Virus record (IMG/VR): IMGVR_UViG_3300023184_000024
Span: 1-64,000 of that record
Strand: one strand, 5' to 3'
Length of the DNA: 64,000 nt
Part shown: positions 1 through 64,000 of the stretch, piece by piece
How the letters are laid out: the number at the start of each line of letters is the position of its first letter
How positions within the stretch are numbered: the first letter of the stretch is position 1
Position numbers and translations under genes: made by a program
Notes under the pieces: model-generated
Database searches by the model: none
Told to the model about the DNA's origin: nothing
Seen by the model: only the letters and a program-made list of their open reading frames with translations

Positions 1-207
1 GACTTCACAGACATATCTGATCTTGATTTAACTAATCCAGACAACATTGCACCATTTCTACTGGTGTTATCTCAGCAAAATACCAGCTACTATTACCAAA
101 AGTATCTTGCTCTCAGCGAAAAAATTATGTATAATAAGCAACACTTTGACACTTATGTACAAAGACAATATCAAAAAATTCAACAAGGAATACAATGCCA
201 AATTTAG
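1..207 (+). CDS. 3' end of a gene entering the window (possibly a glycosyltransferase-like C-terminus)
   Basis: Frame 1 is open from base 1 to TAG 205-207 (DFTDISDLD...[10 protein letters not shown]...). The tail resembles the end of 7143..8294. Confidence 0.5.
107..135 (+). promoter_or_regulatory. sigma70-type promoter for clpP
   Basis: TTGCTC(107-112)-17 nt-TATAAT(130-135) with TG extension. Confidence 0.5.
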
Positions 208-788
208 TACCTATTGTGCTTGAACAAACAAGCAAGGGAGAACGTAGCTATGATATCTACAGTCGACTGCTTCGAGACCGTATCATTATGCTAGACACCG
301 AAGTCAGTGAGCATAGTGCCAGCTTGATTGTGGCACAGATGTTGTTTTTAGAAAGTGACGATCCTGACAAAGACATTAGTTTTTACATCAACAGTCCTGG
401 CGGCAGTGTCACTGCTGGCATGGCCATCTATGACACCATGCAGTTTATCAAGTGTGATGTGCACACCATTGTGATGGGACAGGCCTGTAGCATGGGCAGT
501 TTGTTGGCCACAGCAGGTGCGCCAGGCAAACGCTACATCTTGCCCTATGCACGACACATGATTCATCAGCCTAGTGGTGGTGCTCGTGGACAAGCCACAG
601 ATATTCAGATCCAAGCTAGAGAAATTCAAAAGATGAAACAGTACCTAACTGAAATCTATGTGCGACACAATTCTGCTGGCAAAACCTATGATGAGTTTGC
701 CGCAGACATGGAACGTGACTTCTTTATGAGTGCACAAGAAGCAGTGGATTACGGTCTAGCAGATAAAATAATCACCAAGCGTGATTAA
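195..788 (+). CDS. clpP: ATP-dependent Clp protease proteolytic subunit
   Basis: [24 protein letters not shown] (Ser), MIHQP (His), RDFFM (Asp). Confidence 0.97.
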
Positions 789-882
789 ATCCAACCTGTA
801 AACTCGCTGTCAAGGTCAATGGGATGTACTTCCCAACCTTGATTTTTCCAGCGCAACAACATTATTAATGTGTTTAGAAATG

Positions 883-966
883 TCATTTAAAAAACTCCTG
901 CGCCATGTATATAAGAATTATTATTCCAAATATTATAATCTGAATTGCTACTAATTCTATATCCAT
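883..966 (-). CDS. small membrane peptide (27 aa)
   Basis: ATG 966, MDIELVAIQIIIFGIIILIYMAQEFFK; directly follows the stop of 969..1073. Confidence 0.45.
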   Translation of the reverse strand: MDIELVAIQIIIFGIIILIYMAQEFFK

Positions 967-968
967 GA

Positions 969-1073
969 TCACTTCCAATAATGGTATTTGCTGGCAGAGC
1001 TTTGTCGATATTCGTGGATCATTTCGGCCCAATTGATTAGACCTTGGTATATTGTGTTTAAAACATTTTTCAT
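969..1073 (-). CDS. small hypothetical protein (34 aa)
   Basis: MKNVLNTIYQGLINWAEMIHEYRQ...; ATGA overlap with 1070..1234. Confidence 0.55.
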   Translation of the reverse strand: MKNVLNTIYQGLINWAEMIHEYRQSSASKYHYWK

Positions 1074-1234
1074 AGATAACTCCCTCGACGGTCAAACTCT
1101 TTGATCCAGTGTTCTACTTCACCGATGTCTTTGATATTTTTACTTGTAAGATAAGCGTCTAATTTACTTTGATAGTTCTGTTGTGGGAACATTTCAGCCA
1201 GACGCTCGATTAGTTTTGCTATTGTTGCTGTCAT
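1070..1234 (-). CDS. small protein, DUF3563-like (54 aa)
   Basis: MTATIAKLIERLAEMFPQQNYQSKLDAYLTSKNIKDIGEVEHWIKEFDRR; AAGGA RBS; TAAATA upstream at 1277-1282. Below the ORF-track cutoff. Confidence 0.65.
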   Translation of the reverse strand: MTATIAKLIERLAEMFPQQNYQSKLDAYLTSKNIKDIGEVEHWIKEFDRRGSYL

Positions 1235-1256
1235 TTCGCTTCCTTTAATGTGAGAA

Positions 1257-1317
1257 ACTCATGGTTTCTACTGAGTTATTTATGTTGCATTGCAATAACA
1301 CTCATGGTTTCTACTGA
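1257..1317. repeat. 18-bp perfect direct repeat ACTCATGGTTTCTACTGA x2
   Basis: Copies at 1257-1274 and 1300-1317. Confidence 0.9.
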
Positions 1318-1358
1318 TTGTTGCACAAAAACAACACCAAAAACCCCCCAAATTTTGG

Positions 1359-1411
1359 TTGACCGGAAATACCCAATTTGCTATAATACTTGTATAGTAA
1401 TTAAAAAGGAG
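1359..1411 (+). promoter_or_regulatory. early promoter/RBS cassette 1
   Basis: TTGACC(1359)-17-TATAAT(1382)-ACTTGTATAGTAATTAAAAAGGAG. Confidence 0.9.
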
Positions 1412-1417
1412 CCCGAG

Positions 1418-1690
1418 ATGACAGCAACAGAATCAATTCGTGCCGCAGTTGGCCGCAATATTCAGCGCGATCGTGAGATTGCCATGTACGGTTTAACAGA
1501 AGCTGATTTACGTGCCAGTGTCGAACGTAGCATTACATTCAAGACTTCAGGCCCAGCAATGGTTGCCGCCAGCTGGATGAGTGACTCACAAGAAGAGATT
1601 GCACACGGCATGAGCGAATCAGCTCGCAAGACCTTGAACCGTGCAAAATGGGTGCTTTTTGAGTACATCATGGACCGTGAAAACGGTTGA
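1418..1690 (+). CDS. early hypothetical protein
   Basis: True start ATG 1418 after AGGAG (MTATESIRAA...). Confidence 0.8.
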   Translation: MTATESIRAAVGRNIQRDREIAMYGLTEADLRASVERSITFKTSGPAMVAASWMSDSQEEIAHGMSESARKTLNRAKWVLFEYIMDRENG

Positions 1691-1738
1691 CCAGAAATTC
1701 CCGATTTGTTATAATACTTGTATAGTAATTAAAAGGAG
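1687..1738 (+). promoter_or_regulatory. early promoter/RBS cassette 2
   Basis: TTGACC(1687, contains the upstream TGA stop)-17-TATAAT(1710)-ACTTGTATAGTAATTAAAAGGAG. Confidence 0.9.
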
Positions 1739-1744
1739 CAGACA

Positions 1745-2098
1745 ATGACAGTAGTCGCAACACACATCACAGAACAACTGGTTCAAGACGCTTGCAATGA
1801 AGCAGGCATTCAGGCCCGTACAGCCGCCAAGGCATTTTATGCAAAACACGGTGATTGCGATGCCTGCGGCTTTGCATGGGTCAATGTCTGGGGTGTTCGC
1901 TCCAACAGCAAAGTAGGCAAGTGGCTACAGGCCGCAGGCTTCCGCAAAGACTACACCGGTGCATTGAGCCTGTGGAACCCCAGCGGTTACCCCACGCAAA
2001 GCATCAGCATCCTGGAAGCAGGTGCCGAAGCCTATGCCCAAGTGCTCAAAGACAAATTGGGACTGGATCGTGTTTACGCCGGCTCACGATTAGATTGA
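1745..2098 (+). CDS. early hypothetical phage protein
   Basis: CGFAWV...AYA.VL...SRLD; RBS AGGAG. Confidence 0.85.
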   Translation: MTVVATHITEQLVQDACNEAGIQARTAAKAFYAKHGDCDACGFAWVNVWGVRSNSKVGKWLQAAGFRKDYTGALSLWNPSGYPTQSISILEAGAEAYAQVLKDKLGLDRVYAGSRLD

Positions 2099-2152
2099 TT
2101 GACCGATAATTCCCATTCTGCTATAATATACACATATTAACACTAAAAGGAG
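2099..2152 (+). promoter_or_regulatory. early promoter/RBS cassette 3
   Basis: TTGACC(2099)-17-TATAAT(2122)...AAAAGGAG. Confidence 0.9.
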
Positions 2153-2158
2153 CGAGAA

Positions 2159-2542
2159 ATGACTAAAGTAAACTATGACGACTTTGCTAGTTTTGACATT
2201 AACGAGTGCTGTGACCACTTTGACAGTGAGAAGCAGAGCAACTGGAAGAAGATAAACAAGTTCATCGTGGCAGATGGACAAGAGTACGCCCACATTATGG
2301 AAACAAAGTTTGACTTTGATGAAACGGGTGCAAACGAGTACGAGGCCTTCCAAGCAGGCGTCAAGTATGCCCTTACCAAAATGAACATTGCGTTTGAAGC
2401 GGCCGCAGTAGACCTGCAGGTATGCGAGGTGGACTTGGTAGAGAGCATGGGCTTTGTGCTGGTACGTGCAGATGACGAGCCCGAGGACTTTGTAAAACGG
2501 GTTATGAAGAAGCCCGTGATGATGGTTGACAGCTGGGTCTAA
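2159..2542 (+). CDS. early acidic hypothetical protein
   Basis: ORF with RBS; D/E-rich. Confidence 0.8.
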   Translation: MTKVNYDDFASFDINECCDHFDSEKQSNWKKINKFIVADGQEYAHIMETKFDFDETGANEYEAFQAGVKYALTKMNIAFEAAAVDLQVCEVDLVESMGFVLVRADDEPEDFVKRVMKKPVMMVDSWV

Positions 2543-2548
2543 TTTTGG

Positions 2549-2600
2549 TTGACCGGTATTTCTCAATTTGCTATAATACTTGTACTGTAATTAAAAGGAG
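2549..2600 (+). promoter_or_regulatory. early promoter/RBS cassette 4
   Basis: TTGACC(2549)-17-TATAAT(2572)-ACTTGTACTGTAATTAAAAGGAG. Confidence 0.9.
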
Positions 2601-2606
2601 CCTAAG

Positions 2607-2879
2607 ATGACCGTTAATGAAATCAACCGTGCCATTATAACTGGCAATCTCAATAACACCGAATTGTCCAGCATTATTGATGCTGTGAAGTTTGCTCGAG
2701 CTCAATTAACTAAACAGAAAACTCGTACCTTCCAACTTGGGGACAGAGTAAAGTTTACCAGCAACCGCAATGGGTTGACCTATGTTGGTGATATTCAAAA
2801 GGTTAAAATTAAATTTGTACTGGTCAAAACCCCTGGCGGCCTGTTCAATGTACCAGCCAACATGCTGGAGGCGGCATGA
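2607..2879 (+). CDS. early protein with SH3/KOW-like C-terminus
   Basis: FQLGDRVKF...G.IQKV..KFVLV...VPANML. Confidence 0.75.
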   Translation: MTVNEINRAIITGNLNNTELSSIIDAVKFARAQLTKQKTRTFQLGDRVKFTSNRNGLTYVGDIQKVKIKFVLVKTPGGLFNVPANMLEAA

Positions 2880-3046
2880 CATTCAAGCCGTTTCGTACTT
2901 GGCTAGCCGATGTATGGCGAGACAACTGTGAAGAAAACGACGGGTGGGGTCAACCTAGAATGACCATGAAAGAATATTTTGCACAATACAAATGGTGGCT
3001 CAAACGTGAGTACCAATATCAAAAAGGAAAAGGACGTGAATATTAA
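2876..3046 (+). CDS. small Trp-rich hypothetical protein (56 aa)
   Basis: ATGA-coupled; MTFKPFRTWLADVWRDNCEE...YFAQYKWWLKREY. Confidence 0.7.
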   Translation: MTFKPFRTWLADVWRDNCEENDGWGQPRMTMKEYFAQYKWWLKREYQYQKGKGREY

Positions 3047-3047
3047 C

Positions 3048-3287
3048 ATGCCATCACAAAGACAAATAGATGATGCACTACAATGGTCAGGTGCTGTGGC
3101 CATCATTGCAGGACATGTGCTCAATGCTGTAGGTCCCGGTGTGTACCCTTACAACATTCTGGCCTTTGCTGTGGGTACCATACTGTTTCTTGCCTGGGCC
3201 ATACGTGTGAGCAACAAACCCCAGATGTTGGTCAATGTTGTGGCATTGGTCATTGGACTTGTGGGTCTGGTTACCGCGTTTTTATAA
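3048..3287 (+). CDS. small membrane protein
   Basis: Three hydrophobic segments; start ATG 3048. Confidence 0.7.
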   Translation: MPSQRQIDDALQWSGAVAIIAGHVLNAVGPGVYPYNILAFAVGTILFLAWAIRVSNKPQMLVNVVALVIGLVGLVTAFL

Positions 3288-3288
3288 T

Positions 3289-3636
3289 ATGAAAGTCTTT
3301 CAAGAAACCACTGCTTGGGAGACCAATACTCCCAACCACATCTACTTTCTCGATGACAGCAAGAGCAAGATGTATGCCTACATCAAGTTTGGCGAAGGTA
3401 CACCATTTCGTTTTAAAAATCCTATTCGAATTGATGTTCGGGGACGCAAATTCCTTGAAGTGCCAAATCAATGGGGTTTTACAATGGATGACCAACCACT
3501 TGGTCAAACATGGAAGATTACTGGGTCCAAAGGCGATGTTTACACAGTCACTGATGAATCAGGAACACTAACTTGCAGTTGTTCGGGATTCAAGTTCCGT
3601 GGCGCATGTAAACACACTAGCCAGGTCAACTGTTAA
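3289..3636 (+). CDS. SWIM zinc-finger protein
   Basis: GSKGDVYTV...CSCSGFKFRGACKH. Confidence 0.8.
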   Translation: MKVFQETTAWETNTPNHIYFLDDSKSKMYAYIKFGEGTPFRFKNPIRIDVRGRKFLEVPNQWGFTMDDQPLGQTWKITGSKGDVYTVTDESGTLTCSCSGFKFRGACKHTSQVNC

Positions 3637-3656
3637 TATTTGATTTTGATGTCACA

Positions 3657-3681
3657 AAAAAGCCACCCTAGGGTGGCTTTT
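3657..3681. terminator. bidirectional intrinsic terminator
   Basis: AAAAGCCACCC-TA-GGGTGGCTTTT between convergent genes. Confidence 0.85.
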
Positions 3682-3866
3682 ATGTTTGCTTATGAATTTG
3701 TTGGTATTTCATAAGAGCTAGATTCCTAGCTAACCATAATCTAAATTTTGCATGGTCTGATGGTTCAAAGTCTTCATGGACTATTTTACCAAACTCTACG
3801 CTACGTCGATTACGACCAAATGTGACCTCATCGTCGATGACAAGGTCACTGTCTTCAACACCGTAA

Positions 3867-4085
3867 TTATTTTGCGACTTTGGCGTCTGCTTTAGATGCG
3901 TCTTTCTTAGCAGGATCACTTTTGGCAGGCGTTGCTGTCGCTGGAGCGATAGGGGCCGGAGCGGCAGCGGCAGGTGCTGTGACAGCAGGTTTGGCATCAG
4001 CTTTCTTTTCTTCTTTCTTGGCAGGTTCTGCGGCGAAAGCGGTAACAGCAAATGCAGTGGCAATGATAGCAATAGTTGATTTCAT
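3867..4085 (-). CDS. secreted Ala/Lys/Pro-rich small protein (Asr-like composition)
   Basis: Signal peptide MKSTIAIIATAFAVTAFA; AAGGA RBS. Confidence 0.75.
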   Translation of the reverse strand: MKSTIAIIATAFAVTAFAAEPAKKEEKKADAKPAVTAPAAAAPAPIAPATATPAKSDPAKKDASKADAKVAK

Positions 4086-4299
4086 GATAAGTTTCCTTTG
4101 GTTAATGTAGGAATGTTTACTCCTACACATATATAACGCCTTGGATTGCGATTTAGTTGACAACATTTGGGCATTTTTCCAAACAATTACTTTTAGGCAA
4201 CATGCATTGCCAAAAAGCATTGATTTTTTAACAGTTTGTGTTATACTAGTATCACGTTGCAATTTTATTGTAACGAAATTTTATTTTAAAGGAAATGTT

Positions 4300-4569
4300 A
4301 TGAAATTTATTAATCCAGAAACCAAAACATACAAGATCTTTTCTGCATTGCAGAAAGGCGAAACATTGACAGCTAGCCAAGCTGAAAAGCGTTTTGGAGT
4401 TAAAAACCTAAGCGCAGAAGCTAGCCGTATTCGCCAGCATGGTTTTGCTGTGTATGCAAACACACGCAAGGCCGGCAATGGTGTAACAGTCACCGAGTAC
4501 GTTTTGGGCAAACCTAGCCGTAAGGTTGTTGCCGCCGGTTACAAAGCATTGGCTTTGGGTTTGGTTTAA
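4300..4569 (+). CDS. winged helix-turn-helix protein
   Basis: LTASQAEKRFGVKNLSAEASRIRQHG; extended -10 TGTTATACT at 4239-4247. Confidence 0.75.
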   Translation: MKFINPETKTYKIFSALQKGETLTASQAEKRFGVKNLSAEASRIRQHGFAVYANTRKAGNGVTVTEYVLGKPSRKVVAAGYKALALGLV

Positions 4570-4602
4570 AAATTCGCTGAACTGTTCAAACAGTTCACAC
4601 CA

Positions 4603-4629
4603 AATAAAGCCACCCACGGTGGCTTTATT
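4603..4629 (+). terminator. intrinsic terminator
   Basis: AATAAAGCCACC-CAC-GGTGGCTTTATT, preceded by a second hairpin at 4578-4597. Confidence 0.8.
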
Positions 4630-4655
4630 CTTTTGTATTGTGGAAATTTATACGT

Positions 4656-4661
4656 TAAATA
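4656..4661 (+). promoter_or_regulatory. T4-late-like promoter TAAATA (representative copy)
   Basis: The same motif precedes genes at 21765, 22326, 23354, 28616, 37196, 42631, 45111, 53070, 58416, 61433 and 63399 (+), and 1277, 41707, 42518, 45176 and 52160 (-). Confidence 0.75.
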
Positions 4662-4666
4662 TCTAA

Positions 4667-5305
4667 ATGATACATGCACAGCACATACACAATGTTTTTG
4701 ATTTAGATGAAGTTGATCGTATTAAAAAACTCTTGTCCTTGGTTCCTGCACAAGACCATATTAAAAATAGGTCAATTGTGACCAACGGGTTTACATCCAA
4801 GGATCCGATTTACCTAGCTATAAAAAAACTTGTAATTGACCGCATCAATACAGTGTGTGAACACAAGGTATCGAACCTAACAGTTGGCATGCACTTGATA
4901 ACAAGAGACCCATTTGGTATACACAGCGATGCGCCAGGCAAGGGCGACAATGGTAGTGGGATTGCCTATTTGGTTCCGTTAGAAATGGTTCGCAACGACA
5001 GTGCCAAACCAACGTCAAGTACCATCATTTTTGATCAAGTCTGGACAGACACCACATCAATAGAAGATTACATTGCCAGTGGCCCTGAAAAAGTTGCTAG
5101 TCCGGCAACACATGTTTGGCCCATGCTGTCCGAAAAGTGCGATCCTGCTTGGGCGCCCTACCTCAGCGTCAAGCTTGTGGCCGAGTGGCAAATTGGTTCC
5201 GTTATAGTCTGGGATCGAAGGTTGTTGCATGCCAGTGATGATTTTTTGGCTGCAGGATTAATTGAAAAATCAGCCTTGGTTCTCTTTACTAATTCGCAGT
5301 CATGA
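4667..5305 (+). CDS. 2OG-Fe(II) oxygenase-like protein
   Basis: HSD (HxD) ... VWDRRLLHAS. Confidence 0.65.
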   Translation: MIHAQHIHNVFDLDEVDRIKKLLSLVPAQDHIKNRSIVTNGFTSKDPIYLAIKKLVIDRINTVCEHKVSNLTVGMHLITRDPFGIHSDAPGKGDNGSGIAYLVPLEMVRNDSAKPTSSTIIFDQVWTDTTSIEDYIASGPEKVASPATHVWPMLSEKCDPAWAPYLSVKLVAEWQIGSVIVWDRRLLHASDDFLAAGLIEKSALVLFTNSQS

Positions 5306-6738
5306 TAACAGCAGTGATTGCGTCGGTTCCTTGGACTGACACTGACTCCCCATTGATGGCGCCAGGTGTGTTAAAAAGCGCACTGACTCAGCATGGAATA
5401 AAATCAGTGGCCATTGATTTAAATGCAGAAATACGTCAATACATTTTGACCCACCCAAAGAAAGATGACTTGTTGCAGTTTATATTGACCGAACAAGTCA
5501 CTGCCGGATGTGAGCAAGATGTACACGACCTGATAAACATGATGGTTGATCGTATACTAGCATTTAATCCAGAATGGGCAATATTGAGTCTGTTGACCTA
5601 CATAAGTCAGATACCAAACAAATGGTTGTGCTTCCAACTACGGCAGAGAAATCCAAACATTAAAATTATCATTGGCGGCCCTGGGTGTTTCAGTAGTTTA
5701 AAAAGCATTGATTCGTACGCAGTGAATTTAAAATCTCAAGGGTTGGTTGACCATTTTGTAGCCGGTGATGGTGAAGTGGCCCTGCCTATGCTGTTAAAGG
5801 GCGAAACCGGTCCGGGGATCAACAATGTTGATTGGCAACAGCTAGATAACATAGATATTTTGCCAAGTCCAGACTACGATGACTACGATTGGTCACTGTA
5901 TCGATTAAAAAAAGTCAACATCCTAGGTAGTCGTGGCTGTGTCAGAGAATGTACTTTTTGTGACATACACGAACATTGGCCAAAATTTCAATGGAGGTCA
6001 GGTGCAAATATCTTTGAAGAAATGAAGCATCAAAGAGAAAAGTACGGTATTAATTATTTTTCATTTGCTGACAGTTTGGTCAATGGCAACCAGCGTGAGT
6101 ACCGGGACCTCATACAACGACTAGCTGATTACAACCAAGCCAAGACTGATCCTGATGATAAAATCAACTGGACCGGTGCATTCATTGTACGCCCGGCCGA
6201 TCAGATGAAAGAACGCGACTGGGAATTGACTGCTGCCAGTGGTGCAGTCATGTTGTCCGTGGGAGTAGAGAGTTTTGTAGAGCACATACGATACCATATT
6301 AAAAAGAAATTCAGCAATGCTGACCTTGACTATGCTTTACAAATGGCACAGAAGCACACGGTGTCCATGCAGTTGTTGATGATTGTTGGGTACGTAACTG
6401 AAACTCAAGAAGATCACGAACAGCAAAAACAATGGGTCACTGATAACCAGCATTATATAAACTCACCCATCAAGCTTATTCAAATTGGCAGTGGACTGGG
6501 CATACTTCCCGGCACCTGGCTACAACGCAATCAAGAAAGCTTGGGTATAAAAATTGGCAGTGCTGATGTGTATCAAGATTGGGTTAGAGAATCAATTGGC
6601 AGCACTCCGTTGGTTCGCATGCAATGGCACAAAGAGATGAAGCAACACATGGAACAAACAGGGTTTACTGTGGCCTACCTCAAAGATAACCATGTGTTGA
6701 TTGAAAATTATCTACGGGATCGTTATGCCAAAACTTAG
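5302..6738 (+). CDS. B12-binding (class B) radical SAM enzyme
   Basis: IIIGGP, GDGE, SRGCVRECTFC (CxxxCxxC), GVES. Confidence 0.9.
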   Translation: MITAVIASVPWTDTDSPLMAPGVLKSALTQHGIKSVAIDLNAEIRQYILTHPKKDDLLQFILTEQVTAGCEQDVHDLINMMVDRILAFNPEWAILSLLTYISQIPNKWLCFQLRQRNPNIKIIIGGPGCFSSLKSIDSYAVNLKSQGLVDHFVAGDGEVALPMLLKGETGPGINNVDWQQLDNIDILPSPDYDDYDWSLYRLKKVNILGSRGCVRECTFCDIHEHWPKFQWRSGANIFEEMKHQREKYGINYFSFADSLVNGNQREYRDLIQRLADYNQAKTDPDDKINWTGAFIVRPADQMKERDWELTAASGAVMLSVGVESFVEHIRYHIKKKFSNADLDYALQMAQKHTVSMQLLMIVGYVTETQEDHEQQKQWVTDNQHYINSPIKLIQIGSGLGILPGTWLQRNQESLGIKIGSADVYQDWVRESIGSTPLVRMQWHKEMKQHMEQTGFTVAYLKDNHVLIENYLRDRYAKT

Positions 6739-7153
6739 TATGAACTTATCTGTGGGGCATTGTCGTGGTACGAGTATGAGTCTTTGTGTCACAGTCAACG
6801 GTGAAGAAATTTACAAAGCTGACAGCATTGATGAGCCAACAATCATAATTGAGCATAGTGCAATACTACCATTGAGCTTGATTTTTGATGTTGGCAACAA
6901 AAGCGACTCAGACACTGTGATTGACAGCAATGGTAAAATACTAGAAGACAAGTTTATACAAGTAGATCGCTTGCTGTTGGACGGGCTAGATATAAAACCT
7001 TGGGTGTTACAAAGCCGAGTGTTTGAGTTTAACTCAAACAACGGCATGACCAAAACCAATTGCTTTGCTTACAATGGACAAGCCTCTATGAATGTTGAGC
7101 AAACTGATTTATTAAAATACTTTTTAGAATTGATGGTGAAAAATGATTACTAA
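6725..7153 (+). CDS. beta-rich hypothetical protein (paralog of 61980..62414)
   Basis: NKSDSDTVIDSNGKILEDK...YNG. Confidence 0.7.
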   Translation: MPKLSMNLSVGHCRGTSMSLCVTVNGEEIYKADSIDEPTIIIEHSAILPLSLIFDVGNKSDSDTVIDSNGKILEDKFIQVDRLLLDGLDIKPWVLQSRVFEFNSNNGMTKTNCFAYNGQASMNVEQTDLLKYFLELMVKNDY

Positions 7154-8294
7154 TTTTCGCGACGTAGTCGCTTATAAAAAATATGGGCGGCAGCCCAAAG
7201 ATTACCACATTGCTGGTATTATTAGAACCCAACTGATCTACGCAGTCAGAGATGCCCCGGTACAACAGCCCAAAGGCCCATACGTTGAACAAGCACTGGA
7301 ATTGATGTTTGGAAACATTGATTGGACAAACACATTTCACACACCCCACACCATAGTGATTGAAGAAACTGCTACCTCAGAACACTTGATGGGCATGCAC
7401 AATTGGATTCGCCGAAAATGCGCAAACATTGAAAACGTCACTGTGGTGATCACTGGAAATACCGGAGTGTGCGATTGGTGGAAGTCTTGGTGCACAGTTT
7501 TTAGAGAAAAATCTTTTAGAGTCATTGAATGGCCATTTCCTTACCGTACTTGGAATATCGATCGAGGGTTTGCACCGTCAGAAATACCCCCAACAATTGG
7601 GCCAAAAAATTTACAATATGTGTTTAGCTGTTATGGCGGAAGTTATTCCATCATTGACCGTTGTTATCTAATATTGAAACTTTGTAAGTTCTATAAATCT
7701 TCGGTGATTGATTATCTAGGAAAGTTTTGTACCAAACAAGAACTGTTAGACTATGTGGAATGGAAAAGTTATTACAGCAATCAAAATGAAATTGACGCCA
7801 TAGATAATCTATACGACCAATACATTGTCAATCAAGAGTATGCTAAACCATCATTGCCCAACTTGACTATTGTCAAATCTAAGGTCAACGAAGCCATCAA
7901 TTGGGACGGATTTCAGTGGGCAGTTGACCAAAAATGCTTTGCCGCCGTGGTCAGAGAAACCATCAACGATGATGTATTCCCCACTGTGTCAGAAAAAACC
8001 ACACGTAGTTTCTTGCATTTTTGCACAGTATTACCAACCGGATACAACGCAGTCAAAGATTTAGAAACTTTGGGATTTTGGTTCCCACACGACTTGATTG
8101 ACTACAGTTATCAATCACATGCTAGTTACATTGACCGAATAAACGGACTTTGCAAAAATTTAGAAAAGTTGCAAGCCCTTTTGGAGACAGGCGAATTACA
8201 GGACTACTACAACGATAATTTTGAAAAATATCAACACAATGCACTATTGGTTTTGGACATGTATCAGGACGCCGAACAGCAACTAAACACTTGA
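7143..8294 (+). CDS. putative glycosyltransferase-like protein
   Basis: C-terminal VRET...VSEKT...LETLGF...IDYSY pattern. Confidence 0.5.
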   Translation: MITNFRDVVAYKKYGRQPKDYHIAGIIRTQLIYAVRDAPVQQPKGPYVEQALELMFGNIDWTNTFHTPHTIVIEETATSEHLMGMHNWIRRKCANIENVTVVITGNTGVCDWWKSWCTVFREKSFRVIEWPFPYRTWNIDRGFAPSEIPPTIGPKNLQYVFSCYGGSYSIIDRCYLILKLCKFYKSSVIDYLGKFCTKQELLDYVEWKSYYSNQNEIDAIDNLYDQYIVNQEYAKPSLPNLTIVKSKVNEAINWDGFQWAVDQKCFAAVVRETINDDVFPTVSEKTTRSFLHFCTVLPTGYNAVKDLETLGFWFPHDLIDYSYQSHASYIDRINGLCKNLEKLQALLETGELQDYYNDNFEKYQHNALLVLDMYQDAEQQLNT

Positions 8295-8320
8295 CCGTTA
8301 AATAGCAGGTGTGTTATAAT
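8291..8320 (+). promoter_or_regulatory. early promoter
   Basis: TTGACC (overlaps TGA)-18-TATAAT, 5 nt before ATG. Confidence 0.7.
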
Positions 8321-8325
8321 GAGAT

Positions 8326-8796
8326 ATGCTTAAAAAACTCATGCAATATTTTGGACGACACCGGGTGATCATGGATCGTGTGTCATCGGAACCTTATCTT
8401 GAGAGATACTATTTGTTCCTCAAAGATAGAAAACGGTTTCCGTTTAATGTGTTCCTGCACAAGTTCCTTAAAAGTGATCCTGACGATGTGCACGATCATC
8501 CATGGCCTTACGCTACAATTATTTTAAAAGGTGGTTATTATGAATGGGTGGCAAAATTTAACTCCTTGGGAGAAAAGATCGGTGAAGAAAGAATGTGGCG
8601 TGGTCCTGGCCATTTCCGTGTATGTAGTGCTACTTCTTATCATCGTATTGAACTTAAAGCAGGAACAGACTGCTGGACTTTGTTCATGCCAGGTCCACAA
8701 CGTAGAGAATGGGGTTTCTTAGTTGACAACAAATGGCTACACAATGAAGATTATCTTGCACAGCAAATTGCAAATAAATTAAAGGAAACAGCATAA
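8326..8796 (+). CDS. cupin-domain protein
   Basis: HDHPW...GGYYE...HRIEL...WTLF..GP..REWGF. Confidence 0.8.
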   Translation: MLKKLMQYFGRHRVIMDRVSSEPYLERYYLFLKDRKRFPFNVFLHKFLKSDPDDVHDHPWPYATIILKGGYYEWVAKFNSLGEKIGEERMWRGPGHFRVCSATSYHRIELKAGTDCWTLFMPGPQRREWGFLVDNKWLHNEDYLAQQIANKLKETA

Positions 8797-8972
8797 TGCA
8801 ACAGTTTACACTCACACGCAAGCAAGTTGAAGAAATTTATCGTATATTCAAAGATAATGGTGATGCATTGACCCAAGTTGAAATCTTGGTTGAAAGCACA
8901 AATGGCATTGGGCCCACGATGACTGTGGAATACTCGGCCACACTTGATATAACTGACACGGAGAATTGGTAA
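8796..8972 (+). CDS. small hypothetical protein (58 aa)
   Basis: MQQFTLTRKQ...NGIGPTM...DITDTENW; TAATG-coupled at both ends. Confidence 0.7.
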   Translation: MQQFTLTRKQVEEIYRIFKDNGDALTQVEILVESTNGIGPTMTVEYSATLDITDTENW

Positions 8973-9703
8973 TGAAAGTTTACATTGGCAACTATCGAGA
9001 TCACTGGATCTCCCCTTACACCATGTTGGACTACATGTTCTTCTGGACTGACTGGAGCAAGTGTGCTCGTTGGAAACTTCTGCAAACATTAGAAGACGAG
9101 GGCCGAGAAAAATCTGTGTACGTGGAACGTCCAGATTGGTGCGAACCGTGGAGTGATCGACTGGAACCTATCAGTAAAGCTATTCAGTGGGTGTTGGATC
9201 TTGTGCATCCTAAAATTAACTATGTGAAAATTGACTACTACGACACCTGGAGCATGGATCACACTTTAAGTCCCATCATTCTGCCCATGTTGCGACAACT
9301 CAAAGAAAAAAAGCACGGTTCTCCGCTGGTAGACGATGACGATGTGCCCGAAGGCCAGGGTCTGCGTAGCACCGAAGCAGGCCCCAAAGAAAACGAGTGG
9401 GACATAGATGAAAATCACTTTAAACGTTGGGACTGGGTCATGAACGAAATGATCTTTGCATTTGAGTGCAAGGTTGATGATTCATGGCAGGATGCCTACC
9501 GCGAAGGTGAAATTGACTGGATCAGTGTTCCGGTGGATGCTGCCGGCAATGAAGTCCCTAAAGGCGAACACAAATACTACCAAATGAAAGATGGACCTAA
9601 AAATACCTACAAGTGCGACTATGAAGGTATGAAAAAGGTTGAAGACCGTATTCAAAACGGCTTCCGCTTGTTTGGCAAATACTACCAGGGCTTGTGGGAT
9701 TGA
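8972..9703 (+). CDS. conserved phage hypothetical protein
   Basis: DTWSMDHTL...KHGSP...RWDWVMNEMIFAFE...GFRLFGKYYQGLWD. Confidence 0.8.
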   Translation: MKVYIGNYRDHWISPYTMLDYMFFWTDWSKCARWKLLQTLEDEGREKSVYVERPDWCEPWSDRLEPISKAIQWVLDLVHPKINYVKIDYYDTWSMDHTLSPIILPMLRQLKEKKHGSPLVDDDDVPEGQGLRSTEAGPKENEWDIDENHFKRWDWVMNEMIFAFECKVDDSWQDAYREGEIDWISVPVDAAGNEVPKGEHKYYQMKDGPKNTYKCDYEGMKKVEDRIQNGFRLFGKYYQGLWD

Positions 9704-9957
9704 TGATTAATTTTATTACTGCAAGTCCCATGGATTATACTGTGGGCATGTTAAACAAAAAACGTACCCCAAATTTTAGCCTTACATCGACGCAATATGC
9801 ACAGTGGAAAAAACGCTACACGTTTGATGGACTGCGAGGGGCAAAATACGGTCAGAGTTTTTGCCAACAATTTGACATTGTAGATAATATCTTACAATAT
9901 TGTTTACCCCCACTTGATGCTGATAGCTATATACAGGAACATTATATTGTCGAATGA
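9703..9957 (+). CDS. hypothetical protein
   Basis: Coupled ORF; YGQSFC motif. Confidence 0.65.
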   Translation: MINFITASPMDYTVGMLNKKRTPNFSLTSTQYAQWKKRYTFDGLRGAKYGQSFCQQFDIVDNILQYCLPPLDADSYIQEHYIVE

Positions 9958-10208
9958 CCGTTGCCCATCCTGTACATGAAGCCCGCCCCACTGCTTCCTT
10001 GCGGAGCAAAGAAAGTTTTCCTTTTGTACAGGAAATAATAAAACCATACGGTGAGTTGGATTCAATTATTGCCTGGTGTAAATCTGAATGCAGAGACATC
10101 TGGCGCTGGCAATTGTTGGATATAAGTTCGGATACATGTCCCGGAAAGTATCGTTTTTACTTTGATTCGGACCTAGATTGTTCGGCATTCATTATAAAAT
10201 GGTGCTAA
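9954..10208 (+). CDS. small protein of the F-x4-D-x3-F-x-L-x-W family
   Basis: WCK...YRFYFDSDLDCSAFIIKWC. Confidence 0.7.
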   Translation: MTVAHPVHEARPTASLRSKESFPFVQEIIKPYGELDSIIAWCKSECRDIWRWQLLDISSDTCPGKYRFYFDSDLDCSAFIIKWC

Positions 10209-10226
10209 AACCCACAGTTATTGTGG

Positions 10227-10255
10227 TTGACCAGTAATTCCCTTTATTGTATACT
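10227..10255 (+). promoter_or_regulatory. early promoter
   Basis: TTGACC-17-TATACT. Confidence 0.8.
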
Positions 10256-10304
10256 TGTATTTGTGTAGTTAATACACATCACAATTTAACTTTTGGAGTA
10301 CTTT

Positions 10305-11378
10305 ATGACTAAGCGACTATCGCGCCTATTGTCTGAGGTTGCCGCAGAAGTCCTGACAGAGCTCAAGGACAAGCACAATTTCACCGACAAAGAACTAGAC
10401 CGTATCAAAGCCCGTATCAAATCTACCGGGTACGGATTTCCCATTGGACTAGCACTGATGGACATCACTGACATTTGGATCGACTATGAAGTTCAGCGTG
10501 ACGTCATTGTCAAGCATGTGCTCAACATCATTCGAAAATTTGATCCAAGGATTGTTGGTGCGGCCAGTTGTGTGAGACTTCCTAAAAGCAAGTTTCCCAA
10601 CAGATACTATGCATATGATGGACAGCACCGAAGCCTGGCAATGTGGATTTTAGGCTACACTCATATCCCTGCCTGCTATGTTGAAACAGACAATGAACGT
10701 TTTGCCAGTGAAGCATTTGAGATTCTCAACGACTCTGGTATCAAGAAAATCGGCAAGCCGGACCTACATCGTATTCGCTTGAATCTTGTGGACAAGGGCA
10801 GTGAAGACAAAGCCAATTTACAGGCTAGAACTTTGCAGGATCAGTTTGACATCACAGATGTGGACTTGCAAGAATCTGCACATAGGGAGAACCCAAAGAA
10901 GTGCGGCCCTAATCAACACTGGTTCAGTCACTTTGACTATGCTTACAAAGGCATCAAACAAGATGCCAGCGGTGAAGTGATCAAAGACATTCTCACAGCA
11001 ATTAAAACTGTGTTTCCAGAGCAAGATGAAATTGACCAAGGTGTTTACATTGGACTGTTGCAGTTGGCAAACCTCAACAAAGAGCTGGTACTCAAACAGC
11101 CTGCCAATTGGATGATACAGATCTTGCGTGACGGTGTGGCCAAGTCGTTTACATCCAGCCACATGGCACATGATATGTCCAAGGCCCAGTGGAAACACGC
11201 CATTGGATCGTGGAGTGCCCCGGATGCCATGAGCAAGTTCCTGCGTGAGATGTACAAACTGCATGGCGGCAAATTGATTGTGCCCACACAAGGACGTGGC
11301 ATGGGTATCCTACCCGACGAAGACGGCAGAACATTCTTGTGTGATGCCATCAAGCCTGCATTGAAAGGACTAGTATGA
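10305..11378 (+). CDS. DGQHR/ParB-Srx-like domain protein
   Basis: YEVQR...YAYDGQHR...F..LN; GGAG RBS. Confidence 0.75.
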   Translation: MTKRLSRLLSEVAAEVLTELKDKHNFTDKELDRIKARIKSTGYGFPIGLALMDITDIWIDYEVQRDVIVKHVLNIIRKFDPRIVGAASCVRLPKSKFPNRYYAYDGQHRSLAMWILGYTHIPACYVETDNERFASEAFEILNDSGIKKIGKPDLHRIRLNLVDKGSEDKANLQARTLQDQFDITDVDLQESAHRENPKKCGPNQHWFSHFDYAYKGIKQDASGEVIKDILTAIKTVFPEQDEIDQGVYIGLLQLANLNKELVLKQPANWMIQILRDGVAKSFTSSHMAHDMSKAQWKHAIGSWSAPDAMSKFLREMYKLHGGKLIVPTQGRGMGILPDEDGRTFLCDAIKPALKGLV

Positions 11379-11926
11379 GCTTGCAAAAATTAGTGGAAAG
11401 TTTTGTCCCTGTTAACTACAGTCGTGTGCAACGTGGAGAAAAATCTTATCGAGAGTCTTTGGCTTTCACTGTAAGCGAACTTGAGCGACTGGTTCCTATG
11501 TACAAGGCTCAGACCACAGTGGACCAAACTGCTCGTCAGATTCGAGACAGCATGGATCATCAAATCCGTAGATACCATGACTATGCTATCAAAGGATCAA
11601 TCGGTGCTCACTATCGCGAGGTTGGAGTAGATCCTAAAAAATGTGTGTTTGAACATGTTATTCCGCTGGCCAAACTTAGAGATATGATGTTGCAAGGTAT
11701 CTTGACAGTGCCACAAGCATTGAACGCACCAACTTGTTTGATCAGTATACACAATGACGAGATACTGCGAGAAGAAGGGCATGTGAGTTCAAGTCCCGAC
11801 TACTGGCATTTTTTCGACAGGTATGCGGTGTTCGACGATACTCGCTTTACCACTTACACTGGTGAGGAGATCTCTGATCCACATGCATGGACCTTGGAAA
11901 AGCATTTTGAGTATTTCAACGCCTAG
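11375..11926 (+). CDS. putative His-Me/HNH-like nuclease
   Basis: VFEHVIP...NAPTCLISIHND; ATGA-coupled to the DGQHR gene. Confidence 0.5.
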   Translation: MSLQKLVESFVPVNYSRVQRGEKSYRESLAFTVSELERLVPMYKAQTTVDQTARQIRDSMDHQIRRYHDYAIKGSIGAHYREVGVDPKKCVFEHVIPLAKLRDMMLQGILTVPQALNAPTCLISIHNDEILREEGHVSSSPDYWHFFDRYAVFDDTRFTTYTGEEISDPHAWTLEKHFEYFNA

Positions 11927-12083
11927 GCGTTAGTTATCCAATTATATTGACCTCATTAACAGGGTTTATTATAATAAAAATTTGCCATACATAAATTTAC
12001 GTCTCTAAAAAGACCACAGCGGCTTTTGTATATTTTCGGGCCGTTGGTGTTGGAAAGCCAGCATTTAACCTAAAGGAACCAAA

Positions 12084-12650
12084 ATGAAAAAATATATGCA
12101 AAAGGCATTGCATCTTGCAATGTTTGCACTTATCGCCTTCACAGGCATTACCGTGGTGACATACACCACACAAACCAAGTTTGATAGATTGCGAGCAGAT
12201 TTACCTGGTGATGTTTCAACCATTGGTGACTTTAAGGCCGCACTACGAGACAAAGAACGCAGGATGCAGTGCATGACACAAAATGTGTACTGGGAAGCAG
12301 CCAGTGAACCAGCAGAAGGTAAAATTGCAGTGGCTCAGGTTGTAATGAATCGTGTGGCCAGTGGCAAGTACCCTGCAGACCCTTGCCAGGTAGTGCACCA
12401 AAAGAATGTGGTGTACGAAAGAGTACTGTGTCAGTTTAGTTGGTATTGTGAAAACACCAGCAAGACCAGACCAGTGCATAAAAAGCTCTGGGCCGAAAGC
12501 GAAGAAGCAGTAAAGATGGTCATGATTGATGGCTTTAGATTGCCCGAACTCAAAGACGCATTGTACTATCACGCCGACTATGTAAACCCACAGTGGAACA
12601 AAAAACGTGTGACAAAGATTGGCCGACATATTTTTTACAAGGATATCTAA
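12084..12650 (+). CDS. cell wall hydrolase (SleB/Hydrolase_2)
   Basis: NVYWEAASE...AVAQVVMNRV...CQFSW...YYHADYVNP.W...IGRHIFY. Confidence 0.9.
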   Translation: MKKYMQKALHLAMFALIAFTGITVVTYTTQTKFDRLRADLPGDVSTIGDFKAALRDKERRMQCMTQNVYWEAASEPAEGKIAVAQVVMNRVASGKYPADPCQVVHQKNVVYERVLCQFSWYCENTSKTRPVHKKLWAESEEAVKMVMIDGFRLPELKDALYYHADYVNPQWNKKRVTKIGRHIFYKDI

Positions 12651-12956
12651 ATGAAAAACTTTGACATTGAAAAAACAGTAACTTGGTTGCAAGAGTGGAT
12701 GGCTCCCGTTTCAGCAAAGACTCTGGGATGGTTGGCTGTGCTGTTGTTACACGCCGCAACTTTGCCCACGTTACTGGCCATCCTTACTGGTCTTAGCGAT
12801 CGCATGCCCAGTGTAGACATGGTGTTGTTGACCTGGGCTGGCTTGGTTGCTATGTTTGCGCAGGCCTGTGTGCAACGCAACTTTCTGAACATTGTGACCA
12901 TTGCTCTGGGCTTTATGATCCAAGCCAGTCTAATGGTGTTGATATTCTTTAAATAA
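12651..12956 (+). CDS. membrane protein
   Basis: Three hydrophobic helices. Confidence 0.75.
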   Translation: MKNFDIEKTVTWLQEWMAPVSAKTLGWLAVLLLHAATLPTLLAILTGLSDRMPSVDMVLLTWAGLVAMFAQACVQRNFLNIVTIALGFMIQASLMVLIFFK

Positions 12957-13005
12957 TTGCTTAAAAATTAGACAATGTTGTGTAAAAACAACACTTAAAT
13001 TTCGG

Positions 13006-13034
13006 TTGACTCAATATTCCTTTTTTGCTACAAT
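13006..13034 (+). promoter_or_regulatory. early promoter with upstream TGTTG-N8-CAACA palindrome (12976-12993)
   Basis: TTGACT-17-TACAAT; AAGGAG downstream. Confidence 0.8.
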
Positions 13035-13061
13035 AGAAGCATATTAAGAAACAAGGAGTCA

Positions 13062-13763
13062 TTGATGTATTCATATTACCGCCCCGGCTTCAGTGCAAAA
13101 CGCAAAGTGATCAATGGAATCAAATTCTCTCTGGACAATGTATGGGGTGCGGCAGTAGCGGCACAACGTGTTAACGGCGAGTACGTCAAAGAAGATAAGA
13201 TCAATATCAATGAAGATGGGTCTCATGAAACTCTCAAGAAGCGCAATCGTGACATCATGATGGACTTCCTGGCTGTACCCGGAACCATCACTGACGAAGA
13301 TCGTGCAACTGGTCGCGAATGCCGTAGATTCTTACAAAATGATCTTACCTTCCGAGCTCTCAAAGGTCAGCTGAGTGCATTTGATGCAAGTGTCAGCAAG
13401 GTAGTGGCTGTGGAAGAAGAATTTGACAGTGTGCAACATCGCCTAGAACTGGCTGTGGTTGCATGCCTGCCACAGAGCCATCAACGTGCAATAGTACGCC
13501 AGTCGATCCAGGATCGTGTTCGCAATGCCGGCGGCTATATTGGTAATGTCAGCGACAAAGTTGCATTGGACGCAGAAGTTGTGAGCGCCAATTGGAGCAA
13601 CATATACAACATTTTTTGGGTTACTGCAATTACTCAAGATAATCAAGCTTTGTTTTTCAGCTACAAATCCCAGCTGAACTCGGGCGTCCAAATCAAATTA
13701 GTTGGTACGGTGAAAGCTCACCGTGACAACAAAACTCAACTCAACCGTGTCAAGGTAATTTAA
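13062..13763 (+). CDS. hypothetical protein with C-terminal OB-fold-like region
   Basis: IG...KV.L..EV...GTVKAH....TQLNRVK. Confidence 0.7.
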   Translation: MMYSYYRPGFSAKRKVINGIKFSLDNVWGAAVAAQRVNGEYVKEDKININEDGSHETLKKRNRDIMMDFLAVPGTITDEDRATGRECRRFLQNDLTFRALKGQLSAFDASVSKVVAVEEEFDSVQHRLELAVVACLPQSHQRAIVRQSIQDRVRNAGGYIGNVSDKVALDAEVVSANWSNIYNIFWVTAITQDNQALFFSYKSQLNSGVQIKLVGTVKAHRDNKTQLNRVKVI

Positions 13764-14000
13764 ATGAATAAAAGACCCATTACATTAACAAATCTAACAC
13801 CACACCAAGTTGATCTATTAGATCAAATGTGGGCACTGGAAAGCATGGAAGAAGTTGAAGAATGGATGCTCACATTGAGTGCTCGAGATCGTGTGTTAAG
13901 CTCGACCCTGATGCAAATGGTTATGCAAGAGATGGTTGAGGAGTTGGCAGTCGAAGATCTAAGTTTGGCCAATGACTATCTAAAACGTTTTCAATTATGA
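13764..14000 (+). CDS. hypothetical protein
   Basis: Coupled ORF. Confidence 0.7.
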   Translation: MNKRPITLTNLTPHQVDLLDQMWALESMEEVEEWMLTLSARDRVLSSTLMQMVMQEMVEELAVEDLSLANDYLKRFQL

Positions 14001-14338
14001 ACTACAAAGAACATCAATTCTTGGTTATGTGGGACTGTAATGGTCTTGAGTATGTGGCCGATGTCACTGCTGATCAACAACGTGTGACTTGGGAAAAGCT
14101 TCAAGGCAAAGAAACACCAAGACATTCGTATGCAAACCCATATCATTTGAAGCTTAGGGCACAGTTTAATTCGCAACGTCACTACGAGATCTACACATTC
14201 AATGCTGTCGAAGGCATTGGTGAACAAGAAATCCGTGACATGTTTGAAAACGATCCGCAGATGGCCGCAGACACCATTCGTAGAATAGGACATTGTATTC
14301 ACAGCGACCGTGCCACGGAACAAGTCACAATTCGCTAA
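13997..14338 (+). CDS. hypothetical phage protein
   Basis: MWDCNGLE...LRAQFNSQRHYEIY. Confidence 0.75.
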   Translation: MNYKEHQFLVMWDCNGLEYVADVTADQQRVTWEKLQGKETPRHSYANPYHLKLRAQFNSQRHYEIYTFNAVEGIGEQEIRDMFENDPQMAADTIRRIGHCIHSDRATEQVTIR

Positions 14339-14377
14339 ATGAAGTTCAAACGTCAACAAGCAAAAGAAAGATTAGAT

Positions 14378-14797
14378 ATGGGACTTGACATGTATGCATA
14401 CGTGGCCGCCAAGGCAGGCCAACAACGAGAATACGACGGCGCCAGCTGGGACGACGTCGCTAAAGATATTGTAAACAACGCAGTTTCTAAACCTCGTGAG
14501 ATTGCTTACTGGCGTAAACATCCGAACCTGCATGGTTGGATGGAACAACTGTGGAATCGACGTAATGGAGGCAATCAAGACGGTGGCCCTTTCAATGGCG
14601 TTGAGTTGGAACTGACTTACGAAGACTTAGAGGCTCTTGAGTTAGATGTCATTGCTGGTACTCTACCCGAAACCACTGGATTCTTCTTTGGCAACGACTC
14701 TGATGCCCATTATCGTAACGACGACCTTGAGTTTATCAAGCTTGCCCGTGCAGAATTGTTCATGGGTTTGCATGTTTTCTACAACAGTAGTTGGTAA
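14378..14797 (+). CDS. conserved phage protein (MGLDMY/YWRK type)
   Basis: MGLDMY...YWRKHPNLHGWM...GFFFG...YNSSW. Confidence 0.8.
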   Translation: MGLDMYAYVAAKAGQQREYDGASWDDVAKDIVNNAVSKPREIAYWRKHPNLHGWMEQLWNRRNGGNQDGGPFNGVELELTYEDLEALELDVIAGTLPETTGFFFGNDSDAHYRNDDLEFIKLARAELFMGLHVFYNSSW

Positions 14798-14825
14798 GTG
14801 CTTACTAACATGTTTAAAATAACGG

Positions 14826-14965
14826 TTGACCAATTATTGCTTATTTGCTATAATATTGATATGAACTGTACAAACACCCCCGAATTTGAGTTGCCCAAAA
14901 CCAATGTTTTTGGTAATTCAAATATAGCAAAAGTGATTGACCAATTAATCATCTTTTGCTATACT
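14826..14965 (+). promoter_or_regulatory. tandem early promoters
   Basis: TTGACC(14826)-17-TATAAT(14849) and TTGACC(14937)-17-TATACT(14960). Confidence 0.8.
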
Positions 14966-15029
14966 AACGGTATGCTGAAAACACAGCATATTTTTAACTT
15001 TAACTTAGGCTCTTTGAAAGGCATCTATC

Positions 15030-15380
15030 ATGGCTCAAACTGAAAAACTTTTTACCGTTGCTGGCACCGCTACACAAAATGGCACTACCAAAGTGCGTTT
15101 TGCCAACGACATGGTTGCTCGTGTCAAAATTTTGACAAAGAACAACTGTGATAACATTAACCTTATTGAGCTTCCACGCCCAATGACCAAATTGGAAGCT
15201 TTGCAACATTTGCAAACTTTGGGCATCACTGATGGTGACGCAGGCTATGCTGTTGCCAACAAGTTGTCAGAAAAATCCAAGGTCGCTAAACGTGCTGAGG
15301 TAAAAGTAGCAGTAAAACCTGCCACAAGCAACAAAGCAAAAGCAAAAGCTACTGTAGGCTCTACGCTGTCAGAAGCTTAA
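15030..15380 (+). CDS. basic hypothetical protein with Lys/Ala-rich tail
   Basis: FTVAG...KVRFAND..RVKIL...LIELP.PMTK.EA. Confidence 0.8.
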   Translation: MAQTEKLFTVAGTATQNGTTKVRFANDMVARVKILTKNNCDNINLIELPRPMTKLEALQHLQTLGITDGDAGYAVANKLSEKSKVAKRAEVKVAVKPATSNKAKAKATVGSTLSEA

Positions 15381-15403
15381 TAACTCTTAAGCAATTTTGC
15401 TAC

Positions 15404-15430
15404 AAAGCGGCCATAGTGCCGCTTTTCTTT
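15404..15430 (+). terminator. intrinsic terminator
   Basis: AAAGCGGC-CATAGT-GCCGCTTTTCTTT. Confidence 0.85.
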
Positions 15431-15458
15431 TGACTTTGTCAATTGTCATAATTACTAG

Positions 15459-15713
15459 ATGTCAAATGAGGATATGTTAGAATTTGTAATCCGTGGAATC
15501 GTCATTGAGATCTGCGAGGTAATGTATAGGCATGGGCTCAACCCAGTGCCGTTGGCTCCTATAATGCGTTTGTTAGAAGTGCCAGAAGAGCAGGCTAAAA
15601 AATACGATGGTATGGTGTTTGAATTAGACGACGAGTTCATTGAGTTGGCCAAAAAACATCGGAATATTCAAAACAGTCTTCTGAGCATGCCGTCAGACGC
15701 TACAATACATTGA
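15459..15713 (+). CDS. hypothetical protein
   Basis: ORF ending ...TIH. Confidence 0.7.
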   Translation: MSNEDMLEFVIRGIVIEICEVMYRHGLNPVPLAPIMRLLEVPEEQAKKYDGMVFELDDEFIELAKKHRNIQNSLLSMPSDATIH

Positions 15714-15952
15714 TGTCTATAACCAGTTACCGGGCCAATGAGCCGCTGTATCTTGTGATCATAAGACACAACAATGCCGAAAAGTTACTAAAGGAATGGG
15801 CACAATCGACCAGGACTGATGTATCAATTGACAACAACCGAATGAGATTATTTGAGGACAAGGCATTAAATTTATTCCAAGTCACTTGGTCACACAGTTG
15901 GGACATGGTTACTATCTGGGATTACTGGAATAAGCGACACATTTATTTTTAG
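15710..15952 (+). CDS. hypothetical protein
   Basis: Coupled ORF. Confidence 0.65.
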   Translation: MMSITSYRANEPLYLVIIRHNNAEKLLKEWAQSTRTDVSIDNNRMRLFEDKALNLFQVTWSHSWDMVTIWDYWNKRHIYF

Positions 15953-16036
15953 CTAGAGTGCCAAAATCACCAGAAAAGTGTTGACTTATTGACATCAATG
16001 TCATAAAATACTTGTACTGATCACAAAGGAGAACAC

Positions 16037-16228
16037 ATGTCAGCAAATCACGACGCAATCAAAACCGCATACGAAACTTATGTTTTGGAAAATGAGAAGT
16101 TCACAGGCAAAGGTGTCAAAGCTGCCGCCGCCCGTGCCAGAAAAGCCTTGCAGGAAATGAGCAAAGCAATCAAAGAACGCCGAAAAGAAATCACCGCAGA
16201 AAAAGAAGCGTTAACAGTGGCCAAGTAA
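16037..16228 (+). CDS. histone H1-like (Hc1 family) small basic protein
   Basis: KF..KGVKAAAARARKALQEM....KERRKEI; promoter TTGACT(15981)-17-TAAAAT; AAGGAG. Confidence 0.75.
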   Translation: MSANHDAIKTAYETYVLENEKFTGKGVKAAAARARKALQEMSKAIKERRKEITAEKEALTVAK

Positions 16229-16233
16229 CCAAT

Positions 16234-17352
16234 ATGAAAATTTTAATGACTGGTGCCAGTGGCTTTATTGGGAGCCATCTGTTTCCGATACTATCAACTA
16301 GTCATGACGTACATGCACTAACTAGTGACTTGTTGAATTTTTCTGAAGTTCGACAAGAAGTAGAAAGTTGTAATCCAGATTTAGTTATACATTTGGCAGC
16401 AAGAACAGAAGTGGAACGTAGTTTTTACGAACCAATGACGTTCAGTCAAATTAACTATGATGGTAGTATCAATCTCATTGAAACATGTAAAAAGTTACCT
16501 AACCTACGTAACTTTTTATTTGCAAGTACCATGGAAGTATATGGATGGCAGCCTATCAGCGACGAGGTACAACACACCGGAAGTTTTGTACAGTCTGTGG
16601 CATTCGATGAACATACCGCACCTAATCCCAATGCACCTTATGCAGTGGCCAAATTTGGGGTGGAAAAGTATCTTGAATACATGCACCGAAGCCAAGGGTT
16701 TCCTTTTACATCACTGAGACAAACCAATGCATACGGTCGAAAAGACAATGACTTTTTTGTAACAGAGCAAATAATTACTCAAATGTTGAAAAATCCATCC
16801 GATGTGTATTTGGGTTACGAAAAACCTTTTCGTAACTTTATCTATGTTGACGACCTTATATCCGCTTGGGTAAGTTTGGTTGAGCACACAGATTCAGTCA
16901 ACCAAGGAATGATTTTTACTGTTGGCCCGGATAACCCAATTCAAATAGGTGCCTGGGCTGATATTATTGCAAAAAAACTCAACTGGCACGGGCAGATACA
17001 TTGGAACTCCAAGCCCACTCGCCCTGGTGAAATATATTGGCTGAACAGTGGGAACACACTGATCCATCAAGTCACCGGGTGGCATCCATTGGTAGAGTAC
17101 GATCAAGGTTTAGATAATACCATTGATATATGGAAAAAAAAACTTGCAAGTTATACAATGACTGATACAAAATTTACTAGAACCATTGTGGAAGATCCGG
17201 ATAGTCCGGGGGAACTCATGTTGGATCTCGGAGATGAAGTATGTGATCATCTGGGATGGCAACCAGGTGATGTCGTAGAATGGATTGACAACAAGGATGG
17301 TTCATGGACTTTACGCAAATCAATCTTGCCCTCAACAACAACGATACTATGA
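16234..17352 (+). CDS. NAD-dependent epimerase/dehydratase, in frame with a C-terminal AbrB/SpoVT-like domain (from ATG 17158)
   Basis: TGASGFIG, HLAA, STMEVYG, YAVAK; tail LGWQPGDVVEW. Confidence 0.85.
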   Translation: MKILMTGASGFIGSHLFPILSTSHDVHALTSDLLNFSEVRQEVESCNPDLVIHLAARTEVERSFYEPMTFSQINYDGSINLIETCKKLPNLRNFLFASTMEVYGWQPISDEVQHTGSFVQSVAFDEHTAPNPNAPYAVAKFGVEKYLEYMHRSQGFPFTSLRQTNAYGRKDNDFFVTEQIITQMLKNPSDVYLGYEKPFRNFIYVDDLISAWVSLVEHTDSVNQGMIFTVGPDNPIQIGAWADIIAKKLNWHGQIHWNSKPTRPGEIYWLNSGNTLIHQVTGWHPLVEYDQGLDNTIDIWKKKLASYTMTDTKFTRTIVEDPDSPGELMLDLGDEVCDHLGWQPGDVVEWIDNKDGSWTLRKSILPSTTTIL

Positions 17353-17732
17353 TGGGCCCGCACACTATTGACACGATTGATTCTATCACTCTTGATTCTA
17401 TCAATGTCAATTCTCACACTTATACTACTATAGCTGGTGGAAACATCGGACCGGGATCAGTTCTTACCACCAACGGTTGGTCGCCTAACCCTACATTGAC
17501 GGTGAGCCAAAGTGGCACCATACAGCTCGAAGGCAAAAATGCAGACATCAAAGTAAACGGCGAAAGCATGATGGAAACCCTGCGAGGAATACAGAATCGG
17601 CTTAACATGCTTCGTCCAAACACAGAGTTAGAAGCCGAATGGGACCAGTTACGAGAACTTGGAGAACAGTACAGAAAACTCGAAGCCGAGTTTGAAGAAA
17701 AAAGCAAGATGTGGAACACATTAAAAAAATGA
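17304..17732 (+). CDS. hypothetical protein with coiled-coil C-terminus
   Basis: ADIKVNG.S...L.PN.ELE..W..L. Confidence 0.7.
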   Translation: MDFTQINLALNNNDTMMGPHTIDTIDSITLDSINVNSHTYTTIAGGNIGPGSVLTTNGWSPNPTLTVSQSGTIQLEGKNADIKVNGESMMETLRGIQNRLNMLRPNTELEAEWDQLRELGEQYRKLEAEFEEKSKMWNTLKK

Positions 17733-18547
17733 AACCTAAACAAAGAATTAATCACATAGTCAAATGGCTTCGTGCCTATGCCAAGAGTGCCAAAATCTCC
17801 ACTTTTGTAGTAGGAATCTCAGGCGGAATTGACAGCTCAGTTGTAAGTGCATTATGCGCCGAAACTGGCCTGAAAACCATTGTGGTACAGATGCCTATTC
17901 GACAGGCCAAGACACTGGACACTCGCAGTAGTATGCAAGCAGGATGGTTGTTGGAACGCTACAAGGACACAGTTACACACATGAGCATGGATCTAACTCC
18001 TGTGTATGCCGCATTTGAAAAGAAAGTTGGGCCATTCTGTTCTGTGGAACAAGAACCCAATGAGTCTGAACAACTGGCATTTGCCAACTCACGTGCTAGA
18101 CTGCGCATGATGACCCTGTATCAAATTGCACAAAGCCATGGTGGCATTGTGGTGGGCACAGGCAACCGGGTAGAAGATTTTGGTGTGGGTTTCTTTACCA
18201 AGTATGGTGATGGTGGAGTAGACATCAGCCCCATCGGTGATTGTCTCAAAACTGAGGTATGGGACATGGGCAGAGAATTTGGCTTGCCACAAGAAATCAT
18301 TGATGCTGCACCAACAGATGGATTGTGGACAGACGGTCGCACAGACGAAGATCAATTGGGCATGAGCTATCCTGAACTGGAACGGGCCATGGCCAATGAC
18401 GCTATAGAACAGCATGATGTATACAACACATTGCCTTTAGAATTGAGCAAAGATGAAAAGTCACAACTCAGGAAGTACCGTGCTATCCGTGCTCGTAACT
18501 TGCACAAGATGATGCCCATTCCTGTGTGCAAGATTGACACACAATGA
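17729..18547 (+). CDS. nadE: NH3-dependent NAD+ synthetase
   Basis: [44 protein letters not shown]. Confidence 0.95.
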
Positions 18548-18870
18548 CCTATATTGTCACAGAAGCCTGTGTAAAATGCAAGTACACAGATTGTGTCAAC
18601 GTCTGCCCTGTGGACTGCTTCAAAGTAGGACCAAACTTCCTGGTCATTGATCCGGACGAATGTATTGACTGTGCGGTATGTGTACCGGAATGCCCAGTGA
18701 ACGCAATCTACGCCGAAGAGGATCTGCCCGAAGATCAACGGGAGTTCATACAACTCAATCGAGATCTAGCCCTTGTTTGGCCCACTATTACCAAATCAAT
18801 TGCACCATTGGAAGATGCCGATCATTGGGCAACTGTTGTTGATAAAAAACAGTACCTTGATCGTAGTTGA
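18544..18870 (+). CDS. fdxA: 7Fe ferredoxin
   Basis: [18 protein letters not shown]...[12 protein letters not shown]. Confidence 0.95.
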
Positions 18871-18895
18871 CATACAATTCTATTTGTGCTATAAT
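18867..18895 (+). promoter_or_regulatory. early promoter
   Basis: TTGACA (overlaps fdxA TGA)-17-TATAAT, 5 nt before ATG 18901. Confidence 0.85.
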
Positions 18896-18900
18896 AAAGC

Positions 18901-19164
18901 ATGAAACTTGTACACGATCACTGTAATGTTATAGTAGAAACTCGCCCGTTAATGCAGGACGTTATGGTCATACTAGAAGGTGGCCTCGACGCAGGCGACT
19001 GGATGTGGGCTCGGAAAGAGTTTACAGCTCGTCACGAACGCTGGATAAAATGGATGATCCAACACGGCTACCAAGCAGGCCGACACTACTGGCGGTGCAA
19101 AGAAGGCTATCGATTTTCTTCCGGCGCCCTGGCCACAGCATTTGTATTAGGAATAACAAAATGA
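18901..19164 (+). CDS. hypothetical protein
   Basis: Ends YRFSSGALATAFVL. Confidence 0.65.
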   Translation: MKLVHDHCNVIVETRPLMQDVMVILEGGLDAGDWMWARKEFTARHERWIKWMIQHGYQAGRHYWRCKEGYRFSSGALATAFVLGITK

Positions 19165-19391
19165 TCGAGATTAGCACAAATTCCAAAACATTTAAAACTC
19201 TGCGTCCGGGCGATCCAGACTTTGTAATGGGCAATGGCATACTCATGGCACCTCGTGCTGGACTTGAGATCAGTGACAACTGTCCTAATAAATACGTGTC
19301 AGTAATCAGAGAATGTATCAACCAAGGCTGGCTCAAGCCAGTGGCCCACATGCGAGATTCAGAATATACCTGGGAGTTACTACAGAAATGA
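19161..19391 (+). CDS. hypothetical protein
   Basis: PRAG.EI...CP...GWLKPVA. Confidence 0.7.
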   Translation: MIEISTNSKTFKTLRPGDPDFVMGNGILMAPRAGLEISDNCPNKYVSVIRECINQGWLKPVAHMRDSEYTWELLQK

Positions 19392-19546
19392 TTGATACCG
19401 AAACCAATGCAAGAGACATTGTTTACTCCAAAGAGCATGATGCCTACTACAACCAAACAACCAACGAGTGGACCGAAACCAAGTGCGATGATCCTGCTTG
19501 TGAATACTGTGCCACCCGCCCTGAACGACCAGTAGTTGACAAATAA
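19388..19546 (+). CDS. small Cys-rich protein
   Basis: DAYY...W.E.KCDDP.CEYC..RP. Confidence 0.65.
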   Translation: MIDTETNARDIVYSKEHDAYYNQTTNEWTETKCDDPACEYCATRPERPVVDK

Positions 19547-19585
19547 ATTTGGGCATGTTATAATATACACATAATTTGGAGATAA

Positions 19586-19975
19586 TTGATGAGCATGCAC
19601 TTACATCACCCTAGCTTGAGTCTCAACGGCAAGTATCGTGGCAAAGTAAAATATCGTAATGCCGCAGAAGCACAGAAAGCTCGTGAACTAGACGAGGCTT
19701 GGAAACTCCTCCAGAAGAAATGGGAATTAGATACTGATGAAAAAAGGCGCCAACGTGCCTTGGCCGCCGAGCCGTTGAATTACAAATTGAGCATACCTGC
19801 TGGCAGAGATACCAAGCATATCCCCAGCCGAGACACTGGTGGTAATGCGGCCCTGGCTCCGGCCAAAGTATACACTGGTACCAAAGTCAAAGGCATTGGC
19901 ACCATGCATAAAAGCAATGCTGTTCCTATCTTCAGTGACGAGGAGGCCATTGCAATTTCAACAATGAGACGATAA
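19586..19975 (+). CDS. conserved phage hypothetical protein
   Basis: YTGT...GIGTMHKSNAVPIF...MRR; promoter TTGACA(19536)-17-TATAAT. Confidence 0.8.
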   Translation: MMSMHLHHPSLSLNGKYRGKVKYRNAAEAQKARELDEAWKLLQKKWELDTDEKRRQRALAAEPLNYKLSIPAGRDTKHIPSRDTGGNAALAPAKVYTGTKVKGIGTMHKSNAVPIFSDEEAIAISTMRR

Positions 19976-20170
19976 ATGAATATAGAAGTAAAAACAGATG
20001 TTAGTGGTAAGTGGGTCGCACGTGATGATGTTGATGTTATTATTAAAAATACAGCGCAAGAATGCATTAGTATTTTAAACAATCCACACACTGCATCTAA
20101 TCTAGATCTCGCTCAGAGCGTGACCAACGAGATAGTTAAGCAAATCAAACAACGATTTGAGATAACATGA
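19976..20170 (+). CDS. hypothetical protein
   Basis: Coupled ORF. Confidence 0.6.
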   Translation: MNIEVKTDVSGKWVARDDVDVIIKNTAQECISILNNPHTASNLDLAQSVTNEIVKQIKQRFEIT

Positions 20171-21009
20171 AACTATATGTAACCAGTGACATTCACCTTG
20201 AATTTGGTGATTGCATAATTGAAAACACGGACAACGTAGATGTGCTGATCCTCAGTGGCGATATCATGATTGCCCAGGATCTGCATGACCATTCCGAAGA
20301 AAGCCTACGTGCAGGCATTGTAACCGAGAGTCTAGGCGAACGTCAAGCAAAAGCTATTCGCTTTCGTGAGTTTTTGCAACGATGCAGTGATGACTTTCCG
20401 CACGTAATTTATATTGCAGGAAATCATGAGTTTTACCATGGCAAGTGGCCCATTGGCATTGAGTACCTGCGTGAAGAGTGTGCAAAGTTTTCCAATGTTT
20501 ACTTTATGGAAAATGATTGTAGAAACATCGATGGGTACACATTCATTGGCAGTACATTGTGGACTGATATGAACAAGGGTGATCCAATTACCCTGTATCA
20601 TATTGCTGGTATGATGAATGACTATAGAATCATTCGCAACAGTGACCATGGCTTTAGACGTCTAACACCCGAAGATGTTGCACTACGTCACCGCACCAGT
20701 GTGGGGTACATCAAAACAATCATTGAAGGTAAGTTTGATCAAAAGTTTGTAGTGGTAGGACACATGGCTCCCAGCAGATTAAGCACCCATCCTAGATATG
20801 CCGACGACAATATCATGAATGGCGGATACAGTTCTAGCTTGGATGAGTTTATCATGGATCACCCACAAATTAAACTATGGACGCACGGACACACACATGA
20901 AGATTTTGATTATATGGTTGGCAGTACTCGTATTGTATGTAATCCACGTGGGTATATCAACTACGAAGAAAGAGCTGATACATGGCAACCAAAACTAGTG
21001 GAAATTTAA
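20167..21009 (+). CDS. calcineurin-like metallophosphoesterase
   Basis: SDIHLE, GDI, GNHE, H.AP, HGHTH, NPRGY. Confidence 0.93.
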   Translation: MKLYVTSDIHLEFGDCIIENTDNVDVLILSGDIMIAQDLHDHSEESLRAGIVTESLGERQAKAIRFREFLQRCSDDFPHVIYIAGNHEFYHGKWPIGIEYLREECAKFSNVYFMENDCRNIDGYTFIGSTLWTDMNKGDPITLYHIAGMMNDYRIIRNSDHGFRRLTPEDVALRHRTSVGYIKTIIEGKFDQKFVVVGHMAPSRLSTHPRYADDNIMNGGYSSSLDEFIMDHPQIKLWTHGHTHEDFDYMVGSTRIVCNPRGYINYEERADTWQPKLVEI

Positions 21010-21206
21010 CAAACTATCCACATGTGACAAGAATTACATGGACCAGGGTTCCCAAATGGAACGAAATGTGTGCCTGGGCAATTGAACATTTTGGATTACC
21101 AGGTGATCGATTCATTACACATGCAACAGAAGATTACATGGAATGGATGTTTAATAATGCCGACGATCAATTATTTTTTATTTTAGCATGGGGAAATGAC
21201 CGATGA
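20982..21206 (+). CDS. small protein of the F-x4-D-x3-F-x-L-x-W family
   Basis: WAIEHFGLPG.RF...FNNADDQLFFILAWG. Confidence 0.7.
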   Translation: MATKTSGNLTNYPHVTRITWTRVPKWNEMCAWAIEHFGLPGDRFITHATEDYMEWMFNNADDQLFFILAWGNDR

Positions 21207-21556
21207 ACTTTGAAGAAACAACAATGTGGCAACGGCTCAGCAACGGTGATGCCAACTATTATACCAAGGCCGCGGAACCTGAACGAACAGCTTTTCGTGT
21301 TTGGTTCAAAGGTCTGCTTCAAGAACGACAGATTACTGTGGAATTTGAAAAAGCAGATGGCACTGTTAGGGCCATGATTTGCACTTTAAACGAAGACAAC
21401 GGTGCTAAGTACACGGTGAATGAAACAAAGGAAGATAATGCCGCATCTAAAAAGAAACCCAACGATGATGTGTGCGTGGTTTGGGACTGCACACAACATG
21501 CATGGCGCAGTTTTCGTTGGGATAGACTGAAAAGGATTGAATTTTCAATTGGCTAA
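21203..21556 (+). CDS. WYL_2/Sm-like SH3 barrel protein
   Basis: [16 protein letters not shown]...VWD....WRSFRWD. Confidence 0.8.
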
Positions 21557-21767
21557 AGAAGAAGGTTTTAAGATAGACGGACAGGTAATTGATGTACTGC
21601 CCAACGCAATGTTTAGGGTTAAATTATCCAATCTGGATGAGCCTATTACCGGCATAATTTCGGGAAAAATGCGACAACACAATATTAAAATTCTACTAGG
21701 TGACACAGTAGAAGTAGAGTTTAGCCCATACGATTTAACACGTGGTCGTATTACCCGACGCAAATAA
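21549..21767 (+). CDS. infA: translation initiation factor IF-1
   Basis: AKEE...LPNAMFRV...SGKMR...[18 protein letters not shown]. Confidence 0.95.
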
Positions 21768-21774
21768 ATACAAG

Positions 21775-22323
21775 ATGGAACTACGTGACTCTATCAATCT
21801 TGTAGAAGCAAGCACTCGCCCAGCAAAACTGGAAACCACTCCTTTGCCGTACGGGGTCAAAGACCTTGAACCCGTGATGAGCAAGGAAACCATAGACTAT
21901 CATTTTGAGCATTTAGCCAAAGGCTATGCCCGACGTTACAATGCAGGAGAAGGCAATGCGGATTTTAATCGTGCTGGCAGTTTTTTACATAATAAGTTTT
22001 TCCCTCAGCTTCGGGCTCCCAAAGGTGCCAATCGGCCCCGGGGTGCAGTACTTGCACTCATAGAAGAAAAATTCAAAACTTGGGAAGATTTCAAAGACGC
22101 TTTCAAAGAAGCCGCAATGAAGATCCAAGGAAGTGGTTGGGTTTATTTGAGCACAGGTGGTGATATCAAAACCATTGCCAATCACTCTGTGCGCACCGAC
22201 ATTGCATTAATTTTAGATATGTGGGAACATGCATTTGCTCTCCAATACCAATGGGATAAAGAAGCCTACATTGATAGTTTCTGGAAAATAGTAGACTGGA
22301 ATGTCGTGAATGAACGACTATGA
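21775..22323 (+). CDS. sod: Fe/Mn superoxide dismutase
   Basis: LPY...LEP.MS..T...H, GSGW, DMWEHA; late promoter at 21765. Confidence 0.9.
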   Translation: MELRDSINLVEASTRPAKLETTPLPYGVKDLEPVMSKETIDYHFEHLAKGYARRYNAGEGNADFNRAGSFLHNKFFPQLRAPKGANRPRGAVLALIEEKFKTWEDFKDAFKEAAMKIQGSGWVYLSTGGDIKTIANHSVRTDIALILDMWEHAFALQYQWDKEAYIDSFWKIVDWNVVNERL

Positions 22324-22353
22324 CATAAATACTTGTGGGAACACACAAGGACT

Positions 22354-23004
22354 ATGTCAAAAGATTATCGAAAACTTTACGAACGCTATTATCAAGCATC
22401 TCTACTAGAAGGTGTTGATATCCATCATATAGATGGAAATCATGCGAACAATGATCCAACAAATTTACAAGCAGTAACGTTAGAAGAACATTACAATATA
22501 CACAAGTCTCAGGATAATTTTTATGCTTGCTTTATGATTGCTCAGCGTATGAAAATCAAACCCGAAGATTGGGTAGAGATGGCAAGGGCAAATGGTAAAA
22601 AGTCAGCAGAACAAAACATGGAACGCGGCATCGGGCTTACTGTCTGGGCAAAGAACAATCCAACATTAGCAAAAGAAATCCAAAGCAAAGCAGGCATCAT
22701 TGGGGGCAAAAAAACTGTTGATGAAAAAATTGGTATACATGCCCTTTCTAAAGAAGAAAAACAAAAGATTGCATCGCAGGGTGGAAAACGGTCAGCAGAT
22801 TTAGGGCATGGATTTAAAGCAGGACACGCATCCGAAGCAGGTAAGATTGGTGGGAAAAAGGGCGGAGCATACGCCAAAGAAAATCGTACAGGTATCTTTG
22901 CGTTAACTCCGGAAAAGAATAAACAAAGACATTTCAATTCTGTTGTGTCAAAGTTGATTAAAAACGGCAAGGCAAGTGCTTGGCCAAGAATGGAAACTAT
23001 ATGA
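22354..23004 (+). mobile_element. free-standing HNH homing endonuclease with KGG-like repeats
   Basis: IHHIDGNHANNDPTNL.....EH..IH; GGKK repeats; own late promoter at 22326. Confidence 0.8.
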
Positions 23005-23324
23005 CTTTAAACGACACTGCTATTACAAAATTAAAAGAATTATTACAAGAAGAAAACAACCCAAATCTCATGCTACGAGTATTTGTACAAGGTGGCGGGT
23101 GCAGTGGAATGAGTTATGGATTTAGCTTTGACGAATCGCAGAACGAAGACGACTTTGATTTCAACTACGAACAAGTCAAGGTTGTGGTGGACAGCATGAG
23201 CATGCAATATCTGCAAGGTGCAGAGATCAATTATCGTGATGACGATATGGGGGCTAGCTTTGTTATCAGTAACCCCAACGCAGAAACAACCTGCGGCTGC
23301 GGCAGTAGTTTTAGCCCGGCATAA
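23001..23324 (+). CDS. erpA: A-type Fe-S cluster carrier (ErpA/IscA)
   Basis: [12 protein letters not shown]...[12 protein letters not shown]. Confidence 0.93.
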
Positions 23325-23382
23325 TTTAGAAGTGTAACTGTGTTCAATTCCGGTAAATACTGGAATACAAGGACACAGTTAA

Positions 23383-26175
23383 ATGCCTACTGGAAATACC
23401 CAACAAGTAATAAATTACGGAGCCACTGCCAATGACGGGCAGGGCGATCCCTTACGCACAGCATTCATCAAAACAGATGAGAATTTTGACAACATCTGGC
23501 TGGCAGGCCCTGCAGGATCCAATGTAAGGATAACCAACAACACCATTGGTGTGATTGACACCAATGGTAATTTGATACTGAGTCCCAATGGTGTTGGGGT
23601 GATCCAAACCAATAACAATGTTGTTCCTAGGGCAAATAGAACCTACGATCTAGGCTCGGCTAATTTACAGTACCGAACAGTATACGCAAATTCGGCCACA
23701 TTCCAAACTGTTGGTGTTGCTGGAGATTTATCAGTCAGCGGCAATCTTACAGTGCAGGGCAACATTATACAAGTTGGTAATATTGTCACCGAAACATTGA
23801 CTATTCAATTGGCCAATGCTGCCACCACGGCCAATGCTGCCAACGGTGCCGGTATCACAGTGGGTGCCAGTGACAACATTGCTACATTATTATATAATTC
23901 CGCCAGCAATGTGTGGACCACAAACATTGGTGTAAGTGCAACAGGCAATGTCACAGCTCCTTATTTTATTGGTAATGGTAGTCAACTAACTGGAATTACA
24001 AGTTCATATGGAAATTCAAATGTAACCACCTTGTTGGGCAATCTAGGTAGCAACGTCATCAGCGGCACAGGAAATATTACCACAACTGCCAACATTTCGG
24101 GTGGAAATATTCTTGGTAATGGTAGACAACTAACTGGCATTGTATCAAGTTATGGCAACGCCAATGTGGTGGCCAACTTGTCCGCATTGGGTACTAACCC
24201 AATTTCAACTACAGGCAATGTGAGTGCAGGCAACATTAGTGCTAGTGGTAATGTTTCGGGTGCTTACGTTAAAGGCAACGGCAGTGAATTGACCAACTTG
24301 CCAGCACCCACAGTCACACAAGACATCACCTCCAACGGTGCCATGAGCATAATGACCTATGATGGCGTCATAAAGTATGTAAACTATGCTACTGTTGAGC
24401 CCTCTTCTGGCAACATTGCTGGTGGCAATATCAGTGCTATTGGTAATGTTGCAGGCAACTTTTTCCTTGGCAACGGCAGTCAACTCACTGGAATTTCAAC
24501 TGCCGACACCGGCAATGTCACATTTGATGACGTCAACATCATTGGCACGGGTAATTTAAACCTACAACCAAATGGCAGCGCCAGTGAATATCTAAATATT
24601 TACTTGACTGGTGCCGCGGATATACATGTGGCATACGGTGGCGGCAGTGGCAATGTGATTTTGGGCACAGATGAAGAAGCCAATGTTGCTGTTTTACAGG
24701 GCGGCAACGTGGCCATACAGGCCGGTAATGTTGCTGGAACCAAGACCTGGACATTTGATACCGCTGGCAACTTGACCTTGCCATTGAATAGTGTTGTTTA
24801 TGAAACCAACATTCCTGACGGCGCACTTAGTGGTAGTGCCATTGCTTTAAAACCAACAGGTGGAACTACTGCCAATCAACAGTTGTTGATTTATCCAACT
24901 GCAAACGACGGTGACCATATACACATGACAAGTGGAAACTTGTATACAACCGAGTTGTTCTTGGGCAGTGATAACTTCTATGCTAAGTTAGCAAACACAG
25001 GTGATATTGTTCTACACGCTAATACTGGCTTAGCAAATGCTACTTGGACGTTTGGTGCAAACAGCAGAACATCATTGCCCGGTGGTACTGTACTTCTAGA
25101 TTCTAGTGGCCTAGGATTACTCACATCAGGTATTGCTAATGCTACTATTGGCACATTCGTACAAGGTGCTGACGGTGGCGTAGGTTGGGAGTATCAAGGT
25201 GATGGCGCAGATGCTAATACTAGTTACGGTGCTGTAGCTTTAGATACAGGTGGAACTGCTAACACCGCAAACTTACGTTTTAAAGTACAATTAGTAGCGG
25301 ATCAAAATGATCCATCTACTAATAAAGAATGGTTGTTTGATACTAGTGGTAACCTAACACTACCAGGCAACACATTTGCTGTTAACTATGCCAACGGCAC
25401 AGCAGTTAGCTTGGGTGGCAGCAGTTATGGCAATGCCAATGTTGTTGCTAACTTGGCCGCACTTGGCTCAAATCCAATCAGCACTACAGGCAATATCACA
25501 GCCGGCAACTTTGTGGGCAACGGCGCGGCCCTGAGCAATGTGACTATAAGTCTTGCTGGTAATGTTGTTGGCACGCAAGCAAATGTTACCCTGGTTGCCG
25601 GTAGTTATTCAACGGTGTTTGACAATACCGGAGTAGCAACATTCCCAGGCAATGTCATAACTGCAGGCAACATCAGTGCCACTGGCAGTATTTTGGCAAC
25701 CCCAGCTTGGACCAGTGCCGGAGCAATCACACTTACTGGAACTACTACCAATCCCACAAAAGGTACAACAACATCTGACAATATCAGTTATCGTCAACTG
25801 GGTGCAAAACAGTGGGAAGTGGTAATGACTTACATACAAAGTTCAGGTACAGGCGGCGCCACCGGCTCGGGAGATTATTTGATCACGCTACCCAATGGAT
25901 TGAGTTTTGATACCACACTACCAAGCCAACCAATTTATACCAGTGGTGTTGGAGTAAGTACCTTTGCACACCTGCCCTATGTAATTCCCAACTGCAACGG
26001 CACTATCACCAACGACATTGTTGGGGGCCAAATATTTCCAATGATCTATAGTGCCACAAAGTTCCGCATACTGACATTCACATACGGCAGTGGCATACAA
26101 TGTTGGGGGGCTGGGTTTTATTCGTGCACTGATGATCCACGAATACAACTGACATTTAGGTTCACATCCACATGA
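23383..26175 (+). CDS. tail fibre / baseplate-attached fibre protein
   Basis: N-terminal NDGQGDPLRTAF.K...NF; Gly/Asn/Thr repeats (GNGSQLTGI, SSYGNANV). Confidence 0.8.
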   Translation: MPTGNTQQVINYGATANDGQGDPLRTAFIKTDENFDNIWLAGPAGSNVRITNNTIGVIDTNGNLILSPNGVGVIQTNNNVVPRANRTYDLGSANLQYRTVYANSATFQTVGVAGDLSVSGNLTVQGNIIQVGNIVTETLTIQLANAATTANAANGAGITVGASDNIATLLYNSASNVWTTNIGVSATGNVTAPYFIGNGSQLTGITSSYGNSNVTTLLGNLGSNVISGTGNITTTANISGGNILGNGRQLTGIVSSYGNANVVANLSALGTNPISTTGNVSAGNISASGNVSGAYVKGNGSELTNLPAPTVTQDITSNGAMSIMTYDGVIKYVNYATVEPSSGNIAGGNISAIGNVAGNFFLGNGSQLTGISTADTGNVTFDDVNIIGTGNLNLQPNGSASEYLNIYLTGAADIHVAYGGGSGNVILGTDEEANVAVLQGGNVAIQAGNVAGTKTWTFDTAGNLTLPLNSVVYETNIPDGALSGSAIALKPTGGTTANQQLLIYPTANDGDHIHMTSGNLYTTELFLGSDNFYAKLANTGDIVLHANTGLANATWTFGANSRTSLPGGTVLLDSSGLGLLTSGIANATIGTFVQGADGGVGWEYQGDGADANTSYGAVALDTGGTANTANLRFKVQLVADQNDPSTNKEWLFDTSGNLTLPGNTFAVNYANGTAVSLGGSSYGNANVVANLAALGSNPISTTGNITAGNFVGNGAALSNVTISLAGNVVGTQANVTLVAGSYSTVFDNTGVATFPGNVITAGNISATGSILATPAWTSAGAITLTGTTTNPTKGTTTSDNISYRQLGAKQWEVVMTYIQSSGTGGATGSGDYLITLPNGLSFDTTLPSQPIYTSGVGVSTFAHLPYVIPNCNGTITNDIVGGQIFPMIYSATKFRILTFTYGSGIQCWGAGFYSCTDDPRIQLTFRFTST

Positions 26176-26897
26176 TCATATCAGGTGTAACACTCAGCAA
26201 TACTGTTGTATACGATGCATCGTTCAATTCAACGGGTGCGTTACTGTATTTAGATCCGGGAAATGTTGCCAGTTATCCAGGTTCGGGAACCACATGGACT
26301 GACCTGTCAGGCAACAACAACACAGCCACCTTGGTGGGTAGTCCAACTTGGACCAGTGCTGGCGCAGCCAGTTACTTCTCACTCAACGGCACCGGTTCAC
26401 AGTATGTGTCCACAGTCTCTAACAAATACAATCAAACCTACACTGGTAAAACTGTCATGGCGGCCATAAGAATCAATGCCAGTGCTTGGACTCCAGGGCT
26501 TGATCAATACCGTGGAATATTTGGCACAAACACTGGCCTTAGAAACTTCAACACTTACATACACCACGATGTTTCAAACAACCTACAAATACATTACAGC
26601 GCAGGCGGGTTTGGCGGATTCAGCGACAATGTGTCAATCCCCGCAAACACCTGGGCCATTGTTGCTGTGACACAGACCACCAGCGGTGTAGTGACTTTTT
26701 ATTTCAACGGAGAAGCAGTGGGAACTGTGGCCGGGCAGACATTTGCCCAGTATCAGAGCAGTTCAACTGAAAATGTAGGTCGACTCGACAACTTTTGGTA
26801 CGGTGACATTGGCGTAACCGCGGTATACGGGCGAGCACTGGATGCTGACCAAATAAAACAAAACTACACTGCTCTAGCACTTGACTACGGACTGTAA
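26172..26897 (+). CDS. LamG/concanavalin-like lectin virion protein
   Basis: LYLDPGN.ASYPGSGTTWTDLSG...Y.NG...Y.RAL. Confidence 0.8.
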   Translation: MIISGVTLSNTVVYDASFNSTGALLYLDPGNVASYPGSGTTWTDLSGNNNTATLVGSPTWTSAGAASYFSLNGTGSQYVSTVSNKYNQTYTGKTVMAAIRINASAWTPGLDQYRGIFGTNTGLRNFNTYIHHDVSNNLQIHYSAGGFGGFSDNVSIPANTWAIVAVTQTTSGVVTFYFNGEAVGTVAGQTFAQYQSSSTENVGRLDNFWYGDIGVTAVYGRALDADQIKQNYTALALDYGL

Positions 26898-26902
26898 AAA
26901 CA

Positions 26903-27448
26903 ATGAGCATACTACGAGAAATAACACAGACACGCCATCAAGCAGTGGAAAATCTGCCGTTTGTTCAGTATCTATTGCGTGGCAACATCACAGCTGACCA
27001 CTACGTGATATACCTTGCAGAGATGTTGGCCATCTATCAGCACCTGGAGCAGTTGGCCGCCCAAGCTGGATTGCTGGACGACATGCCAGAGTTGCCCAGA
27101 GCTGATCGTATCAAACAAGATCTTGCTGAACTAGATCCCGACTATCAACACAGGCTTACCACAGCCACCAAAAATTATCTGCAACACCTTGATCAACTGT
27201 CCAAGAGTGAAAAGTCCGGAGATTTGTTTGCACATGTGTACGTGAGACACTTGGGTGACATGTACGGTGGAAAACTGATATCGCGAGTTGTGCCTGGGTT
27301 GGGTCGTTGGTATGAGTTTGATAATCGTGCAGGCCTTGTGGCTAGATTCAATGCGCACCTACACCTGGACCTGGCCAACGAAGCCTTGACAGCGTTTGAT
27401 CATTTTGGTAATATTTTTGAGGAGTTGTGGACCCGCATACATAATTGA
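26903..27448 (+). CDS. heme oxygenase
   Basis: LREIT...[28 protein letters not shown]. Confidence 0.88.
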
Positions 27449-28572
27449 TGCGATTTCACATTTTAGGACTCCCCCACACAGTTTCCAGCAAAGAGTACAA
27501 TGCTTGTGCTTACACCCAAAAGGTTGTCAAGTTTGGTAAAATGATGACTGCCCGAGGGCATGAAGTCATTCACTATGGTCACGAGGACAGTGATCTTGAC
27601 TGCACCGAACATGTCACAGTGATCAACAATCAAGATTTAGAAAAGGCCTACGGCAACTATGATTGGCGCCGTAACTTTTACAGATTTGACACCGGTGATC
27701 ATGCTTACCAAACATTCTACAAAAATGCCATACGTGAAGTGGGCTTGCGCAAACAACAAAACGATTTTATACTGCCGTTTTGGGGATCGGGTGTGCGCCC
27801 TGTGTGTGATGCACACACAGACTTGATCTGTGTGGAACCCGGAATAGGCTATGCCGGCGGGCACTGGGCACGTTGGAAAATTTTTGAAAGCTATGCCATT
27901 TATCATGCCTATTGCGGACTAGAGTCCGTGAGCACCTGCAAACAAGACTGGTACGATGCTGTGATCCCCAATTATTTTGATCCTGACGATTTTGAATTCA
28001 ATGACAAAAAAGACAACTTCTTTTTGTTTTTGGGCAGAGTTTATTCAGGCAAAGGCATAGATATTGCAATACAAGCAACCGAAGCCACCGGCAATAATCT
28101 AGTGATAGCAGGACAAAATCCCGACAATTTATCATTCCCACCGCATGTGGAGTTTGTGGGCTATGCTGACGTTGATCGCCGCCGCATGTTAATGAGCAGA
28201 GCCAAAGGTGCATTTGTGGCCAGTCAGTATCTGGAGCCATTTGGTGGTGTGCAAATTGAAATGTTGTTTTCAGGAACTCCTACAATCACCACAGACTGGG
28301 GCAGTTTTACAGAAAATAACCTACACGGAATTACCGGATATCGTTGCAGAAGTTTTGAGCAATTTTGCTGGGCCACGGAAAATATTGAGCAAATTGATCC
28401 CAAAGCCTGCTGGACCTGGGCTGAAAATTTTACCCTAGATCGTGTGGCTCCCATGTATGAAGAATACTTCAACAGCGTTTTAAATGTTTACACTGGAAAT
28501 GGTTGGTATGAGCCTAAATTGGATCGTACCAATCTTGATTGGTTGTATAAAAATATCCCAACAAAACTCTAG
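27448..28572 (+). CDS. glycosyltransferase (GT4/GT-B)
   Basis: FLGR...KG...EPFGGVQIE. Confidence 0.88.
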
Positions 28573-28642
28573 AATTTAACCAGGACCCTCTAGAATATTA
28601 ATAAACTCTCCGCCATAAATACTCGACACAGGAAAATCAAGC

Positions 28643-29938
28643 ATGGCACAGCAAATTATTGAAGTAGGACAAGCACCCAACGATGGGCTCGGCGATCCGT
28701 TACGTACCTCCTTTATTAAAATCAATGATAACTTTAGTGAATTGTACTCTGGTGCAATTGGCGGCACTGTAGATAATGTCTACTATGTGAGTAAGAGTGG
28801 CAACGATGGCAATGCCGGAAATTCTCTTGGTCAAAGTTTTTTAACAATAAAACGTGCAGTGGATGTGTCCACTGCTTACCTGGCCAATTATCCCACACGA
28901 AAAGTTTGTATTTTTGTAAAGAGTGGGGATTACACTGAAATTAATCCCATTCTAATGCCACGTAATCTCACCATATGGGGCGACAATCTACGCAGTGTAT
29001 CAGTGCGTCCGTTGACACCCACGTTAGATATTTTCCATGTACAAAACGGTGACTACTTGTCGGGCATGACTTTTAGAGGTCATATATCCCCGGCAGCCGC
29101 TGTGGCATTCCCCAGTGGTGGCGCTGGTGTTATTACCACCAGTCCTTATGTACAAAATTGCTCCAGCATCACCACTACTGGCACCGGTATGCGCATCGAT
29201 GGTGCGCTAGCTGGTGGTCTCAAGAGCATGGTCACAGATGCCTTCACACAGGTGAACGAGGGCGGAATAGGAATTCATATTTTGAATCAAGGCTACGCTC
29301 AACTAGTCAGCGTTTTTACTGTATGTTGTAATGTAGGAGTCCTGGTAGAATCTGGCGGCTATTGCAGTATTACCAACTCCAACACTGACTTTGGTACCTA
29401 TGGCCTAGTGGCCGACGGCAAAGTTGAGCTGTCTAACACCGGTGCTGTTGCTGGCCCTGATCATGTTGGGCAAAACATTTTAGTTGATGGCATGACTAGT
29501 CAACCCACATCAAACCAGAGCTTGAGTTTCGATGGTGGAGTGACTCTTTATGATATATGGGAAGCCACACCATTGACAGCTGGTGCCAGTGTGATTACCA
29601 TATCTGAATCTCTTGCAGTTCCATTTCCTGATAACACCCCAGTTACTTTTTACATACGCAGTGCTATAAATGCCAGTTCACATACCTTCGAATGGGTTGG
29701 CACAGGAGATACCTTAGCTAATGCACTGCCTGCCACTGGTGCTATGCCAGTACAGGCCAATGAAGTACAAGAATTAAATGGTGGTGTAGTGGTATATACC
29801 AGCACAGATCAACGTGGCGATTTTCGTATTGGTGGTCAACTTACCATTAATGGAGCAACTGGTACCATCACCGGTGACACATTTGACAAAGCCTTGTTTG
29901 CAGTGTTGACTCCATACGTATTAGCAATTGAAGGATAA
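28643..29938 (+). CDS. virion protein with beta-helix (pectin-lyase-like) region
   Basis: NDGLGDPLRTSF.KIN.NF.ELY; YYVSKSGND..G.S...F.TIK.A; GDNLR; SPYVQNC. Confidence 0.8.
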   Translation: MAQQIIEVGQAPNDGLGDPLRTSFIKINDNFSELYSGAIGGTVDNVYYVSKSGNDGNAGNSLGQSFLTIKRAVDVSTAYLANYPTRKVCIFVKSGDYTEINPILMPRNLTIWGDNLRSVSVRPLTPTLDIFHVQNGDYLSGMTFRGHISPAAAVAFPSGGAGVITTSPYVQNCSSITTTGTGMRIDGALAGGLKSMVTDAFTQVNEGGIGIHILNQGYAQLVSVFTVCCNVGVLVESGGYCSITNSNTDFGTYGLVADGKVELSNTGAVAGPDHVGQNILVDGMTSQPTSNQSLSFDGGVTLYDIWEATPLTAGASVITISESLAVPFPDNTPVTFYIRSAINASSHTFEWVGTGDTLANALPATGAMPVQANEVQELNGGVVVYTSTDQRGDFRIGGQLTINGATGTITGDTFDKALFAVLTPYVLAIEG

Positions 29939-29944
29939 CAAATA

Positions 29945-30271
29945 ATGGCAATTAATATTTTTAAAAGCGTGACAGAAAATTTAACTACAGCACTGACCAC
30001 GCTCTATACTGCACCGGTGGGCTACAGTGCAATTGTGTTAATGGCACAAATCAGTAACACCACTGGTAGTCCGGCAACTACCACAGTAAAAGTTGTAAAC
30101 GTTAGCACTGCCGAAACTTCTTTGGTCACTGGGTTTGAAATACCCGGCAATGACTCTGCCGGAGTGTTGACCGGAAAACTAGTGTTAGAACCCGGGCAAA
30201 GCATCAAAGCATTGGCCAGTGCCAACAGCACTTTGCAAATGGTAATGAGCATACTTGAATCACAGAACTAA
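29945..30271 (+). CDS. small virion structural protein
   Basis: LYTAP...LVLE.G.SI; located in the structural operon. Confidence 0.7.
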   Translation: MAINIFKSVTENLTTALTTLYTAPVGYSAIVLMAQISNTTGSPATTTVKVVNVSTAETSLVTGFEIPGNDSAGVLTGKLVLEPGQSIKALASANSTLQMVMSILESQN

Positions 30272-30274
30272 ACC

Positions 30275-32236
30275 ATGCCAATACTATTATCTGGAAAAGT
30301 AAAAACCACACCACCCGATCAAGTATCTGCTGAGAGATATGATTATCTGTCTCTGGAACAAGCTGAACCCAATCTTGGAGTACCTCCGGGAAATGCTTAT
30401 GTGTTAACCAGCAATGTTGATGGAACACGCACTTGGGGCCTACCTTCAGGATCCACCGGCGCCACAGGTGCCACTGGACTTACTGGTGCCACCGGCAGCA
30501 CAGGACCACAAGGCGCCACAGGCAGCACAGGTGTTCAAGGCGCCACAGGCATACAAGGCAGCACAGGACCAATCGGAGCCACCGGCAGCACAGGACCAAT
30601 CGGAGCCACCGGAGCAGGCAGCACAGGTGCCACAGGACTCAGGGGAGATCAATACTCTACTACATCATCTACATCATTGACCATTGGCACAGGAGTAAAA
30701 TCCTTGACAGTGGGAACAGGGCTGGCTTGGACTCCAGGTCAACCAGTTCTTATTGCATATGACTCTGTTAATACCATGTCTGGAACAGTGACCAGTTATA
30801 CTTCTGGTACCGGCGCTATGGTGACAAATATAACCTCTACCACTGGGTCTGGAACCTATACAAGTTGGGCTGTTAACTTATCTGGTGTTGCTGGAATCCC
30901 GGGAGCCACTGGTGTTTTTGGAGCCACTGGCAGTACAGGACCACAAGGTAGTACTGGCAGTACAGGACCACAAGGTGCCACTGGAGTAGTTGGGGCCACC
31001 GGCAGCACTGGCGTACAAGGTGCTACTGGCATACAAGGCAGCACTGGAGCAGGTAGCACAGGTGCTACTGGAGCCACAGGTCCTGTTTCCACAGAGCCTG
31101 GCGCAACAGGTGCCACCGGGGCAGGAGCCACAGGACCCATAGGCGCCACTGGTACGATCGGTGCTACTGGCAGCACAGGACCAGCAGGCAGCACAGGACC
31201 ACAAGGCACTCCTGGAGGAGCCACTGGCAGCACAGGTGCCACAGGACTAGGCGCAACAGGAGCCACAGGAGCATTTGGTCTTACTGGTTCTACCGGTGCA
31301 ACAGGCCCACAAGGCAATCCAGGAGGAGCCACTGGCAGCACTGGTGCCACAGGCATCACTGGAGCCACAGGAGTACCCGGGATATTTGCCGGAATAGGCG
31401 CAACTGGTAGTACAGGGCCACAAGGACCACAAGGAAATCAAGGCGCACAAGGCAATCCAGGCGGAGCCACAGGCGCCACTGGATCTACAGGGCCGACTGG
31501 CGCAACTGGAATTCCTGGATCATTTGCTGCCATGGGCGCAACTGGCGCATCAGGGCCAACTGGATCTACAGGGCCGACTGGCGCAACTGGACCAGCAGGT
31601 ACACCGGGGTCAACTGGTCCTACATCTAGTCTTAGTGTGGTTGACACAGCTGACAACAACGATTACTATGTGTCATTCTTGGCACAATTTACAGGCACCA
31701 CAAACACAGTTTATGTGGCCAATCCAGAATTCAAATTCAACCCTTCTACTAAAAACCTAACAGTGGGCGGGATAATAAATGCCAACAGTGATGGGTTTGG
31801 TAATATTGGATCCCTAGGGGGATCATTTAACACAGTGTTTGCCAAATCAACCAGCGCACAGTATGCTGACTTGGCCGAGTATTATTTGGCTGATCAAGAT
31901 TATCCACCAGGTACTGTGGTCAAGTTTGGTGGCACAGAAGAACTCACCATTGCAGATCAAGATCTTGATCCAACCATTGCTGGAATAGTATCCACTACTC
32001 CAGCCTATGCTATGAACTCAAGCCTAACTGGTGAACATGTCATTGCTGTGGCACTGGTAGGCCGTGCACCGTGCTTGGTCAAAGGACCTGTGCGTCGGGG
32101 GCAAATGATGGTGTCAGCTGGTGATGGCTATGCCCGAGCTGAAAACAGTCCTGCCATGGGCACAGTAATTGGCAAATCGCTAGAAGATTTCAATGAAGAA
32201 TCGGGCAAAATTGAAATTCTTGTTGGAAGAATGTAA
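30275..32236 (+). CDS. Thr-rich collagen-like fibre protein with C-terminal chaperone-like domain
   Basis: Long G-X-T/G-P-Q triplet runs; C-terminal YADLAEYY...G.VST.PA...VALVGR...GK.LE. Confidence 0.85.
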
Positions 32237-34902
32237 TGCCTACTTCACCGGATAGAATTTCCTGGATTACTCCGGCCGGAAATCTGGGTACAATCCCCGA
32301 AGGAATATTCTTCCAGGTGCCTATTTTAGCAAATGTTCCTGCAGGCAGAGACGTGTATTATCGAATGCTTGCTGGGTCGTTGCCCGACGGTATACAATGC
32401 CGCAAAACTGGATTGATTGAAGGCACCCCCAAGGCAATAGCAAGCTTGCAAGGCGTACCGCAAGAAGTGTCTAGAGATGTAACTTCGACGTTTACTGTAA
32501 GGGCGTACACTGAAATAATGGTCAACGGGCGCGAAATCATCGATCAAGTTTTGGATCGTACCTTTTCGTTGACTGTGACCGGCAACGATATTCCTGATTT
32601 TATTACACCTCCGGGATTGATTGGAACATACTACGACGGATCAGAAGTTGCGATACCCATAGAATTCACTGATAGAGATCCCGATGACAGAGTAAAAATA
32701 TCAATATTATCTGGTGCATTGCCACCAGGATTGGTGTTAACTAAAACAGGTATAATCACTGGATTTATTTCTCCACTGGTTGGACCACCGGGCACTGCTG
32801 ATCCGGGCTACGATGACACCTCCAAAGACCAATACCCAAATGATTTTACTACACGGGCCGCCAGTCAAAACTTTCAATTTACAGTTGGCATAACAGATGG
32901 CAAAGAATCAAATGTTAGAACTTTTCAAATCTATGTGTATGCCAAACAATCAATGTCGGCTGACACCACTGATTTCACAACCGACAATACATTCATCACT
33001 GCCGACGTTATGCCGCAGAGAACACCGGTTCTTATCACCCACCCCGGTGACCTAGGAAGAATTAGAGCAGACAATTATTTCTCTTACAAGTTTGATGCCA
33101 TTGATTTCGACGGAGATGCTGTTGAATACAGCATCCTTGTTGGATCAGGAATTGGCTACGACAGCGAAGGGTTTGATGCCAGCGATGCCGGCTTTGATCG
33201 AGGATCATTTAGTTTACCACCCGGACTTAGTATAGATTCTGAAACTGGGTGGTTTTACGGATATGTGCCCGATCAAGGAGCAACCGAACGTTCCTATAGA
33301 TTTGCTATTCGAGTTTTTAAACGCGACTACCCTGAATTTATTTCAAAATTTTATTATTTTACCGTTACTATTATTGGAAATATTGACACTGAGGTTACTT
33401 GGTTAACAGATCCTTATCTTGGAACCATTAACAATGGCGCAGTAAGCTATTTTTCTGTGTCGGCAATAAATGTTGGTGGAAGGTCATTGCAGTACAGATT
33501 GTTGTCCGGCTCCGACAGCAAGTTACCGCAAGGTCTACGTTTACTGTCATCTGGTAATATTGTGGGACGAGTAAGTTTCAATACATTTGCACTAGACAAC
33601 GGAACTACCACATTCGATAAAGAATTGGGTACCAGGTTAGAAGTCAACGAAACAACGTTTGACTTGGAATTTAATTTCACAGTTAATGCATTTGCATCAC
33701 AAAGTCAACAAATTGAATATCAGGTAAGTTCCATTGTACTATCCAATGGTGGCTTGGGATACACAAGCCAACCTACTGTGACTATTTCACCGCCGCCAAA
33801 CACTGCTGGAGCAATACAGGCCACTGCAGGACTGGTAACTATTCAAGGCGGTGCAATCACAGCAATCAATTTAGGCAACCCTGGATTGGGATACCAAGCA
33901 CCGCCAACTATTACCATCACAGGCGGCGGTGGCAATGGAGCAAAGGCTGTTGCTCAGATAATTGAAGCAAAACAAGTAAATGCTGTTTCTGTGCTAAGAA
34001 GATTTACAATCAATGTCAATCGTGTATTTGACCAACCCTACGAAACATTGTATATTAAAGCAATGCCACCTGCCAACGACAGAACAATTATTTCACAATT
34101 GTTGCAGGACCAACAATTGATTCCTGTCAGCGAACTATATCGAGCCGATGATGTAAACTTTGGAGTTGCACAAAATGTACGATACAATCATGCATATGGA
34201 CTTACAGCATCAACGCTGGAAAAATATGTCAGTGCATTGGATTTAAATCATTATTGGAAAAATTTAACGTTGGGTAAGATCAAATTGGCCCGAGCACTTG
34301 ATCCGGCTGGCAATGTTTTGTATGAAGTAATCTACAGCGAAGTCATTGATAATTTAGTCAACAACCAAGGACAAAGTGTAGGAAAATCTGTTACATTGCC
34401 GTATCCTGTAACACAAGGTGCTACTGAGATTACCACAGTTTATCCCAACAGTTTAATAGACATGAGAAACCAAGTCATTGACACTGTGGGGCAGGTCAGC
34501 CCAGCGTTGCCGTTGTGGATGATATCTAAACAATCCAATGGAAATGTACTGGGTTTTACTCCTGCTTGGGTCATTGCATATATCCAACCGGGCAAGGGCG
34601 AAAAGATATTGTACAATATTAATAGACGCTTTGGCACAGAACTTAACAAAATTGACTTTGAAGTTGATAGATACGAGCTAGACAAATCAATGACTTTTGC
34701 CTATTCTGGCTACGAGGACAGCACCGGTCAGGGATATTGGCTGCCAGCACCTCCGGTTGCAACCACCTTTGACGGAACCATGACACCGCCTACCGTTTTT
34801 GACGGAACCAGCACTGATTTTATCACTCCATCAGATACTGTAACCAGCATTGACACGTTTGATAAATATCTCGTATTCCCCAAGATCAATATTTTAGGAT
34901 AA
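32236..34902 (+). CDS. baseplate wedge-like protein with putative Ig repeats
   Basis: Repeated W.T..G.LG and G.LP.GL.L...G.I.G motifs; GxGY..PTVTI. Confidence 0.7.
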   Translation: MPTSPDRISWITPAGNLGTIPEGIFFQVPILANVPAGRDVYYRMLAGSLPDGIQCRKTGLIEGTPKAIASLQGVPQEVSRDVTSTFTVRAYTEIMVNGREIIDQVLDRTFSLTVTGNDIPDFITPPGLIGTYYDGSEVAIPIEFTDRDPDDRVKISILSGALPPGLVLTKTGIITGFISPLVGPPGTADPGYDDTSKDQYPNDFTTRAASQNFQFTVGITDGKESNVRTFQIYVYAKQSMSADTTDFTTDNTFITADVMPQRTPVLITHPGDLGRIRADNYFSYKFDAIDFDGDAVEYSILVGSGIGYDSEGFDASDAGFDRGSFSLPPGLSIDSETGWFYGYVPDQGATERSYRFAIRVFKRDYPEFISKFYYFTVTIIGNIDTEVTWLTDPYLGTINNGAVSYFSVSAINVGGRSLQYRLLSGSDSKLPQGLRLLSSGNIVGRVSFNTFALDNGTTTFDKELGTRLEVNETTFDLEFNFTVNAFASQSQQIEYQVSSIVLSNGGLGYTSQPTVTISPPPNTAGAIQATAGLVTIQGGAITAINLGNPGLGYQAPPTITITGGGGNGAKAVAQIIEAKQVNAVSVLRRFTINVNRVFDQPYETLYIKAMPPANDRTIISQLLQDQQLIPVSELYRADDVNFGVAQNVRYNHAYGLTASTLEKYVSALDLNHYWKNLTLGKIKLARALDPAGNVLYEVIYSEVIDNLVNNQGQSVGKSVTLPYPVTQGATEITTVYPNSLIDMRNQVIDTVGQVSPALPLWMISKQSNGNVLGFTPAWVIAYIQPGKGEKILYNINRRFGTELNKIDFEVDRYELDKSMTFAYSGYEDSTGQGYWLPAPPVATTFDGTMTPPTVFDGTSTDFITPSDTVTSIDTFDKYLVFPKINILG

Positions 34903-34906
34903 TAGG

Positions 34907-35788
34907 ATGACATCAAATATAAACCCAAACAACATCGACGGCTCTTATCCAGTTGCCGGTCAAGACAACGACAGCCAAGGTTTTCGTGACAATTTTACCA
35001 ATATTAAAACAAACTTTGCGTATGCAAGTGCCGAAATAACAGATTTGGAAAACAATGCTGTGTTAAAAGGCGCATTGACCGGGTCTGTTTTAAACAATAA
35101 TATGAACGGCAGTATATTGTCTAATGCCCAACTGCAAGACATGAGTGAAACCAAAGTCTCTATGGGCACAGTTACAGGTTCACAGACAATTAACTACATG
35201 TCTGGACCATATTACACATTGACCACAGCTGGCTCAGTGTCGTTGACTTTTACTAACTTTCCGCCAGCTGGCCAAGTCGGGCGTATAAGATTTCAAATCA
35301 CAGTGGCCAATACAGCACACACACTGACATTGCCAGGGGTGGTCAACGTGGGCACTTCTAACATACAAGGTATCAGCTCAAATATTATTACTTTTAATAA
35401 AACTGGTACGTACGAGTTTGAATTTGAAAGCAGTGACGGTGGGTCAACAGTTACAATCATTGATCAAAATAGGAACTTGGATCCTATATATTTGCCCAGC
35501 AAAGAGGATTTGGCAGACACAGCGGCTGCCAGCACTTTGCTGACCACCAGTTATTTTACCACTGCCGGTTCAGAATCTGCCACACTGGCAGCCGGAGTAG
35601 AAGGTCAGGTAAAAGTGTTGGCCATGTACGGGGATGGTGGTGACATGGACATTACTGTTACCAACGCAGGGTGGAAATCATCGGGCACGGGCGTTGTTAC
35701 ATTTGACACAATTGGCGATGCGTGTACATTGATGTACATCAACTCAAAATGGTTTGCCATCGGCAATAATGGTTGTGTATTTTCTTAA
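34907..35788 (+). CDS. virion structural (baseplate) protein
   Basis: YPVAGQDNDSQGFRDNF..IK.NF. Confidence 0.7.
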   Translation: MTSNINPNNIDGSYPVAGQDNDSQGFRDNFTNIKTNFAYASAEITDLENNAVLKGALTGSVLNNNMNGSILSNAQLQDMSETKVSMGTVTGSQTINYMSGPYYTLTTAGSVSLTFTNFPPAGQVGRIRFQITVANTAHTLTLPGVVNVGTSNIQGISSNIITFNKTGTYEFEFESSDGGSTVTIIDQNRNLDPIYLPSKEDLADTAAASTLLTTSYFTTAGSESATLAAGVEGQVKVLAMYGDGGDMDITVTNAGWKSSGTGVVTFDTIGDACTLMYINSKWFAIGNNGCVFS

Positions 35789-35797
35789 CCAAAACAA

Positions 35798-35843
35798 TTG
35801 ACATCAATGGCCCTTGATGCTATACTAGCAACAAGGGCTTTTT
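35798..35843 (+). promoter_or_regulatory. early promoter embedded in a terminator hairpin
   Basis: TTGACA-17-TATACT; stem GCCCTTG.TGCTA/TAGCA.CAAGGGC followed by TTTTT. Confidence 0.75.
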
Positions 35844-35848
35844 CTTAA

Positions 35849-36088
35849 ATGGACCATCCACTAATAAACAACATTGACTCATTGTCGATTGAAGAACTTC
35901 AATCAAAAATATCAGACCTTACAAAAAAACTTGGGTTTGCTCATCGTACTGGCAACCAAAACTTAATTGGGCAAATAAGACTGGCGCTTAATTCGTACCA
36001 GGGCAAATACAACGAAAAAGTTCAAGCAATGTACGAGTCCACTAGAAAATCTGGACCGGACTTTTCGGATAAAATAGATATATCATGA
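35849..36088 (+). CDS. hypothetical coiled-coil protein
   Basis: HPL...LS..EL..KI..L.KK. Confidence 0.7.
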   Translation: MDHPLINNIDSLSIEELQSKISDLTKKLGFAHRTGNQNLIGQIRLALNSYQGKYNEKVQAMYESTRKSGPDFSDKIDIS

Positions 36089-36687
36089 ATGTAAGACTTA
36101 AACGATCTTTTGACTTTTACGCCGGGATGGTCTATGACCAGGAATTCTCGGTGAATCGTTATACTTTAACCGTAAGTATGACAACACAAACGTCGGATGT
36201 TGATATGCATAATATTGCATATGAACGTATTAAATATTGGATTAATTATGTTTTGCATAATTCAGTACTGATTTCAGAATCTGACCCAACTTTGGAAAAA
36301 TGGCTGGCCACCGAACAGCGAATACTGATTTTGCCCGATCAACCGGTTGATCAATTAGTTGGAATTATGTTATACTTAAAACTGACTGCCATCATTGAAC
36401 AACAGTTTTTAATATCAGAAGTTGAGATATCCAGTGACGATGGTGATGAAATGATTTATCTACATGGTGCAGATGAATCTCTTGGCCCAATGGACGCCAA
36501 TGGATGGTGGAATGACCCTAAACCAAATTGGATTACCAATCCTAGAAAAAAATCTAGCACAGGAAAAGTTATCAAGTTAACTCGTATACCGGAATGGAAA
36601 GAACTCGAGTTAGATTTTGTCATGAACAACGACAACGTAGACTGTGAAATATTAGTTGGAAATTTTATCAAAGATGATAAAAAATAA
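36085..36687 (+). CDS. hypothetical protein, possible QueD/PTPS-like T-fold
   Basis: Weak pattern only (LHNSVLI...LP..P.D). Confidence 0.55.
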   Translation: MNVRLKRSFDFYAGMVYDQEFSVNRYTLTVSMTTQTSDVDMHNIAYERIKYWINYVLHNSVLISESDPTLEKWLATEQRILILPDQPVDQLVGIMLYLKLTAIIEQQFLISEVEISSDDGDEMIYLHGADESLGPMDANGWWNDPKPNWITNPRKKSSTGKVIKLTRIPEWKELELDFVMNNDNVDCEILVGNFIKDDKK

Positions 36688-37198
36688 TTTTGGTGAGATT
36701 GTGTTGGACGAAAATGACCTTTGTGACCTGGTCATGCAAGGACATGATCTTTCTACAGTGTCAAATGCTGTGGTTGATCAATCTGTAAACATTGAGAAAT
36801 TTGCCACCATACTAGAGCACCCAATTGAATCTTTGGCCACATGGACGTTGCCCAACAACAGCAACATGTCAATCTCGGAATGGGACAGTTTGAATCAACA
36901 AACTTGGTACATGCCCGAAGAATATAAAAACATCGACATTGCTGAATATATACTAGGGTTATGTAAAACATCCGAGGAAATGCAGAGATGTGGGGAAGAG
37001 TTACTTCTTTATCAAGAGCGCAATTTATTTGACTTATTAAGGTACTTAAAGTACCTAGTAGATGTCATGCGCAACAACAACTTGATTTGGGGAGTTGGAC
37101 GGGGATCTAGTGTGTCTAGCTATGTGTTATATCTATTAGGAGTACATAAGATTGACAGTTTATACTATGATTTAGACCCGCAGGAATTTTTACGTTAA
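36674..37198 (+). CDS. dnaE: DNA polymerase III alpha-like fragment (split DnaE)
   Basis: R..EEL...LKYLVD....WGVGRGSSVSSYVLYLLG...ID; ends before the PDxD motif. Confidence 0.8.
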   Translation: MIKNNFGEIVLDENDLCDLVMQGHDLSTVSNAVVDQSVNIEKFATILEHPIESLATWTLPNNSNMSISEWDSLNQQTWYMPEEYKNIDIAEYILGLCKTSEEMQRCGEELLLYQERNLFDLLRYLKYLVDVMRNNNLIWGVGRGSSVSSYVLYLLGVHKIDSLYYDLDPQEFLR

Positions 37199-37225
37199 AT
37201 ACCATTATTCATACAAGGATTAAAA

Positions 37226-37708
37226 ATGACACGCAAACTTTATCGATCAGCACAAGGAAAAACCATAGACATTGGCGCACTACAATTGCGAAATGAAAGC
37301 ATTCGAGCTGTGGGCAATATGGGCGTAAACGCCCGTGGGGACTTGGTCGACTCTACTAATACACCTATTTCTAGTAGAAATACACAGGTATCTAAACAGT
37401 ACAATCGGCAGGTATCTAATGTCAATGATTCGCCGGTGTTCAGCAGTGCAAAAGCACAGAGTGCTGTAGTAATTGATATTCCTGAGCCACCAGAAGATTT
37501 TGATGACAACTTTGAAAAGATTGTTGAGGATTCTGCCACAGACGAATCACCGGTCAACAGTGTCCCAAGGGAAAGAAAAAATGATCGTACTGCGCCTAGC
37601 TCAAAGATACCCCAGGGTGGTCTGGCAAGTGCTATTGCAAAAGCACGGCAAGTCAAGCAAGATCCACTGACATCACCAAACAAATCAAACGGTCCTTCTA
37701 GAATCTAA
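37226..37708 (+). CDS. conserved late hypothetical protein
   Basis: YRSAQGK.ID...AVGNM.VNARGD. Confidence 0.75.
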   Translation: MTRKLYRSAQGKTIDIGALQLRNESIRAVGNMGVNARGDLVDSTNTPISSRNTQVSKQYNRQVSNVNDSPVFSSAKAQSAVVIDIPEPPEDFDDNFEKIVEDSATDESPVNSVPRERKNDRTAPSSKIPQGGLASAIAKARQVKQDPLTSPNKSNGPSRI

Positions 37709-37709
37709 T

Positions 37710-38093
37710 ATGAGTAAACCTGCTTTTTCTCCTTCCCGTATTAAAAAACTCACAGCACTCAACAGTGATGTTATTGCCACAGACATGGTGTTTGACGTTC
37801 GAACACTGTCTAGTGGAATTATTTTGCTGGATGACAACGGAACCACTGCTGGTATCCGACCACGTTGGGGATGTGTGTATGCTGTTGGACCCAACCAAAC
37901 AGATGTTAAAATTGGTGACTGGATCTGTGTGACTCACGGTCGCTGGAGCCGTGGTCTTGACATCGAAGACGATGAAGGCAAAAAGACCATACGCAAAATC
38001 GATCCCAAAGACATTCTGCTGATCTCAGATGAAAGACCGTCTGACGACACAATGAGCGATGCCATTCAAGCACAGGCCAAGAATCGATTCTAA
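37710..38093 (+). CDS. groES: GroES-like co-chaperonin
   Basis: SGIIL...G.VYAVGP...VK.GD...DIL. Confidence 0.75.
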   Translation: MSKPAFSPSRIKKLTALNSDVIATDMVFDVRTLSSGIILLDDNGTTAGIRPRWGCVYAVGPNQTDVKIGDWICVTHGRWSRGLDIEDDEGKKTIRKIDPKDILLISDERPSDDTMSDAIQAQAKNRF

Positions 38094-38317
38094 TGGGATT
38101 TAAACAACGTTGGGACATGCCAGATATGTATTCACAGATACGTGCTCTGGCAATTGAAATTCGCAGTCCTTACAATGACGGTTTTACCTCTTTCTCTTGC
38201 AAACAAGAACTTTATATGTTAAAATGCTTTATAGAAGACAACTACAGTGATCTTCCTAAGTTTAGCGGAGAAGAAGAGTGGGAACAACAGAGAATAATAC
38301 AAAAACTCAAGAAGTAG
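38093..38317 (+). CDS. hypothetical protein
   Basis: SPYNDGF; coupled. Confidence 0.7.
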   Translation: MGFKQRWDMPDMYSQIRALAIEIRSPYNDGFTSFSCKQELYMLKCFIEDNYSDLPKFSGEEEWEQQRIIQKLKK

Positions 38318-38562
38318 TTTGCAACACCTGCAAACTACCTTACCATCCCAATTGCGATTACAAACAAGGGCGTTGCCCACACCATAAACCTGTGATTAAA
38401 ATTCAACCAAAAGATACTAGCCGGGGACATTTCTATGTCAGCCTTGCAAAAAGTTTTATTCGCATTGGCGCAGGATGTTGGTTAATGACCGGCAACTTGT
38501 TAATGGCCGGTGTTTGTTTTATTCTAGCAGAAGTGTTTGGAATTTTTGAGGAACTAGTATGA
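38278..38562 (+). CDS. small membrane protein with Cys-rich N-terminus
   Basis: CxxC...C...CPH; HFYVSL.KS..RI...AE..GI.EEL. Confidence 0.6.
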   Translation: MGTTENNTKTQEVVCNTCKLPYHPNCDYKQGRCPHHKPVIKIQPKDTSRGHFYVSLAKSFIRIGAGCWLMTGNLLMAGVCFILAEVFGIFEELV

Positions 38563-38933
38563 ATCCCTTTCGCGATCAAGAAAAATTTATGCGAGCGTGT
38601 GATCAAAGTGTTGATACACTAAATGCAGAACAATACAAATTGTATTTGACCCTCATGGAAGAAGAATGGAGAGAACTCAAGGCTGCTCTCCTAATGGAAG
38701 ATCGAGTTGAACAACTCGACGCATTGCTGGACTTTGTTGTTGTCACCATTGGTGCTATTCATAGCGGTGGCTTTGACGGAGAAGGCGGATGGAAAGAAGT
38801 AATGAGTACTAATCTTGCCAAAATAGACAAAGAAACTGGCAAAGTGCGTAAACGTGAAGATGGCAAAGTGCTTAAACCAGTGGGCTGGACTGCTCCTGAT
38901 CTAACCCCGTATGTTACTAAAATTGGAAAATAA
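38559..38933 (+). CDS. MazG-like/PRA-PH NTP pyrophosphohydrolase
   Basis: EE..EL...DAL.D..VV...EV..TN..K...REDGKVLKP. Confidence 0.85.
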   Translation: MNPFRDQEKFMRACDQSVDTLNAEQYKLYLTLMEEEWRELKAALLMEDRVEQLDALLDFVVVTIGAIHSGGFDGEGGWKEVMSTNLAKIDKETGKVRKREDGKVLKPVGWTAPDLTPYVTKIGK

Positions 38934-38936
38934 TCA

Positions 38937-39854
38937 ATGAAAGAATTGTGGACTGAAAAATATCGACCACGCACAGTGGCTGACTACGTGTTTCGAGACA
39001 ACGAACAAAAGAATCAAGTACAAAATTGGATCGACTCAAAATCGATTCCTCATTTGTTGTTCAGCGGAGCTCCTGGTGTGGGCAAAACAACACTGGCAAA
39101 AATCTTAATCAATGAATTAAAAATTGATGAGTACGATGTGTTAGACATCAATGCAAGTCGTGAAAACAGTGTGGATACAATACGAGATAAAATCACAGGT
39201 TTTGTACAAACCATGCCGTTTGGAGACTTTAAAATAGTGCTGTTAGATGAGGCAGACTACATTAGTCCCAATGGACAAGCCGCCTTGCGTGGAGTCATGG
39301 AAACGTATCATGCCAGTGCTCGTTTCATTCTCACTTGCAACTATCCCAGCAGAGTTATTCCTGCACTGCACAGTCGTTGTCAAGGGTTCCACATCGAACG
39401 TGTTGATGTCACTGAATTCACAGCCAGGATGGCCACAGTGCTGGTAACTGAAAGTGTGGAGTTTGATCTAGACACTCTTGACACCTATGTCAAAGCCACT
39501 TATCCTGACCTACGCAAATGCTTGAACATGTGTCAGATGAATTCAACTGATGGCACACTTGTTTCACCCAAAGGTGACGAAGGCGGAGTACGAGATTGGA
39601 AACTCAGTGCAGTTGAGTTATTCAAAGCCGGTCGGGTCAGAGAAGCACGTACCTTGATGTGTGCAAGTGTGCGACCAGAAGAAATGGAAGAAGTATTTCG
39701 TTGGATGTATGACAACCTAGAGCTTTGGGGCAACGACGCCGAGAAACAAGACCGAGCAATTGTGGTCATCCGAGACGGTGCTGCCAACGTGCCTTTGGTG
39801 GCAGACCAGGAAATTAATCTTTCAGCAACTTTAATAGAATTGGCCAATTTATGA
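38937..39854 (+). CDS. clamp loader subunit (RFC-small/gp44-like)
   Basis: WTEKYRP, GAPGVGKTT, NAS, LDEAD, SRC. Confidence 0.93.
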   Translation: MKELWTEKYRPRTVADYVFRDNEQKNQVQNWIDSKSIPHLLFSGAPGVGKTTLAKILINELKIDEYDVLDINASRENSVDTIRDKITGFVQTMPFGDFKIVLLDEADYISPNGQAALRGVMETYHASARFILTCNYPSRVIPALHSRCQGFHIERVDVTEFTARMATVLVTESVEFDLDTLDTYVKATYPDLRKCLNMCQMNSTDGTLVSPKGDEGGVRDWKLSAVELFKAGRVREARTLMCASVRPEEMEEVFRWMYDNLELWGNDAEKQDRAIVVIRDGAANVPLVADQEINLSATLIELANL

Positions 39855-40159
39855 GATATATGTTATTGACTTATTACAAAAAGCCCAACGGGCAGGTCGA
39901 CGAAAGTGTGACAGTGGCACGTAGTATCAAAGCCAAAGATTACCAGATGTCCAATGTCATACTTGACTTTAAAAAGCTGGCTGTGGTACAGTGTAGCATG
40001 GGCGGAATACAAGTGCCCAAAGATTGGGACAAACTAATTTCTTACTATCACAAACACTACGGCTCTACAATTGAACGATTACTCAAAGAAAATGGATACG
40101 AAATTGTCAAACCACAAGAAACCACAGAAACACAACCCCAAGCAGTTGATCCTAGTTGA
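39851..40159 (+). CDS. hypothetical protein
   Basis: Coupled to the clamp loader gene. Confidence 0.7.
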   Translation: MRYMLLTYYKKPNGQVDESVTVARSIKAKDYQMSNVILDFKKLAVVQCSMGGIQVPKDWDKLISYYHKHYGSTIERLLKENGYEIVKPQETTETQPQAVDPS

Positions 40160-40721
40160 TGCCGATGGCGTACTCTTAAACTGGGAGTATGCTTTTAGTA
40201 TCTGGATGGAACAGCACGGGTTTGAAAAAATACCCGGTGGCGATTTAAACTACGACATTGGTGAACGTTACAACATTTCCTGGGATCAAGGGAAAAAACT
40301 AATCAAGATGTTCAACGAATCAGCATCTATTGGATTTTTGCCTCCCTTGCGTGATGCCATGTACTATGTCAAGAGACTGCACGAAGAACATGGCTATGTG
40401 TTTCACTGTATTACTAGCCTGAGTTCCGATGTCAATGCACAGCGTTTGAGAGAAATGAATCTAAGCAAGTTGTTTGGGGACACCGTGTTTCAACGAATTG
40501 TGTGTTTAGAAACAGGTGCAGACAAAAACGATGCCTTGGAACCTTACAGAGATAGCGGATGTTGGTGGGTCGAAGACAAACCAGAAAATGCCGAGGTTGG
40601 CCACAGCATGGGCTTACGTTCTATATTAATGGAACATGGACACAACATGACTCACCATAACAATGATATTCCTGTGGTCAAGAATTGGAAAGAAATTTAC
40701 GATATTGTGGTTGATCAGTGA
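40092..40721 (+). CDS. HAD-family 5'(3')-deoxyribonucleotidase-like protein
   Basis: DADGVL...ITS...K...VEDK..N. Confidence 0.85.
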   Translation: MDTKLSNHKKPQKHNPKQLILVDADGVLLNWEYAFSIWMEQHGFEKIPGGDLNYDIGERYNISWDQGKKLIKMFNESASIGFLPPLRDAMYYVKRLHEEHGYVFHCITSLSSDVNAQRLREMNLSKLFGDTVFQRIVCLETGADKNDALEPYRDSGCWWVEDKPENAEVGHSMGLRSILMEHGHNMTHHNNDIPVVKNWKEIYDIVVDQ

Positions 40722-41701
40722 CCACAGGCAGCAACACAGGCATACAACTTTCCGTGTGCTATGCTGGGCAATGCCCAAGTTTTTTCCACTAGGTCAAACC
40801 AATCGATACAGTGCTCTAAGCTGTGATGTTTGGCATTGTTTTCTTTGACCATGTCTTTGAATTGGCTATTGCCAGGCTGATGCATGGTACCAGGAAAGAA
40901 CCCTAGAAAACAACACGGGTATATAGATCCGTCAGCAGCCACATAAATTTCTTTTTGTTTTATGTGAGCACATTTTATTTCTGCGTCATCGTTGACCCAG
41001 GGTATTTTCTTTGTGTGATCAAACCAGGTCACATGACTTTCAAGCAACACATCAACCTTGGGTGGCTCGGGTTCGGGACTGCCCAACCAATGACTAAATT
41101 CGCCATCTCTTGTGAACACCGGTCCTTGATTGCGTCCGTGATCTCGTAGTACGAACTCCGAAAACCCTAGTTGACTGCTCATTGCTCGACATGCATCAAG
41201 CTGATGTTGATTGTGTGTGAATGGAATAAACTTCCAAACAGCGTTGCCGCCTACAGCAATCAAGGCCTTGGCATTTTCTAGTATTTTCCCCCATTGGGTA
41301 TCTTGGCGATACAAGCTGTGTGTGTCTTCAAGACCGTCTAATGCAAACAGCACTTTGATTCGAGGATTACTTAATTGCTGCCACCAAGCAGGAGAACGAG
41401 TACTGCCGTTGGTTTCAATTTGTATGTGCGCACTGCTGTTGTCTAAAAAATAGTCAACAATGGCCAGGGCATCACTGGCCAGACTAAAGTCCCCAAGGTT
41501 GCCATTGAAGTTTACACGATTGATTTGCTTTAGGAACGCAGGAGTGAATATGTGTTGAATATCATCAAGTGATAATTCAGTCAATGGGTAACCACCGTTG
41601 AACTCCGATCCCCGATAGTTGCGCATACACATGGGACACCGGGCATTGCATCGAGTGCTGAGTTCAATGTGCAATGCCCGAATTTGGTCTACTTTGATCA
41701 T
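40715..41701 (-). CDS. radical SAM protein with twitch/SPASM domain
   Basis: CNARCPMC, TNG, DG, G.IYPCC, C...CG. Confidence 0.9.
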   Translation of the reverse strand: MIKVDQIRALHIELSTRCNARCPMCMRNYRGSEFNGGYPLTELSLDDIQHIFTPAFLKQINRVNFNGNLGDFSLASDALAIVDYFLDNSSAHIQIETNGSTRSPAWWQQLSNPRIKVLFALDGLEDTHSLYRQDTQWGKILENAKALIAVGGNAVWKFIPFTHNQHQLDACRAMSSQLGFSEFVLRDHGRNQGPVFTRDGEFSHWLGSPEPEPPKVDVLLESHVTWFDHTKKIPWVNDDAEIKCAHIKQKEIYVAADGSIYPCCFLGFFPGTMHQPGNSQFKDMVKENNAKHHSLEHCIDWFDLVEKTWALPSIAHGKLYACVAACGH

Positions 41702-41737
41702 TCAAATATTTATAGACCGCCTTTGATCAACAAATGT

Positions 41738-42472
41738 TTATGTGTAGAGTTTTAACACACTGCTGATAATTGGGTGTCGTTGAATGTCTTTGGATCCCAG
41801 TTCGCAAACAGCCAGTCCGTTGACCTGGTGTTGTTTGTACCTTGTGGTCAAATCCAACAGACCATTGTTGTCCGTGGCACGATCTGTTTGTTCAACATCC
41901 CCGGTCACTATTATCTTACTGTTTTCACCAATGCGTGTCAGCAACATTTTCATTTGATTTGGTGTGGCATTCTGCATTTCATCTGCTACTATCCAGGTAT
42001 TTTTAAATGTGCGTCCACGCATGTAGGCCAGTGGAGATATTTCAATGACTTCATCCTCGATCATTTTTATAACTTCCCTGGGGTGGTAAAACTCTTTTAT
42101 AATGTCAAGCAAGGGTCGTGTCCAGGGCTCCATTTTCTTGAATAGATCCCCGGGCAAAAACCCATGTTGTTCGTTCTCAACCCCCACTGCTGGTCGTGTC
42201 AATACAATTTTTTGACAGTGTCCGTATCGCAGGCTTTTCAGTGCTGCCAACATGGCTAGATAACTCTTGCCAGTTCCTGCAGGACCCACTGCTATTGCTA
42301 TGTTTATTTGGGGATCAAACAAATTTACTATGAAGTTTTCCTGTGCTCTTGATTTAGGAATTAGTTCTATTTGTCGAGATTTTGATTTAACTACTTGGTT
42401 AAAATCAATGGTATTTTCTACCACCTGTTGTTGAAGTCGGCGCTGGGCCTTTTGTCCTCGTGCTCTACTCAA
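41738..42472 (-). CDS. phoH: PhoH-like ATPase
   Basis: GPAGTGKS, GFLPG, YMRGRTF, DEMQN, GD..Q.D; probable TTG start at 42472 after AGGAG. Confidence 0.95.
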   Translation of the reverse strand: MSRARGQKAQRRLQQQVVENTIDFNQVVKSKSRQIELIPKSRAQENFIVNLFDPQINIAIAVGPAGTGKSYLAMLAALKSLRYGHCQKIVLTRPAVGVENEQHGFLPGDLFKKMEPWTRPLLDIIKEFYHPREVIKMIEDEVIEISPLAYMRGRTFKNTWIVADEMQNATPNQMKMLLTRIGENSKIIVTGDVEQTDRATDNNGLLDLTTRYKQHQVNGLAVCELGSKDIQRHPIISSVLKLYT

Positions 42473-42641
42473 GTGTAACTCTCCTTGTTTCATGTTGGTC
42501 GCTACCTTTCGCACTGGTATTTAGGCTCTGTGACCTGGAGGTTTTATGCGGGTACTTTTCGTTAATATATGTGCTAAGTATTAGGCTCCACACAGCAGAT
42601 CATCAAAATTGTGCTAACGCATCACAGCCATAAATACCTGT

Positions 42642-43226
42642 ATGGACAAAGACATTTTTAAAGATCACAGCGACTATTGGCTTGTAGCCGAAAACATCAA
42701 GGACCTTTACATGAGCGAAGGCAGTATCCTTAGCCTGCTTGATTTTGAGCGTGTGCTTGATGAGTTGGATCTGTATGCTTTTAAAAATTGGGCTCTTGGT
42801 GAATTAGTACAAGGACCCGATATTAGCAAATACAAAGTTGGTTGTATTTTTATGTGGCCTGAGAAATTAATGCCGGACCCCAGGGGCGGCAAACGTTTAC
42901 TGCCGTTTGATTGTGAAATCAAATACATGAAAAAAATGATAAAGATACCAATCAAAATCGAAGAACCCGATGATTATATTCCTGGCACACACAAGGCTAG
43001 ATTGATTGAAAAACCTGTTTGGCTGGTAGAAATTGTAATGCCAAAGAGTTTGATGAATGACATACGCACAGGAAGCATAGAACTCGAAGATCAAAGCATA
43101 GACCTAGAGGATCTCGATTCGGCTTATGAAGAAGACTTGAACCAAGAAGAGTTCAAGGACAACAGTGAAGATGACGCACAACCGCAACAGCCAGACCAAA
43201 ATGCACAACAACAACCAACTATTTGA
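42642..43226 (+). CDS. conserved late phage protein
   Basis: L.DFERVLD..D.YAF.NW..GELV.GP...MPDP.G. Confidence 0.8.
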   Translation: MDKDIFKDHSDYWLVAENIKDLYMSEGSILSLLDFERVLDELDLYAFKNWALGELVQGPDISKYKVGCIFMWPEKLMPDPRGGKRLLPFDCEIKYMKKMIKIPIKIEEPDDYIPGTHKARLIEKPVWLVEIVMPKSLMNDIRTGSIELEDQSIDLEDLDSAYEEDLNQEEFKDNSEDDAQPQQPDQNAQQQPTI

Positions 43227-43746
43227 AGCCCTTGAATACAAGGATTTAGAAGGCATGATGAAGCCCACGGTTCACATTGACGAATTTGCCAGTAAAATGG
43301 GCGACGATGACGACATCATTGTTGCAAGTTTTTTTGTTCGCAGTAAAGAAGCCGCAACAGACCTGTCAAATTGGTTTGAAAAAGGCTATGATTTTATACT
43401 GGATGCTGACCAAAGCCCCGGAGAAATCAGCCCTGGACGTTACTTGGTTTATGTAGAATTACGTAGACGCAGACAAGCAGGTGCACACATACAAGAGCTC
43501 ATCAGCGACTTGGCCACATTGACTGAGTTTGAACCCGACGACTGGACCTTGCACTACAATGATAAAACTGTGCCATTTAGCCAAGAAACGTTTGACCGTT
43601 TGGTTCCATTGAATCCCAACGACTACCGGTTACGCAAAGAAAAAGATTTAAACACAGTGAGAGAAGCCGCTGGTTTACCAGTGCGTCAGATTTTTGACCG
43701 CACACCTGATATTTTAATACTACAAAGCGCAGCCGGCATAAGATAA
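43201..43746 (+). CDS. conserved late phage protein
   Basis: ID.F.SKMG.DD...A.DL..W.EKGY...DAD.S.GE. Confidence 0.8.
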   Translation: MHNNNQLFEALEYKDLEGMMKPTVHIDEFASKMGDDDDIIVASFFVRSKEAATDLSNWFEKGYDFILDADQSPGEISPGRYLVYVELRRRRQAGAHIQELISDLATLTEFEPDDWTLHYNDKTVPFSQETFDRLVPLNPNDYRLRKEKDLNTVREAAGLPVRQIFDRTPDILILQSAAGIR

Positions 43747-43750
43747 TTAC

Positions 43751-44386
43751 ATGCAACTAAAAAGCTTTGGTTGTAGCTTTGTGTTTGGCAGCGACCTGCG
43801 TGATACCGGCACCCATGCTACTCCCAGTCAATTAACTTGGCCCGCACTGTTGGCCCGACAGTTAGGACACGAATATGCGTGTCATGCTTGTCCGGGTGTG
43901 GGCAATCTCTACATACTAGAACAATTATTAAATGAATTAACCAGCAATGATCCTGCTGTGTATGTTGTAAATTGGACCTGGATCGATCGTTTTGATTACA
44001 CAGAGCATGACAATTCCTGGGCCAGTTTGCGTCCTGGCGACGATAACAGCACTGCCAGGTTCTATTATAAAAATCTACATTCTCAATATCGGGACAAGCT
44101 CACAACACTGTCGTTGATCAAGCTGGCAATTGATGCACTCCTACAGAAAAAGCAAAGTTTCATAATGACTTACATGGATGATTTAATCTTTGAAACACAA
44201 TGGCATACCAGTCCTGCCATTGCCAGTATGCAGGAGTATGTGCAGCCGTATCTGCGCAATTTTGATGGTTTGAATTTTTTAGCTTGGGCTCAACACAACA
44301 ACTTTGAAATAAGCCCAACTCTGCACCCACTGGAGGCAGCACACAGTGCCGCTGCCAATTTAATACTGAATCAAAGCTTGGTGTAG
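43751..44386 (+). CDS. SGNH/GDSL-like hydrolase
   Basis: FGCSFVFG, WP.L, G.GN, WT..DR, C-terminal HP. Confidence 0.7.
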   Translation: MQLKSFGCSFVFGSDLRDTGTHATPSQLTWPALLARQLGHEYACHACPGVGNLYILEQLLNELTSNDPAVYVVNWTWIDRFDYTEHDNSWASLRPGDDNSTARFYYKNLHSQYRDKLTTLSLIKLAIDALLQKKQSFIMTYMDDLIFETQWHTSPAIASMQEYVQPYLRNFDGLNFLAWAQHNNFEISPTLHPLEAAHSAAANLILNQSLV

Positions 44387-45099
44387 ACAAAATACAGTCT
44401 ATCGTTGGCGTCTTTTTTAAAGGTTTCCAATTTTAAATTGTAGCGTTCTGCAAACTCATTTACTACTTCGAACGTCCAAGGAAATATTTCCACATACGGC
44501 CCTGTCTTGTGCGTGATTCCGGGATTGGCTCGCAAATAGAATCGACCGCCAGGTTTCAATAAATTCACACAGTGTGCAAAACGTGCTTCGATTTCCGCAC
44601 GATCATTGAAGTTTATTGAACCCAGTGCCATGATCACATCATGTGATTCAGGCTTGACCTTGTAGTCTAGAATGTCTACTTCGTAGTCAGCACAGTTGTT
44701 GTAGGGATCAATACCAATTAGGTTGTTGATACGCCCTTTAAACGGATGATATCCACATCCCACGTCTAGCACCCGTTCAGGATTTAGCTTGTTGATTTCT
44801 TCAGCCAACTCCCATCCGGTGTGTTCATAGTCACCAGTCCTGGGCTTCCATATTTCACTGAAGAAACGCAGGATATAGCGTTCACTTAGGTCATTGACAA
44901 TGTCTTTTAATGTGCCTACATAATCGCAGGGCAAGTGCAGTTCTGCTTCCACTGCATCTTTGAACTTTTTGTAACGGGCCGGAGTCCAAGGTAGGTCTTG
45001 TATCTGCGTGTCTGCGTCAACAGTGACGTTGGCGTACTTGGGTAAATTAAAAGAGTCCTGCAAATTTTTGCAGATTAGGTTAAAAATTTTGGTGTTCAT
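44371..45099 (-). CDS. class I SAM methyltransferase with N-terminal ACP-like region
   Basis: VLDVGCG, GID, LLKPGG. Confidence 0.85.
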   Translation of the reverse strand: MNTKIFNLICKNLQDSFNLPKYANVTVDADTQIQDLPWTPARYKKFKDAVEAELHLPCDYVGTLKDIVNDLSERYILRFFSEIWKPRTGDYEHTGWELAEEINKLNPERVLDVGCGYHPFKGRINNLIGIDPYNNCADYEVDILDYKVKPESHDVIMALGSINFNDRAEIEARFAHCVNLLKPGGRFYLRANPGITHKTGPYVEIFPWTFEVVNEFAERYNLKLETFKKDANDRLYFVYTKL

Positions 45100-45191
45100 A
45101 AAAAATTTGGTAAATAACTTAGAATTTTTACAAGACCACTAAAATTTTTAATCAGTGCCTTGTTTTTGATTATACTATTTAAGGAGTTACA

Positions 45192-46169
45192 ATGTCAATC
45201 AAAAAATTATTGCTAGCCGCTTTATTAATGCCAATTATGGCATTTGCTTGGGAACCCACCAAACCTGTACAGGTTTATATTGGAAATACACCGGGCGCAG
45301 GTAACGAAATGGCCTTTAGGAAACTGGCTGAAATCGTTCAGAAACATAATCCCAAATTTGTTTATGTTGTACAAAACATTCCCGGGGCAGATTCAGTTAT
45401 TGCTAACAACCGGTTTTTAGAAGCACCCAATGATGGCTATACAATTAACTTGCCCAGCCACATGAGTAGCTATGTTACAAATGACATTTGGGAAAAGTCA
45501 ATTAAGAAATACAATTATGACTCATTTATTGATGTGCTCACAATGGGCAAATCACCATTGGTCCTAGTTGCTGGTGTCAAAAGCGGCATCAACACCCCAC
45601 AGGAGTTTGTGAAGTATATTCAAAGTGGTAGAACAATCAGTATTGCCATTGGTGGAGGCGCACATCGTACAGCATTTGAATACTTAATGGAAAAAGGTCG
45701 GGGCAATAAAGACACAGTCAAACCTATTAAATTTAACGGTCCAATGCCAGCCGTGACCAGTGCCGCAAGCTATGATGGTAAAACAGGTACGGAATTTGCT
45801 ATTATTCCTATTGCGGTTGCAAAAGCATTAGTTGACGCGGGCAAGGTTAAACCAATTGGCTTTACTGGTACACAACGGATGGCACAGTTTCCTAATGTTC
45901 CGTTGTTGCGTGATGTAGCACCTGGCATCAATGTGTATGCTGCCTGGAGTATTCAATTGCCGCCTGGGACAAGTAAAGATATTGTTGAGTGGTACCAACA
46001 GCAGTTTAGCAAAGCAGTGCGTTCAGCAGAGTACAAAGAATACACAGATGCCAATGTTATATTCTACGCAGAAGATGAACTTACACCTGCAGGATTAAAG
46101 CGTCACATGGATGAACTACGTGCGGCATTTATTCCTGTGTTAAGCAAAATTGATTTAGGTAAAGAATGA
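45192..46169 (+). CDS. Bug/TctC tripartite tricarboxylate transporter substrate-binding protein
   Basis: Signal peptide; PGAG, N.PGA, PNDGYT, FPNVP, P.GT. Confidence 0.88.
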   Translation: MSIKKLLLAALLMPIMAFAWEPTKPVQVYIGNTPGAGNEMAFRKLAEIVQKHNPKFVYVVQNIPGADSVIANNRFLEAPNDGYTINLPSHMSSYVTNDIWEKSIKKYNYDSFIDVLTMGKSPLVLVAGVKSGINTPQEFVKYIQSGRTISIAIGGGAHRTAFEYLMEKGRGNKDTVKPIKFNGPMPAVTSAASYDGKTGTEFAIIPIAVAKALVDAGKVKPIGFTGTQRMAQFPNVPLLRDVAPGINVYAAWSIQLPPGTSKDIVEWYQQQFSKAVRSAEYKEYTDANVIFYAEDELTPAGLKRHMDELRAAFIPVLSKIDLGKE

Positions 46170-46748
46170 ATGTCTTTACCTAAAAGAATATTCTTTGCAG
46201 GTGTACCAGGATCTCGTTGGTCCGGGGTTGCACAACTATTAGAAACTGTACCAGGGTTTAACACAAGCGATCGCACACCCGAGCGCACGTTTATCTTTAA
46301 ACCCTTTTCAGATCATTTAGGCGCATACTTTGGTTCGGGCATGGAATTCCCACTGGATTTAAACCCTGCTAATATTGATAGCGCACACACTACATTGGAT
46401 GGCTGTAGATTAATTAAAGCACATGAGTGGGCATACCATTTAGATGCAATTAAGCAACAGTACCCCGAAGATTGGATCATAATGGTATATCGTCCAGACA
46501 CTATTAGTTTTGCCTGGTGGAATGGTGCAGGCGGGTTTAATATTACATATCCCAAGTATGATGCATTTAAAGATGCCACAAATATGATGTGTGAAATCGC
46601 GCAAATGAATAAATCTATCCTGGAGTTTTCGTATAAACACAATGCGACTTGGAATCATTTAACACCCCAATGGGTATTAGATAATTTTGGTGTCAACAGA
46701 GAAGTTGACCACAAGTTTCATGACATGCTAATTACTATTATAAAATGA
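46170..46748 (+). CDS. P-loop sulfotransferase-like protein
   Basis: FFAGVPGSRWS, HLGAYF, IKAH, YR, ITYP.Y. Confidence 0.6.
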   Translation: MSLPKRIFFAGVPGSRWSGVAQLLETVPGFNTSDRTPERTFIFKPFSDHLGAYFGSGMEFPLDLNPANIDSAHTTLDGCRLIKAHEWAYHLDAIKQQYPEDWIIMVYRPDTISFAWWNGAGGFNITYPKYDAFKDATNMMCEIAQMNKSILEFSYKHNATWNHLTPQWVLDNFGVNREVDHKFHDMLITIIK

Positions 46749-47374
46749 AATATATCTTTGTAGCCGGTGCTCCTGGCAGTAAATGGAGCAGTGTAGTCAA
46801 AAACATCTACTATAGTCCTGATATCGATCGGTCAGACTATAGAGATGAATGGACTTATTATCATGACGCTTCGGGTACTCGGGAACTAATGCACCTGGGT
46901 GCTTACTTTGACCCGGGAATGATTAGCCCGTTGCCTGAGGATTTGACCACGTTGTCAAGGCAGCAACTAGAAGAGATATTTGCTGAGCCATTTCAATTTA
47001 AAGAATCTCGAGGTGTGCGCATTATCAAAAGCCATGTGTTCTCAAATCACATTGACTATTTGCGCGAACTATTCCCTGAAACACCCATTGTAATCGTGCA
47101 TCGCAGTGATGACGCCTGCCTGGGCTGGTGGGTCAAGTGTGGTCATTTCGACATCACTTATCCTGATTATCATGAGTATTTTAAAGATTTAAAAACAATG
47201 GCCCGTATCATTAAAAGCCAAAATGCAGACATCTTAACAGCATGGTGGAAATACAATGATTGTCCGGTAATGGACAACAATCTTCGATTGGCTGCGGCCT
47301 TGGGCATAGATGCACCTCCCCCAGAATACACACAAGAATATGCAGTAAACGACATAAGGGTAAAAGTAATATGA
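46745..47374 (+). CDS. P-loop sulfotransferase-like protein (paralog of 46170..46748)
   Basis: FVAGAPGSKWS, HLGAYF, IKSH, HR, ITYP.Y. Confidence 0.6.
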   Translation: MKYIFVAGAPGSKWSSVVKNIYYSPDIDRSDYRDEWTYYHDASGTRELMHLGAYFDPGMISPLPEDLTTLSRQQLEEIFAEPFQFKESRGVRIIKSHVFSNHIDYLRELFPETPIVIVHRSDDACLGWWVKCGHFDITYPDYHEYFKDLKTMARIIKSQNADILTAWWKYNDCPVMDNNLRLAAALGIDAPPPEYTQEYAVNDIRVKVI

Positions 47375-48036
47375 TAACAGACGAATTTAAAAGCAGTTGG
47401 GATTTCACTAAAAGCACCAGCACATACCATTTTGATCCTACGAAACTGGATCGTTTTGAAGATGTGATCGCACATCTTGGACACATTGAACCCACCTGGA
47501 CAGCGGATGTAGCAGACATTGTTGCTAATAGCAAGCCAGCAACCTGGGAAACACGTGGCTACAAAGGCGAGGGCGTGCTGCCTCCACGTGAAGATTTGGC
47601 GGCCGAAGAATATGACCTAGAGCGTGTGGGTGCAGACCCAAAAATGACAATCACTCATTTAAATTGGAACATGCCCGAATCGCTTAAAAAGATTTCCCGG
47701 CAATTTGCTCTAGATGACTGCATGGAGCGTATTCACGTGCAACGCCCGGGGGAGGTGTGGAATCTACACATGGATAAACTACAGAAATGGAACCCCGAAG
47801 ATCCCAGTCGTATAATGCGTATCTTTGTTCAGCTCACAGACTGGCAGCCAGGGCAGTTCTGGGAGTACGGCAACCATCACTGGAATCAATGGCGTGCCGG
47901 CGATGTTTCAACCTTTGACTGGGCCAACATGCCACACAGCACAGCCAATGCAGGACACCATCCCCGAGTTACACTACAGTTAACAGGCGTTATCACTGAT
48001 CGCACACAAGAATACTTGGCCAATATACCCAGATGA
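47371..48036 (+). CDS. 2OG-Fe(II) oxygenase (Asp/Asn beta-hydroxylase-like)
   Basis: PG....HMD...PHSTAN...PR..LQ. Confidence 0.75.
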   Translation: MITDEFKSSWDFTKSTSTYHFDPTKLDRFEDVIAHLGHIEPTWTADVADIVANSKPATWETRGYKGEGVLPPREDLAAEEYDLERVGADPKMTITHLNWNMPESLKKISRQFALDDCMERIHVQRPGEVWNLHMDKLQKWNPEDPSRIMRIFVQLTDWQPGQFWEYGNHHWNQWRAGDVSTFDWANMPHSTANAGHHPRVTLQLTGVITDRTQEYLANIPR

Positions 48037-48659
48037 AAACACTGTTGATCATTACTGGCCCACAAGGCTCAGGCAATCATTTATGGAGCAAGATCTTTGC
48101 ACTACATCCTGATGTACATGGTTGGCATGCTCTGCTACACGAATACTGGATAGGGCATGATCAGGAGCCTTTTGCGGCCTATTGGGAGAACCCCGATTTA
48201 CTTCAAGATTTTGACTGGAGTCGTTGTGATCATTATGTCACCAGTGTCAGCACACCTTACATGCTCAACGGTGAGCGCACTGTGCCCAACATTGTGCAGT
48301 TTGCTGCCACTGCCATGGGACTGGGTATATGTGTAAAAATTGCCATCATAGGTCGTGATCGTAATATATTAACCTATCAAGAACAGCGTGTGCGTGGCGA
48401 TGCCACCTATGATACAGCATTAAAAGAATATGAAAAACTCAGGACCTGGAGCCCGGTGTTCTTGAGTTATGAATTACTGCATCTTTATCGGGATCTTTAT
48501 CTACAACAAATTGCCAATCAATTGGAATTCCCTGTGGATTACTCTAGTGCCCAGCTGGCAAATATTTTAACAGATGATACTAACAGTAAATATTTCAACC
48601 CTGTGGATCATCATCCCACTGATGATCTAGCACGACACTCTTCAAGGAAATGGAAATAA
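48033..48659 (+). CDS. P-loop sulfotransferase-like protein
   Basis: IITGPQGSGNHL...HP, IGRD, SYE.L. Confidence 0.65.
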   Translation: MKTLLIITGPQGSGNHLWSKIFALHPDVHGWHALLHEYWIGHDQEPFAAYWENPDLLQDFDWSRCDHYVTSVSTPYMLNGERTVPNIVQFAATAMGLGICVKIAIIGRDRNILTYQEQRVRGDATYDTALKEYEKLRTWSPVFLSYELLHLYRDLYLQQIANQLEFPVDYSSAQLANILTDDTNSKYFNPVDHHPTDDLARHSSRKWK

Positions 48660-48660
48660 C

Positions 48661-49464
48661 ATGCCACAACGTATATTAATCATGGGCTTGCCTGGCGCAG
48701 GCAAAACATATCTAGCACAGCACATACTCGAACACTTGCAAAACGAAAAGAAACGAGTGCAATGGCTCAACGCTGACGATGTGCGTAAAAAATACAATGA
48801 CTGGGATTTCAGTCACGAAGGACGTATTCGCCAAAGTCTGCGCATGCGAGAACTAGCAGATGCCATGACTGATGTAGACTATGTTATCTGCGACTTTGTT
48901 GCTCCGCTGGTTGAAATGCGCAACAACTTCAAAGCAGATTGGACCGTCTGGGTTGATACCATAGACAAGGGCAGATACGAAGACACTAATCGAGCCTTTG
49001 TCCCTCCCGAAGTCTACGACTTCAGAATCACAGAACAACACGGGGAAAAGTGGGGCGAGTTTGTTGCCGCACACATACTAGATAATCGTCGTCGTCCTGT
49101 ATTTGATTGGCAGCGAGAAACAGTGCAGATGTTGGGTCGCTGGCAGCCTTGGCATGCCGGTCACCGTGCATTATTTGAACGAGCCATAGCCAAAACTGGG
49201 CAAGTTTGTATAATGATCCGGGATTGTCAGGGCTGGCAGGGATCCAACCCTTTTGCCATAGAACAAGTCAAAGGGTATATTCGACGAGACCTAGACATGC
49301 TGTATCAAGGGCAGTATGAAATACAAGTTGTGCCCAACATTGTCAACATCACCTACGGCAGAGATGTGGGTTATCGGATTGAACAAGAATCATTTGATGC
49401 TGCCACACACTCTATTTCAGCTACTAAAATACGAAAAGAATTAAAAGACCAAGGTCTTTTATAA
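48661..49464 (+). CDS. cysC: adenylylsulfate kinase fused to a HIGH-family nucleotidyltransferase
   Basis: GLPGAGKT, NADDVR, DFS..GR, F.PP; C-terminal GRWQPWHAGH...NPF...ISATKIR. Confidence 0.8.
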   Translation: MPQRILIMGLPGAGKTYLAQHILEHLQNEKKRVQWLNADDVRKKYNDWDFSHEGRIRQSLRMRELADAMTDVDYVICDFVAPLVEMRNNFKADWTVWVDTIDKGRYEDTNRAFVPPEVYDFRITEQHGEKWGEFVAAHILDNRRRPVFDWQRETVQMLGRWQPWHAGHRALFERAIAKTGQVCIMIRDCQGWQGSNPFAIEQVKGYIRRDLDMLYQGQYEIQVVPNIVNITYGRDVGYRIEQESFDAATHSISATKIRKELKDQGLL

Positions 49465-50126
49465 TGAAAACAGTGACCCAGACTGACATTGAAGTGTGCT
49501 CGTGTGGACCATTGGTGTATGTGAGAACACTGAAATGTGCCAGCACCTTTTTTTATTGGAATTTTACAAAAACTTTTGGTTGGCATGAAATCGACTACCA
49601 AGACATTGACTGGGACCGTCAACATGTGTTTGGACATCTGGCTGAACCCATTACACGCAGACACAAAGCCGTGGCCGAGTACATTGACATGCACAGTCTT
49701 GGTCATGAATATCTCAACAATGAAAATCTACAGCAATTGTTGGATGAAACACCAACCTTGGACTGCCATTCTGCGCCGTATTTAGATACATTTCAGACTG
49801 ATGCTTATCGAATTGATTGGATTCCGTTGTCAGACAACAACGATGACAACATTGACATAACAGCTCGATTGTTGCGCACCTACGGCGTCGATAATGTTCA
49901 ATGGGACCGTGATTTTGATCACAGTGCCAGTGCATCAAAAAAAGCTGTGGAATTAAAATTAAAAGAAACATGGGAAAAGAGATATTCCACGTACAATGAT
50001 TTACCTGCATGGTTGAAACGTCATTACTCTGATGATATAACCTTGTACCGTGTAGTTACATCAAAGTTTAATCCTGATGCGTCCAGCTGGACTGACACCA
50101 GTTGGATACGACACCCAACGCCATGA
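49464..50126 (+). CDS. sulfotransferase family 2-like protein
   Basis: YV..LKCASTF...EP..R...D.HS...Y..D..LY. Confidence 0.65.
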   Translation: MKTVTQTDIEVCSCGPLVYVRTLKCASTFFYWNFTKTFGWHEIDYQDIDWDRQHVFGHLAEPITRRHKAVAEYIDMHSLGHEYLNNENLQQLLDETPTLDCHSAPYLDTFQTDAYRIDWIPLSDNNDDNIDITARLLRTYGVDNVQWDRDFDHSASASKKAVELKLKETWEKRYSTYNDLPAWLKRHYSDDITLYRVVTSKFNPDASSWTDTSWIRHPTP

Positions 50127-51049
50127 TCTTGCCTGACTTTGACATACTAGAATTCCGCAATTTGCAACTGGAATATTCGGGCATGGATCACCCTGATTTT
50201 TGCGCTGATCCGGCGCATTTTAAAAAATACACAAAGAAAATACACTATCAATACAACAGTCGAGGTTTTCGAGACAGGGAATGGCCTGCCAATCCGCAAC
50301 TACGAGATTGTGTATGGTGCTTTGGGGACAGTTTCACAGCTGGTGTGGGCAGTCCAGGGACAGACACCTGGGTGCGTCAGGTTGAACAAGCACTGGGCCG
50401 ACCTTGCGTCAACATCAGCTTGGATGGCGCCAACAACCAATGGATAGCAGAAAAAATACAGCGTGTTCAACGGGAAATCAATCCCAGATATATCATTGTG
50501 CAATGGAGTTATCTTCATAGAGTGCCGGCTTCTGCCGACGATTTTGCCGACCGTGTCAACGATGCATGGCAACGATTTTATGAAAATATCCGGGACCCTG
50601 GTTGGCCCGACTGTGCAGACCACAAGAATTTTGTCAATTTACCTGAAGAAATAAAACAAGAAATTGTCAAAGACTTTGGTATTCCTGGTTACTTCGAATA
50701 CCAAAATTCTGAATTAATTGTCAACGACTTTAAATTGGATAATCTCAAACTTAGGCACCATGCACCTTGGATTCCGAGCACACACGAAGAAGACCTGGCA
50801 AGAACACTGGACGGTGTTAAACGTGTACAACGTTGGGGCGAAACAAAAATTCTTCACAGTTGTGTGCCGTTGTTTGCACCAAAAAATATACGCAAGTTAT
50901 TTTACCAGCACTTGTCTGACCAACAATATCATTATATTCCAGAGTTCACACCGCTTGACCTTGCCCGAGATGGCTGGCATTATGACATCAAAACTAGTGA
51001 GAAATTTGCTGAATTGGCAAAGGCGCACTGGCATCAGCAGAATTGGTAA
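50123..51049 (+). CDS. SGNH-like hydrolase
   Basis: YNSRGFR, FGDSFT.G, N....GA.N, QWS, DGWH. Confidence 0.75.
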   Translation: MILPDFDILEFRNLQLEYSGMDHPDFCADPAHFKKYTKKIHYQYNSRGFRDREWPANPQLRDCVWCFGDSFTAGVGSPGTDTWVRQVEQALGRPCVNISLDGANNQWIAEKIQRVQREINPRYIIVQWSYLHRVPASADDFADRVNDAWQRFYENIRDPGWPDCADHKNFVNLPEEIKQEIVKDFGIPGYFEYQNSELIVNDFKLDNLKLRHHAPWIPSTHEEDLARTLDGVKRVQRWGETKILHSCVPLFAPKNIRKLFYQHLSDQQYHYIPEFTPLDLARDGWHYDIKTSEKFAELAKAHWHQQNW

Positions 51050-52151
51050 TTAACTGCGGGTTCCATACCTGCTGTTCAGACTCAATTTGAGCCTGCACTA
51101 CAAGCTCAGTGACTGGCTTGCCCACGGTGGGATTTTCTGCAATCCATTGATTGTAGATTTCTCTGCATTGTTCAAAGTTGCGTATCATAAAACGCTTTTC
51201 TGCTAGAGTTTGTTTTTTAATAGGAACGTTGCCAGATAATATACCTAGGTTAATCATTTTTTCAATGCTGTGTGTGGCAGCCATGTAATTTTTGACATGT
51301 GTTCTTACAAAACTACGTTGCTCCACCGGCAAGTGGGCAACAACATTACTGGGAGCAGATTCGGGCAAGTCTTTGTCAATGTTGGTTGATCCTAGTTTTA
51401 GCAGGCCGTTACTGTTGTCCATGGCCAGTGCTCCTATGTTACTGGTATAATAATTACACCGATTCCAGTCGCTGAAACTAATGCCATAGGTATCTTTGAA
51501 AGTTTGTATTTTTTTCTGGCCTGCAAATATTGGCAGATTCAGCGCATAATTTTCTATGTCAGGCATGTGTCGTTCATAATGAAAATACGAACTTATCCCA
51601 AAATGGCGTTCACTCCATTCTAAATATAGACGATAGTCTTCGAGTATTTTAACCATTACTTCAGGATCAACATCAACCCCGTCGCGATATATTTCATAAA
51701 ATGCACTGATTTTCTCCTGTCCCGAATAGACATTTTTCTTTTTGGTTATTCTATTCAATGCCCATGATATGGCATGCTCAAACACATTTTCTCGACGAGC
51801 TGAAATAATAAAGAAATTGTCATTGAGGTATTGATAAAAAGGCATCAACTCGCTCATGTCATCGTTGCGATTTCGCAGATGATAGTGTGCCAAGCGTGAT
51901 GTTTTAAAATGATCAACGCTGCTCAGCATGTCCACAATTTCCGTCAATGATTGATGGTATCCCCAAGTGGCCTGGTGTTTGCAGACAATTTCTCGATTGA
52001 AATCTGCACTGTAAAATTTGTTTAGACCATTGACAAGTTCGTGCAAATTAATAACAGGCTGACCATAGTCCTGCAACTGCATAAAAACTGTGATCACTCG
52101 TTGCAGTAAAGTACTGCCAACGGCATCTGGCGTGAGTATAAGTACGTTCAT
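50994..52151 (-). CDS. sulfotransferase-like hypothetical protein
   Basis: ILTPDAVGSTLL, LHE, RREN.FE..ISW, YE. Confidence 0.55.
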   Translation of the reverse strand: MNVLILTPDAVGSTLLQRVITVFMQLQDYGQPVINLHELVNGLNKFYSADFNREIVCKHQATWGYHQSLTEIVDMLSSVDHFKTSRLAHYHLRNRNDDMSELMPFYQYLNDNFFIISARRENVFEHAISWALNRITKKKNVYSGQEKISAFYEIYRDGVDVDPEVMVKILEDYRLYLEWSERHFGISSYFHYERHMPDIENYALNLPIFAGQKKIQTFKDTYGISFSDWNRCNYYTSNIGALAMDNSNGLLKLGSTNIDKDLPESAPSNVVAHLPVEQRSFVRTHVKNYMAATHSIEKMINLGILSGNVPIKKQTLAEKRFMIRNFEQCREIYNQWIAENPTVGKPVTELVVQAQIESEQQVWNPQLITNSADASAPLPIQQISH

Positions 52152-52169
52152 AATAACTGTATTTAATCG

Positions 52170-53072
52170 ATGACCAAAGACCTTAATATTCTTTATTTCA
52201 GTGGAGGTGGTGGATTCTTATTCTGCCATTTATTGTTGCTGGGTGAACAGCATTTTGCACACATTGATTATCCGCAGGCCTATGATCAGTCCGGGCCTTG
52301 GGTACTACAACTGGCACAGGATCCTGATTTTTGCCAGTGGATCATGGACCAGGGTAGACTGCCTGAATCAGACTACCAAGGATTGAAACAGCCGTCATGG
52401 CCTAGTTACTCAGACTACGTTGCGCAAGGCAATCATTGGCCTGAAGTGCAACAGGCCCTGCTGTATGCAGTGGCCCAAAACAACAATGACATTGCCGACG
52501 TTGCTGAGTTGAATTATCGTAAATTTCGTGTGTTTTTTCAACATGTGATGCAGTCACAGTGGGATCCAGGACGACGTTACTGGAAGCAAACTGAATACTG
52601 GCCGCGCAACGACACCACTGGAACAACACCCATACCGCCAGGGGTGGGCAGACTATATCTACACGGACACAAACTCACTGACTGGTTGGAATCCCCACAC
52701 CCAGGCACAAAAGTATTGTTGTACACAGATGTGCGCAGTCATCTGCGATTGGCCAGCTATAAAAATGCTTGGTTTTACAATGATCTAGACGGCCGGACCT
52801 GGAAACCCACTAGAACAAATGGGCATCGCTGGGTGCTGAGGAACTGGACTGGGCACATGCCCGACGGGCAGCCGGTGTTCAACCAAGCTGCCACTGCTGA
52901 AAAATACGCTGACATTGTGATAAAATTGCAGGATTTGGTCAACTATCCAGAAGCAACATTGGCCAAGTTTGGCATGAGTTTCAACCACAGTCAGCAAAAA
53001 TTGCTGGCGCACTGGCGCAGTCAGCACCCAGTTGAACTGCTTGAACGACTGGGCATCCACCCGAACAACTAA
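52170..53072 (+). CDS. hypothetical protein, possible sulfotransferase fold
   Basis: LYFSGGGG.LF.HLL; internal Y..LK.PSWP motif. Confidence 0.55.
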   Translation: MTKDLNILYFSGGGGFLFCHLLLLGEQHFAHIDYPQAYDQSGPWVLQLAQDPDFCQWIMDQGRLPESDYQGLKQPSWPSYSDYVAQGNHWPEVQQALLYAVAQNNNDIADVAELNYRKFRVFFQHVMQSQWDPGRRYWKQTEYWPRNDTTGTTPIPPGVGRLYLHGHKLTDWLESPHPGTKVLLYTDVRSHLRLASYKNAWFYNDLDGRTWKPTRTNGHRWVLRNWTGHMPDGQPVFNQAATAEKYADIVIKLQDLVNYPEATLAKFGMSFNHSQQKLLAHWRSQHPVELLERLGIHPNN

Positions 53073-53094
53073 ATATATCAGCCTAGGAACTAAC

Positions 53095-53730
53095 ATGAGT
53101 TTTGAATTTGAATTTACCCAACAAAAATTAGCAGAAATGGTGCCAGGAAATCCCTACATCGACCATTGGTACGAAGCCATTGCTGAAATACTACCCGAGT
53201 ACGAAATTAACACACCAGCCCGAGTGGCCATGTTCATTGCACAGTGTGCGCATGAAAGTGGTGGGTTCCGTGCCATCAAAGAAAACTTGAATTATCGTGC
53301 CGCAAGTTTGCGCAAGTTATTCCCCAAGTATTTTGCCGACGATGCTGTGGCAAATCGCTATGCCAGCATGCCCAACAAGCAAGAAGCCATTGCCAATAGA
53401 ATCTATGCCAACAGAATGGGCAACGGCCCAGAAGAAAGCGGTGACGGCTATCGCTACTGTGGCCGTGGACTAATTCAACTCACTGGCAAAAACAACTACA
53501 CTTTGTTTGCTGGCAGCTTGGGCATACCTGTAGAAGAGTGTGCCGACTACCTGGCCACCTTTGAAGGTGCTGTGCAAAGTGCTTGCTGGTTCTGGGAAAC
53601 CAACAATTTAAATCAATGGGCCGACAAAGGTGATGTGCTCACTGCAACAAAACGCATCAATGGTGGCACAATTGGCCTAGAAGATCGCATCAAACACTAC
53701 AACCATGCACTGCATGTGTTAGGAGCCTGA
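53095..53730 (+). CDS. endolysin, glycoside hydrolase family 19
   Basis: F.AQ.AHES, ENLNY, Y.GRGLIQLTG..NY, SACWFW, INGG..GL.DR. Confidence 0.93.
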   Translation: MSFEFEFTQQKLAEMVPGNPYIDHWYEAIAEILPEYEINTPARVAMFIAQCAHESGGFRAIKENLNYRAASLRKLFPKYFADDAVANRYASMPNKQEAIANRIYANRMGNGPEESGDGYRYCGRGLIQLTGKNNYTLFAGSLGIPVEECADYLATFEGAVQSACWFWETNNLNQWADKGDVLTATKRINGGTIGLEDRIKHYNHALHVLGA

Positions 53731-53734
53731 ACCT

Positions 53735-54211
53735 GTGTGGATACTACATTTCTTACCTGACGGATTTCTAGAATTTGTAATCTATGCAATATTGGGTGCA
53801 GGGTTTGTGGCCACTGTGGTGTCATTGGTGTTTATCAATCCCTTGTTGAGATTCTTTCCCGGCATTGCTGGCACATATAGATTGATACAATTGGCCAGTG
53901 TGGCGGTGTTCCTGGTGGGTGTTTATCTATGGGGCGGGTACAGCACAGAAATGCGCTGGCGCAAGGAAGTTGCAGAACTGCAACAACGAGTTGAAGAAGC
54001 AAAGGCAGCGGCAACAGCAGCCAATGAGTTGATTGTCGAAGATAGTAAAACCAAAGTCAAGTACATCAAAGGACGCACAGAGTATATCACACAGTACATT
54101 GACAAAGAGATTGTCAAATACGACACCAAGTTTTTACCCGGAGGAGTCTGTGAGATTCCTAGAGAATTTATCAAGGCACACAATGATGCCGCGGAGGCAC
54201 CCAAAAAATGA
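53735..54211 (+). CDS. inner-membrane spanin (Rz-like)
   Basis: N-terminal TM helices, coiled coil, C-terminal C.IP...HN.AA. Confidence 0.65.
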   Translation: MWILHFLPDGFLEFVIYAILGAGFVATVVSLVFINPLLRFFPGIAGTYRLIQLASVAVFLVGVYLWGGYSTEMRWRKEVAELQQRVEEAKAAATAANELIVEDSKTKVKYIKGRTEYITQYIDKEIVKYDTKFLPGGVCEIPREFIKAHNDAAEAPKK

Positions 54212-55248
54212 GAGCAAACGAATTCGTCACTGAAGGCTGGAGCCAAAAGTACAAGAACAGCATCAACTGTAGTCACCCCAAAGGCTTTAGTCAACGTGCT
54301 CATTGTGCTGGTAAAAAGAAACACAATGAGTCAATTGAAATGGAAATGGTGTGTGAAGACTGCGGTATGTGCCAAACACACGGCAACCTCAATGAAATTA
54401 AAAAAGGTGCCAAAGACTCAAATGGCTTTACCAAGTGCTGGCCGGGTAAACATGCAGTAGGTACTAAGAAGGGCAAGAATGGCGGCCAGGTTCGTAACTG
54501 TAAGCCCAACGAAAGCGCAGAATTAAATGAATTTGCACTGCCTGGTGGTAGCGGCGGCGATTCAGGACAGTGGTACACTGATGACGAGCTTGCAGACATC
54601 ATTGGTGACGATTGGTTCGAAGACTTTGACGTTAGTAACGATGGATTCAACATTGATGCCTACGGTGAAAAAGCCAAGAAAAACCTAGTGGGTTATGCCA
54701 ACTCCTGGTTTGACGATAAAGGTTACAATGTCAACGTAATGGGCGTAGAACACAATGATGTTGACCATGACTTAAAATGGTACATTGTTGGTAGTTTTCA
54801 CAATCCTAACTTTGCAGATAAAGATGTAGACGAAGGCTTGACAGAAGAGTTTGATCTTATTGAATCTATTATTGAAGGTATTGCGGCACAAAATGGTGTA
54901 GATGCTGAAGCAGTCTGGGCGGACCTAGAATCATTAACTGAAGATGAGTTGTATGCTTTTGCTGTGACTTCACAACTGAACGAAGACTGGCAGAAAGCCA
55001 ACAAGCGTGACAGCACAGATGGCATGAGTCAAAAAGCAGTTAATGCTTATCGCAGAGAGAATCCAGGTAGCAAGTTAAAGACTGCTGTGACTACCAAGCC
55101 CTCAAAGTTGAAGAAAGGGTCAAAGGCCAGCAAGCGTAGATCAAGTTATTGCAGTCGTAGTCGTGGGCAAATGAAAATGCACAACATCAGCTGTGCTAAG
55201 ACTCCCGACAAGGCCATCTGCAAAGCACGACGTAGGTGGAACTGCTGA
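54208..55248 (+). CDS. modular internal-head-like protein (C-terminal DUF6321-like)
   Basis: Leader MRANEFVTE; Cys-rich modules; C-terminal RR.SYC.RS...RRRWNC. Confidence 0.7.
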   Translation: MRANEFVTEGWSQKYKNSINCSHPKGFSQRAHCAGKKKHNESIEMEMVCEDCGMCQTHGNLNEIKKGAKDSNGFTKCWPGKHAVGTKKGKNGGQVRNCKPNESAELNEFALPGGSGGDSGQWYTDDELADIIGDDWFEDFDVSNDGFNIDAYGEKAKKNLVGYANSWFDDKGYNVNVMGVEHNDVDHDLKWYIVGSFHNPNFADKDVDEGLTEEFDLIESIIEGIAAQNGVDAEAVWADLESLTEDELYAFAVTSQLNEDWQKANKRDSTDGMSQKAVNAYRRENPGSKLKTAVTTKPSKLKKGSKASKRRSSYCSRSRGQMKMHNISCAKTPDKAICKARRRWNC

Positions 55249-55514
55249 TGAGATATCTTGTGTTTGCACTAGCACTAGGGTTGACTGCGTGTACCACAGT
55301 TCCTGTCACTGCACAGTTTCCCAACAAGCCCGGAGAATTAGTTTCAACTGCTTGCCCCAATTTGGAAAAATTAAAAGACGCACCAACATTGAGTGATGTG
55401 TCACGTACCATTACCAATAATTATGGTGCCTACTACGAATGTGCTGTCAAGGTTGACATGTGGATTCGCTGGTACAATGAACAACGAGTTATATTTGAAG
55501 GAGTTAGTAAATGA
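55248..55514 (+). CDS. outer-membrane lipoprotein spanin (Rz1-like)
   Basis: Lipobox LTAC; FP..P...CP.L...NY..Y.EC. Confidence 0.7.
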   Translation: MRYLVFALALGLTACTTVPVTAQFPNKPGELVSTACPNLEKLKDAPTLSDVSRTITNNYGAYYECAVKVDMWIRWYNEQRVIFEGVSK

Positions 55515-56047
55515 CCGAAGAAAAGAAACCCCTATCACGCAGTGAACGTGAAGCACAGATCAAAGACAAAGCAGGTCTTGTCATTGTTGTCATGGCCCTG
55601 TTCCTGGCAGCCAACACCTACCTTGCCAACAGCTTTAGTGGCACTGCGCAAACCAATCTGTTGCAGGCCAGCAACACTTACGGCTTTTATCAGAGTAAAT
55701 CAATCAAGCAAACTCTAGCTGAAGGACAGTTAGAAGAAGCTCGAAAGGGCACAGACAAGGCACGTATCGAAAAGTTAGAAGCCAAGATTGCTAGATACGA
55801 AAGTGAGCCTGCCACCGGCGAAGGTAAAAAAGAACTGTTGGCCAAGGCACGAGCACAGGAAGCCGCACGTGACGAGGCTAGAGCACACGGACCTTGGTTG
55901 ACATTTTCGGGCATGTTGTTTCAACTTGCCATTGTGTTACTTTCTGCTAGTATTCTAGCAGTGAATAACCGCATGTACAAAGGTAGTTTGGCAGTGGGCG
56001 CACTGGCTGCTGTGCTAATGGCCCAAGGCTATTGGTTGTGGATTTAA
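55511..56047 (+). CDS. DUF4337-like membrane protein
   Basis: A...Y..YQSKSIK...FQ.AIVL.SA. Confidence 0.7.
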   Translation: MTEEKKPLSRSEREAQIKDKAGLVIVVMALFLAANTYLANSFSGTAQTNLLQASNTYGFYQSKSIKQTLAEGQLEEARKGTDKARIEKLEAKIARYESEPATGEGKKELLAKARAQEAARDEARAHGPWLTFSGMLFQLAIVLLSASILAVNNRMYKGSLAVGALAAVLMAQGYWLWI

Positions 56048-56062
56048 TAACAAGGACGTAGT

Positions 56063-56653
56063 ATGACAGCAAAAATAAGCGCGAGCGAGCAGAAAAAAGA
56101 AGACTGGATGAATTCAAAGTGGCGTCCGGCCATGGGTTGGTTGTACATGTTTGTGTGTTTCTTTGACTTTGTACTTGCACCCATACTCTGGAGCCTAGTA
56201 CAGGCCTTGTACAAGGGTGGTGTCAATGTACAATGGCAACCACTTACACTGCAAGGTGCTGGGCTATTCCACATCTCCATGGGCGCTGTGCTGGGTCTTG
56301 CCGCTTATGGTAGAACACAAGAAAAACTAAACGGAGCAAACAATGGCGGAATCAACTTACCACCGAATGTCGGAACAACATATCAAGCTCCGGCACCAGC
56401 TGGACAGTCCATGCCCGGTGCATTTGGTGCCCCAACAGCAACAACAGTCACACAGTCCTGGGGCACAACTCCCATCGGTGGCGGGTACGGAACCTCAGCA
56501 CCCGGATTCGGGGCAGTACCACCAGCCTCAACAGGCTTTGGTGGCAATACAGGATTTGGAGCGTCAGCGTCTAATGGCTTTGGGCCAGCAACGGTGACAA
56601 CTGGATGGGGCGGCAAGAAGGTTGTACCCCAACAAGACGATCCATTAATTTAA
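56063..56653 (+). CDS. holin (3TM, GTA-release type) with low-complexity tail
   Basis: WRPAMGW...LG..AYGRTQEK. Confidence 0.8.
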   Translation: MTAKISASEQKKEDWMNSKWRPAMGWLYMFVCFFDFVLAPILWSLVQALYKGGVNVQWQPLTLQGAGLFHISMGAVLGLAAYGRTQEKLNGANNGGINLPPNVGTTYQAPAPAGQSMPGAFGAPTATTVTQSWGTTPIGGGYGTSAPGFGAVPPASTGFGGNTGFGASASNGFGPATVTTGWGGKKVVPQQDDPLI

Positions 56654-56663
56654 GGAAATTAAA

Positions 56664-56882
56664 ATGAAAAACGTTATATTTGTAGCAGGACTATGTTTGA
56701 CATTGGCACAGCCAGTGTTGGCCGAAGAGCCAAAAAAAGAAACTGTACGAGTCTGTATTGATGTACAAGGCAAGGATGGCAAGCCTGTCTTGGACGCTAA
56801 AACGGGTAAACCCAAACAGGACTGCAAAGAAATGAAAAAGCACAAAAAGCACGAAGGCACAGCTATTCCTGAAAAGAAATAA
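56664..56882 (+). CDS. small secreted basic protein
   Basis: Signal peptide, two Cys, KHKKHEG. Confidence 0.7.
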   Translation: MKNVIFVAGLCLTLAQPVLAEEPKKETVRVCIDVQGKDGKPVLDAKTGKPKQDCKEMKKHKKHEGTAIPEKK

Positions 56883-56883
56883 C

Positions 56884-56930
56884 TTGACTTAACTCAACAA
56901 GTCCTGTATAATTGTTGTACAGGACTTTTT
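56884..56930 (+). promoter_or_regulatory. early promoter embedded in a terminator hairpin
   Basis: TTGACT-17-TATAAT(56907); stem AAGTCCTGTA/TACAGGACTT followed by TTT. Confidence 0.75.
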
Positions 56931-56931
56931 C

Positions 56932-57312
56932 ATGACTGATAAATTTATTATTAACGATTTACCCAATGGCACATACAGTGTAACTTGGCCAGGGCATGAA
57001 CACATTGTGGTCAATAATCCCGGCAAAGTACTAAAGTTGCTGGAGATCATGTTTGATGTTGTGGGTGTAGATGAAGCCATGATTGGTTTGTACGAACGGG
57101 GCAGAGACAACCACTGGCGCACCATGCACATTTCAAATATGCTATGGTTAGAAGATCATGTTCGTGAACACATGGCCAAACGGCTGGCAGAATATACTAT
57201 ACCAGGTGTAAGATTTACAGACATTTATCAAGCAGAGAAGTTCAAGAATCACATGGAAAAACTGTTGGTCTGGGCCAGACTCAGCAACGGAATGTCATGG
57301 TGCCATGAGTGA
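56932..57312 (+). CDS. hypothetical protein
   Basis: ORF after promoter. Confidence 0.7.
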   Translation: MTDKFIINDLPNGTYSVTWPGHEHIVVNNPGKVLKLLEIMFDVVGVDEAMIGLYERGRDNHWRTMHISNMLWLEDHVREHMAKRLAEYTIPGVRFTDIYQAEKFKNHMEKLLVWARLSNGMSWCHE

Positions 57313-57604
57313 TTTAGAAAACGAAATAGCCCAGACTCTAGCTGACGAAATTGCCAAAGAAATAGACAAAGAAATACTAGATACATTTATGACGGACATA
57401 TTAGTAGAAGAAGGTTGGATAAAAACTAAAATCAATCCTGCGTTTCCACCTAACGGAATGATGTCTGGCAGTTTCAATGAATGGTACAGCCAAACCGCAG
57501 AATGGGTACACTTAAACGCCCAAGGTGACTACAAGTTGTTAAAAGGTCAGTGGTTATTCAAGGACCCCAAAGACGCCACTGCGTTCTTATTGAGGTGGTC
57601 ATGA
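57305..57604 (+). CDS. small protein of the F-x4-D-x3-F-x-L-x-W family
   Basis: WLFKDPKDATAFLLRWS. Confidence 0.75.
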   Translation: MSDLENEIAQTLADEIAKEIDKEILDTFMTDILVEEGWIKTKINPAFPPNGMMSGSFNEWYSQTAEWVHLNAQGDYKLLKGQWLFKDPKDATAFLLRWS

Positions 57605-57623
57605 CAACGACATAATTATTAAC

Positions 57624-58418
57624 ATGAGTGACTTTTACACAGTGTTGGGTGTTGGCAAAACAGCATCTGCCGACGAAATTAAACGTGCCTATAGGAAGCT
57701 GGCCAGCCAACACCATCCCGACAAAGGTGGTGACACAAAGAAATTCCAGGAAGTTGAAGAAGCTTATCGCACCCTGAGTGATCCGGCACAGCGACAGGCC
57801 TACGACAACCCTCGACCACAGCATAACAGCATGCATGGTCAACATCCAGGATTCAATTTCAACGAAATATTCAATATGTTTGGCGCAAGGTTTGGGCCAG
57901 GCGCGGATCATTTTGCCGGCGGTCAACAACGTAGCGCCAGGATAAGCTTGTGGATAAAACTGTCAGATATTGTTGATGGCGGTCCCAGGGTAATCGGGGT
58001 TAATACATCAACCGGCAGCAAAAACATAGAGATACAAATACCTGCCGGCATTGATGATGGCGATAATGTTCGATATGCACAAATCTTGGATGGCAATGAC
58101 TTAATTGTACAATTCCGTGTACAACCTGAGCCTGGATGGGAACGACAAGGTAGCACATTAATTACCGCAATAACTGTGGACTTCTGGGATTTGATACTGG
58201 GCGGAGAGCCCATGGTAAAAACCTTGAATGATCGAACATTGGCCATGACCATTGCTCCAATGACTCAGCCCGGCACTACCCTGCGTATTCGTGGATTTGG
58301 GTTGCCGGCCAAACAAGGAGGCCCCAAGGGGGACCTGTTAGTAAAACTCAATGCTGAATTACCAAAAAATATTCCTGATAATTTAAAGGATATAATTCGG
58401 CAAACTCGTGGTCAATAA
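57624..58418 (+). CDS. dnaJ: DnaJ-class (type II, CbpA-like) chaperone
   Basis: J domain with HPD; G/F linker; C-terminal IP.G...TQPG..LR..G.GLP; no Zn finger. Confidence 0.9.
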   Translation: MSDFYTVLGVGKTASADEIKRAYRKLASQHHPDKGGDTKKFQEVEEAYRTLSDPAQRQAYDNPRPQHNSMHGQHPGFNFNEIFNMFGARFGPGADHFAGGQQRSARISLWIKLSDIVDGGPRVIGVNTSTGSKNIEIQIPAGIDDGDNVRYAQILDGNDLIVQFRVQPEPGWERQGSTLITAITVDFWDLILGGEPMVKTLNDRTLAMTIAPMTQPGTTLRIRGFGLPAKQGGPKGDLLVKLNAELPKNIPDNLKDIIRQTRGQ

Positions 58419-58484
58419 ATATTTGAGTTTATCGTAGAACTATGCTACAATAACATTGCACTGTAGCTAAAAATTAAGGAAACT

Positions 58485-60746
58485 ATGCAGAACCCGGAAA
58501 TTGAACAAATTGTAGACAATGCAGTCAAGATTGCACGTAGTAAAACTCATGCGTATGTGTTGACCGAGCATTTACTGCTGTCTATGTTGGCCCATGCCCC
58601 ATTTAGAACTGTGTTGGTCAAGTTTGGCACAGATGTAGACATGCTGGAAAAAGAAGTAAACGGATATCTCGACAGTCTAGTCAATCTCATTGACATCAGC
58701 GAGGATCTCAGGCCAAGAAAAACCAATACCTTGGAACGATTGTTTAATCGTGCACTCACGCAGGTGATGTTTACTGGCCGACGTGCTATTACCACAGCAG
58801 ATTTGTATTTGTCAATAATGAATGAATCAAACAGCCATGCACATTATTTCTTGTTAAAATACGGAGTATCCAAACAAGAGTTTATTAAATTCTGGGACTC
58901 TCATTACAATCACAACGATTCCCGCATTGATGATGCGCAGGCCAACGAAATCCTTGAAGAATACTGTATCAACATGTCCGGCCTGGCCCAGGCAGATAGA
59001 TTGGAACCAGTGATTGGTCGCGAACAAGAGTTAGAAGAATTAATCACAGTGCTGGCTCGTAGGTTCAAAGCCAATGTACTCATGGTGGGTGACCCCGGCG
59101 TAGGAAAAACAGCCATAGTTGAAGGACTGGCACAGCGTATTGCAAAAAATACAGTGCCAGAATTTTTAAAGAATCACGAAGTCTGGGGTTTAGAAATTGG
59201 TAATCTGTTGGCCGGCAGTAAGTATCGCGGAGACTTTGAAGAAAAACTCAAGCATATTATCAAGGCCCTGGAACACAAAAAAAATTGTGTGCTGTTCATC
59301 GACGAAGCGCACACCATGAAAGGTGCAGGGTCAACCAGTGGATCCAGTCTGGACTTTGCCAACATGATCAAGCCGGCCATTACCAAAGGTGTGCTCAAAG
59401 TTGTGGCAAGTACAACCTGGGAAGAGTACTACGAAAGCTTTGAAAAGGATCGTGCGTTGATGCGCCGTTTCCATAGACTCAGCATCGACGAACCGTCACG
59501 TGAAAACACAGAAAAGATCTTGATTGGCCTGAGCCCACGTTTGGAAAAGTTTCACAATGTCATGATTGACACTGACGCAATCACAGCGGCAGTGGAACTG
59601 AGTGCAAGATACATTCATGATAAAAAGAACCCCGACAAAAGCATTGATCTAATTGATGCTGCCTGTGCCAGAGAACGTGTCAAGGACCAAGGCAGTGTCA
59701 CCATCAACAAAGATTTGATTCTTGCGCAGGTCAGTCGTATTGCCAATGTGCCAATGGATAGACTGCAAAATGCACAAAGTAAACGAATACTTGAATTGGA
59801 AAGCAATGTCAAACAAAGAATTTACGGCCAAGACCAAGTCATTGAGCCAGTGCTGGAAAGAGTCTACGTTAGTTTTGCCGGGCTGAACAATCCCACTAAA
59901 CCAATGTCTAGTTTCTTGTTTTTAGGACCAACTGGCACAGGTAAAACAGAATTTGCAAAAACTTTGGCAGATAATCTAGACATGAAATTGTTAAAATATG
60001 ACATGAGCGAGTACCAGGAAAAACACACTGTGAGCAGTTTAATCGGTGCACCCCCGGGCTACGTGGGCTACGAAGACAGCAACTTAGCCGGCGGCAAACT
60101 GATCAACGATCTGAGCAAAAATCCATTTTCAATTTTGCTGTTTGACGAAATTGAAAAAGCGCACCCAGATGTCAGTAATATATTGTTGCAAATGTTGGAC
60201 GAAGGCAAGATCACAGGAAGCAACGGCAAGACAGTTGACTGTAAGAACACCATCATCATCATGACTTCAAACTTGGGTGCAAGAGACAACGAAAACAACA
60301 ACATTGGTTTCAGCGTTGATCTAACTCGCACCGGCAGTGAAGACAAGGCTTTGAAAGATTTCTTCAAGCCCGAATTGCGCAATCGCATTGACATGATTTG
60401 TAAATTTAATCCATTGAATCAATTGGCTATTAAGAAGATTGTGGTCAAGTTCATCGACGAACTCAAGCAAAGTTTAGTGGAACGACAAGTTAAACTCAAC
60501 TTCAGCGAAGCTGCCATTGATCTACTGGCCAAAGAAGGCTATGATCCTAAAATGGGTGCAAGACCGTTGTCACGAAAAATTGATGAATTAATACGTGTAC
60601 CATTGAGTCGCAAAATTTTGTTCGAACGTCTTGAAAATTGTGTCGTAGACGTTGATGTTGCTGATGAGAAAATTAAATTTTCTCACATTGATTCCGCTGT
60701 AGTACAACCCAAGGTTGATAATAATGGATACATTGTCCTTGACTAA
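58485..60746 (+). CDS. clpA: ATP-dependent Clp protease ATP-binding subunit ClpA
   Basis: GDPGVGKT and GPTGTGKT; no M-domain; IGF loop; both early (58423-58451) and late (58416) promoters. Confidence 0.92.
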   Translation: MQNPEIEQIVDNAVKIARSKTHAYVLTEHLLLSMLAHAPFRTVLVKFGTDVDMLEKEVNGYLDSLVNLIDISEDLRPRKTNTLERLFNRALTQVMFTGRRAITTADLYLSIMNESNSHAHYFLLKYGVSKQEFIKFWDSHYNHNDSRIDDAQANEILEEYCINMSGLAQADRLEPVIGREQELEELITVLARRFKANVLMVGDPGVGKTAIVEGLAQRIAKNTVPEFLKNHEVWGLEIGNLLAGSKYRGDFEEKLKHIIKALEHKKNCVLFIDEAHTMKGAGSTSGSSLDFANMIKPAITKGVLKVVASTTWEEYYESFEKDRALMRRFHRLSIDEPSRENTEKILIGLSPRLEKFHNVMIDTDAITAAVELSARYIHDKKNPDKSIDLIDAACARERVKDQGSVTINKDLILAQVSRIANVPMDRLQNAQSKRILELESNVKQRIYGQDQVIEPVLERVYVSFAGLNNPTKPMSSFLFLGPTGTGKTEFAKTLADNLDMKLLKYDMSEYQEKHTVSSLIGAPPGYVGYEDSNLAGGKLINDLSKNPFSILLFDEIEKAHPDVSNILLQMLDEGKITGSNGKTVDCKNTIIIMTSNLGARDNENNNIGFSVDLTRTGSEDKALKDFFKPELRNRIDMICKFNPLNQLAIKKIVVKFIDELKQSLVERQVKLNFSEAAIDLLAKEGYDPKMGARPLSRKIDELIRVPLSRKILFERLENCVVDVDVADEKIKFSHIDSAVVQPKVDNNGYIVLD

Positions 60747-61443
60747 TTACACCCTTGAGACATCCAGCACTGATCGGTTGTACTACGATCAGTATGAATA
60801 CTGCATGAAATTTGAATTTTCTGAAATTTGTTGTCTTCGTGGGTTTCCCAAAGACACACAGAGATGTCATACTCATATTGAAACTGCGTATCGTCGACGT
60901 GTGGAATGGAATGATCGATATGATCGGCGCATTAACTACGGCGGTTCTTGGCGGCGAAGACGTGACAAGGAATTTCCCGAGTCGACAAAAGAACTACACA
61001 TTTTAGCCAAAGCTTTGCTTGACAACAACGACTCATACAAACTGGTCAACTACGGGCAATGTGCATTTTTGTACTCGAATAATCTAAATTGGTTGGAACA
61101 AATTTCTATACTGCCCGGGGTAGATCAACCGGCATTTGTCAAAGCAGTGGTATCAAGACCGCGAGATACTGTGGTGTTAAAAAATCCTGCATTTTCTAAC
61201 AGAACTTACTTCAAAGATGTTGTAATTAACAAGTCAGAAAAATCAGCAATTCTTGCGTTTTTTAAACAGCAACAAGATATTAAACTAAGTCCGGGATTCG
61301 CTAAGTGGGTGTCTAGTAACAGTTTATACATCATGCGTTATATGTTTGTTGATCATAACCACAAGGCTTTCCTGACAATGCTGGGATTGATTTGTCCTAG
61401 ATTGGTAAGAAAAACTGTTGATATAATTGAAATAAATAACTGA
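60724..61443 (+). CDS. hypothetical phage protein
   Basis: T.RLYY.QY.Y; long ORF. Confidence 0.75.
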   Translation: MDTLSLTNYTLETSSTDRLYYDQYEYCMKFEFSEICCLRGFPKDTQRCHTHIETAYRRRVEWNDRYDRRINYGGSWRRRRDKEFPESTKELHILAKALLDNNDSYKLVNYGQCAFLYSNNLNWLEQISILPGVDQPAFVKAVVSRPRDTVVLKNPAFSNRTYFKDVVINKSEKSAILAFFKQQQDIKLSPGFAKWVSSNSLYIMRYMFVDHNHKAFLTMLGLICPRLVRKTVDIIEINN

Positions 61444-61445
61444 CT

Positions 61446-61610
61446 ATGGCAAAAATACACGAAGAAGTAGTTGTGATCAAACTCTCAAAACTGATCAAAG
61501 ATAACGATGCCAGCATTGAAATTGCCAATGCTGAAATTGTTGCTGCCTTGCAAAGCATAGCCGAAGAGCTGGCCGGCGCAGGTGTTGTTGTGGAAGCAGA
61601 TCGAGCATAA
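61446..61610 (+). CDS. small late hypothetical protein (54 aa)
   Basis: MAKIHEEVVVIKLSKLIKD...EL.G.GVVVE; TAAATA at 61433; TAATG-coupled. Confidence 0.7.
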   Translation: MAKIHEEVVVIKLSKLIKDNDASIEIANAEIVAALQSIAEELAGAGVVVEADRA

Positions 61611-61978
61611 TGAAGACTACAACGCTACAATTGTTGCCTACTACCACACATGGTACACCATCGGGCAATTATGATGGTAGCAGTCTGGACTGGGCCGGCA
61701 TTGACCAGCAGGCCGCAAATTATTACGGCGGCTTTGGTGGCCTACAAACATTGGCCTATTATCTAAACGGATTTGAAGGCCACATCATTGTTGAAGCCAG
61801 TTTAGAAAGTGAGCCGGCATCGGATGCCGACTGGTTCAAAGTTGATGATTTTGACAGCACTTCATCGGCAACCACCAACAACTTTAGTAGAAACGTAACT
61901 GGCAATTTTACCTGGTTACGTGCTCGCGTTGAACTGTTTTCTGCAGGAACAATTACTAAATTAATGTTGTCTTATTGA
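61610..61978 (+). CDS. virion-type beta-sandwich protein
   Basis: YYG...GLQT...F.G.I..EASL...DWF...GNFTW.RA. Confidence 0.7.
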   Translation: MKTTTLQLLPTTTHGTPSGNYDGSSLDWAGIDQQAANYYGGFGGLQTLAYYLNGFEGHIIVEASLESEPASDADWFKVDDFDSTSSATTNNFSRNVTGNFTWLRARVELFSAGTITKLMLSY

Positions 61979-61979
61979 T

Positions 61980-62414
61980 ATGGATACTTCAACGCTGACA
62001 TTTGATGCAGTGGCATCAGCACCTGGATTAACTCTAACTGTTACTTTTGATCAAGAAACAGTGTTTGATGGCCCAGTAGATGGCAATGTTGTGCATGTAA
62101 AACATCAATTCAATGATGACAGTGACCTCGATCATCTGCTAGAAATTACCATGCAAGGCAAAACCGCCAGAGATACCCAAGTCGACGAGCATGGCAACAT
62201 TGTCAGCGATGTTACATTAACTGTTTCAAATATTGCGCTAGACGACATTGTGCTCAGCAGTTCCTTGCTGGCAAACTGCAATTATCATCATAATTTCAAT
62301 GGCAGTCAACCTGATATCATTGATGAATTTCATGGTATAATGGGCTGTAATGGCACAGTGAAAATACCATTCAAATCGCCAATCTACATTTGGCTGCTTG
62401 AAAACATGGCCTGA
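61980..62414 (+). CDS. beta-rich hypothetical protein (paralog of 6725..7153)
   Basis: GKT..DT.VD..GNI..D...MG.NG...F..P.Y.WLL. Confidence 0.75.
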   Translation: MDTSTLTFDAVASAPGLTLTVTFDQETVFDGPVDGNVVHVKHQFNDDSDLDHLLEITMQGKTARDTQVDEHGNIVSDVTLTVSNIALDDIVLSSSLLANCNYHHNFNGSQPDIIDEFHGIMGCNGTVKIPFKSPIYIWLLENMA

Positions 62415-63394
62415 TGACAACAGTTGATCAACTACACGAAATAGTTTTTGAAGCCACAAGTCATTGTAATCTGCATTGTCCACAATGCGAGCGTTATGAT
62501 CAAGATGGATACCTTCATCCAAAGTTAACCCCTCAACACATCGATTTTGATCTTGTCAAGCAAAACATCAATGTTGCCCAGCTTGTTGGATTAAAGAATG
62601 TAACCTTTGAAGGCAACTACGGCGACATATTGATGCACCCACGTGCTCGAGAGTTGTTTGATTTATTTTCAACAGTGGAACGTGTTGCAGCCACCACCAA
62701 CGGAAGTTTACGCAACAAAGCTTGGTGGGCCGACCTAGGGCGCAACAGCAAAGTTGATGTTATGTTCAGCATAGATGGACTTGAAGATACCAACCATGTT
62801 TACCGCATCAATTCAAACTGGCAACGCATCATGGAAAATGCAGAAAGTTTTATTTCTGCTGGTGGACAAGCATACTGGAAATTTATAGTATTCAAGCACA
62901 ACGAACACCAACTTGATCAAGCAAGAGAACTGAGCAAGACCATGGGCTTCCAAGATTTCCATTGGCAGTACAGTGATCGCAGTTGGTTTCAAGGAAGAGT
63001 TTGGCCTGTCAAAGTTGAAGGGCAGTATCTCTACGACCTAGAACCCGCAAAATCAGTCACTGCCAATACCTCTACTCCAGCTGTGATTACTTTGGACAAG
63101 ATTAAAAAGAAGAATTATACCAATCCTGTGCAGAAGTGTTTTTTGCCACAAGGCAGGCTCTACATCAACAGCAAAGGGCATGTTTTGCCCTGTTGTATGA
63201 CCAGTGGCAAAACCTGGGGGCACGATCTTGAAAGCCGTATGTGGCAACGTTTAATAGGCGACATAAACAGCATTGATCTACATCATCACACACTTGAAGA
63301 TATATTAAACAGTGACTTTTATCAGCATCGTTTGATCAACAGTTTTTCCGGCAGTCCCTACACGCATCCTTCGTGTGTGGCCTATTGCGGATAA
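62414..63394 (+). CDS. radical SAM protein with twitch/SPASM domain (paralog of 40715..41701)
   Basis: CNLHCPQC, GN.GD, TNGS.R...WW, DGLEDT, WKFI.F.HN.HQ, PCC. Confidence 0.9.
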   Translation: MTTVDQLHEIVFEATSHCNLHCPQCERYDQDGYLHPKLTPQHIDFDLVKQNINVAQLVGLKNVTFEGNYGDILMHPRARELFDLFSTVERVAATTNGSLRNKAWWADLGRNSKVDVMFSIDGLEDTNHVYRINSNWQRIMENAESFISAGGQAYWKFIVFKHNEHQLDQARELSKTMGFQDFHWQYSDRSWFQGRVWPVKVEGQYLYDLEPAKSVTANTSTPAVITLDKIKKKNYTNPVQKCFLPQGRLYINSKGHVLPCCMTSGKTWGHDLESRMWQRLIGDINSIDLHHHTLEDILNSDFYQHRLINSFSGSPYTHPSCVAYCG

Positions 63395-63410
63395 CGTATA
63401 AATACCATAT

Positions 63411-64000
63411 ATGAAAAAATTAGTGATTATTCCCGGTGGCTTTCACCCGTTCCATGCAGGACACAAGGCTTTGTATGACAAAGCAGTTGAAGCATTTCCT
63501 TCAGCTGATGTTTATATTGCAGCCACTGATGATCGTAGTGAGCGACCGTTTCCTTTTGCTATCAAGAAAAAACTAGCACAACTGGCCGGTGTGCCACCAC
63601 ATAGATTTATACAAGTCAAGAGTCCGTTTAAACCCGACGAAATTACCAGCCACTATCCTGACAATGATACACAGTTAATATTTGTCAAGAGTCAAAAGAA
63701 TGCCAAAAATGGACCTGATCCTGAAGGACCATTCCCGGCCGAAGTAGATCCCAAAACCGGGCAATTGCCCTTAGTCACTCGCGGTGCTAGAAAAGGGCAA
63801 CCTGTGAGTGATTGGTTGCAGTACTACAAGCGCAATGGCCTTGCCCCAATGAGTCAACACGGTTATTTGAAGTACCTACCTGTGCATGAATTCAATGGCA
63901 TGACATCAGGCAGTGAAATTCGTGCCAAGTGGGCCAACTATGATGATGCTACCAAAGCACAGTTGGTTAACATCATGTACCCAACCACAGTTAATAATCC
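63411..64000 (+). CDS. HIGH-family (cytidyltransferase-like) nucleotidyltransferase, 3'-truncated
   Basis: MKKLVIIPGGFHPFHAGH...PF...SGSEIR; open to the window end; TATAAATA at 63397. Confidence 0.8.
   Translation, partial: MKKLVIIPGGFHPFHAGHKALYDKAVEAFPSADVYIAATDDRSERPFPFAIKKKLAQLAGVPPHRFIQVKSPFKPDEITSHYPDNDTQLIFVKSQKNAKNGPDPEGPFPAEVDPKTGQLPLVTRGARKGQPVSDWLQYYKRNGLAPMSQHGYLKYLPVHEFNGMTSGSEIRAKWANYDDATKAQLVNIMYPTTVNN

What the first reader, a model, noticed from the sequence alone, without database searches (positions are those of the whole stretch)
10227..11926. Stand-alone early two-gene unit: DGQHR/ParB-like protein plus HNH-like partner
Seen: its own promoter, ATGA coupling, a DGQHR motif, and an EHVIP...N motif in the partner. 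Established: DGQHR/DGQQR ParB-like NTPase domains pair with HNH domains in GmrSD and SspE, and DndB is a DGQHR protein. Inference: a phage-borne, split, modification-sensing nuclease that targets host or competitor DNA, or a counter to phosphorothioate defence.
Basis: partly seen in the sequence, partly recalled or inferred. Interest (0 to 1): 0.65.

Follow-up and report, generated by a model that had tools for sequence, protein, structure and literature searches.

The report
Phage ParB-fold NTPase with nuclease-like partner
A freshwater T4-like jumbo phage carries a conserved two-gene unit behind its own promoter: a ParB-type nucleotide-binding DNA protein and a small partner with a nuclease-like motif, built like known NTP-gated restriction enzymes but belonging to no described family.

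Summary
All four observed features are real: a sigma-70-type promoter (10227-10255), ORF1 (10305-11378, 357 aa) with DGQHR, an ATGA overlap, and ORF2 (11375-11926, 183 aa) with EHVIP.

ORF1 residues 48-145 fold as a ParB/Srx NTPase domain. Residues up to about 264 superpose on the DNA-binding part of ParB, KorB and Noc. ORF1 has the QR, D[G/A]QHR and FxxxN motifs, yet no HMM for ParB_N, DndB or GmrSD_N detects it.

ORF2 is an enzyme-like protein with family-wide invariants [E/D]93-H94, [D/H/N]128, R149-Y150 and H177. Several weak, independent leads point to an HNH/His-Me nuclease. No HMM or fold match confirms it.

ORF2 follows ORF1 in every related locus with enough DNA, down to 37%/28% identity. 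About two thirds of relatives carry an extra gene, often a homing endonuclease, between the two. Distant bacterial ORF2 relatives sit in defence-like islands without a ParB partner.

Best reading (confidence about 0.4): an NTP-gated DNA sensor or clamp plus a nuclease effector, working like GmrS/GmrD but not a member of that family. Modification sensing and anti-phosphorothioate roles have no support. The pair is a new variant of a known kind, of moderate interest.

The parts
10227..10255 (+). Sigma-70-type promoter, TTGACC-N17-TATACT, preceded by GG
   Evidence: It is one of 8 GGTTGAC-type sites against 0.49 expected. A site of this type lies upstream of the ORF1 homologue in 72 of 78 relatives.
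10262..10278 (+). 5'-UTR hairpin: 6-bp stem TGTGTA/TACACA with loop GTTAA, followed by a TTAAC box and GGAG (10295-10298)
   Evidence: Sequence. Relatives carry a hairpin at the same place with different but complementary stems. Its function is unknown.
10305..11378 (+). ORF1, 357 aa: ParB-fold NTP-binding protein with a helical DNA-binding-like region and a C-terminal region without a fold match
   Evidence: AF2 pLDDT 89.8. 181 homologues, all unnamed.
10446..10739 (+). ParB/Srx NTPase domain of ORF1 (residues 48-145), with Q64-R65, D105-G-Q-H-R109 (nt 10617-10631), and E139 and N142 within F138-xxx-N142
10740..11096 (+). Helical region of ORF1 (residues about 146-264) that superposes on the DNA-binding domain of KorB, ParB and Noc
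11375..11378 (+). ATGA overlap of the ORF1 stop and the ORF2 start
   Evidence: Direct junctions (-4 to +3 nt) occur in about 25 related loci.
11375..11926 (+). ORF2, 183 aa: helical hairpin (residues 22-75) plus an alpha/beta domain (78-183). Candidate catalytic residues are E93-H94 (nt 11651-11656), D128 (nt 11756-11758), R149-Y150 and H177.
   Evidence: AF2 pLDDT 94.9. Family-wide conservation. Leads to HNH.
11947..11975 (+). Promoter of the next gene (SleB-like cell-wall hydrolase, 12084-12650); marks the downstream edge of the unit

Best explanation
ORF1 and ORF2 form a two-protein, nucleotide-gated, DNA-acting enzyme. It is transcribed by host RNA polymerase from a strong sigma-70-type promoter, so probably early.

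ORF1 binds, and probably hydrolyses, an NTP in its ParB/Srx pocket (Q64-R65, G106-x-x-R109, E139, N142) and contacts DNA through the ParB/KorB-like helical region. This step is inferred from fold and motifs.

ORF2 is translated in a coupled way and is the effector: a very divergent His-Me (HNH-like) nuclease with [E/D]93-H94 as metal ligand and general base and [D/H/N]128 as second metal ligand. This step is inferred from weak leads.

The NTP state of ORF1 licenses cutting, as in GmrS/GmrD, BrxU and SspE. This is an analogy. The likely target is DNA other than the phage's own replicating genome, either host or competing-phage DNA. This last point is speculation.
For: ParB/Srx fold of ORF1:
- The residues needed for NTP binding and hydrolysis in ParB-type proteins are invariant across 39 homologues.

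ORF2 looks like an enzyme:
- About ten positions are invariant or nearly so among the 105 representatives used. H94 is present in every sequence aligned at its column, and position 128 is D, H, N or E in 96 of 103.
- The [E/D]H[VIL]xP motif matches the GmrD motif (I/L/V)(E/D)H(I/L/V)xPQ.
- The distant member P0386 (hhalign probability 94%) reads VDHMIP. Its only nuclease-type Pfam hit, HNH_4 at E 0.016, lies exactly on that motif.
- HNH_4 is the only Pfam family hit by more than one distant member, 3 of 46.
- The ESM-Atlas shape search gives an HNH_2 cluster at TM 0.50 over 138 aa.
- The language-model search of residues 76-183 lists an 'HNH endonuclease domain' cluster at 0.76.
- The DSSP order strand 90-94, strand 120-124, helix 125-133 fits a beta-beta-alpha arrangement with an insert. 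Coevolution pairs V95-C121, V91-D128, K88-H126 and P87-I123 fit antiparallel packing of the two segments.

Linkage of the two genes:
- ORF2 follows ORF1 on the same strand in all of about 75 related loci with enough downstream DNA, including a group at 37%/28% identity.

Modular effector behaviour of ORF2:
- Distant bacterial homologues lie directly after a type I R-M operon (P0341, probability 98%).
- Others lie next to DUF2779 and a WYL/WCX regulator, with other partners and never a ParB-like one.
Against: - No HMM (Pfam, NCBIfam, PADLOC, PHROGs) names ORF2.
- Foldseek against PDB and BFVD, and VIA-align, gave no nuclease match. The N-terminal helical hairpin dominated the lists, so residues 78-183 were barely tested.
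- hhalign against a canonical phage HNH alignment gave nothing.
- N117 is not conserved family-wide. R149-Y150 and H177 are invariant but are not part of the classical HNH signature.
- The Atlas search also found an ORF2-like shape inside Zeta-toxin/AAA_33 kinase proteins (TM 0.56; BFVD row 2), so another chemistry is possible.
- Binding of the two proteins is not shown.
Confidence: 0.4

Rival explanations
1. ORF1 is a ParB/KorB/Noc/DndB-like NTP-dependent DNA-binding switch or sliding clamp. It would regulate transcription or organise DNA early in infection. ORF2 would be a non-nuclease partner that locks, loads or is recruited by it, in the manner of KorA with KorB.
Against: ORF2 has an enzyme-like set of invariant His, Asp/Glu, Arg and Tyr residues rather than a DNA-binding signature. 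Distant ORF2 relatives occur without any ParB partner in defence-like islands. No ParB_N or DndB HMM hit and no GERR box. No repeated parS-like site was sought.
Confidence: 0.25
2. ORF1 is an ATP-dependent phosphotransferase of the Srx/SerK/SbnI type that acts on a small molecule or a protein. ORF2 is a second enzyme of the same pathway, such as a hydrolase or transferase using H94 and H177.
Against: The region after the NTPase domain superposes on ParB-type DNA-binding domains. The Cys of the Srx signature is Gln here, as in the DNA-associated DGQHR and DGQQR families. No candidate substrate pathway is conserved next to the pair.
Confidence: 0.1
3. The pair is a counter-defence against phosphorothioate-based (Dnd/Ssp) or other modification-based host immunity, or a helper of a DNA modification in the manner of DpdB.
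For: Only the motif-level likeness of ORF1 to DndB and DpdB-type DGQHR proteins.
Against: No DndB HMM hit. No NCBIfam hit, although that library holds DGQHR/DndB-type models by my knowledge. No TGT/DpdA gene in the complete genome, so a DpdA-DpdB type insertion is excluded. No dnd- or ssp-like Pfam hit among the ten neighbouring ORFs scanned (5302-17352), though some small ORFs in that span were not scanned.
Confidence: 0.05
4. The pair is a plasmid-like partition or genome-segregation module.
For: The ParB fold.
Against: No ParA-type partner: ORF2 has no P-loop family hit. The phage is T4-like, with a Gp23 capsid protein and direct terminal repeats. There is no ParB_N hit and no GERR box.
Confidence: 0.03

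Closest known systems
GmrS/GmrD (GmrSD, BrxU, SspE class): ParB/Srx NTPase plus DUF1524 His-Me nuclease, type IV restriction
   Same: A two-part design, sometimes split into two adjacent genes (PMC4619093). ParB/Srx fold with QR, DGQ(Q/H)R and FxxxN motifs in the first part. An (E/D)H(I/L/V)xP motif and a later metal-ligand-like position in the second part.
ParB/KorB/Noc CTP-dependent DNA clamps
   Different: DGQHR stands in place of GERRxR. The ParB_N HMM does not hit. There is no ParA, and no parS was sought. ORF1 has an extra C-terminal region (about 265-357) without a fold match. The partner looks like an enzyme.
DndB / DGQHR domain (PF14072, TIGR03187)
   Same: All three hallmark motifs are present: QR pair, DGQHR and FxxxN. 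DndB has a ParB-like fold and binds nucleotides (PMC12704722).
   Different: The DndB Pfam model finds nothing in the genome at E<=10. There is no NCBIfam hit and no dnd gene context.
ParB-CTPase fold fused to HNH (PF01844) in bacteria (PMC12704722)
   Same: It combines a ParB-fold NTPase with an HNH-type nuclease.
   Different: That is a fusion with a canonical HNH domain. Here there are two genes, and the partner is not detected by HNH models.

Membership tests
ParB/Srx superfamily (fold level) | ParB/Srx alpha/beta fold with a nucleotide pocket formed by boxes I-III | tested here: met
ParB_N (PF02195), canonical ParB | Match to the family HMM and a GERRxR box II | tested here: not met
   No hit in the genome at E<=10. 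No Pfam hit at E<=1. Box II reads D[G/A]QHR.
ParB partition systems | ParA-type ATPase partner and parS centromere | tested here: not met
   The partner ORF2 has no P-loop or any other family hit. parS was not searched for.
DndB / DGQHR domain (PF14072, TIGR03187) | Match to the family HMM | tested here: not met
   PF14072 gives no hit at E<=10. Pfam and NCBIfam scans of ORF1 give none at E<=1.
DndB / DGQHR domain | QR pair, DGQHR pentapeptide and FxxxN motif | tested here: met
   Q64-R65, D105-G-Q-H-R109 and F138-xxx-N142. D, Q, R, F and N are invariant in 39 homologues. Motif list from PMC4619093.
GmrS / GmrSD_N (DUF262, PF03235) | Match to the family HMM and a DGQQR motif | tested here: not met
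   The only weak genome hit (E 0.012) lies elsewhere, at 216435-216776. PADLOC gives none. The motif is DGQHR, not DGQQR.
GmrD / GmrSD_C (DUF1524, PF07510) | Match to the family HMM | tested here: not met
   No hit in the genome at E<=10. None among 46 distant ORF2 relatives at E<=0.1.
GmrD / GmrSD_C | Motifs (I/L/V)(E/D)H(I/L/V)xPQ, L(G/A)NLxLLxxxN and NxxFxxKK | tested here: inconclusive
   The first motif is present as F-E-H-V-I-P, with [E/D]H invariant. The second is only approximate (ALNAPTCLIS..ND), with N117 variable and position 128 D/H/N/E in 96 of 103. The third is absent.
HNH / His-Me finger nucleases | Beta-beta-alpha-metal fold with a catalytic His at the end of strand 1 | tested here: inconclusive
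   For: Atlas HNH_2 cluster at TM 0.50; HNH_4 at E 0.016 on the DH motif of homologue P0386; DSSP order; coevolution pairs. Against: no PDB or BFVD match; HNH_4 and HNH_2 HMMs find nothing in the genome; hhalign against phage HNH gives probability 0.2%.
SspE / BrxU and other PADLOC defence proteins | Match to the system's HMMs | tested here: not met
   PADLOC gives no family at E<=1 for either protein.
DpdB (with DpdA, 7-deazaguanine DNA modification) | Co-occurring DpdA/TGT-family transglycosylase | tested here: not met
   No TGT family match in the complete 352,754-bp genome.

The most novel reading that the evidence does not exclude
The pair is a previously undescribed, independently evolved NTP-gated nuclease: a ParB-type clamp that licenses a new branch of His-Me enzymes. 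It would be a conserved early function of freshwater T4-like jumbo phages, used to destroy host or rival-phage DNA. Its effector module has been reused by bacteria in several unrecognised defence systems (after type I R-M, and next to DUF2779 and WYL regulators).
Probability: 0.3. Interest if true: 0.65.

Novelty: new variant of a known kind. Interest (0 to 1): 0.5.

Why it matters
Both proteins belong to families without any name or domain assignment. ORF1 has 181 relatives at 90% clustering. ORF2 has only 152 representative clusters among 1.84 billion proteins.

If the model holds, three things follow. It adds a phage-encoded, family-level distinct example of coupling a ParB-fold NTP switch to a nuclease. 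It gives a handle on early host takeover or inter-phage competition in uncultured freshwater jumbo phages. It also flags an unrecognised effector domain in bacterial defence-like islands.

The homing-endonuclease hot spot between the two genes marks them as a conserved target in this phage group.

Tried and rejected
- Complex prediction of ORF1 with ORF2: no verdict (median 0.31 against a mark of 0.32; one unrelated control reached 0.28). It is not used as evidence either way.
- GenBank phage collection: no DNA or protein match for either gene.
- Sequence-profile searches of the PDB: ORF1 gave only E>0.1 hits, with SbnI at 0.74. ORF2 gave nothing meaningful.
- hhalign of the ORF2 family against 10 canonical HNH homing endonucleases: no signal.
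- Third word-index protein search with distant ORF2 members: returned only family members without Pfam domains.
- First coevolution run: dominated by gap artefacts. The trimmed run has a low effective number of sequences (about 119), so it is only suggestive.
- Core-gene test: of five relatives chosen by capsid protein, only the complete one (374 kb) has ORF1. The others are 45-86% complete, so their lack is uninformative.
- My reading of the 27-locus inserted gene family as GIY-YIG-like: not confirmed by Pfam or PHROGs.
- RNA evidence: no RNA run holds the stretch.

Full report
**Setting.**

The window is the first 64 kb of a complete 352,754-bp virus record with direct terminal repeats. The genome encodes a T4-type Gp23 capsid protein (E 1e-99), a large terminase and a T4 gp9/10-like baseplate protein. 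It is therefore a T4-like jumbo myovirus. The stretch is found in lake and freshwater metagenomes from many studies. Two runs hold contig pieces with no differences over most of it, and others hold strains 90-98% alike.

**The observation.**

- The promoter TTGACC-N17-TATACT lies at 10227-10255.
  - It belongs to an extended family, GGTTGAC-N16-18-TANNNT, with 8 sites in the window against 0.49 expected. Six are on the + strand within the first 15 kb.
  - The same type of site lies within 160 nt upstream of the ORF1 homologue in 72 of 78 related loci, with a 17-nt spacer in 68. Only 24 of 495 random windows have one.
- ORF1 starts at the ATG at 10305, after GGAG. Homologues align from this Met.
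- ORF1's stop overlaps the ORF2 start in ATGA at 11375-11378.
- DGQHR is residues 105-109 of ORF1, and EHVIP is residues 93-97 of ORF2.
- The next gene, a SleB-like cell-wall hydrolase, has its own promoter at 11947-11975. No terminator-like site follows ORF2.
- 'Early' rests on promoter type only.

**ORF1.**

- No Pfam, NCBIfam or PADLOC model matches at E<=1. PHROGs gives only weak 'ParB-like' hits at E 0.02.
- Run over the whole genome at E<=10, the ParB_N and DndB HMMs find nothing, and the GmrSD_N HMM gives only a weak hit elsewhere in the genome, not on ORF1.
- The AlphaFold model is confident, with pLDDT 89.8.
- Residues 48-145 are a ParB/Srx domain.
  - The first 32 rows of the second-look list are all from this superfamily.
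- Longer superpositions run over residues 48..264: KorB with KorA (187 aa), Caulobacter ParB on parS (162 aa) and Noc (185 aa).
  - They suggest that the helical region after the NTPase domain corresponds to the ParB-type DNA-binding domain. The rmsd values are 5.0-5.5, so this is an inference.
- Residues from about 265 to 357 have no match.
- In 39 homologues (90-44% identity), about 60 columns are invariant.
  - They include Q64-R65, D105, Q107, R109, F138, E139 and N142.
  - These cover the QR pair, DGQHR and FxxxN hallmarks of the DGQHR domain as listed in PMC4619093.
  - They also correspond to boxes I-III of ParB-type NTPases.
- I conclude that ORF1 is an NTP-binding, probably NTP-hydrolysing, probably DNA-binding ParB-fold protein of the DGQHR motif type. 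It forms a family of its own.

**ORF2.**

- No family model matches. The GmrSD_C, HNH_4 and HNH_2 HMMs find nothing in the genome at E<=10.
- The model is very confident, with pLDDT 94.9. It has a long helical hairpin (residues 22-75) and an alpha/beta domain (78-183).
- Fold searches were dominated by the hairpin. They left the second domain barely tested.
- An exhaustive profile search of 1.84 billion representatives found only 152 relatives.
  - Nearly all are 180-230 aa long, and none is fused to a ParB domain.
- Across the 105 representatives used, the invariant or nearly invariant positions are R65, Y80, [E/D]93, H94, P97, P119, R149, Y150 and H177. Position 128 is D, H, N or E in 96 of 103.
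  - This pattern points to an enzyme.
- Leads towards a His-Me/HNH nuclease:
  - The [E/D]H[VIL]xP motif equals the first GmrD motif.
  - The distant member P0386 (hhalign probability 94%) reads VDHMIP. Its HNH_4 hit (E 0.016) sits exactly on that motif.
  - HNH_4 is the only Pfam family hit by more than one distant member, 3 of 46.
  - An HNH_2 cluster appears at TM 0.50 in the Atlas shape search.
  - An 'HNH endonuclease domain' cluster appears at 0.76 in the language-model search of residues 76-183.
  - The order strand 90-94, strand 120-124, helix 125-133, together with weak coevolution between 87-95 and 121-128, fits a beta-beta-alpha unit with an insert.
- Points against:
  - hhalign against canonical phage HNH enzymes gives nothing.
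  - N117 is not conserved family-wide.
  - R149-Y150 and H177 are not part of the HNH signature.
  - The same Atlas search finds an ORF2-like shape inside Zeta-toxin/AAA_33 kinase proteins at TM 0.56.
- I put the nuclease assignment at roughly 0.6.

**Linkage and context.**

- In 80 IMG/VR loci holding an ORF1 relative, an ORF2 relative follows on the same strand in every locus with enough downstream DNA, about 75 loci.
- The pair also persists in a more distant group at 37% and 28% identity, with an 8-nt overlap.
- Only about 25 loci have the direct junction seen in the window. In about 50 loci, 345-1120 bp lie between the genes. In all but a few of these the gap holds an extra ORF from one of six or more unrelated families:

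| Inserted family | Loci | Assignment |
|---|---|---|
| HNH type | 13 | HNH endonuclease (Pfam HNH_3, E 1.9e-5) |
| HNH with NUMOD3 | 1 | Pfam HNH and NUMOD3, both below cut-off; homing-endonuclease-like |
| Two PHROG 'endonuclease' families | 3 + 3 | weak to moderate PHROG hits |
| Unassigned family | 27 | no Pfam or PHROG hit |
| Unassigned family | 3 | no Pfam or PHROG hit |

- This is the picture of a hot spot for free-standing homing endonucleases. Such elements settle between conserved genes (established knowledge on T4-type phages, for example PMC2988022; listed but not read).
- A complete 374-kb relative chosen by its capsid protein has the pair. Incomplete relatives are uninformative.
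- Distant bacterial ORF2 relatives sit in variable, defence-like places, and none has a ParB-like neighbour:
  - directly after hsdM-hsdS-hsdR (P0341, probability 98%);
  - beside DUF2779, or in a small operon with a membrane protein near DUF2779 and a WYL/WCX regulator;
  - behind an M41-peptidase-like protein.
- This suggests that ORF2 is a portable effector module.

**Mechanism.**

- The best-supported model is a two-protein, NTP-gated, DNA-acting enzyme.
  - ORF1 senses or clamps DNA under control of its nucleotide state. The fold and motifs are shown; the activity is inferred.
  - ORF1 licenses ORF2, a divergent His-Me-like nuclease. This is inferred from weak leads.
- This works like GmrS/GmrD, BrxU and SspE. 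Membership of those families was tested and not met.
- The main rival is a ParB/KorB/DndB-like regulatory or DNA-organising clamp with a non-nuclease partner.
- A small-molecule or protein phosphotransferase role (Srx/SerK/SbnI type) is less likely.
- A DpdB-like role is excluded by the lack of any TGT/DpdA gene.
- Nothing supports modification sensing or an anti-phosphorothioate role. The genome also lacks a thymidylate-synthase/hydroxymethylase family gene.
- The complex prediction gave no verdict and is listed only among the things tried.

**Verdict.**

- The pair is a new variant of a known kind: a ParB-fold NTPase coupled to a nuclease-like effector, in two unnamed families.
- It is conserved in uncultured freshwater T4-like jumbo phages.
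- Interest is moderate at 0.5. It would rise if nuclease activity and NTP gating were shown.

Noticed in passing
Related loci L014-L093, L002, L003 (the slot equivalent to window 11375-11378): In about two thirds of relatives, 345-1120 bp separate ORF1 and ORF2. The gap usually holds an extra ORF from one of six or more unrelated families: HNH (13 loci), HNH with NUMOD3 (1), two PHROG 'endonuclease' families (3+3), and two unassigned families (27 and 3 loci). This looks like a homing-endonuclease hot spot. The window's copy is free of inserts.
   Followed up: partly
Window 10262-10278, and the 5' UTRs of ORF1 homologues in L014-L093: A hairpin lies between the promoter and the ribosome-binding site. 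In relatives the stems differ but stay complementary (for example CCCG/CGGG, CCAG/CTGG, GACGC/GCGTC, GGAGC/GCTCC) around a conserved core GCA-TNG-TGC, next to a TTAACC box. The median fold z-score is -1.46. It may be a translational operator or a processing site.
   Followed up: partly
Window 1357, 1685, 2547, 10225, 13004, 14824 (+ strand); also 8291, 11947, 14937: A family of near-identical strong promoters, GGTTGACC...TTTG(C/T)TATAAT, is spread over the first 15 kb. This resembles an early region read by host RNA polymerase.
   Followed up: partly
L010, L012, L095-L098 (bacterial and metagenomic contigs): Distant ORF2-domain proteins sit after a type I R-M operon, beside DUF2779, in a small operon with a membrane protein near DUF2779 and a WYL/WCX regulator, and behind an M41-peptidase/PGDYG protein. 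These may be unrecognised defence modules.
   Followed up: partly
Window 10133 to 12022, in run X3: One contig joins 10133 to 12022 and skips 1,888 bp, exactly the promoter-ORF1-ORF2 unit. Its anchor is only 28 nt and what lies between is unknown. It may be a strain without the unit, a divergent replacement, or an artefact.
   Followed up: no
Window 12084-12650 and 12651-12956: A SleB/CwlJ-type cell-wall hydrolase (Hydrolase_2, E 2e-23) is followed by a 101-aa hydrophobic protein that looks like a holin or membrane partner. The hydrolase also lies a few kb downstream of the pair in the distant relative L002.
   Followed up: no
Window 5302-6738, 40715-41701 (-), 62414-63394; also 16234-17352, 45192-46169, 58485-60746, 30275-32236: The window holds three radical-SAM genes (one with a SPASM domain), an NAD-dependent sugar epimerase/dehydratase, a TctC-like solute receptor, a ClpB-like chaperone and a collagen-repeat fibre protein. 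A radical-SAM gene also lies 1-4 kb upstream of the pair in L003 and L005.
   Followed up: no
G000:C1:216435-216776 (-), outside the window: This is the only place in the genome with a weak GmrSD_N (DUF262) HMM match (E 0.012, 174-aa frame). It may be a second ParB/Srx-like gene.
   Followed up: no

What the first reader, a model, noticed from the sequence alone, without database searches (positions are those of the whole stretch)
43751..53072. Phage-encoded sulfation/tailoring island: candidate undescribed pathway
Seen: about 12 tightly packed genes, mostly ATGA/TAATG-coupled, behind late TAAATA promoters. They encode an APS-kinase fusion and about six proteins with sulfotransferase-like P-loop starts (46170, 46745, 48033, 49464, 50994, 52170). 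They also encode a 2OG-Fe(II) hydroxylase, a SAM methyltransferase, two SGNH enzymes and a Bug solute-binding protein. Established: APS kinase makes PAPS, the sulfotransferase donor. Inference: the phage makes its own PAPS and builds a sulfated, hydroxylated, methylated and (de)acetylated product late in infection. The product could be a virion glycan, a remodelled host surface for superinfection exclusion, or a small molecule bound by the Bug protein.
Basis: partly seen in the sequence, partly recalled or inferred. Interest (0 to 1): 0.82.

Follow-up and report, generated by a model that had tools for sequence, protein, structure and literature searches.

The report
Phage sulfotransferase and PAPS-kinase gene island
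An uncultured 353-kb lake phage carries a real, late-promoter-driven cluster with an APS-kinase fusion enzyme and five divergent sulfotransferase-like genes; it probably makes the sulfate donor PAPS and sulfates an unknown target, a role not yet described for phages.

Summary
The observation largely holds. Twelve ORFs fill 43751-53072, and nine form a translationally coupled operon (45192-51049). TAAATA boxes are 9-fold concentrated in intergenic DNA.

Gene calls:
- Confirmed: APS-kinase + nucleotidyltransferase fusion, TctC/Bug binding protein, 2OG-Fe(II) oxygenase fold, two SGNH hydrolases.
- Weaker: SAM methyltransferase.
- Five of the six "sulfotransferase-like" genes have remote support. 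None passes a curated threshold. g52170 has no support.

New evidence ties the kinase fusion to sulfation:
- In other phage lineages the same kinase and nucleotidyltransferase pair (fused or split) sits beside canonical Sulfotransfer_3 genes. This holds in 53 of 80 sulfotransferase-anchored loci.
- One relative fuses the nucleotidyltransferase to a full CysC.
- In the jumbo-phage clade, the Stf0-like gene occurs only where the kinase is present (17/17).

Limits:
- The cassette is mosaic. A universal core (methyltransferase, TctC, g46745, oxygenase) carries optional kinase and sulfotransferase modules.
- The nucleotidyltransferase resembles NMNAT, not ATP sulfurylase.
- The acceptor is unknown.
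- No expression or biochemical data exist.

This is a new variant of a known kind (a dedicated PAPS supply plus sulfotransferases, as in nodPQH). Interest is moderate to high.

The parts
43751..44386 (+). g43751, 211 aa, divergent SGNH-type hydrolase (GCS...GxN...H). It follows the virion structural genes with a 4-nt gap.
   Evidence: No Pfam hit. Family profile A9 against the g50123 family A10: hhalign 91%, E = 1e-6. Invariant S9, G49/G51, N52, H192/H198. Present in 22 of 52 fully visible relatives.
44371..45099 (-). g44371c, 242 aa, class I SAM methyltransferase-like protein with an extra N-terminal domain of about 90 aa. Divergently transcribed; universal core gene.
   Evidence: Methyltransf_25 E = 3e-4 and Methyltransf_11 E = 7e-3, both below cut-off. 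Motif VLDVGCG is invariant. 52/52 relatives, 68-89% identity. No PDB sequence relative.
45111..45116 (+). TAAATA box, 81 nt upstream of the operon's first gene. Candidate late promoter.
   Evidence: Intergenic enrichment of the motif (17 of 28 sites, P = 8e-14). An ATAAATAA box is conserved at -38 to -91 in at least 13 divergent relatives.
45192..46169 (+). g45192, 325 aa, TctC/Bug-type periplasmic solute-binding protein with an N-terminal signal peptide (AFA|WEP read by eye). Core gene.
   Evidence: PF03401 E = 5.5e-21. 50/52 relatives. One relative (L064) carries TctA instead (PF01970, E = 3e-90). Nearest cellular homologues are only 22-28% identical.
46170..46748 (+). g46170, 192 aa, paralogue of g46745 (sulfotransferase-like). 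A recent or rare addition.
   Evidence: 35% identity to g46745, E = 5e-27. 45% identity to a protein of a psbA-carrying marine virus. Present in 3 of 80 loci. One contig of run X3 joins 46139 to 46744 and so lacks this gene.
46745..47374 (+). g46745, 209 aa, sulfotransferase-like protein with a non-canonical phosphate-binding loop (GAPGSKWS). Core gene.
   Evidence: Sulfotransfer_3 E = 2.3e-4, 21.9 bits against a cut-off of 27. Some orthologues carry a precomputed PF13469 assignment. AF2 pLDDT 94.5. Foldseek PDB matches are weak and mix sulfotransferases and kinases. BFVD 'Sulfotransferase family' A0A6J5LXF1: TM 0.95, 56% identity. hhalign to the canonical family A7: 20%, E = 1e-3, in a consistent register.
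47371..48036 (+). g47371, 221 aa, 2OG-Fe(II) oxygenase (DSBH fold). Core gene, translationally coupled to g46745.
   Evidence: AF2 pLDDT 91.4. Foldseek: proline 3- and 4-hydroxylases and P4H, E = 1e-5, TM up to 0.52. Invariant H133, D135, H189, R199. 52/52 relatives. No Pfam hit and no PDB sequence hit.
48033..48659 (+). g48033, 208 aa, sulfotransferase-like protein (GPQGSGNH loop; GRD...Q).
   Evidence: hhalign of A6 against the canonical viral Sulfotransfer_3 family A7: 89%, E = 2e-6, over residues 1-110. Atlas neighbours are Sulfotransfer_3 clusters at 0.94. No Pfam hit in 27 members. 33/52 relatives.
48661..49464 (+). g48661, 267 aa, bifunctional protein. Residues 1 to about 140 are a shortened APS-kinase domain. 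Residues about 152-267 are an HxGH nucleotidyltransferase (NMNAT-like).
   Evidence: PF01583 47.1 bits against a cut-off of 21.1. Profile against PDB: APS kinases E = 1e-11 to 1e-5, NMNATs E = 1e-6. NT-only profile: NMNAT E = 9e-11, and no ATP sulfurylase at E <= 10. phrog_10255 E = 2e-48. Invariant D39, R42, F50, R55, Q58. 34/52 relatives.
49464..50126 (+). g49464, 220 aa, Sulfotransfer_2-like (carbohydrate sulfotransferase type). Rare accessory gene.
   Evidence: Atlas: feature score 0.96 to viral clusters partly labelled PF03567. Structure TM 0.75 to a viral 'Sulfotransferase family' cluster, and TM 0.65 to viral UDP-glucose-dehydrogenase fusions. No Pfam hit. 3 of 80 loci.
50123..51049 (+). 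g50123, 308 aa, SGNH/GDSL hydrolase. Last gene of the operon.
   Evidence: Lipase_GDSL 24.8 bits against a cut-off of 23.6. Invariant GDS, G102, N105, D283..H286. Profile against PDB GDSL protein 4rsh: E = 1e-3. Co-occurs with g50994c in 17 of 18 loci.
50994..52151 (-). g50994c, 385 aa, Stf0-like sulfotransferase domain (N-terminal about 250 aa) with a C-terminal extension. Convergent with g50123, overlapping it by 56 nt. It has its own TAAATA box at 52160-52165 on the minus strand.
   Evidence: Atlas: Stf0 sulphotransferase clusters at 0.97 with 198 shared features. Invariant TPDxVGSTLLQR and R120..S129. No Pfam, PDB or hhalign support. Found only in loci that also have the kinase (17/17 against 0/18).
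52170..53072 (+). g52170, 300 aa, function unknown. N-terminal glycine-rich loop (YFSGGGGF). Divergent member of a small family that recurs in related islands.
   Evidence: No Pfam or PHROG hit. One 94% homologue in 5.8 billion proteins. 24-30% identical relatives lie in L015, L016, L027, L032 and L060. hhalign to sulfotransferase families: 0.2% or less.

Best explanation
This is a late-transcribed, mosaic accessory cassette of an uncultured 353-kb freshwater jumbo phage.

Mechanism proposed. The APS-kinase domain of g48661 converts APS to PAPS in the infected cell. This step is likely but inferred. Its obligatory partner, a small HxGH nucleotidyltransferase, may supply the adenylylated substrate; that step is speculative. 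Five divergent sulfotransferase-type proteins from at least three families then transfer sulfate to one or more acceptors. These are g46170 and g46745, g48033, the Sulfotransfer_2-like g49464 and the Stf0-like g50994c.

Likely acceptor. Carbohydrate on the cell envelope or on virion proteins is the most probable target. The reasons are the family types, the accompanying SGNH esterases, the late promoter, the position next to structural and lysis genes, and the sugar-modifying neighbours of the same kinase-sulfotransferase pair in other phages.

Structure of the cassette. It has two layers. A universal core comprises the methyltransferase, the periplasmic TctC binding protein, g46745 and the 2OG oxygenase; its chemistry is unknown and may involve an imported carboxylate. 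On top of this sit optional PAPS-dependent modules: the kinase, g48033, and the SGNH plus Stf0-like pair.
For: Kinase domain.
- It matches solved APS kinases and PAPS synthases best (E = 1e-11 to 1e-5).
- It passes the Pfam cut-off.
- Walker A and the positions I identify (from memory of APS kinase structures) as the APS-contacting residues are kept: D39, R42, F50, R55, Q58, invariant in 25 sequences.

Kinase and NT form a conserved pair.
- They are fused in this phage and in Salvovirus phages.
- They are split into adjacent genes in L091, L093 and L095.
- In P0230 the NT is fused to a canonical full-length CysC (PF01583, E = 6e-63).

Link to sulfotransferases.
- 27 of 80 kinase-anchored viral loci carry a Sulfotransfer_3/_1 gene that passes the Pfam cut-off (E = 7e-17). 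In 13 it is directly adjacent.
- 53 of 80 sulfotransferase-anchored loci carry the kinase-NT.
- L091 reads sulfotransferase, NT, kinase, NAD-epimerase.
- Other neighbours include GT25, an FkbM/RfbT-type methyltransferase, UDP-glucose dehydrogenase and carbamoyltransferase.

Within the jumbo-phage clade.
- The Stf0-like gene occurs only with the kinase (17/17 against 0/18).
- All five sulfotransferase-like genes of the 64-kb window lie inside about 6 kb.

Operon coupling and the late-type TAAATA box. Per-gene sulfotransferase evidence.
Against: - No sulfotransferase-like gene of the island passes a curated family threshold.
- The g46745 and g48033 families have Gly where canonical 5'-PSB loops have Lys or Arg.
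- Foldseek against PDB for g46745 is weak (E >= 0.02, TM <= 0.45) and mixes sulfotransferases with nucleotide kinases.
- The NT domain is closest to NMNAT (E = 9e-11), with no ATP sulfurylase match.
- The kinase lid region is shortened; only model positions 4-94 of 152 match.
- About 60 of 80 kinase-anchored loci have no island gene nearby. Some sit among genes that look like FolE, QueD and QueE. In Salvovirus there is no sulfotransferase near it.
- 18 of 52 relatives show the core without a kinase within 10 kb.
- Loci within a clade are not phylogenetically independent.
- No RNA run was listed, and there is no biochemistry.
Confidence: 0.5

Rival explanations
1. The region is a hot-spot between structural and lysis modules where unrelated accessory genes accumulate. 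On this view the sulfotransferase-like genes, oxygenase, SGNH enzymes, TctC and methyltransferase act on different targets, and 'island' describes position only.
For: - Gene content varies strongly among relatives.
- Other relatives insert Peptidase_C26/GATase, a ferritin-like protein, TctA or an extra SGNH gene.
- g46170 is closest to a cyanophage-type gene.
- The methyltransferase is on the other strand.
- The kinase fusion is mobile across many phage backgrounds.
Against: - Nine genes are translationally coupled.
- The methyltransferase-TctC-g46745-oxygenase block stays together even where its flanks are rearranged, as in L017, L031 and L058.
- Kinase-sulfotransferase adjacency recurs in separate lineages.
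- The Stf0-like and SGNH pair depends on the presence of the kinase.
- All sulfotransferase-like genes of the window are clustered.
Confidence: 0.22
2. g48661 is not a PAPS synthase but a nucleotide-cofactor enzyme. One option is an NMN adenylyltransferase with a kinase, which would rebuild NAD(P) against NAD-depleting defences. Another is a PPAT/DPCK-like CoA synthase analogue. Its proximity to sulfotransferases would then be incidental.
For: - The NT domain's best matches are NadM and archaeal NMNATs (E = 9e-11, 2e-10), then PPAT.
- There is no ATP sulfurylase match.
- In Salvovirus phages it lies beside a COG3236/NADAR-type gene and MazG.
- It occurs in many contexts that lack sulfotransferases.
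- P0271 fuses the kinase to a sugar-type NTP_transferase.
Against: - The kinase half matches APS kinases far better than NadR (E = 1e-11 against 0.02).
- It keeps the putative APS-contact residues (residue roles recalled from memory).
- The NT is fused to a canonical CysC in P0230.
- There is a reciprocal association with Pfam-passing sulfotransferases.
- The NCBIfam NMNAT equivalog cut-offs are missed by a wide margin (23.8 against 127 bits).
Confidence: 0.18
3. The kinase is an ordinary cysC auxiliary metabolic gene that boosts host assimilatory sulfate reduction for cysteine supply. This is how viral cysC is currently read.
For: Viral cysC is widespread in freshwater and marine phages, is transcribed in lakes, and is interpreted this way (PMC10914622; bioRxiv 10.1101/2021.01.05.425418).
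Against: - No cysH, cysD or cysN was found in the island or the window.
- The consistent partners are sulfotransferases and a nucleotidyltransferase.
- It is driven with late genes, when assimilation would bring little benefit (inference).
Confidence: 0.07

Closest known systems
Dedicated PAPS supply plus sulfotransferase cassettes of bacteria: nodPQ-nodH (Nod-factor sulfation), raxPQ-raxST (RaxX tyrosine sulfation), mycobacterial cysNC-stf0. Recalled from established knowledge, not tested here.
   Same: A private APS-kinase-containing enzyme is encoded next to the sulfotransferase(s) that consume PAPS. In nod clusters the sulfotransferase is accompanied by methyl-, acetyl- and carbamoyl-transferases. 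This parallels the SGNH, methyltransferase and carbamoyltransferase neighbours seen here and in L095.
   Different: This cassette is phage-encoded and late-expressed. It carries up to five or six very divergent sulfotransferase-like genes. The partner of the kinase is an NMNAT-like mini nucleotidyltransferase, not CysDN or Sat. The acceptor is unknown.
Animal PAPS synthase (PAPSS1/2) and the Aquifex SAT/APS-kinase fusion
   Same: In animal PAPS synthase an N-terminal APS kinase is fused to a C-terminal HxGH nucleotidyltransferase-superfamily domain (the Aquifex enzyme has the two domains in the reverse order). The kinase half matches PAPSS1/2 kinase domains at E = 1e-7 to 1e-6.
   Different: The C-terminal domain is about 115 aa. 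It aligns to NMNAT, not to ATP sulfurylase (about 390 aa with a PUA-like domain). The kinase lid is shortened.
Viral cysC auxiliary metabolic genes (Kieft et al. 2021; Chen and Banfield 2024)
   Same: An APS_kinase Pfam family member in freshwater phages, probably counted among reported viral cysC genes.
   Different: Those papers place cysC in assimilatory sulfate reduction and do not mention sulfotransferases (one search shows zero occurrences). Here the gene is fused or paired with a nucleotidyltransferase and linked to sulfotransferases.
Phage-encoded Sulfotransfer_3 genes noted in cyanophage and OM43-phage genomes
   Same: Same Pfam clan. The literature states that their function in phages is unclear (PMC10580990).
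   Different: Here several families are stacked in one operon together with a PAPS-forming enzyme. The island members are more divergent than the Pfam-passing phage genes.
NadR / NadM (NMN adenylyltransferase combined with a kinase or Nudix domain)
   Same: The NT domain shares GRFQPFHxGH, NPF and ISxTxIR with archaeal and NadM NMNATs. A two-domain kinase-plus-NT logic is also common to both.
   Different: The kinase half belongs to the APS-kinase family, not the ribosylnicotinamide-kinase family. The genomic partners are sulfotransferases.

Membership tests
PAPS-dependent sulfotransferases (Pfam Sulfotransfer_1/_2/_3, Stf0) | Match to a family HMM at or above the curated cut-off | tested here: not met
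   g46745 scores 21.9 bits against a cut-off of 27 for PF13469. g46170, g48033, g49464, g50994c and g52170 give no hit. Scanning 12 and 27 family members individually also gave none. Some g46745 orthologues do carry a precomputed PF13469 assignment.
PAPS-dependent sulfotransferases | Homology to a family that does pass the cut-off (profile-profile) | tested here: inconclusive
   Against the viral Sulfotransfer_3 family A7 (E = 7e-17 to Pfam): g48033 family 89%, E = 2e-6; g46745 family 20%, E = 1e-3; g50994c family 1%; g52170 family 0.2%.
PAPS-dependent sulfotransferases | Sulfotransferase fold with strand-loop-helix 5'-PSB and 3'-PB elements | tested here: inconclusive
   The g46745 AF2 model (pLDDT 94.5) matches TPST2 (probability 0.91, TM 0.45), Cpz8, 3-OST and Stf0, but equally nucleotide kinases, all at E >= 0.02. 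Atlas structure and feature neighbours of g48033, g49464 and g50994c are sulfotransferase clusters. No structure quota was left for the other four genes.
PAPS-dependent sulfotransferases | Lys or Arg in the 5'-PSB loop (PKxGTT / PRSGST) | tested here: not met
   In the hhalign register, g46745 reads P-G-S-K-W-S and g48033 reads Q-G-S-G-N-H where A7 has P-R-S-G-S-T. Gly replaces Arg. g50994c reads P-D-x-V-G-S-T. K13 of g46745 (R in g46170) lies two positions later.
PAPS-dependent sulfotransferases | PAPS binding and PAPS-to-PAP turnover | not testable with these tools
   Needs purified protein.
APS kinase (CysC, PF01583) | HMM match above cut-off, Walker A, DGDxxR-type motif, and the Phe and Arg residues that contact APS | tested here: met
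   47.1 bits against a cut-off of 21.1. Best PDB matches are APS kinases. GLPGAGKT, LNADDVR (first Asp replaced by Asn), F50, R55, Q58 and FVAP are invariant or nearly so. The residue roles are recalled from APS kinase structures, not tested.
APS kinase (CysC, PF01583) | Full-length domain including the lid (model positions 95-152) | tested here: not met
   Only model positions 4-94 align. The kinase half is about 140 aa. NCBIfam equivalog cut-offs are not reached (35.6 against 138.7 bits).
ATP sulfurylase (Sat / PAPSS C-domain) | Sequence similarity to the sulfurylase catalytic domain | tested here: not met
   The NT-only profile finds no sulfurylase at E <= 10. Only the HxxH stretch aligns to 2gks, with a negative score.
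NMN adenylyltransferase (archaeal / NadM type) | Similarity to solved NMNATs and family-level score | tested here: inconclusive
   E = 9e-11 and 2e-10 to 2qjt and 1f9a, over the first 60-70 residues. NCBIfam NMNAT models are far below cut-off (23.8 against 127 bits). The domain is about 115 aa, against about 170 aa for NMNATs.
2OG-Fe(II) oxygenases | DSBH fold with an HxD/E...H iron triad and a basic residue for the 2OG C5 carboxylate | tested here: met
   208 PDB matches at E <= 1e-3, led by proline hydroxylases. H133, D135, H189 and R199 are invariant in 54 sequences. No Pfam hit.
SGNH/GDSL hydrolases | Blocks I (GDS), II (G), III (GxN) and V (DxxH) | tested here: met
   g50123: all four blocks invariant and Pfam at its cut-off. 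g43751: GCS, G, N and H conserved, Asp of block V absent; related to g50123 by hhalign at 91%.
TctC/Bug solute-binding proteins (TTT transporters) | PF03401 match and an export signal | tested here: met
   75.7 bits against a cut-off of 27. The hydrophobic N-terminus with AFA|WEP was read. Whether it docks on a host TctAB is not testable here.
Class I SAM methyltransferases | Family HMM above cut-off; motif I | tested here: inconclusive
   Six methyltransferase models hit, all below cut-off; the best is 21.7 against 27 bits. Motif VLDVGCG is invariant.

The most novel reading that the evidence does not exclude
Many 'cysC' genes of aquatic phages are not sulfur-assimilation genes. They are half of a compact two-domain PAPS synthase whose NMNAT-derived mini nucleotidyltransferase is a previously unrecognised type of sulfate adenylyltransferase. 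Phages use it to feed their own sulfotransferases, which sulfate virion or host-envelope glycans or proteins late in infection. The jumbo-phage island, with five sulfotransferase-like genes, would be the most elaborate example.
Probability: 0.25. Interest if true: 0.85.

Novelty: new variant of a known kind. Interest (0 to 1): 0.62.

Why it matters
Phage sulfotransferases are noted in genome papers, which say their function is unclear. Viral cysC is counted as a sulfur-assimilation gene in ecosystem studies.

A reproducible genomic link between a cysC-type kinase fusion and sulfotransferases would change that reading. The fusion is found in at least 465 viral contigs. It would point to a phage-driven sulfation chemistry, on virions, the host surface or a metabolite, that has not been described.

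It also makes a concrete question testable: is the 115-aa NMNAT-like partner a new minimal ATP sulfurylase? Finally, the core block (TctC or TctA, oxygenase, methyltransferase, atypical sulfotransferase-like protein) is universal in a widespread clade of lake jumbo phages and has no assigned function.

Tried and rejected
Searches that found nothing:
- DNA searches of the island against 50,697 GenBank phages, in near and distant modes.
- tblastn of g48033 against phages.
- Profile searches of the g46745, g47371, methyltransferase, g50994c, g48033 and g43751 families against PDB sequences gave only chance-level hits.
- An RNA-run search listed none.

Searches that were uninformative:
- Scanning every member of the g50994c and g48033 families against Pfam gave no sulfotransferase hit.
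- Contigs encoding distant kinase-fusion relatives were too short to give context.
- Host inference from TctC failed. Cellular homologues are only 22-28% identical. The 44-78% hits lie in Haliscomenobacter and Flavobacterium MAG contigs that are probably mis-binned phage.

Ideas rejected:
- T4-type TATAAATA as the promoter: not enriched.
- The perfect sigma-70 promoter upstream of the methyltransferase as a conserved early promoter: it is absent in 52 relatives.
- g52170 as a sulfotransferase: no support.
- g46745 as a Walker-A kinase: the loop is one residue short (GxxGxK) and tolerates Lys to Arg.

Four literature searches for phage-encoded sulfation or a cysC-sulfotransferase link found nothing on this.

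Full report
SOURCE AND REALITY OF THE REGION

The window equals bases 1-64000 of IMG/VR contig 3300023184_000024 (352,754 bp). Locus and window coordinates coincide. The contig comes from a lake-water metagenome.

It has no nucleotide relative among 50,697 GenBank phages. It does encode tail fibres, a clamp loader, PhoH, and a ClpA/B-like ATPase. The ATPase is shared with jumbo myoviruses such as Atu_ph07 and PA5oct at about 39% identity.

Contigs from the source sample tile 45100-51000 without a mismatch. So do contigs from three runs of an independent study. One contig of run X3 joins 46139 to 46744, so a co-occurring strain lacks g46170. The island is not an assembly artefact.

ANATOMY

Twelve ORFs fill 43751-53072. 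Nine + strand genes from g45192 to g50123 are joined by -4, -1, 0 or +1 nt, which is an operon with translational coupling.

- g43751 follows two virion structural genes (phrog_12928, phrog_13138) after a 4-nt gap.
- The methyltransferase g44371c and the Stf0-like g50994c are on the minus strand. Each is convergent with its upstream neighbour.
- A GH19 endolysin and a spanin-like gene follow at 53095 and 53735.

PROMOTERS

The T4 consensus TATAAATA is not enriched (2 sites against 1.95 expected). TAAATA is not enriched overall either (28 against about 40).

Its placement is far from random. Seventeen of 28 sites lie in the 6.6% of the window that is intergenic (P = 8e-14). They are typically 10-30 nt upstream of start codons. 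The genes concerned include:

- a tail-fibre gene (box at 28616);
- the 930-aa ORF at 23383 (box at 23354);
- structural gene g42642 (box at 42631);
- the endolysin (box at 53070);
- g50994c (minus strand, box at 52160);
- the methyltransferase (minus strand, box at 45176);
- the operon (box at 45111, 81 nt upstream of g45192).

An ATAAATAA box at the equivalent position is kept in at least 13 divergent relatives whose intergenic sequence otherwise differs. Timing itself is inferred only from the company the motif keeps.

A perfect TTGACA-18-TATAAT on the minus strand (45198-45169) is not conserved in relatives.

GENE BY GENE

g45192 is a TctC/Bug binding protein (E = 5.5e-21) with an export signal.

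g47371 has no Pfam hit. Its alignment-based AF2 model (pLDDT 91) is a double-stranded beta-helix. It is closest to proline 3- and 4-hydroxylases and prolyl-4-hydroxylase (E = 1e-5). H133-x-D135, H189 and R199 are invariant in 54 sequences.

g50123 is an SGNH hydrolase with all four blocks. g43751 is a divergent relative (hhalign 91%).

g44371c hits six methyltransferase models below threshold and keeps motif I.

THE KINASE FUSION

g48661 matches APS_kinase above the Pfam cut-off, but only over the first 94 of 152 model positions.

- A 25-sequence profile finds APS kinases and PAPS synthase kinase domains first (E = 1e-11 to 1e-5), ahead of PSTK.
- Walker A and five further residues are invariant: D39, R42, F50, R55, Q58. 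From my knowledge of APS kinase structures these correspond to the APS contacts.
- The C-terminal 115 residues carry GRWQPWHAGH, NPF, YGRDVGY and ISATKIR.
- A domain-only profile matches NadM and archaeal NMNATs (E = 9e-11, 2e-10), then PPAT. No ATP sulfurylase appears at E <= 10.

The kinase step to PAPS is therefore well grounded. The claim that the phage makes APS itself is not.

THE SULFOTRANSFERASE-LIKE GENES

None passes a curated threshold. The evidence is graded as follows.

- g48033: hhalign 89% (E = 2e-6) to a viral family that itself scores E = 7e-17 against Sulfotransfer_3. Its Atlas neighbours are Sulfotransfer_3 clusters.
- g46745 and its paralogue g46170 (35% identity): Sulfotransfer_3 E = 2.3e-4. 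Some orthologues carry a precomputed PF13469 assignment. A 56%-identical BFVD entry is named 'Sulfotransferase family' (TM 0.95). hhalign gives 20% in a consistent register. Foldseek against PDB is weak and mixes TPST2, Cpz8, 3-OST and Stf0 with nucleotide kinases.
- g50994c: language-model neighbours are Stf0 clusters (0.97, 198 shared features). It has a PDxVGSTLLQR loop and an R...S motif.
- g49464: neighbours are Sulfotransfer_2-labelled viral clusters, with structural TM 0.75. Some neighbours are fusions to UDP-glucose dehydrogenase.
- g52170: an orphan with one close homologue. Five relatives at 24-36% identity lie in other islands. There is no profile similarity to any sulfotransferase family.

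In the g46745 and g48033 families the canonical Lys/Arg of the 5'-PSB loop is Gly. This defining feature is not met. They may be atypical in mechanism or in donor.

COMPARATIVE GENOMICS INSIDE THE CLADE

g46745 has 271 confirmed relatives in IMG/VR and 4,902 protein clusters in the protein collection.

In 52 loci with a full view of the region, gene presence is:

| Gene | Loci (of 52) |
|---|---|
| Methyltransferase g44371c | 52 |
| Oxygenase g47371 | 52 |
| TctC g45192 | 50 |
| Kinase fusion g48661 | 34 |
| g48033 | 33 |
| g43751 | 22 |
| g50123 | 18 |
| g50994c | 17 |
| g52170-like | 3 |
| g49464 | 2 |

- The core block stays together where its flanks are rearranged, as in L017, L031 and L058.
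- g50123 and g50994c travel as a pair (17 of 18 loci).
- g50994c is found only where the kinase is present (17/17 against 0/18; hypergeometric P is about 1e-4 by my own hand calculation, not corrected for shared ancestry).
- Other relatives insert a Peptidase_C26/GATase gene (8 loci), a ferritin-like PaaA-type gene (7 loci) or an extra SGNH gene. In L064 a TctA permease stands in place of TctC.

The recurrent transporter parts suggest that the core handles an imported carboxylate.

COMPARATIVE GENOMICS OUTSIDE THE CLADE

This is the strongest new evidence.

- The kinase fusion has 2,142 representative clusters and at least 465 viral contigs.
- The two halves are sometimes separate but neighbouring genes (L091, L093, L095).
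- In P0230 the nucleotidyltransferase is fused to a canonical full-length CysC (E = 6e-63).
- Of 80 kinase-anchored loci, 27 carry a canonical PRSGST sulfotransferase. In 13 it is directly adjacent. Eleven more carry the island's own types.
- Of 80 loci anchored on that sulfotransferase, 53 carry the kinase-NT. About 48 of 56 close relatives have it abutting. Five of 23 distant relatives (43-60% identity) have it within 2-4 kb.
- Neighbours in these lineages include an NAD-dependent epimerase, UDP-glucose dehydrogenase, GT25, an FkbM/RfbT-type methyltransferase, carbamoyltransferase, RCC1-repeat proteins and fibre-like proteins. This is a sugar-decorating, virion-proximal context.

Against exclusivity:

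- About 60 of 80 kinase-anchored loci have no gene of this island nearby.
- Four loci sit among genes that look, by eye, like FolE, QueD and QueE.
- Salvovirus phages place the fusion beside a COG3236/NADAR-type gene with no sulfotransferase.

INTERPRETATION

The best reading is a phage PAPS-forming enzyme serving phage sulfotransferases, with a carbohydrate acceptor most likely.

The island is layered rather than a single pathway. The core trio of atypical sulfotransferase-like protein, 2OG oxygenase and methyltransferase, together with TctC, remains unexplained.

Three rivals are kept with lower weight: an accretion hot-spot, an NAD/CoA-type function for the fusion, and ordinary sulfur assimilation.

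LITERATURE

- Viral cysC is treated as an assimilatory AMG (PMC10914622; bioRxiv 10.1101/2021.01.05.425418).
- tctA is listed among phage AMGs (PMC6359870).
- One genome paper states that the function of phage sulfotransferases is unclear (PMC10580990).
- Searches for a described phage sulfation system or a cysC-sulfotransferase link found none. The library does not cover subscription journals.

LIMITS

- There are no expression data, no host and no biochemistry.
- Only two structures could be predicted.
- Family-library searches were exhausted before every neighbour could be typed.
- Counts of loci are not phylogenetically independent.

Noticed in passing
whole window; examples at 21765, 22326, 23354, 28616, 37196, 42631, 53070, 63399 (+) and 41707, 42518, 52160 (-): TAAATA (often ATAAATAC) sits 10-30 nt upstream of many start codons. 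Seventeen of 28 sites lie in the 6.6% of the window that is intergenic (P = 8e-14). It looks like this phage's late-type promoter or leader element, with unusually short leaders.
   Followed up: partly
window 45169-45198 (-): A perfect sigma-70 consensus (TTGACA-18-TATAAT) lies 69 nt upstream of the methyltransferase start. It is not conserved in 52 relatives; the best of them match 10 of 12 positions.
   Followed up: yes
window 46139-46744: A contig from an independent lake sample (run X3) skips these 604 nt, with 25 other letters in between. A co-occurring strain therefore lacks the duplicate sulfotransferase-like gene g46170.
   Followed up: partly
L064:10634-12070; L002:7761-9018; L027:9429-10001: Related islands carry a TctA permease (E = 3e-90) in place of TctC, a Peptidase_C26/GATase gene (8 loci) and a ferritin-like PaaA-type gene (7 loci) between the methyltransferase and g46745.
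   Followed up: partly
L100, L102, L149, L152 (kinase at about 6001): In some phages the kinase-NT fusion sits between genes that look by eye like GTP cyclohydrolase I, QueD and QueE, plus a second small cytidylyltransferase. That is a possible 7-deazaguanine cluster context. It was not confirmed with a family search, apart from the cytidylyltransferase.
   Followed up: no
L082 (MH319720.1) 8962-9804: A psbA-carrying marine virus from a single-cell genome encodes a 280-aa protein 45% identical to g46170. That is closer than g46170's own neighbour g46745, which suggests exchange of this gene between cyanophage-type and freshwater jumbo phages.
   Followed up: partly
L177, L178, L179 (Haliscomenobacter and Flavobacterium MAG contigs): The only close 'cellular' hits to the phage TctC (44-78% identity) are on 6-62 kb contigs of two Bacteroidota MAGs from one study. 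These are probably phage contigs binned with bacteria. They could also be a weak host hint.
   Followed up: no
window 40715-41701 (-) and 62414-63394 (+): Two radical SAM/SPASM genes (phrog_21308) flank the wider region. Relatives of them also sit near the split kinase and NT genes in L095.
   Followed up: no
window 16234-17352 (+): A nucleotide-sugar epimerase-like gene (phrog_540, E = 4e-57) lies 27 kb upstream. It is a possible further sugar-modifying function of this phage.
   Followed up: no
window 50994-51049: The convergent genes g50123 and g50994c overlap by 56 nt at their 3' ends, and they co-occur in 17 of 18 relatives.
   Followed up: partly

Follow-up and report, generated by a model that had tools for sequence, protein, structure and literature searches.

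Sulfate activation is known to be carried out by two enzyme types, Sat and CysDN. In eukaryotic PAPS synthases (PAPSS1/2) and in the bacterial Sat-CysC fusion of Aquifex (2gks), an APS kinase and an adenylyltransferase of the HxxH nucleotidyltransferase superfamily sit on one chain, and in the gene clusters of sulfur oxidisers sat accompanies aprMBA. SAR11, the most abundant marine bacteria, are described as having aprBA, 'cysC' and cysQ but no sat or cysDN (PMC5069961). In the present study we examined a jumbo-phage gene encoding a 267-residue protein in which an APS-kinase-like domain is fused to a small nucleotidyltransferase (NT). The gene lies within a window of 64,000 nucleotides, positions 1 to 64,000 of IMG/VR record IMGVR_UViG_3300023184_000024. 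The preliminary description of this ORF, made from the sequence alone, reported a CysC-like N-half and a HIGH-type nucleotidyltransferase C-half with their characteristic motifs, and inferred a stripped-down PAPS synthase. The ORF and all the motifs were confirmed (Table 1), and the functional reading, a kinase plus an adenylyltransferase making PAPS from sulfate, is what the comparative evidence favours, though two corrections are required. The C-half is not a detectable member of the Sat family, which the preliminary description had placed in the same superfamily, and thus the protein is not a trimmed eukaryotic-type PAPS synthase but contains a different, smaller nucleotidyltransferase that appears to do the same job. 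Furthermore, the architecture is not rare, belonging to a large family, fused or split, in phages, SAR11 and other Alphaproteobacteria.

Table 1. Coordinates within the 64,000-nucleotide window of the fusion gene, its domains and motifs, and neighbouring genes.
Feature	Coordinates	Strand	Size or residues	Remarks
Whole fusion gene	48661..49464	+	267 aa	ATG start; end coordinate includes the stop codon
N-domain, predicted APS-kinase fold	48661..49092	+	1-144	Shortened lid
P-loop GLPGAGKT	48685..48708	+	9-16	K15 invariant in 47 homologues
NADDVR	48769..48786	+	37-42	Counterpart of CysC LDGDxxR; first Asp is Asn here, and in most members; D39 at least 90% conserved, R42 invariant
DFSHEGR	48805..48825	+	49-55	Counterpart of CysC GFSxEDR; F50 and R55 conserved
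C-domain, minimal nucleotidyltransferase	49111..49461	+	151-267	Proposed ATP:sulfate adenylyltransferase
GRWQPWHAGH	49135..49164	+	159-168	HxGH nucleotide-binding motif; G159, R160, Q162, H165 and H168 invariant
YGRDVGY loop	49354..49374	+	232-238	G233, R234 and G237 invariant; likely acceptor-binding loop; resembles the Sat GRD loop, but the two are not aligned by hhalign
ISATKIR	49414..49434	+	252-258	C-terminal nucleotidyltransferase motif; R258 invariant; SAR11 Sat proteins carry ISGTKIR
Two paralogous sulfotransferase-like genes	46170..47374	+	192 and 209 aa	35% identical to each other
Gene immediately upstream, probably a sulfotransferase (lead only)	48033..48659	+	208 aa	Stop codon ends one base before the ATG of the fusion
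Gene of unknown function	49464..50126	+	220 aa	ATG overlaps the stop codon of the fusion by one base; not found in the related phage loci
Stf0-like sulfotransferase candidate	50994..52151	-	385 aa	

The ORF is not a chance reading frame. It matched phrog_10255 over its full length (E 2e-48; residues 3-261 against profile positions 2-228 of 230), and 596 relatives were confirmed in viral contigs, the best 80 of which were 82-93% identical. At E<=1e-3, 2142 representatives of 50%-identity clusters were recovered. A megablast search of the 10-kb neighbourhood against GenBank phages found nothing. An AlphaFold2 model built from 47 diverse homologues had a mean pLDDT of 95 and two clear domains, while a single-sequence model gave a pLDDT of only 42.6 and was discarded.

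The N-half is closest to APS kinases in both sequence and predicted fold. It matched PF01583 at E 3e-12 and the PDB APS kinase 2yvu at E 5e-7, and the top 40 Foldseek PDB hits were all APS kinases. Structural comparison of the model by VIA gave Z values of 18.5, 18.2 and 17.1 to 4rfv, 2yvu and 2gks, respectively, with an rmsd of 1.8 over 130 residues for the best of these, against 14.8 for the next family, a margin of about 3.5 Z units over any other kinase family. In the alignment with canonical CysC, K15, D39, R42, F50 and R55 are conserved, and F50, R55 and P82, aligned with the GFSxEDR and F(I/V)SP motifs that probably contact APS, are invariant. However, the PF01583 match covered only profile positions 4-94 of 152, TIGR00455 scored 35.6 bits against a cut-off of 138.7, and the alignment showed a 13-residue deletion in the lid and a 14-residue deletion before it. 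Because the lid is shortened and the first Asp of the DGD motif is Asn, the specificity or activity of the kinase could differ. The double Asp mutant of D87GD89N in PAPSS1 loses activity (PMC11697783).

The C-half gave no Pfam hit. No PF01747 match was found at E<=1 anywhere in the phage genome, this ORF included, and hhalign of the NT alignment against three SAR11 Sat proteins gave 9% probability (E 0.0035). Hhalign aligned H165-A-G-H168 with the Sat HRAH, but paired the YGRDVGY loop with the Sat RYGGP segment and not with the GRD loop. Of the motifs listed for Sat (PMC6607087), QxRN before HxxH is absent, the sequence being G-R-W-Q-P-W-H with Arg and the amide residue at other positions, and there is no PFR. 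The nearest relatives of the C-half are instead archaeal-type NMNAT and PPAT, with VIA Z values of 10.8 to PPAT 4nah, 10.8 to NadM NMNAT 2qjt and 10.6 to MjNMNAT 1f9a, the two NMNATs at 21-22% identity.

This relationship raises the possibility of a NadR-like enzyme in reversed domain order, in which the kinase would phosphorylate nicotinamide riboside and the C-half would adenylylate NMN to give NAD, perhaps to counter NAD-depleting defence systems. The best sequence matches of the C-half are NMNAT models (NadM-type, E 1e-5; archaeal TIGR01527, E 2e-4; PDB 2qjt, E 0.01), with which it shares the GRxQPxHxGH motif and probably the NPF motif, the gene overlaps an upstream NADAR-domain gene in Sano- and Salvo-like phages, and one source names a cluster member 'nicotinamide riboside kinase'. 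However, all the NMNAT matches lie far below the family cut-offs (TIGR01527, 21.2 bits against 181.2; PRK01153, 23.8 against 127; NadM-Nudix, 24.9 against 397), the kinase is far closer to APS kinase than to NRK1 (Z 10.4), and no NAD-pathway gene turned up in the contexts annotated, whereas CysC, CysH, CysI, AprMBA and sulfotransferases recur. We thus consider this reading very unlikely. A minimal CoA synthase, with a PPAT-like adenylyltransferase and a dephospho-CoA-kinase-like 3'-kinase, would follow the same logic of adenylylation and 3'-phosphorylation, the best structural match of the C-domain is tied between PPAT and the NMNATs, and JGI names some members 'phosphopantetheine adenylyltransferase'. 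However, the kinase matches dephospho-CoA kinases only at Z about 11, the archaeal PPAT model scores only E 0.01, and no CoA-pathway context was seen, so that this reading is the least likely of those considered.

Gene context nevertheless ties the NT domain to APS. A family of about 310-aa marine proteins fuses the same domain to a full canonical CysC (212 bits) and sits near TPR-sulfotransferases. The context of P0229 itself was too short to be informative. In Sphingomicrobium, Inquilinus and a Rhodospirillaceae genome, the only Sulfotransfer_3 gene of the genome lies 1-3.5 kb from the fusion. The Sphingomicrobium MAG shows no Sat, no strong CysD and no canonical CysC, though weak, partial PAPS_reduct matches (32-45 bits) were seen in ORFs of 283-287 aa in this genome and in Pelagibacter HIMB1495. 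Inquilinus, the Rhodospirillaceae genome and a gammaproteobacterial MAG, on the other hand, also carry CysD-CysNC, indicating that the module is not always the only possible source of APS. In Pelagibacteraceae MAG SP38, the split kinase and NT pair closes a co-directional CbiX - CobA - sulfite reductase - CysH cluster, and that genome has no PF01747 hit and no second PF01507 hit. It is also conceivable that the pair makes a PAPS-like cofactor with another leaving group or an NDP-activated small molecule, as in HldE-type kinase/nucleotidyltransferase pairs or the Campylobacter O-methyl-phosphoramidate pathway, where an APS-kinase homologue appears to phosphorylate the 3'-OH of cytidine diphosphoramidate. 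A cluster resembling the latter, with an APS-kinase-like protein, lies on contig 2 of Pelagibacter HIMB1495, and the protein P0270 fuses this kinase type to a PF00483 sugar-phosphate nucleotidyltransferase. However, CysH, sulfite reductase and AprBA act on genuine APS, PAPS or sulfite, and the NT domain is also fused to canonical CysC, making this explanation improbable.

In SAR11, the NT gene lies next to aprM-aprB-aprA in three different arrangements, sometimes without any kinase, and seven such genomes have no PF01583 hit at all. Among 81 SAR11 genomes, 27 of 28 AprA-positive genomes carry NT (Fisher 3e-12), NT never co-occurs with CysD-CysNC (0 of 37 against 7 of 44), and only 2 of the 28 AprA-positive genomes have Sat. 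These co-occurrence statistics are not corrected for phylogeny and many of the genomes are incomplete, and the association of NT with Sulfotransfer_3 within SAR11 is weak (odds ratio 3.1, p 0.047, uncorrected) and carries no weight here. The contexts demand only an APS-related activity and not a particular direction, and AprBA could supply APS from sulfite in SAR11 (PMC5069961). Considering also the lack of Sat homology and the presence of CysDN in several carriers, the C-half might work only in the APS-consuming direction, use phosphate instead of pyrophosphate in an ADP-sulfurylase-like reaction, or make another adenylylated anion, in which case the phage protein would depend on host APS. 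We regard this alternative as unlikely, though less so than the others, because the cysI-cysH-kinase-NT operon and the Sphingomicrobium sulfotransferase pair need sulfate activation and no other candidate is visible in those genomes. Furthermore, HxGH nucleotidyltransferases release pyrophosphate from an NTP, which is the ATP sulfurylase reaction in reverse.

The phage genome has no Sat and no CysD, and in the window the fusion lies among sulfotransferase-like genes, though these neighbours are called sulfotransferases only on weak evidence. Of 13 members of the family of the two paralogous genes, 6 hit Sulfotransfer_3 weakly, with a best E of 6e-5, below the cut-off. For the gene immediately upstream, the protein atlas found sulfotransferase clusters at a score of 0.94 with 166-175 shared features, and for the 385-aa candidate it found Stf0 sulfotransferase clusters at 0.97 (198 shared features) and 0.95, but neither gave a Pfam or PDB sequence match. 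A Pfam search at E<=10 left most neighbours unassigned, and profile searches of three neighbour families against PDB sequences found nothing meaningful.

Considering these results, we propose the following scenario, which we regard as more likely than not, although it rests on inference, no biochemical data existing for any member of the family. The C-domain, an HxGH nucleotidyltransferase of about 115 residues, may use ATP to adenylylate sulfate, giving APS and pyrophosphate. The N-domain, an APS kinase with a trimmed lid, may then phosphorylate the 3'-OH of APS to give PAPS, pulling the unfavourable first step forward. In the jumbo phage the product would feed the sulfotransferase-like genes of the surrounding variable island, independently of what the host can supply. 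It is slightly more likely than not, in our view, that the small domain defines a third, so far unrecognised class of ATP sulfurylase beside Sat and CysDN. It would then be the 'missing sat' of the AprBA sulfite-oxidation pathway of SAR11, would supply PAPS, together with the trimmed APS kinase, for surface sulfation in SAR11 and other Alphaproteobacteria, and would support a cryptic assimilatory sulfate pathway in at least one SAR11 lineage, jumbo phages and Casjensviridae having captured the fused form to make PAPS on their own. Such a class would change how sulfur pathways are read from genomes. The small gene next to aprMBA is annotated only as 'cytidyltransferase' and one 90%-identity cluster of it has 11,617 member sequences. 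It would also show that phages can carry a complete PAPS supply for their own sulfotransferases, and a 267-residue PAPS synthase could be useful for enzymatic sulfation.

Compared with PAPSS, the phage protein has the same order, with the kinase at the N-terminus, and the same proposed two-step chemistry, and VIA aligned 253 residues of the model over both domains of PAPSS1 (1x6v_B), though with a different domain arrangement (rmsd 18.5). It is, however, less than half the size (267 aa against about 620) and carries NAD instead of DGD in its kinase. With CysC it shares the predicted fold, the P-loop, the catalytic Asp, the DxxR arginine, the FSxEDR phenylalanine and arginine, and the F(I/V)xP motif, but only its first 92 residues match the Pfam profile. 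Compared with archaeal-type NMNAT (NadM, TIGR01527) and PPAT, with which the IS(A/G)TxIR motif is also shared, the C-half is about 50 residues shorter, has its own invariant YGR(D/G)VGY loop, and has sulfur enzymes rather than NAD or CoA enzymes as genomic partners. phrog_10255 ('kinase') of Casjensviridae (Sano, Salvo, Bacata) and Stenotrophomonas phage DLP6 has the same two-domain architecture, at 37-41% identity over 96-97% of the length, but these are small siphophages or a T4-like phage, in which the gene follows a NADAR gene, and in the Casjensviridae no sulfotransferase is annotated nearby. Finally, as in the sat-aprMBA clusters of sulfur oxidisers, the SAR11 NT gene stands directly upstream of aprM-aprB-aprA and a TauE sulfite exporter, which is the position and implied role of sat, but it encodes a 124-130-aa nucleotidyltransferase rather than a Sat of about 350-400 aa.

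The complete virus record is 352,754 bp long and has direct terminal repeats, that is, a jumbo phage, and the window covers its first 64 kb. The ORF under study encodes 267 residues, and every motif listed in the preliminary description, namely GLPGAGKT, NADDVR and DFS..GR in the N-half and QPWHAGH and ISATKIR in the C-half, is present. The gene is real and under constraint: it matches phrog_10255 over its full length at E 2e-48, it has 596 confirmed relatives in viral contigs, the best 80 at 82-93% identity and several on contigs of 340-520 kb, and it has 2142 representatives of 50%-identity clusters at E<=1e-3, among them many full-length fusions at 35-55% identity. Known phages with the same architecture are Casjensviridae (Sano, Salvo, Bacata, Suzuki, Bhz60) and Stenotrophomonas phage DLP6, and Ralstonia jumbo phages carry only the kinase half. 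The coordinates of the features described here are collected in the following table.

Coordinates of the fusion gene, its phage neighbours and the related loci in other genomes
Sequence	Position	Strand	Feature
Window	48661..49464	+	Fusion gene (267 residues)
Window	45192-46169	+	TctC/Bug-family periplasmic solute-binding protein with an apparent signal peptide (325 aa; PF03401, E 5e-21)
Window	46170-52151		Variable island of small genes around the fusion
Window	44371-45099	-	Methyltransferase
Window	47374-48036		220-aa protein with three distant paralogues elsewhere in the genome
Window	50102-51049		GDSL-like hydrolase
Window	58485-60746	+	753-aa protein matching phrog_4871 'ATP-dependent protease' at E 1e-243
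Window	40715-41701	-	One of four paralogues of a protein of about 326 aa
Window	62414-63394	+	One of four paralogues of a protein of about 326 aa
Phage genome	211976-212809		One of four paralogues of a protein of about 326 aa
Phage genome	323047-323805		One of four paralogues of a protein of about 326 aa
Xylella phage Bacata (L001)	5565-6741		Fusion gene overlapping an upstream NADAR (COG3236) gene
Stenotrophomonas phage Bhz60 (L002)	5565-6741		Fusion gene overlapping an upstream NADAR (COG3236) gene
Pelagibacter HIMB1495 (L144)	10364-11215		Commonest SAR11 arrangement around the kinase-NT pair
Pelagibacter HIMB1495, contig 2 (L175)	1406-7050		Cluster with a full APS-kinase domain protein
Pelagibacter HIMB1495 (L173)	566-1417		ORF with a partial PAPS_reduct match
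Sphingomicrobium MAG (L174)	10-873		ORF with a partial PAPS_reduct match
SAR11 genome G041, C8	7196-7549		NT gene that looks broken
SAR11 genome G048, C1	283937-284289		NT gene that looks broken

The Pfam APS_kinase model matched residues 4-92 at E 3e-12 but covered only profile positions 4-94 of 152, and the best solved relative by sequence was the APS kinase 2yvu, at E 5e-7. A structural model built from an alignment of 47 diverse fusions had a pLDDT of 95, and the top 40 Foldseek PDB matches were all APS kinases. In a structural search that does not depend on Foldseek, residues 1-144 scored Z 18.5 (rmsd 1.8, 130 residues) to Mycobacterium tuberculosis CysC, 18.2 to 2yvu and 17.1 to the Aquifex Sat-CysC, compared to 14.8 for gluconate kinase, 13.6 for Kti12, 13.3 for PSTK, about 11 for dephospho-CoA kinases and 10.4 for NRK1. 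The alignment with canonical CysC domains showed that the P-loop, D39, R42, F50, R55, P82 and R87 are shared, though the first Asp of the DGD motif is Asn, and two segments of 13-14 residues, one of them in the lid, are missing. The D87A/D89A double mutant of PAPSS1 is reported to lose kinase activity (PMC11697783), and only the second of those two Asp residues is kept here. The N-half is thus an APS-kinase-type domain that is probably active, but not a full member of the CysC equivalog.

Residues 151-267 carry GRWQPWHAGH, NPF, YGRDVGY and ISATKIR, and G159, R160, Q162, H165, H168, G233, R234, G237 and R258 were invariant in both alignments examined. The closest profiles were NMN adenylyltransferases of the NadM or archaeal type, at E 1e-5 to 2e-4, all far below their cut-offs. 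The closest structures were PPAT 4nah (Z 10.8), NadM 2qjt (Z 10.8, 22% identity) and Methanocaldococcus jannaschii NMNAT 1f9a (Z 10.6). A reading of the whole protein as a CoA synthase, however, has little support and is very unlikely.

The genomic associations of the C-half, hereafter the nucleotidyltransferase (NT) domain, bear on what it works with. The protein P0229 and its roughly 310-aa marine relatives join the same NT domain (GRWQPWHKGH ... YGRDVGY ... ISATEVR) to a full canonical CysC (PF01583, 212 bits, positions 2-151 of 152), and the marine fusion lies next to an MFS transporter, a giant RTX-like protein, TPR-2OG-oxygenases and TPR-sulfotransferases. Another protein, P0196, has the two phage-type domains in reversed order. 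Of two metagenome proteins, P0270 and P0159, one architecture fuses the trimmed kinase to a PF00483 sugar-phosphate nucleotidyltransferase (389 aa), and the other places a DUF4118 membrane domain in front of the whole fusion (395 aa). In addition, contig 2 of Pelagibacter HIMB1495 carries a cluster of a 364-aa protein with a full APS-kinase domain (121 bits) and, as judged from the translations alone, a 245-aa protein, a 775-aa PEP-utilising-type enzyme, a 207-aa glutamine-amidotransferase-like protein and a 252-aa nucleotidyltransferase, which may resemble the Campylobacter O-methyl-phosphoramidate pathway (Cj1415-Cj1418). The possibility that the fusion belongs to a PAPS-analogue or NDP-sugar pathway nevertheless has little support, and we consider it unlikely.

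The fusion also lies close to sulfotransferase genes. In Sphingomicrobium, the 299-aa fusion is the divergent neighbour of a TPR-Sulfotransfer_3 gene (157 bits), in Inquilinus the fusion is followed by an arylsulfotransferase and a Sulfotransfer_3 gene, and in a Rhodospirillaceae genome a Sulfotransfer_3 gene lies 2.8 kb away; in each of these three genomes it is the only PF13469 hit. The Sphingomicrobium MAG has no Sat, no strong CysD and no canonical CysC, though ORFs of 283-287 aa in this MAG and in Pelagibacter HIMB1495 match only the first 100-115 positions of PAPS_reduct at 32-45 bits, which is too weak for CysD or CysH, and are a possible confounder for the claim that these genomes have no other sulfurylase. 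In the Pelagibacteraceae MAG SP38, the split pair ends a co-directional cluster of CbiX, uroporphyrinogen methylase, sulfite reductase and CysH, and that genome shows no PF01747 hit and only that single PF01507 hit. A second genome has CysH next to the kinase. ATP sulfurylase is the step for which the SP38 cluster shows no recognisable enzyme.

In SAR11, the NT gene stands beside aprM-aprB-aprA in three arrangements, NT-aprMBA-tauE without a kinase, kinase-NT-aprMBA, and kinase-NT convergent with aprMBA. In the commonest SAR11 arrangement, seen in Pelagibacter HIMB1495, the kinase-NT pair is followed by a HalD/WelO5-like 2OG-Fe(II) halogenase or hydroxylase and preceded by a creatinase-like protein, a methyltransferase and a dimethylglycine-dehydrogenase-like protein, and any link to sulfur metabolism is unclear. 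Among 81 SAR11 genomes, NT was found in 37, AprA in 28, Sat in 4, strong PF01507 hits in 7 and Sulfotransfer_3 in 23, and the strong PF01507 hit that we inspected, in genome G014, is CysD followed by CysN-CysC. Of the 28 AprA-positive genomes, 27 have NT (odds ratio 116, Fisher 3e-12) and only 2 have Sat, whereas NT and CysD never co-occurred (0 of 37 against 7 of 44, p 0.014), though these statistics are not corrected for phylogeny and the genomes are at least 80% but not fully complete. Of the 8 sulfotransferase-positive genomes without NT, 5 have a strong PF01507 (CysD-type) hit. In at least 11 genomes NT is 1.4-4 kb upstream of aprA, and seven genomes of the NT-aprMBA type have no APS-kinase-like gene at all. 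Two SAR11 genomes carry NT genes that look broken, one with an in-frame TAA and the other split into two pieces, suggesting occasional decay of the gene. Smith et al. state that SAR11 has aprBA but lacks cysDNCHIJ and sat, and their table shows 'cysC' in exactly the strains that have aprA (PMC5069961).

APS is the one metabolite common to CysC, CysH-type reductases (through PAPS), AprBA and the PAPS-dependent sulfotransferases. Considering that an HxGH nucleotidyltransferase follows these enzymes through fusions, operons and rearrangements, replaces CysDN in its distribution and sits where sat sits, the most economical explanation is that it is an ATP:sulfate adenylyltransferase, and that the pair, when fused to the kinase as in the window, is a PAPS synthase. 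We hold this inference, which rests on comparative evidence, with moderate confidence. The main alternative, that the C-half handles APS in another way or in one direction only, remains possible but is considerably less likely.

In Casjensviridae, the fusion gene overlaps the end of the upstream NADAR gene by 8 bases and lies near a MazG-like pyrophosphatase and a DNA methyltransferase, and no sulfotransferase is annotated nearby. What a PAPS synthase would do there is unexplained. A role in NAD salvage rests on this NADAR neighbour and on the weak NMNAT similarity of the C-half; however, it is contradicted by the kinase fold and by the contexts annotated in cellular genomes, and appears improbable.

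In the jumbo phage, the fusion is conserved while its neighbours vary, with gene content differing between related phages that are otherwise 85-93% identical. Around it lie two paralogues with weak but repeated Sulfotransfer_3 similarity, a 208-aa gene directly upstream that the protein atlas places near sulfotransferase clusters at a score of 0.94, and a 385-aa gene placed near Stf0 sulfotransferases at 0.97. The TctC/Bug-family binding protein, an unusual auxiliary gene, is conserved in 20 related phage loci, and the four paralogues of about 326 aa are 25-32% identical, one of them matching a radical-SAM PHROG (phrog_21308). The protein matching phrog_4871 is a large protease or AAA+ gene in the phage. 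The phage has no Sat, CysD, AprA, CysH or CysI of its own. The fusion is most similar (49-52% identity) to fused versions in two Pelagibacteraceae SAGs and about 41% identical to other alphaproteobacterial versions, though at 43% GC the phage is unlikely to be a SAR11 phage.

Public names for these proteins are inconsistent ('adenylylsulfate kinase', 'phosphopantetheine adenylyltransferase', 'nicotinamide riboside kinase', 'cytidyltransferase', 'AAA family ATPase' and 'hypothetical protein'), and none is sulfate adenylyltransferase. No paper describing this family or a non-Sat, non-CysDN sulfurylase was found in the full texts searched, which do not cover all journals, and prior description thus cannot be excluded. 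The Sat Pfam model found nothing in the whole phage genome at E<=1, and hhalign of the NT alignment against three SAR11 Sat proteins gave 9% probability, aligning HxGH with HRAH but pairing YGR with the Sat RYGG segment rather than with VGRDHAG. Of the four Sat motifs listed in PMC6607087 (QxRN, HxxH, VGRDHAG and PFR), only HxxH is clearly present. By descent, then, the C-half is not a Sat but a distinct minimal branch of the HxGH nucleotidyltransferases, and the fusion may be regarded as carrying out a known process, PAPS synthesis, with a proposed sulfurylase module that appears to be new.
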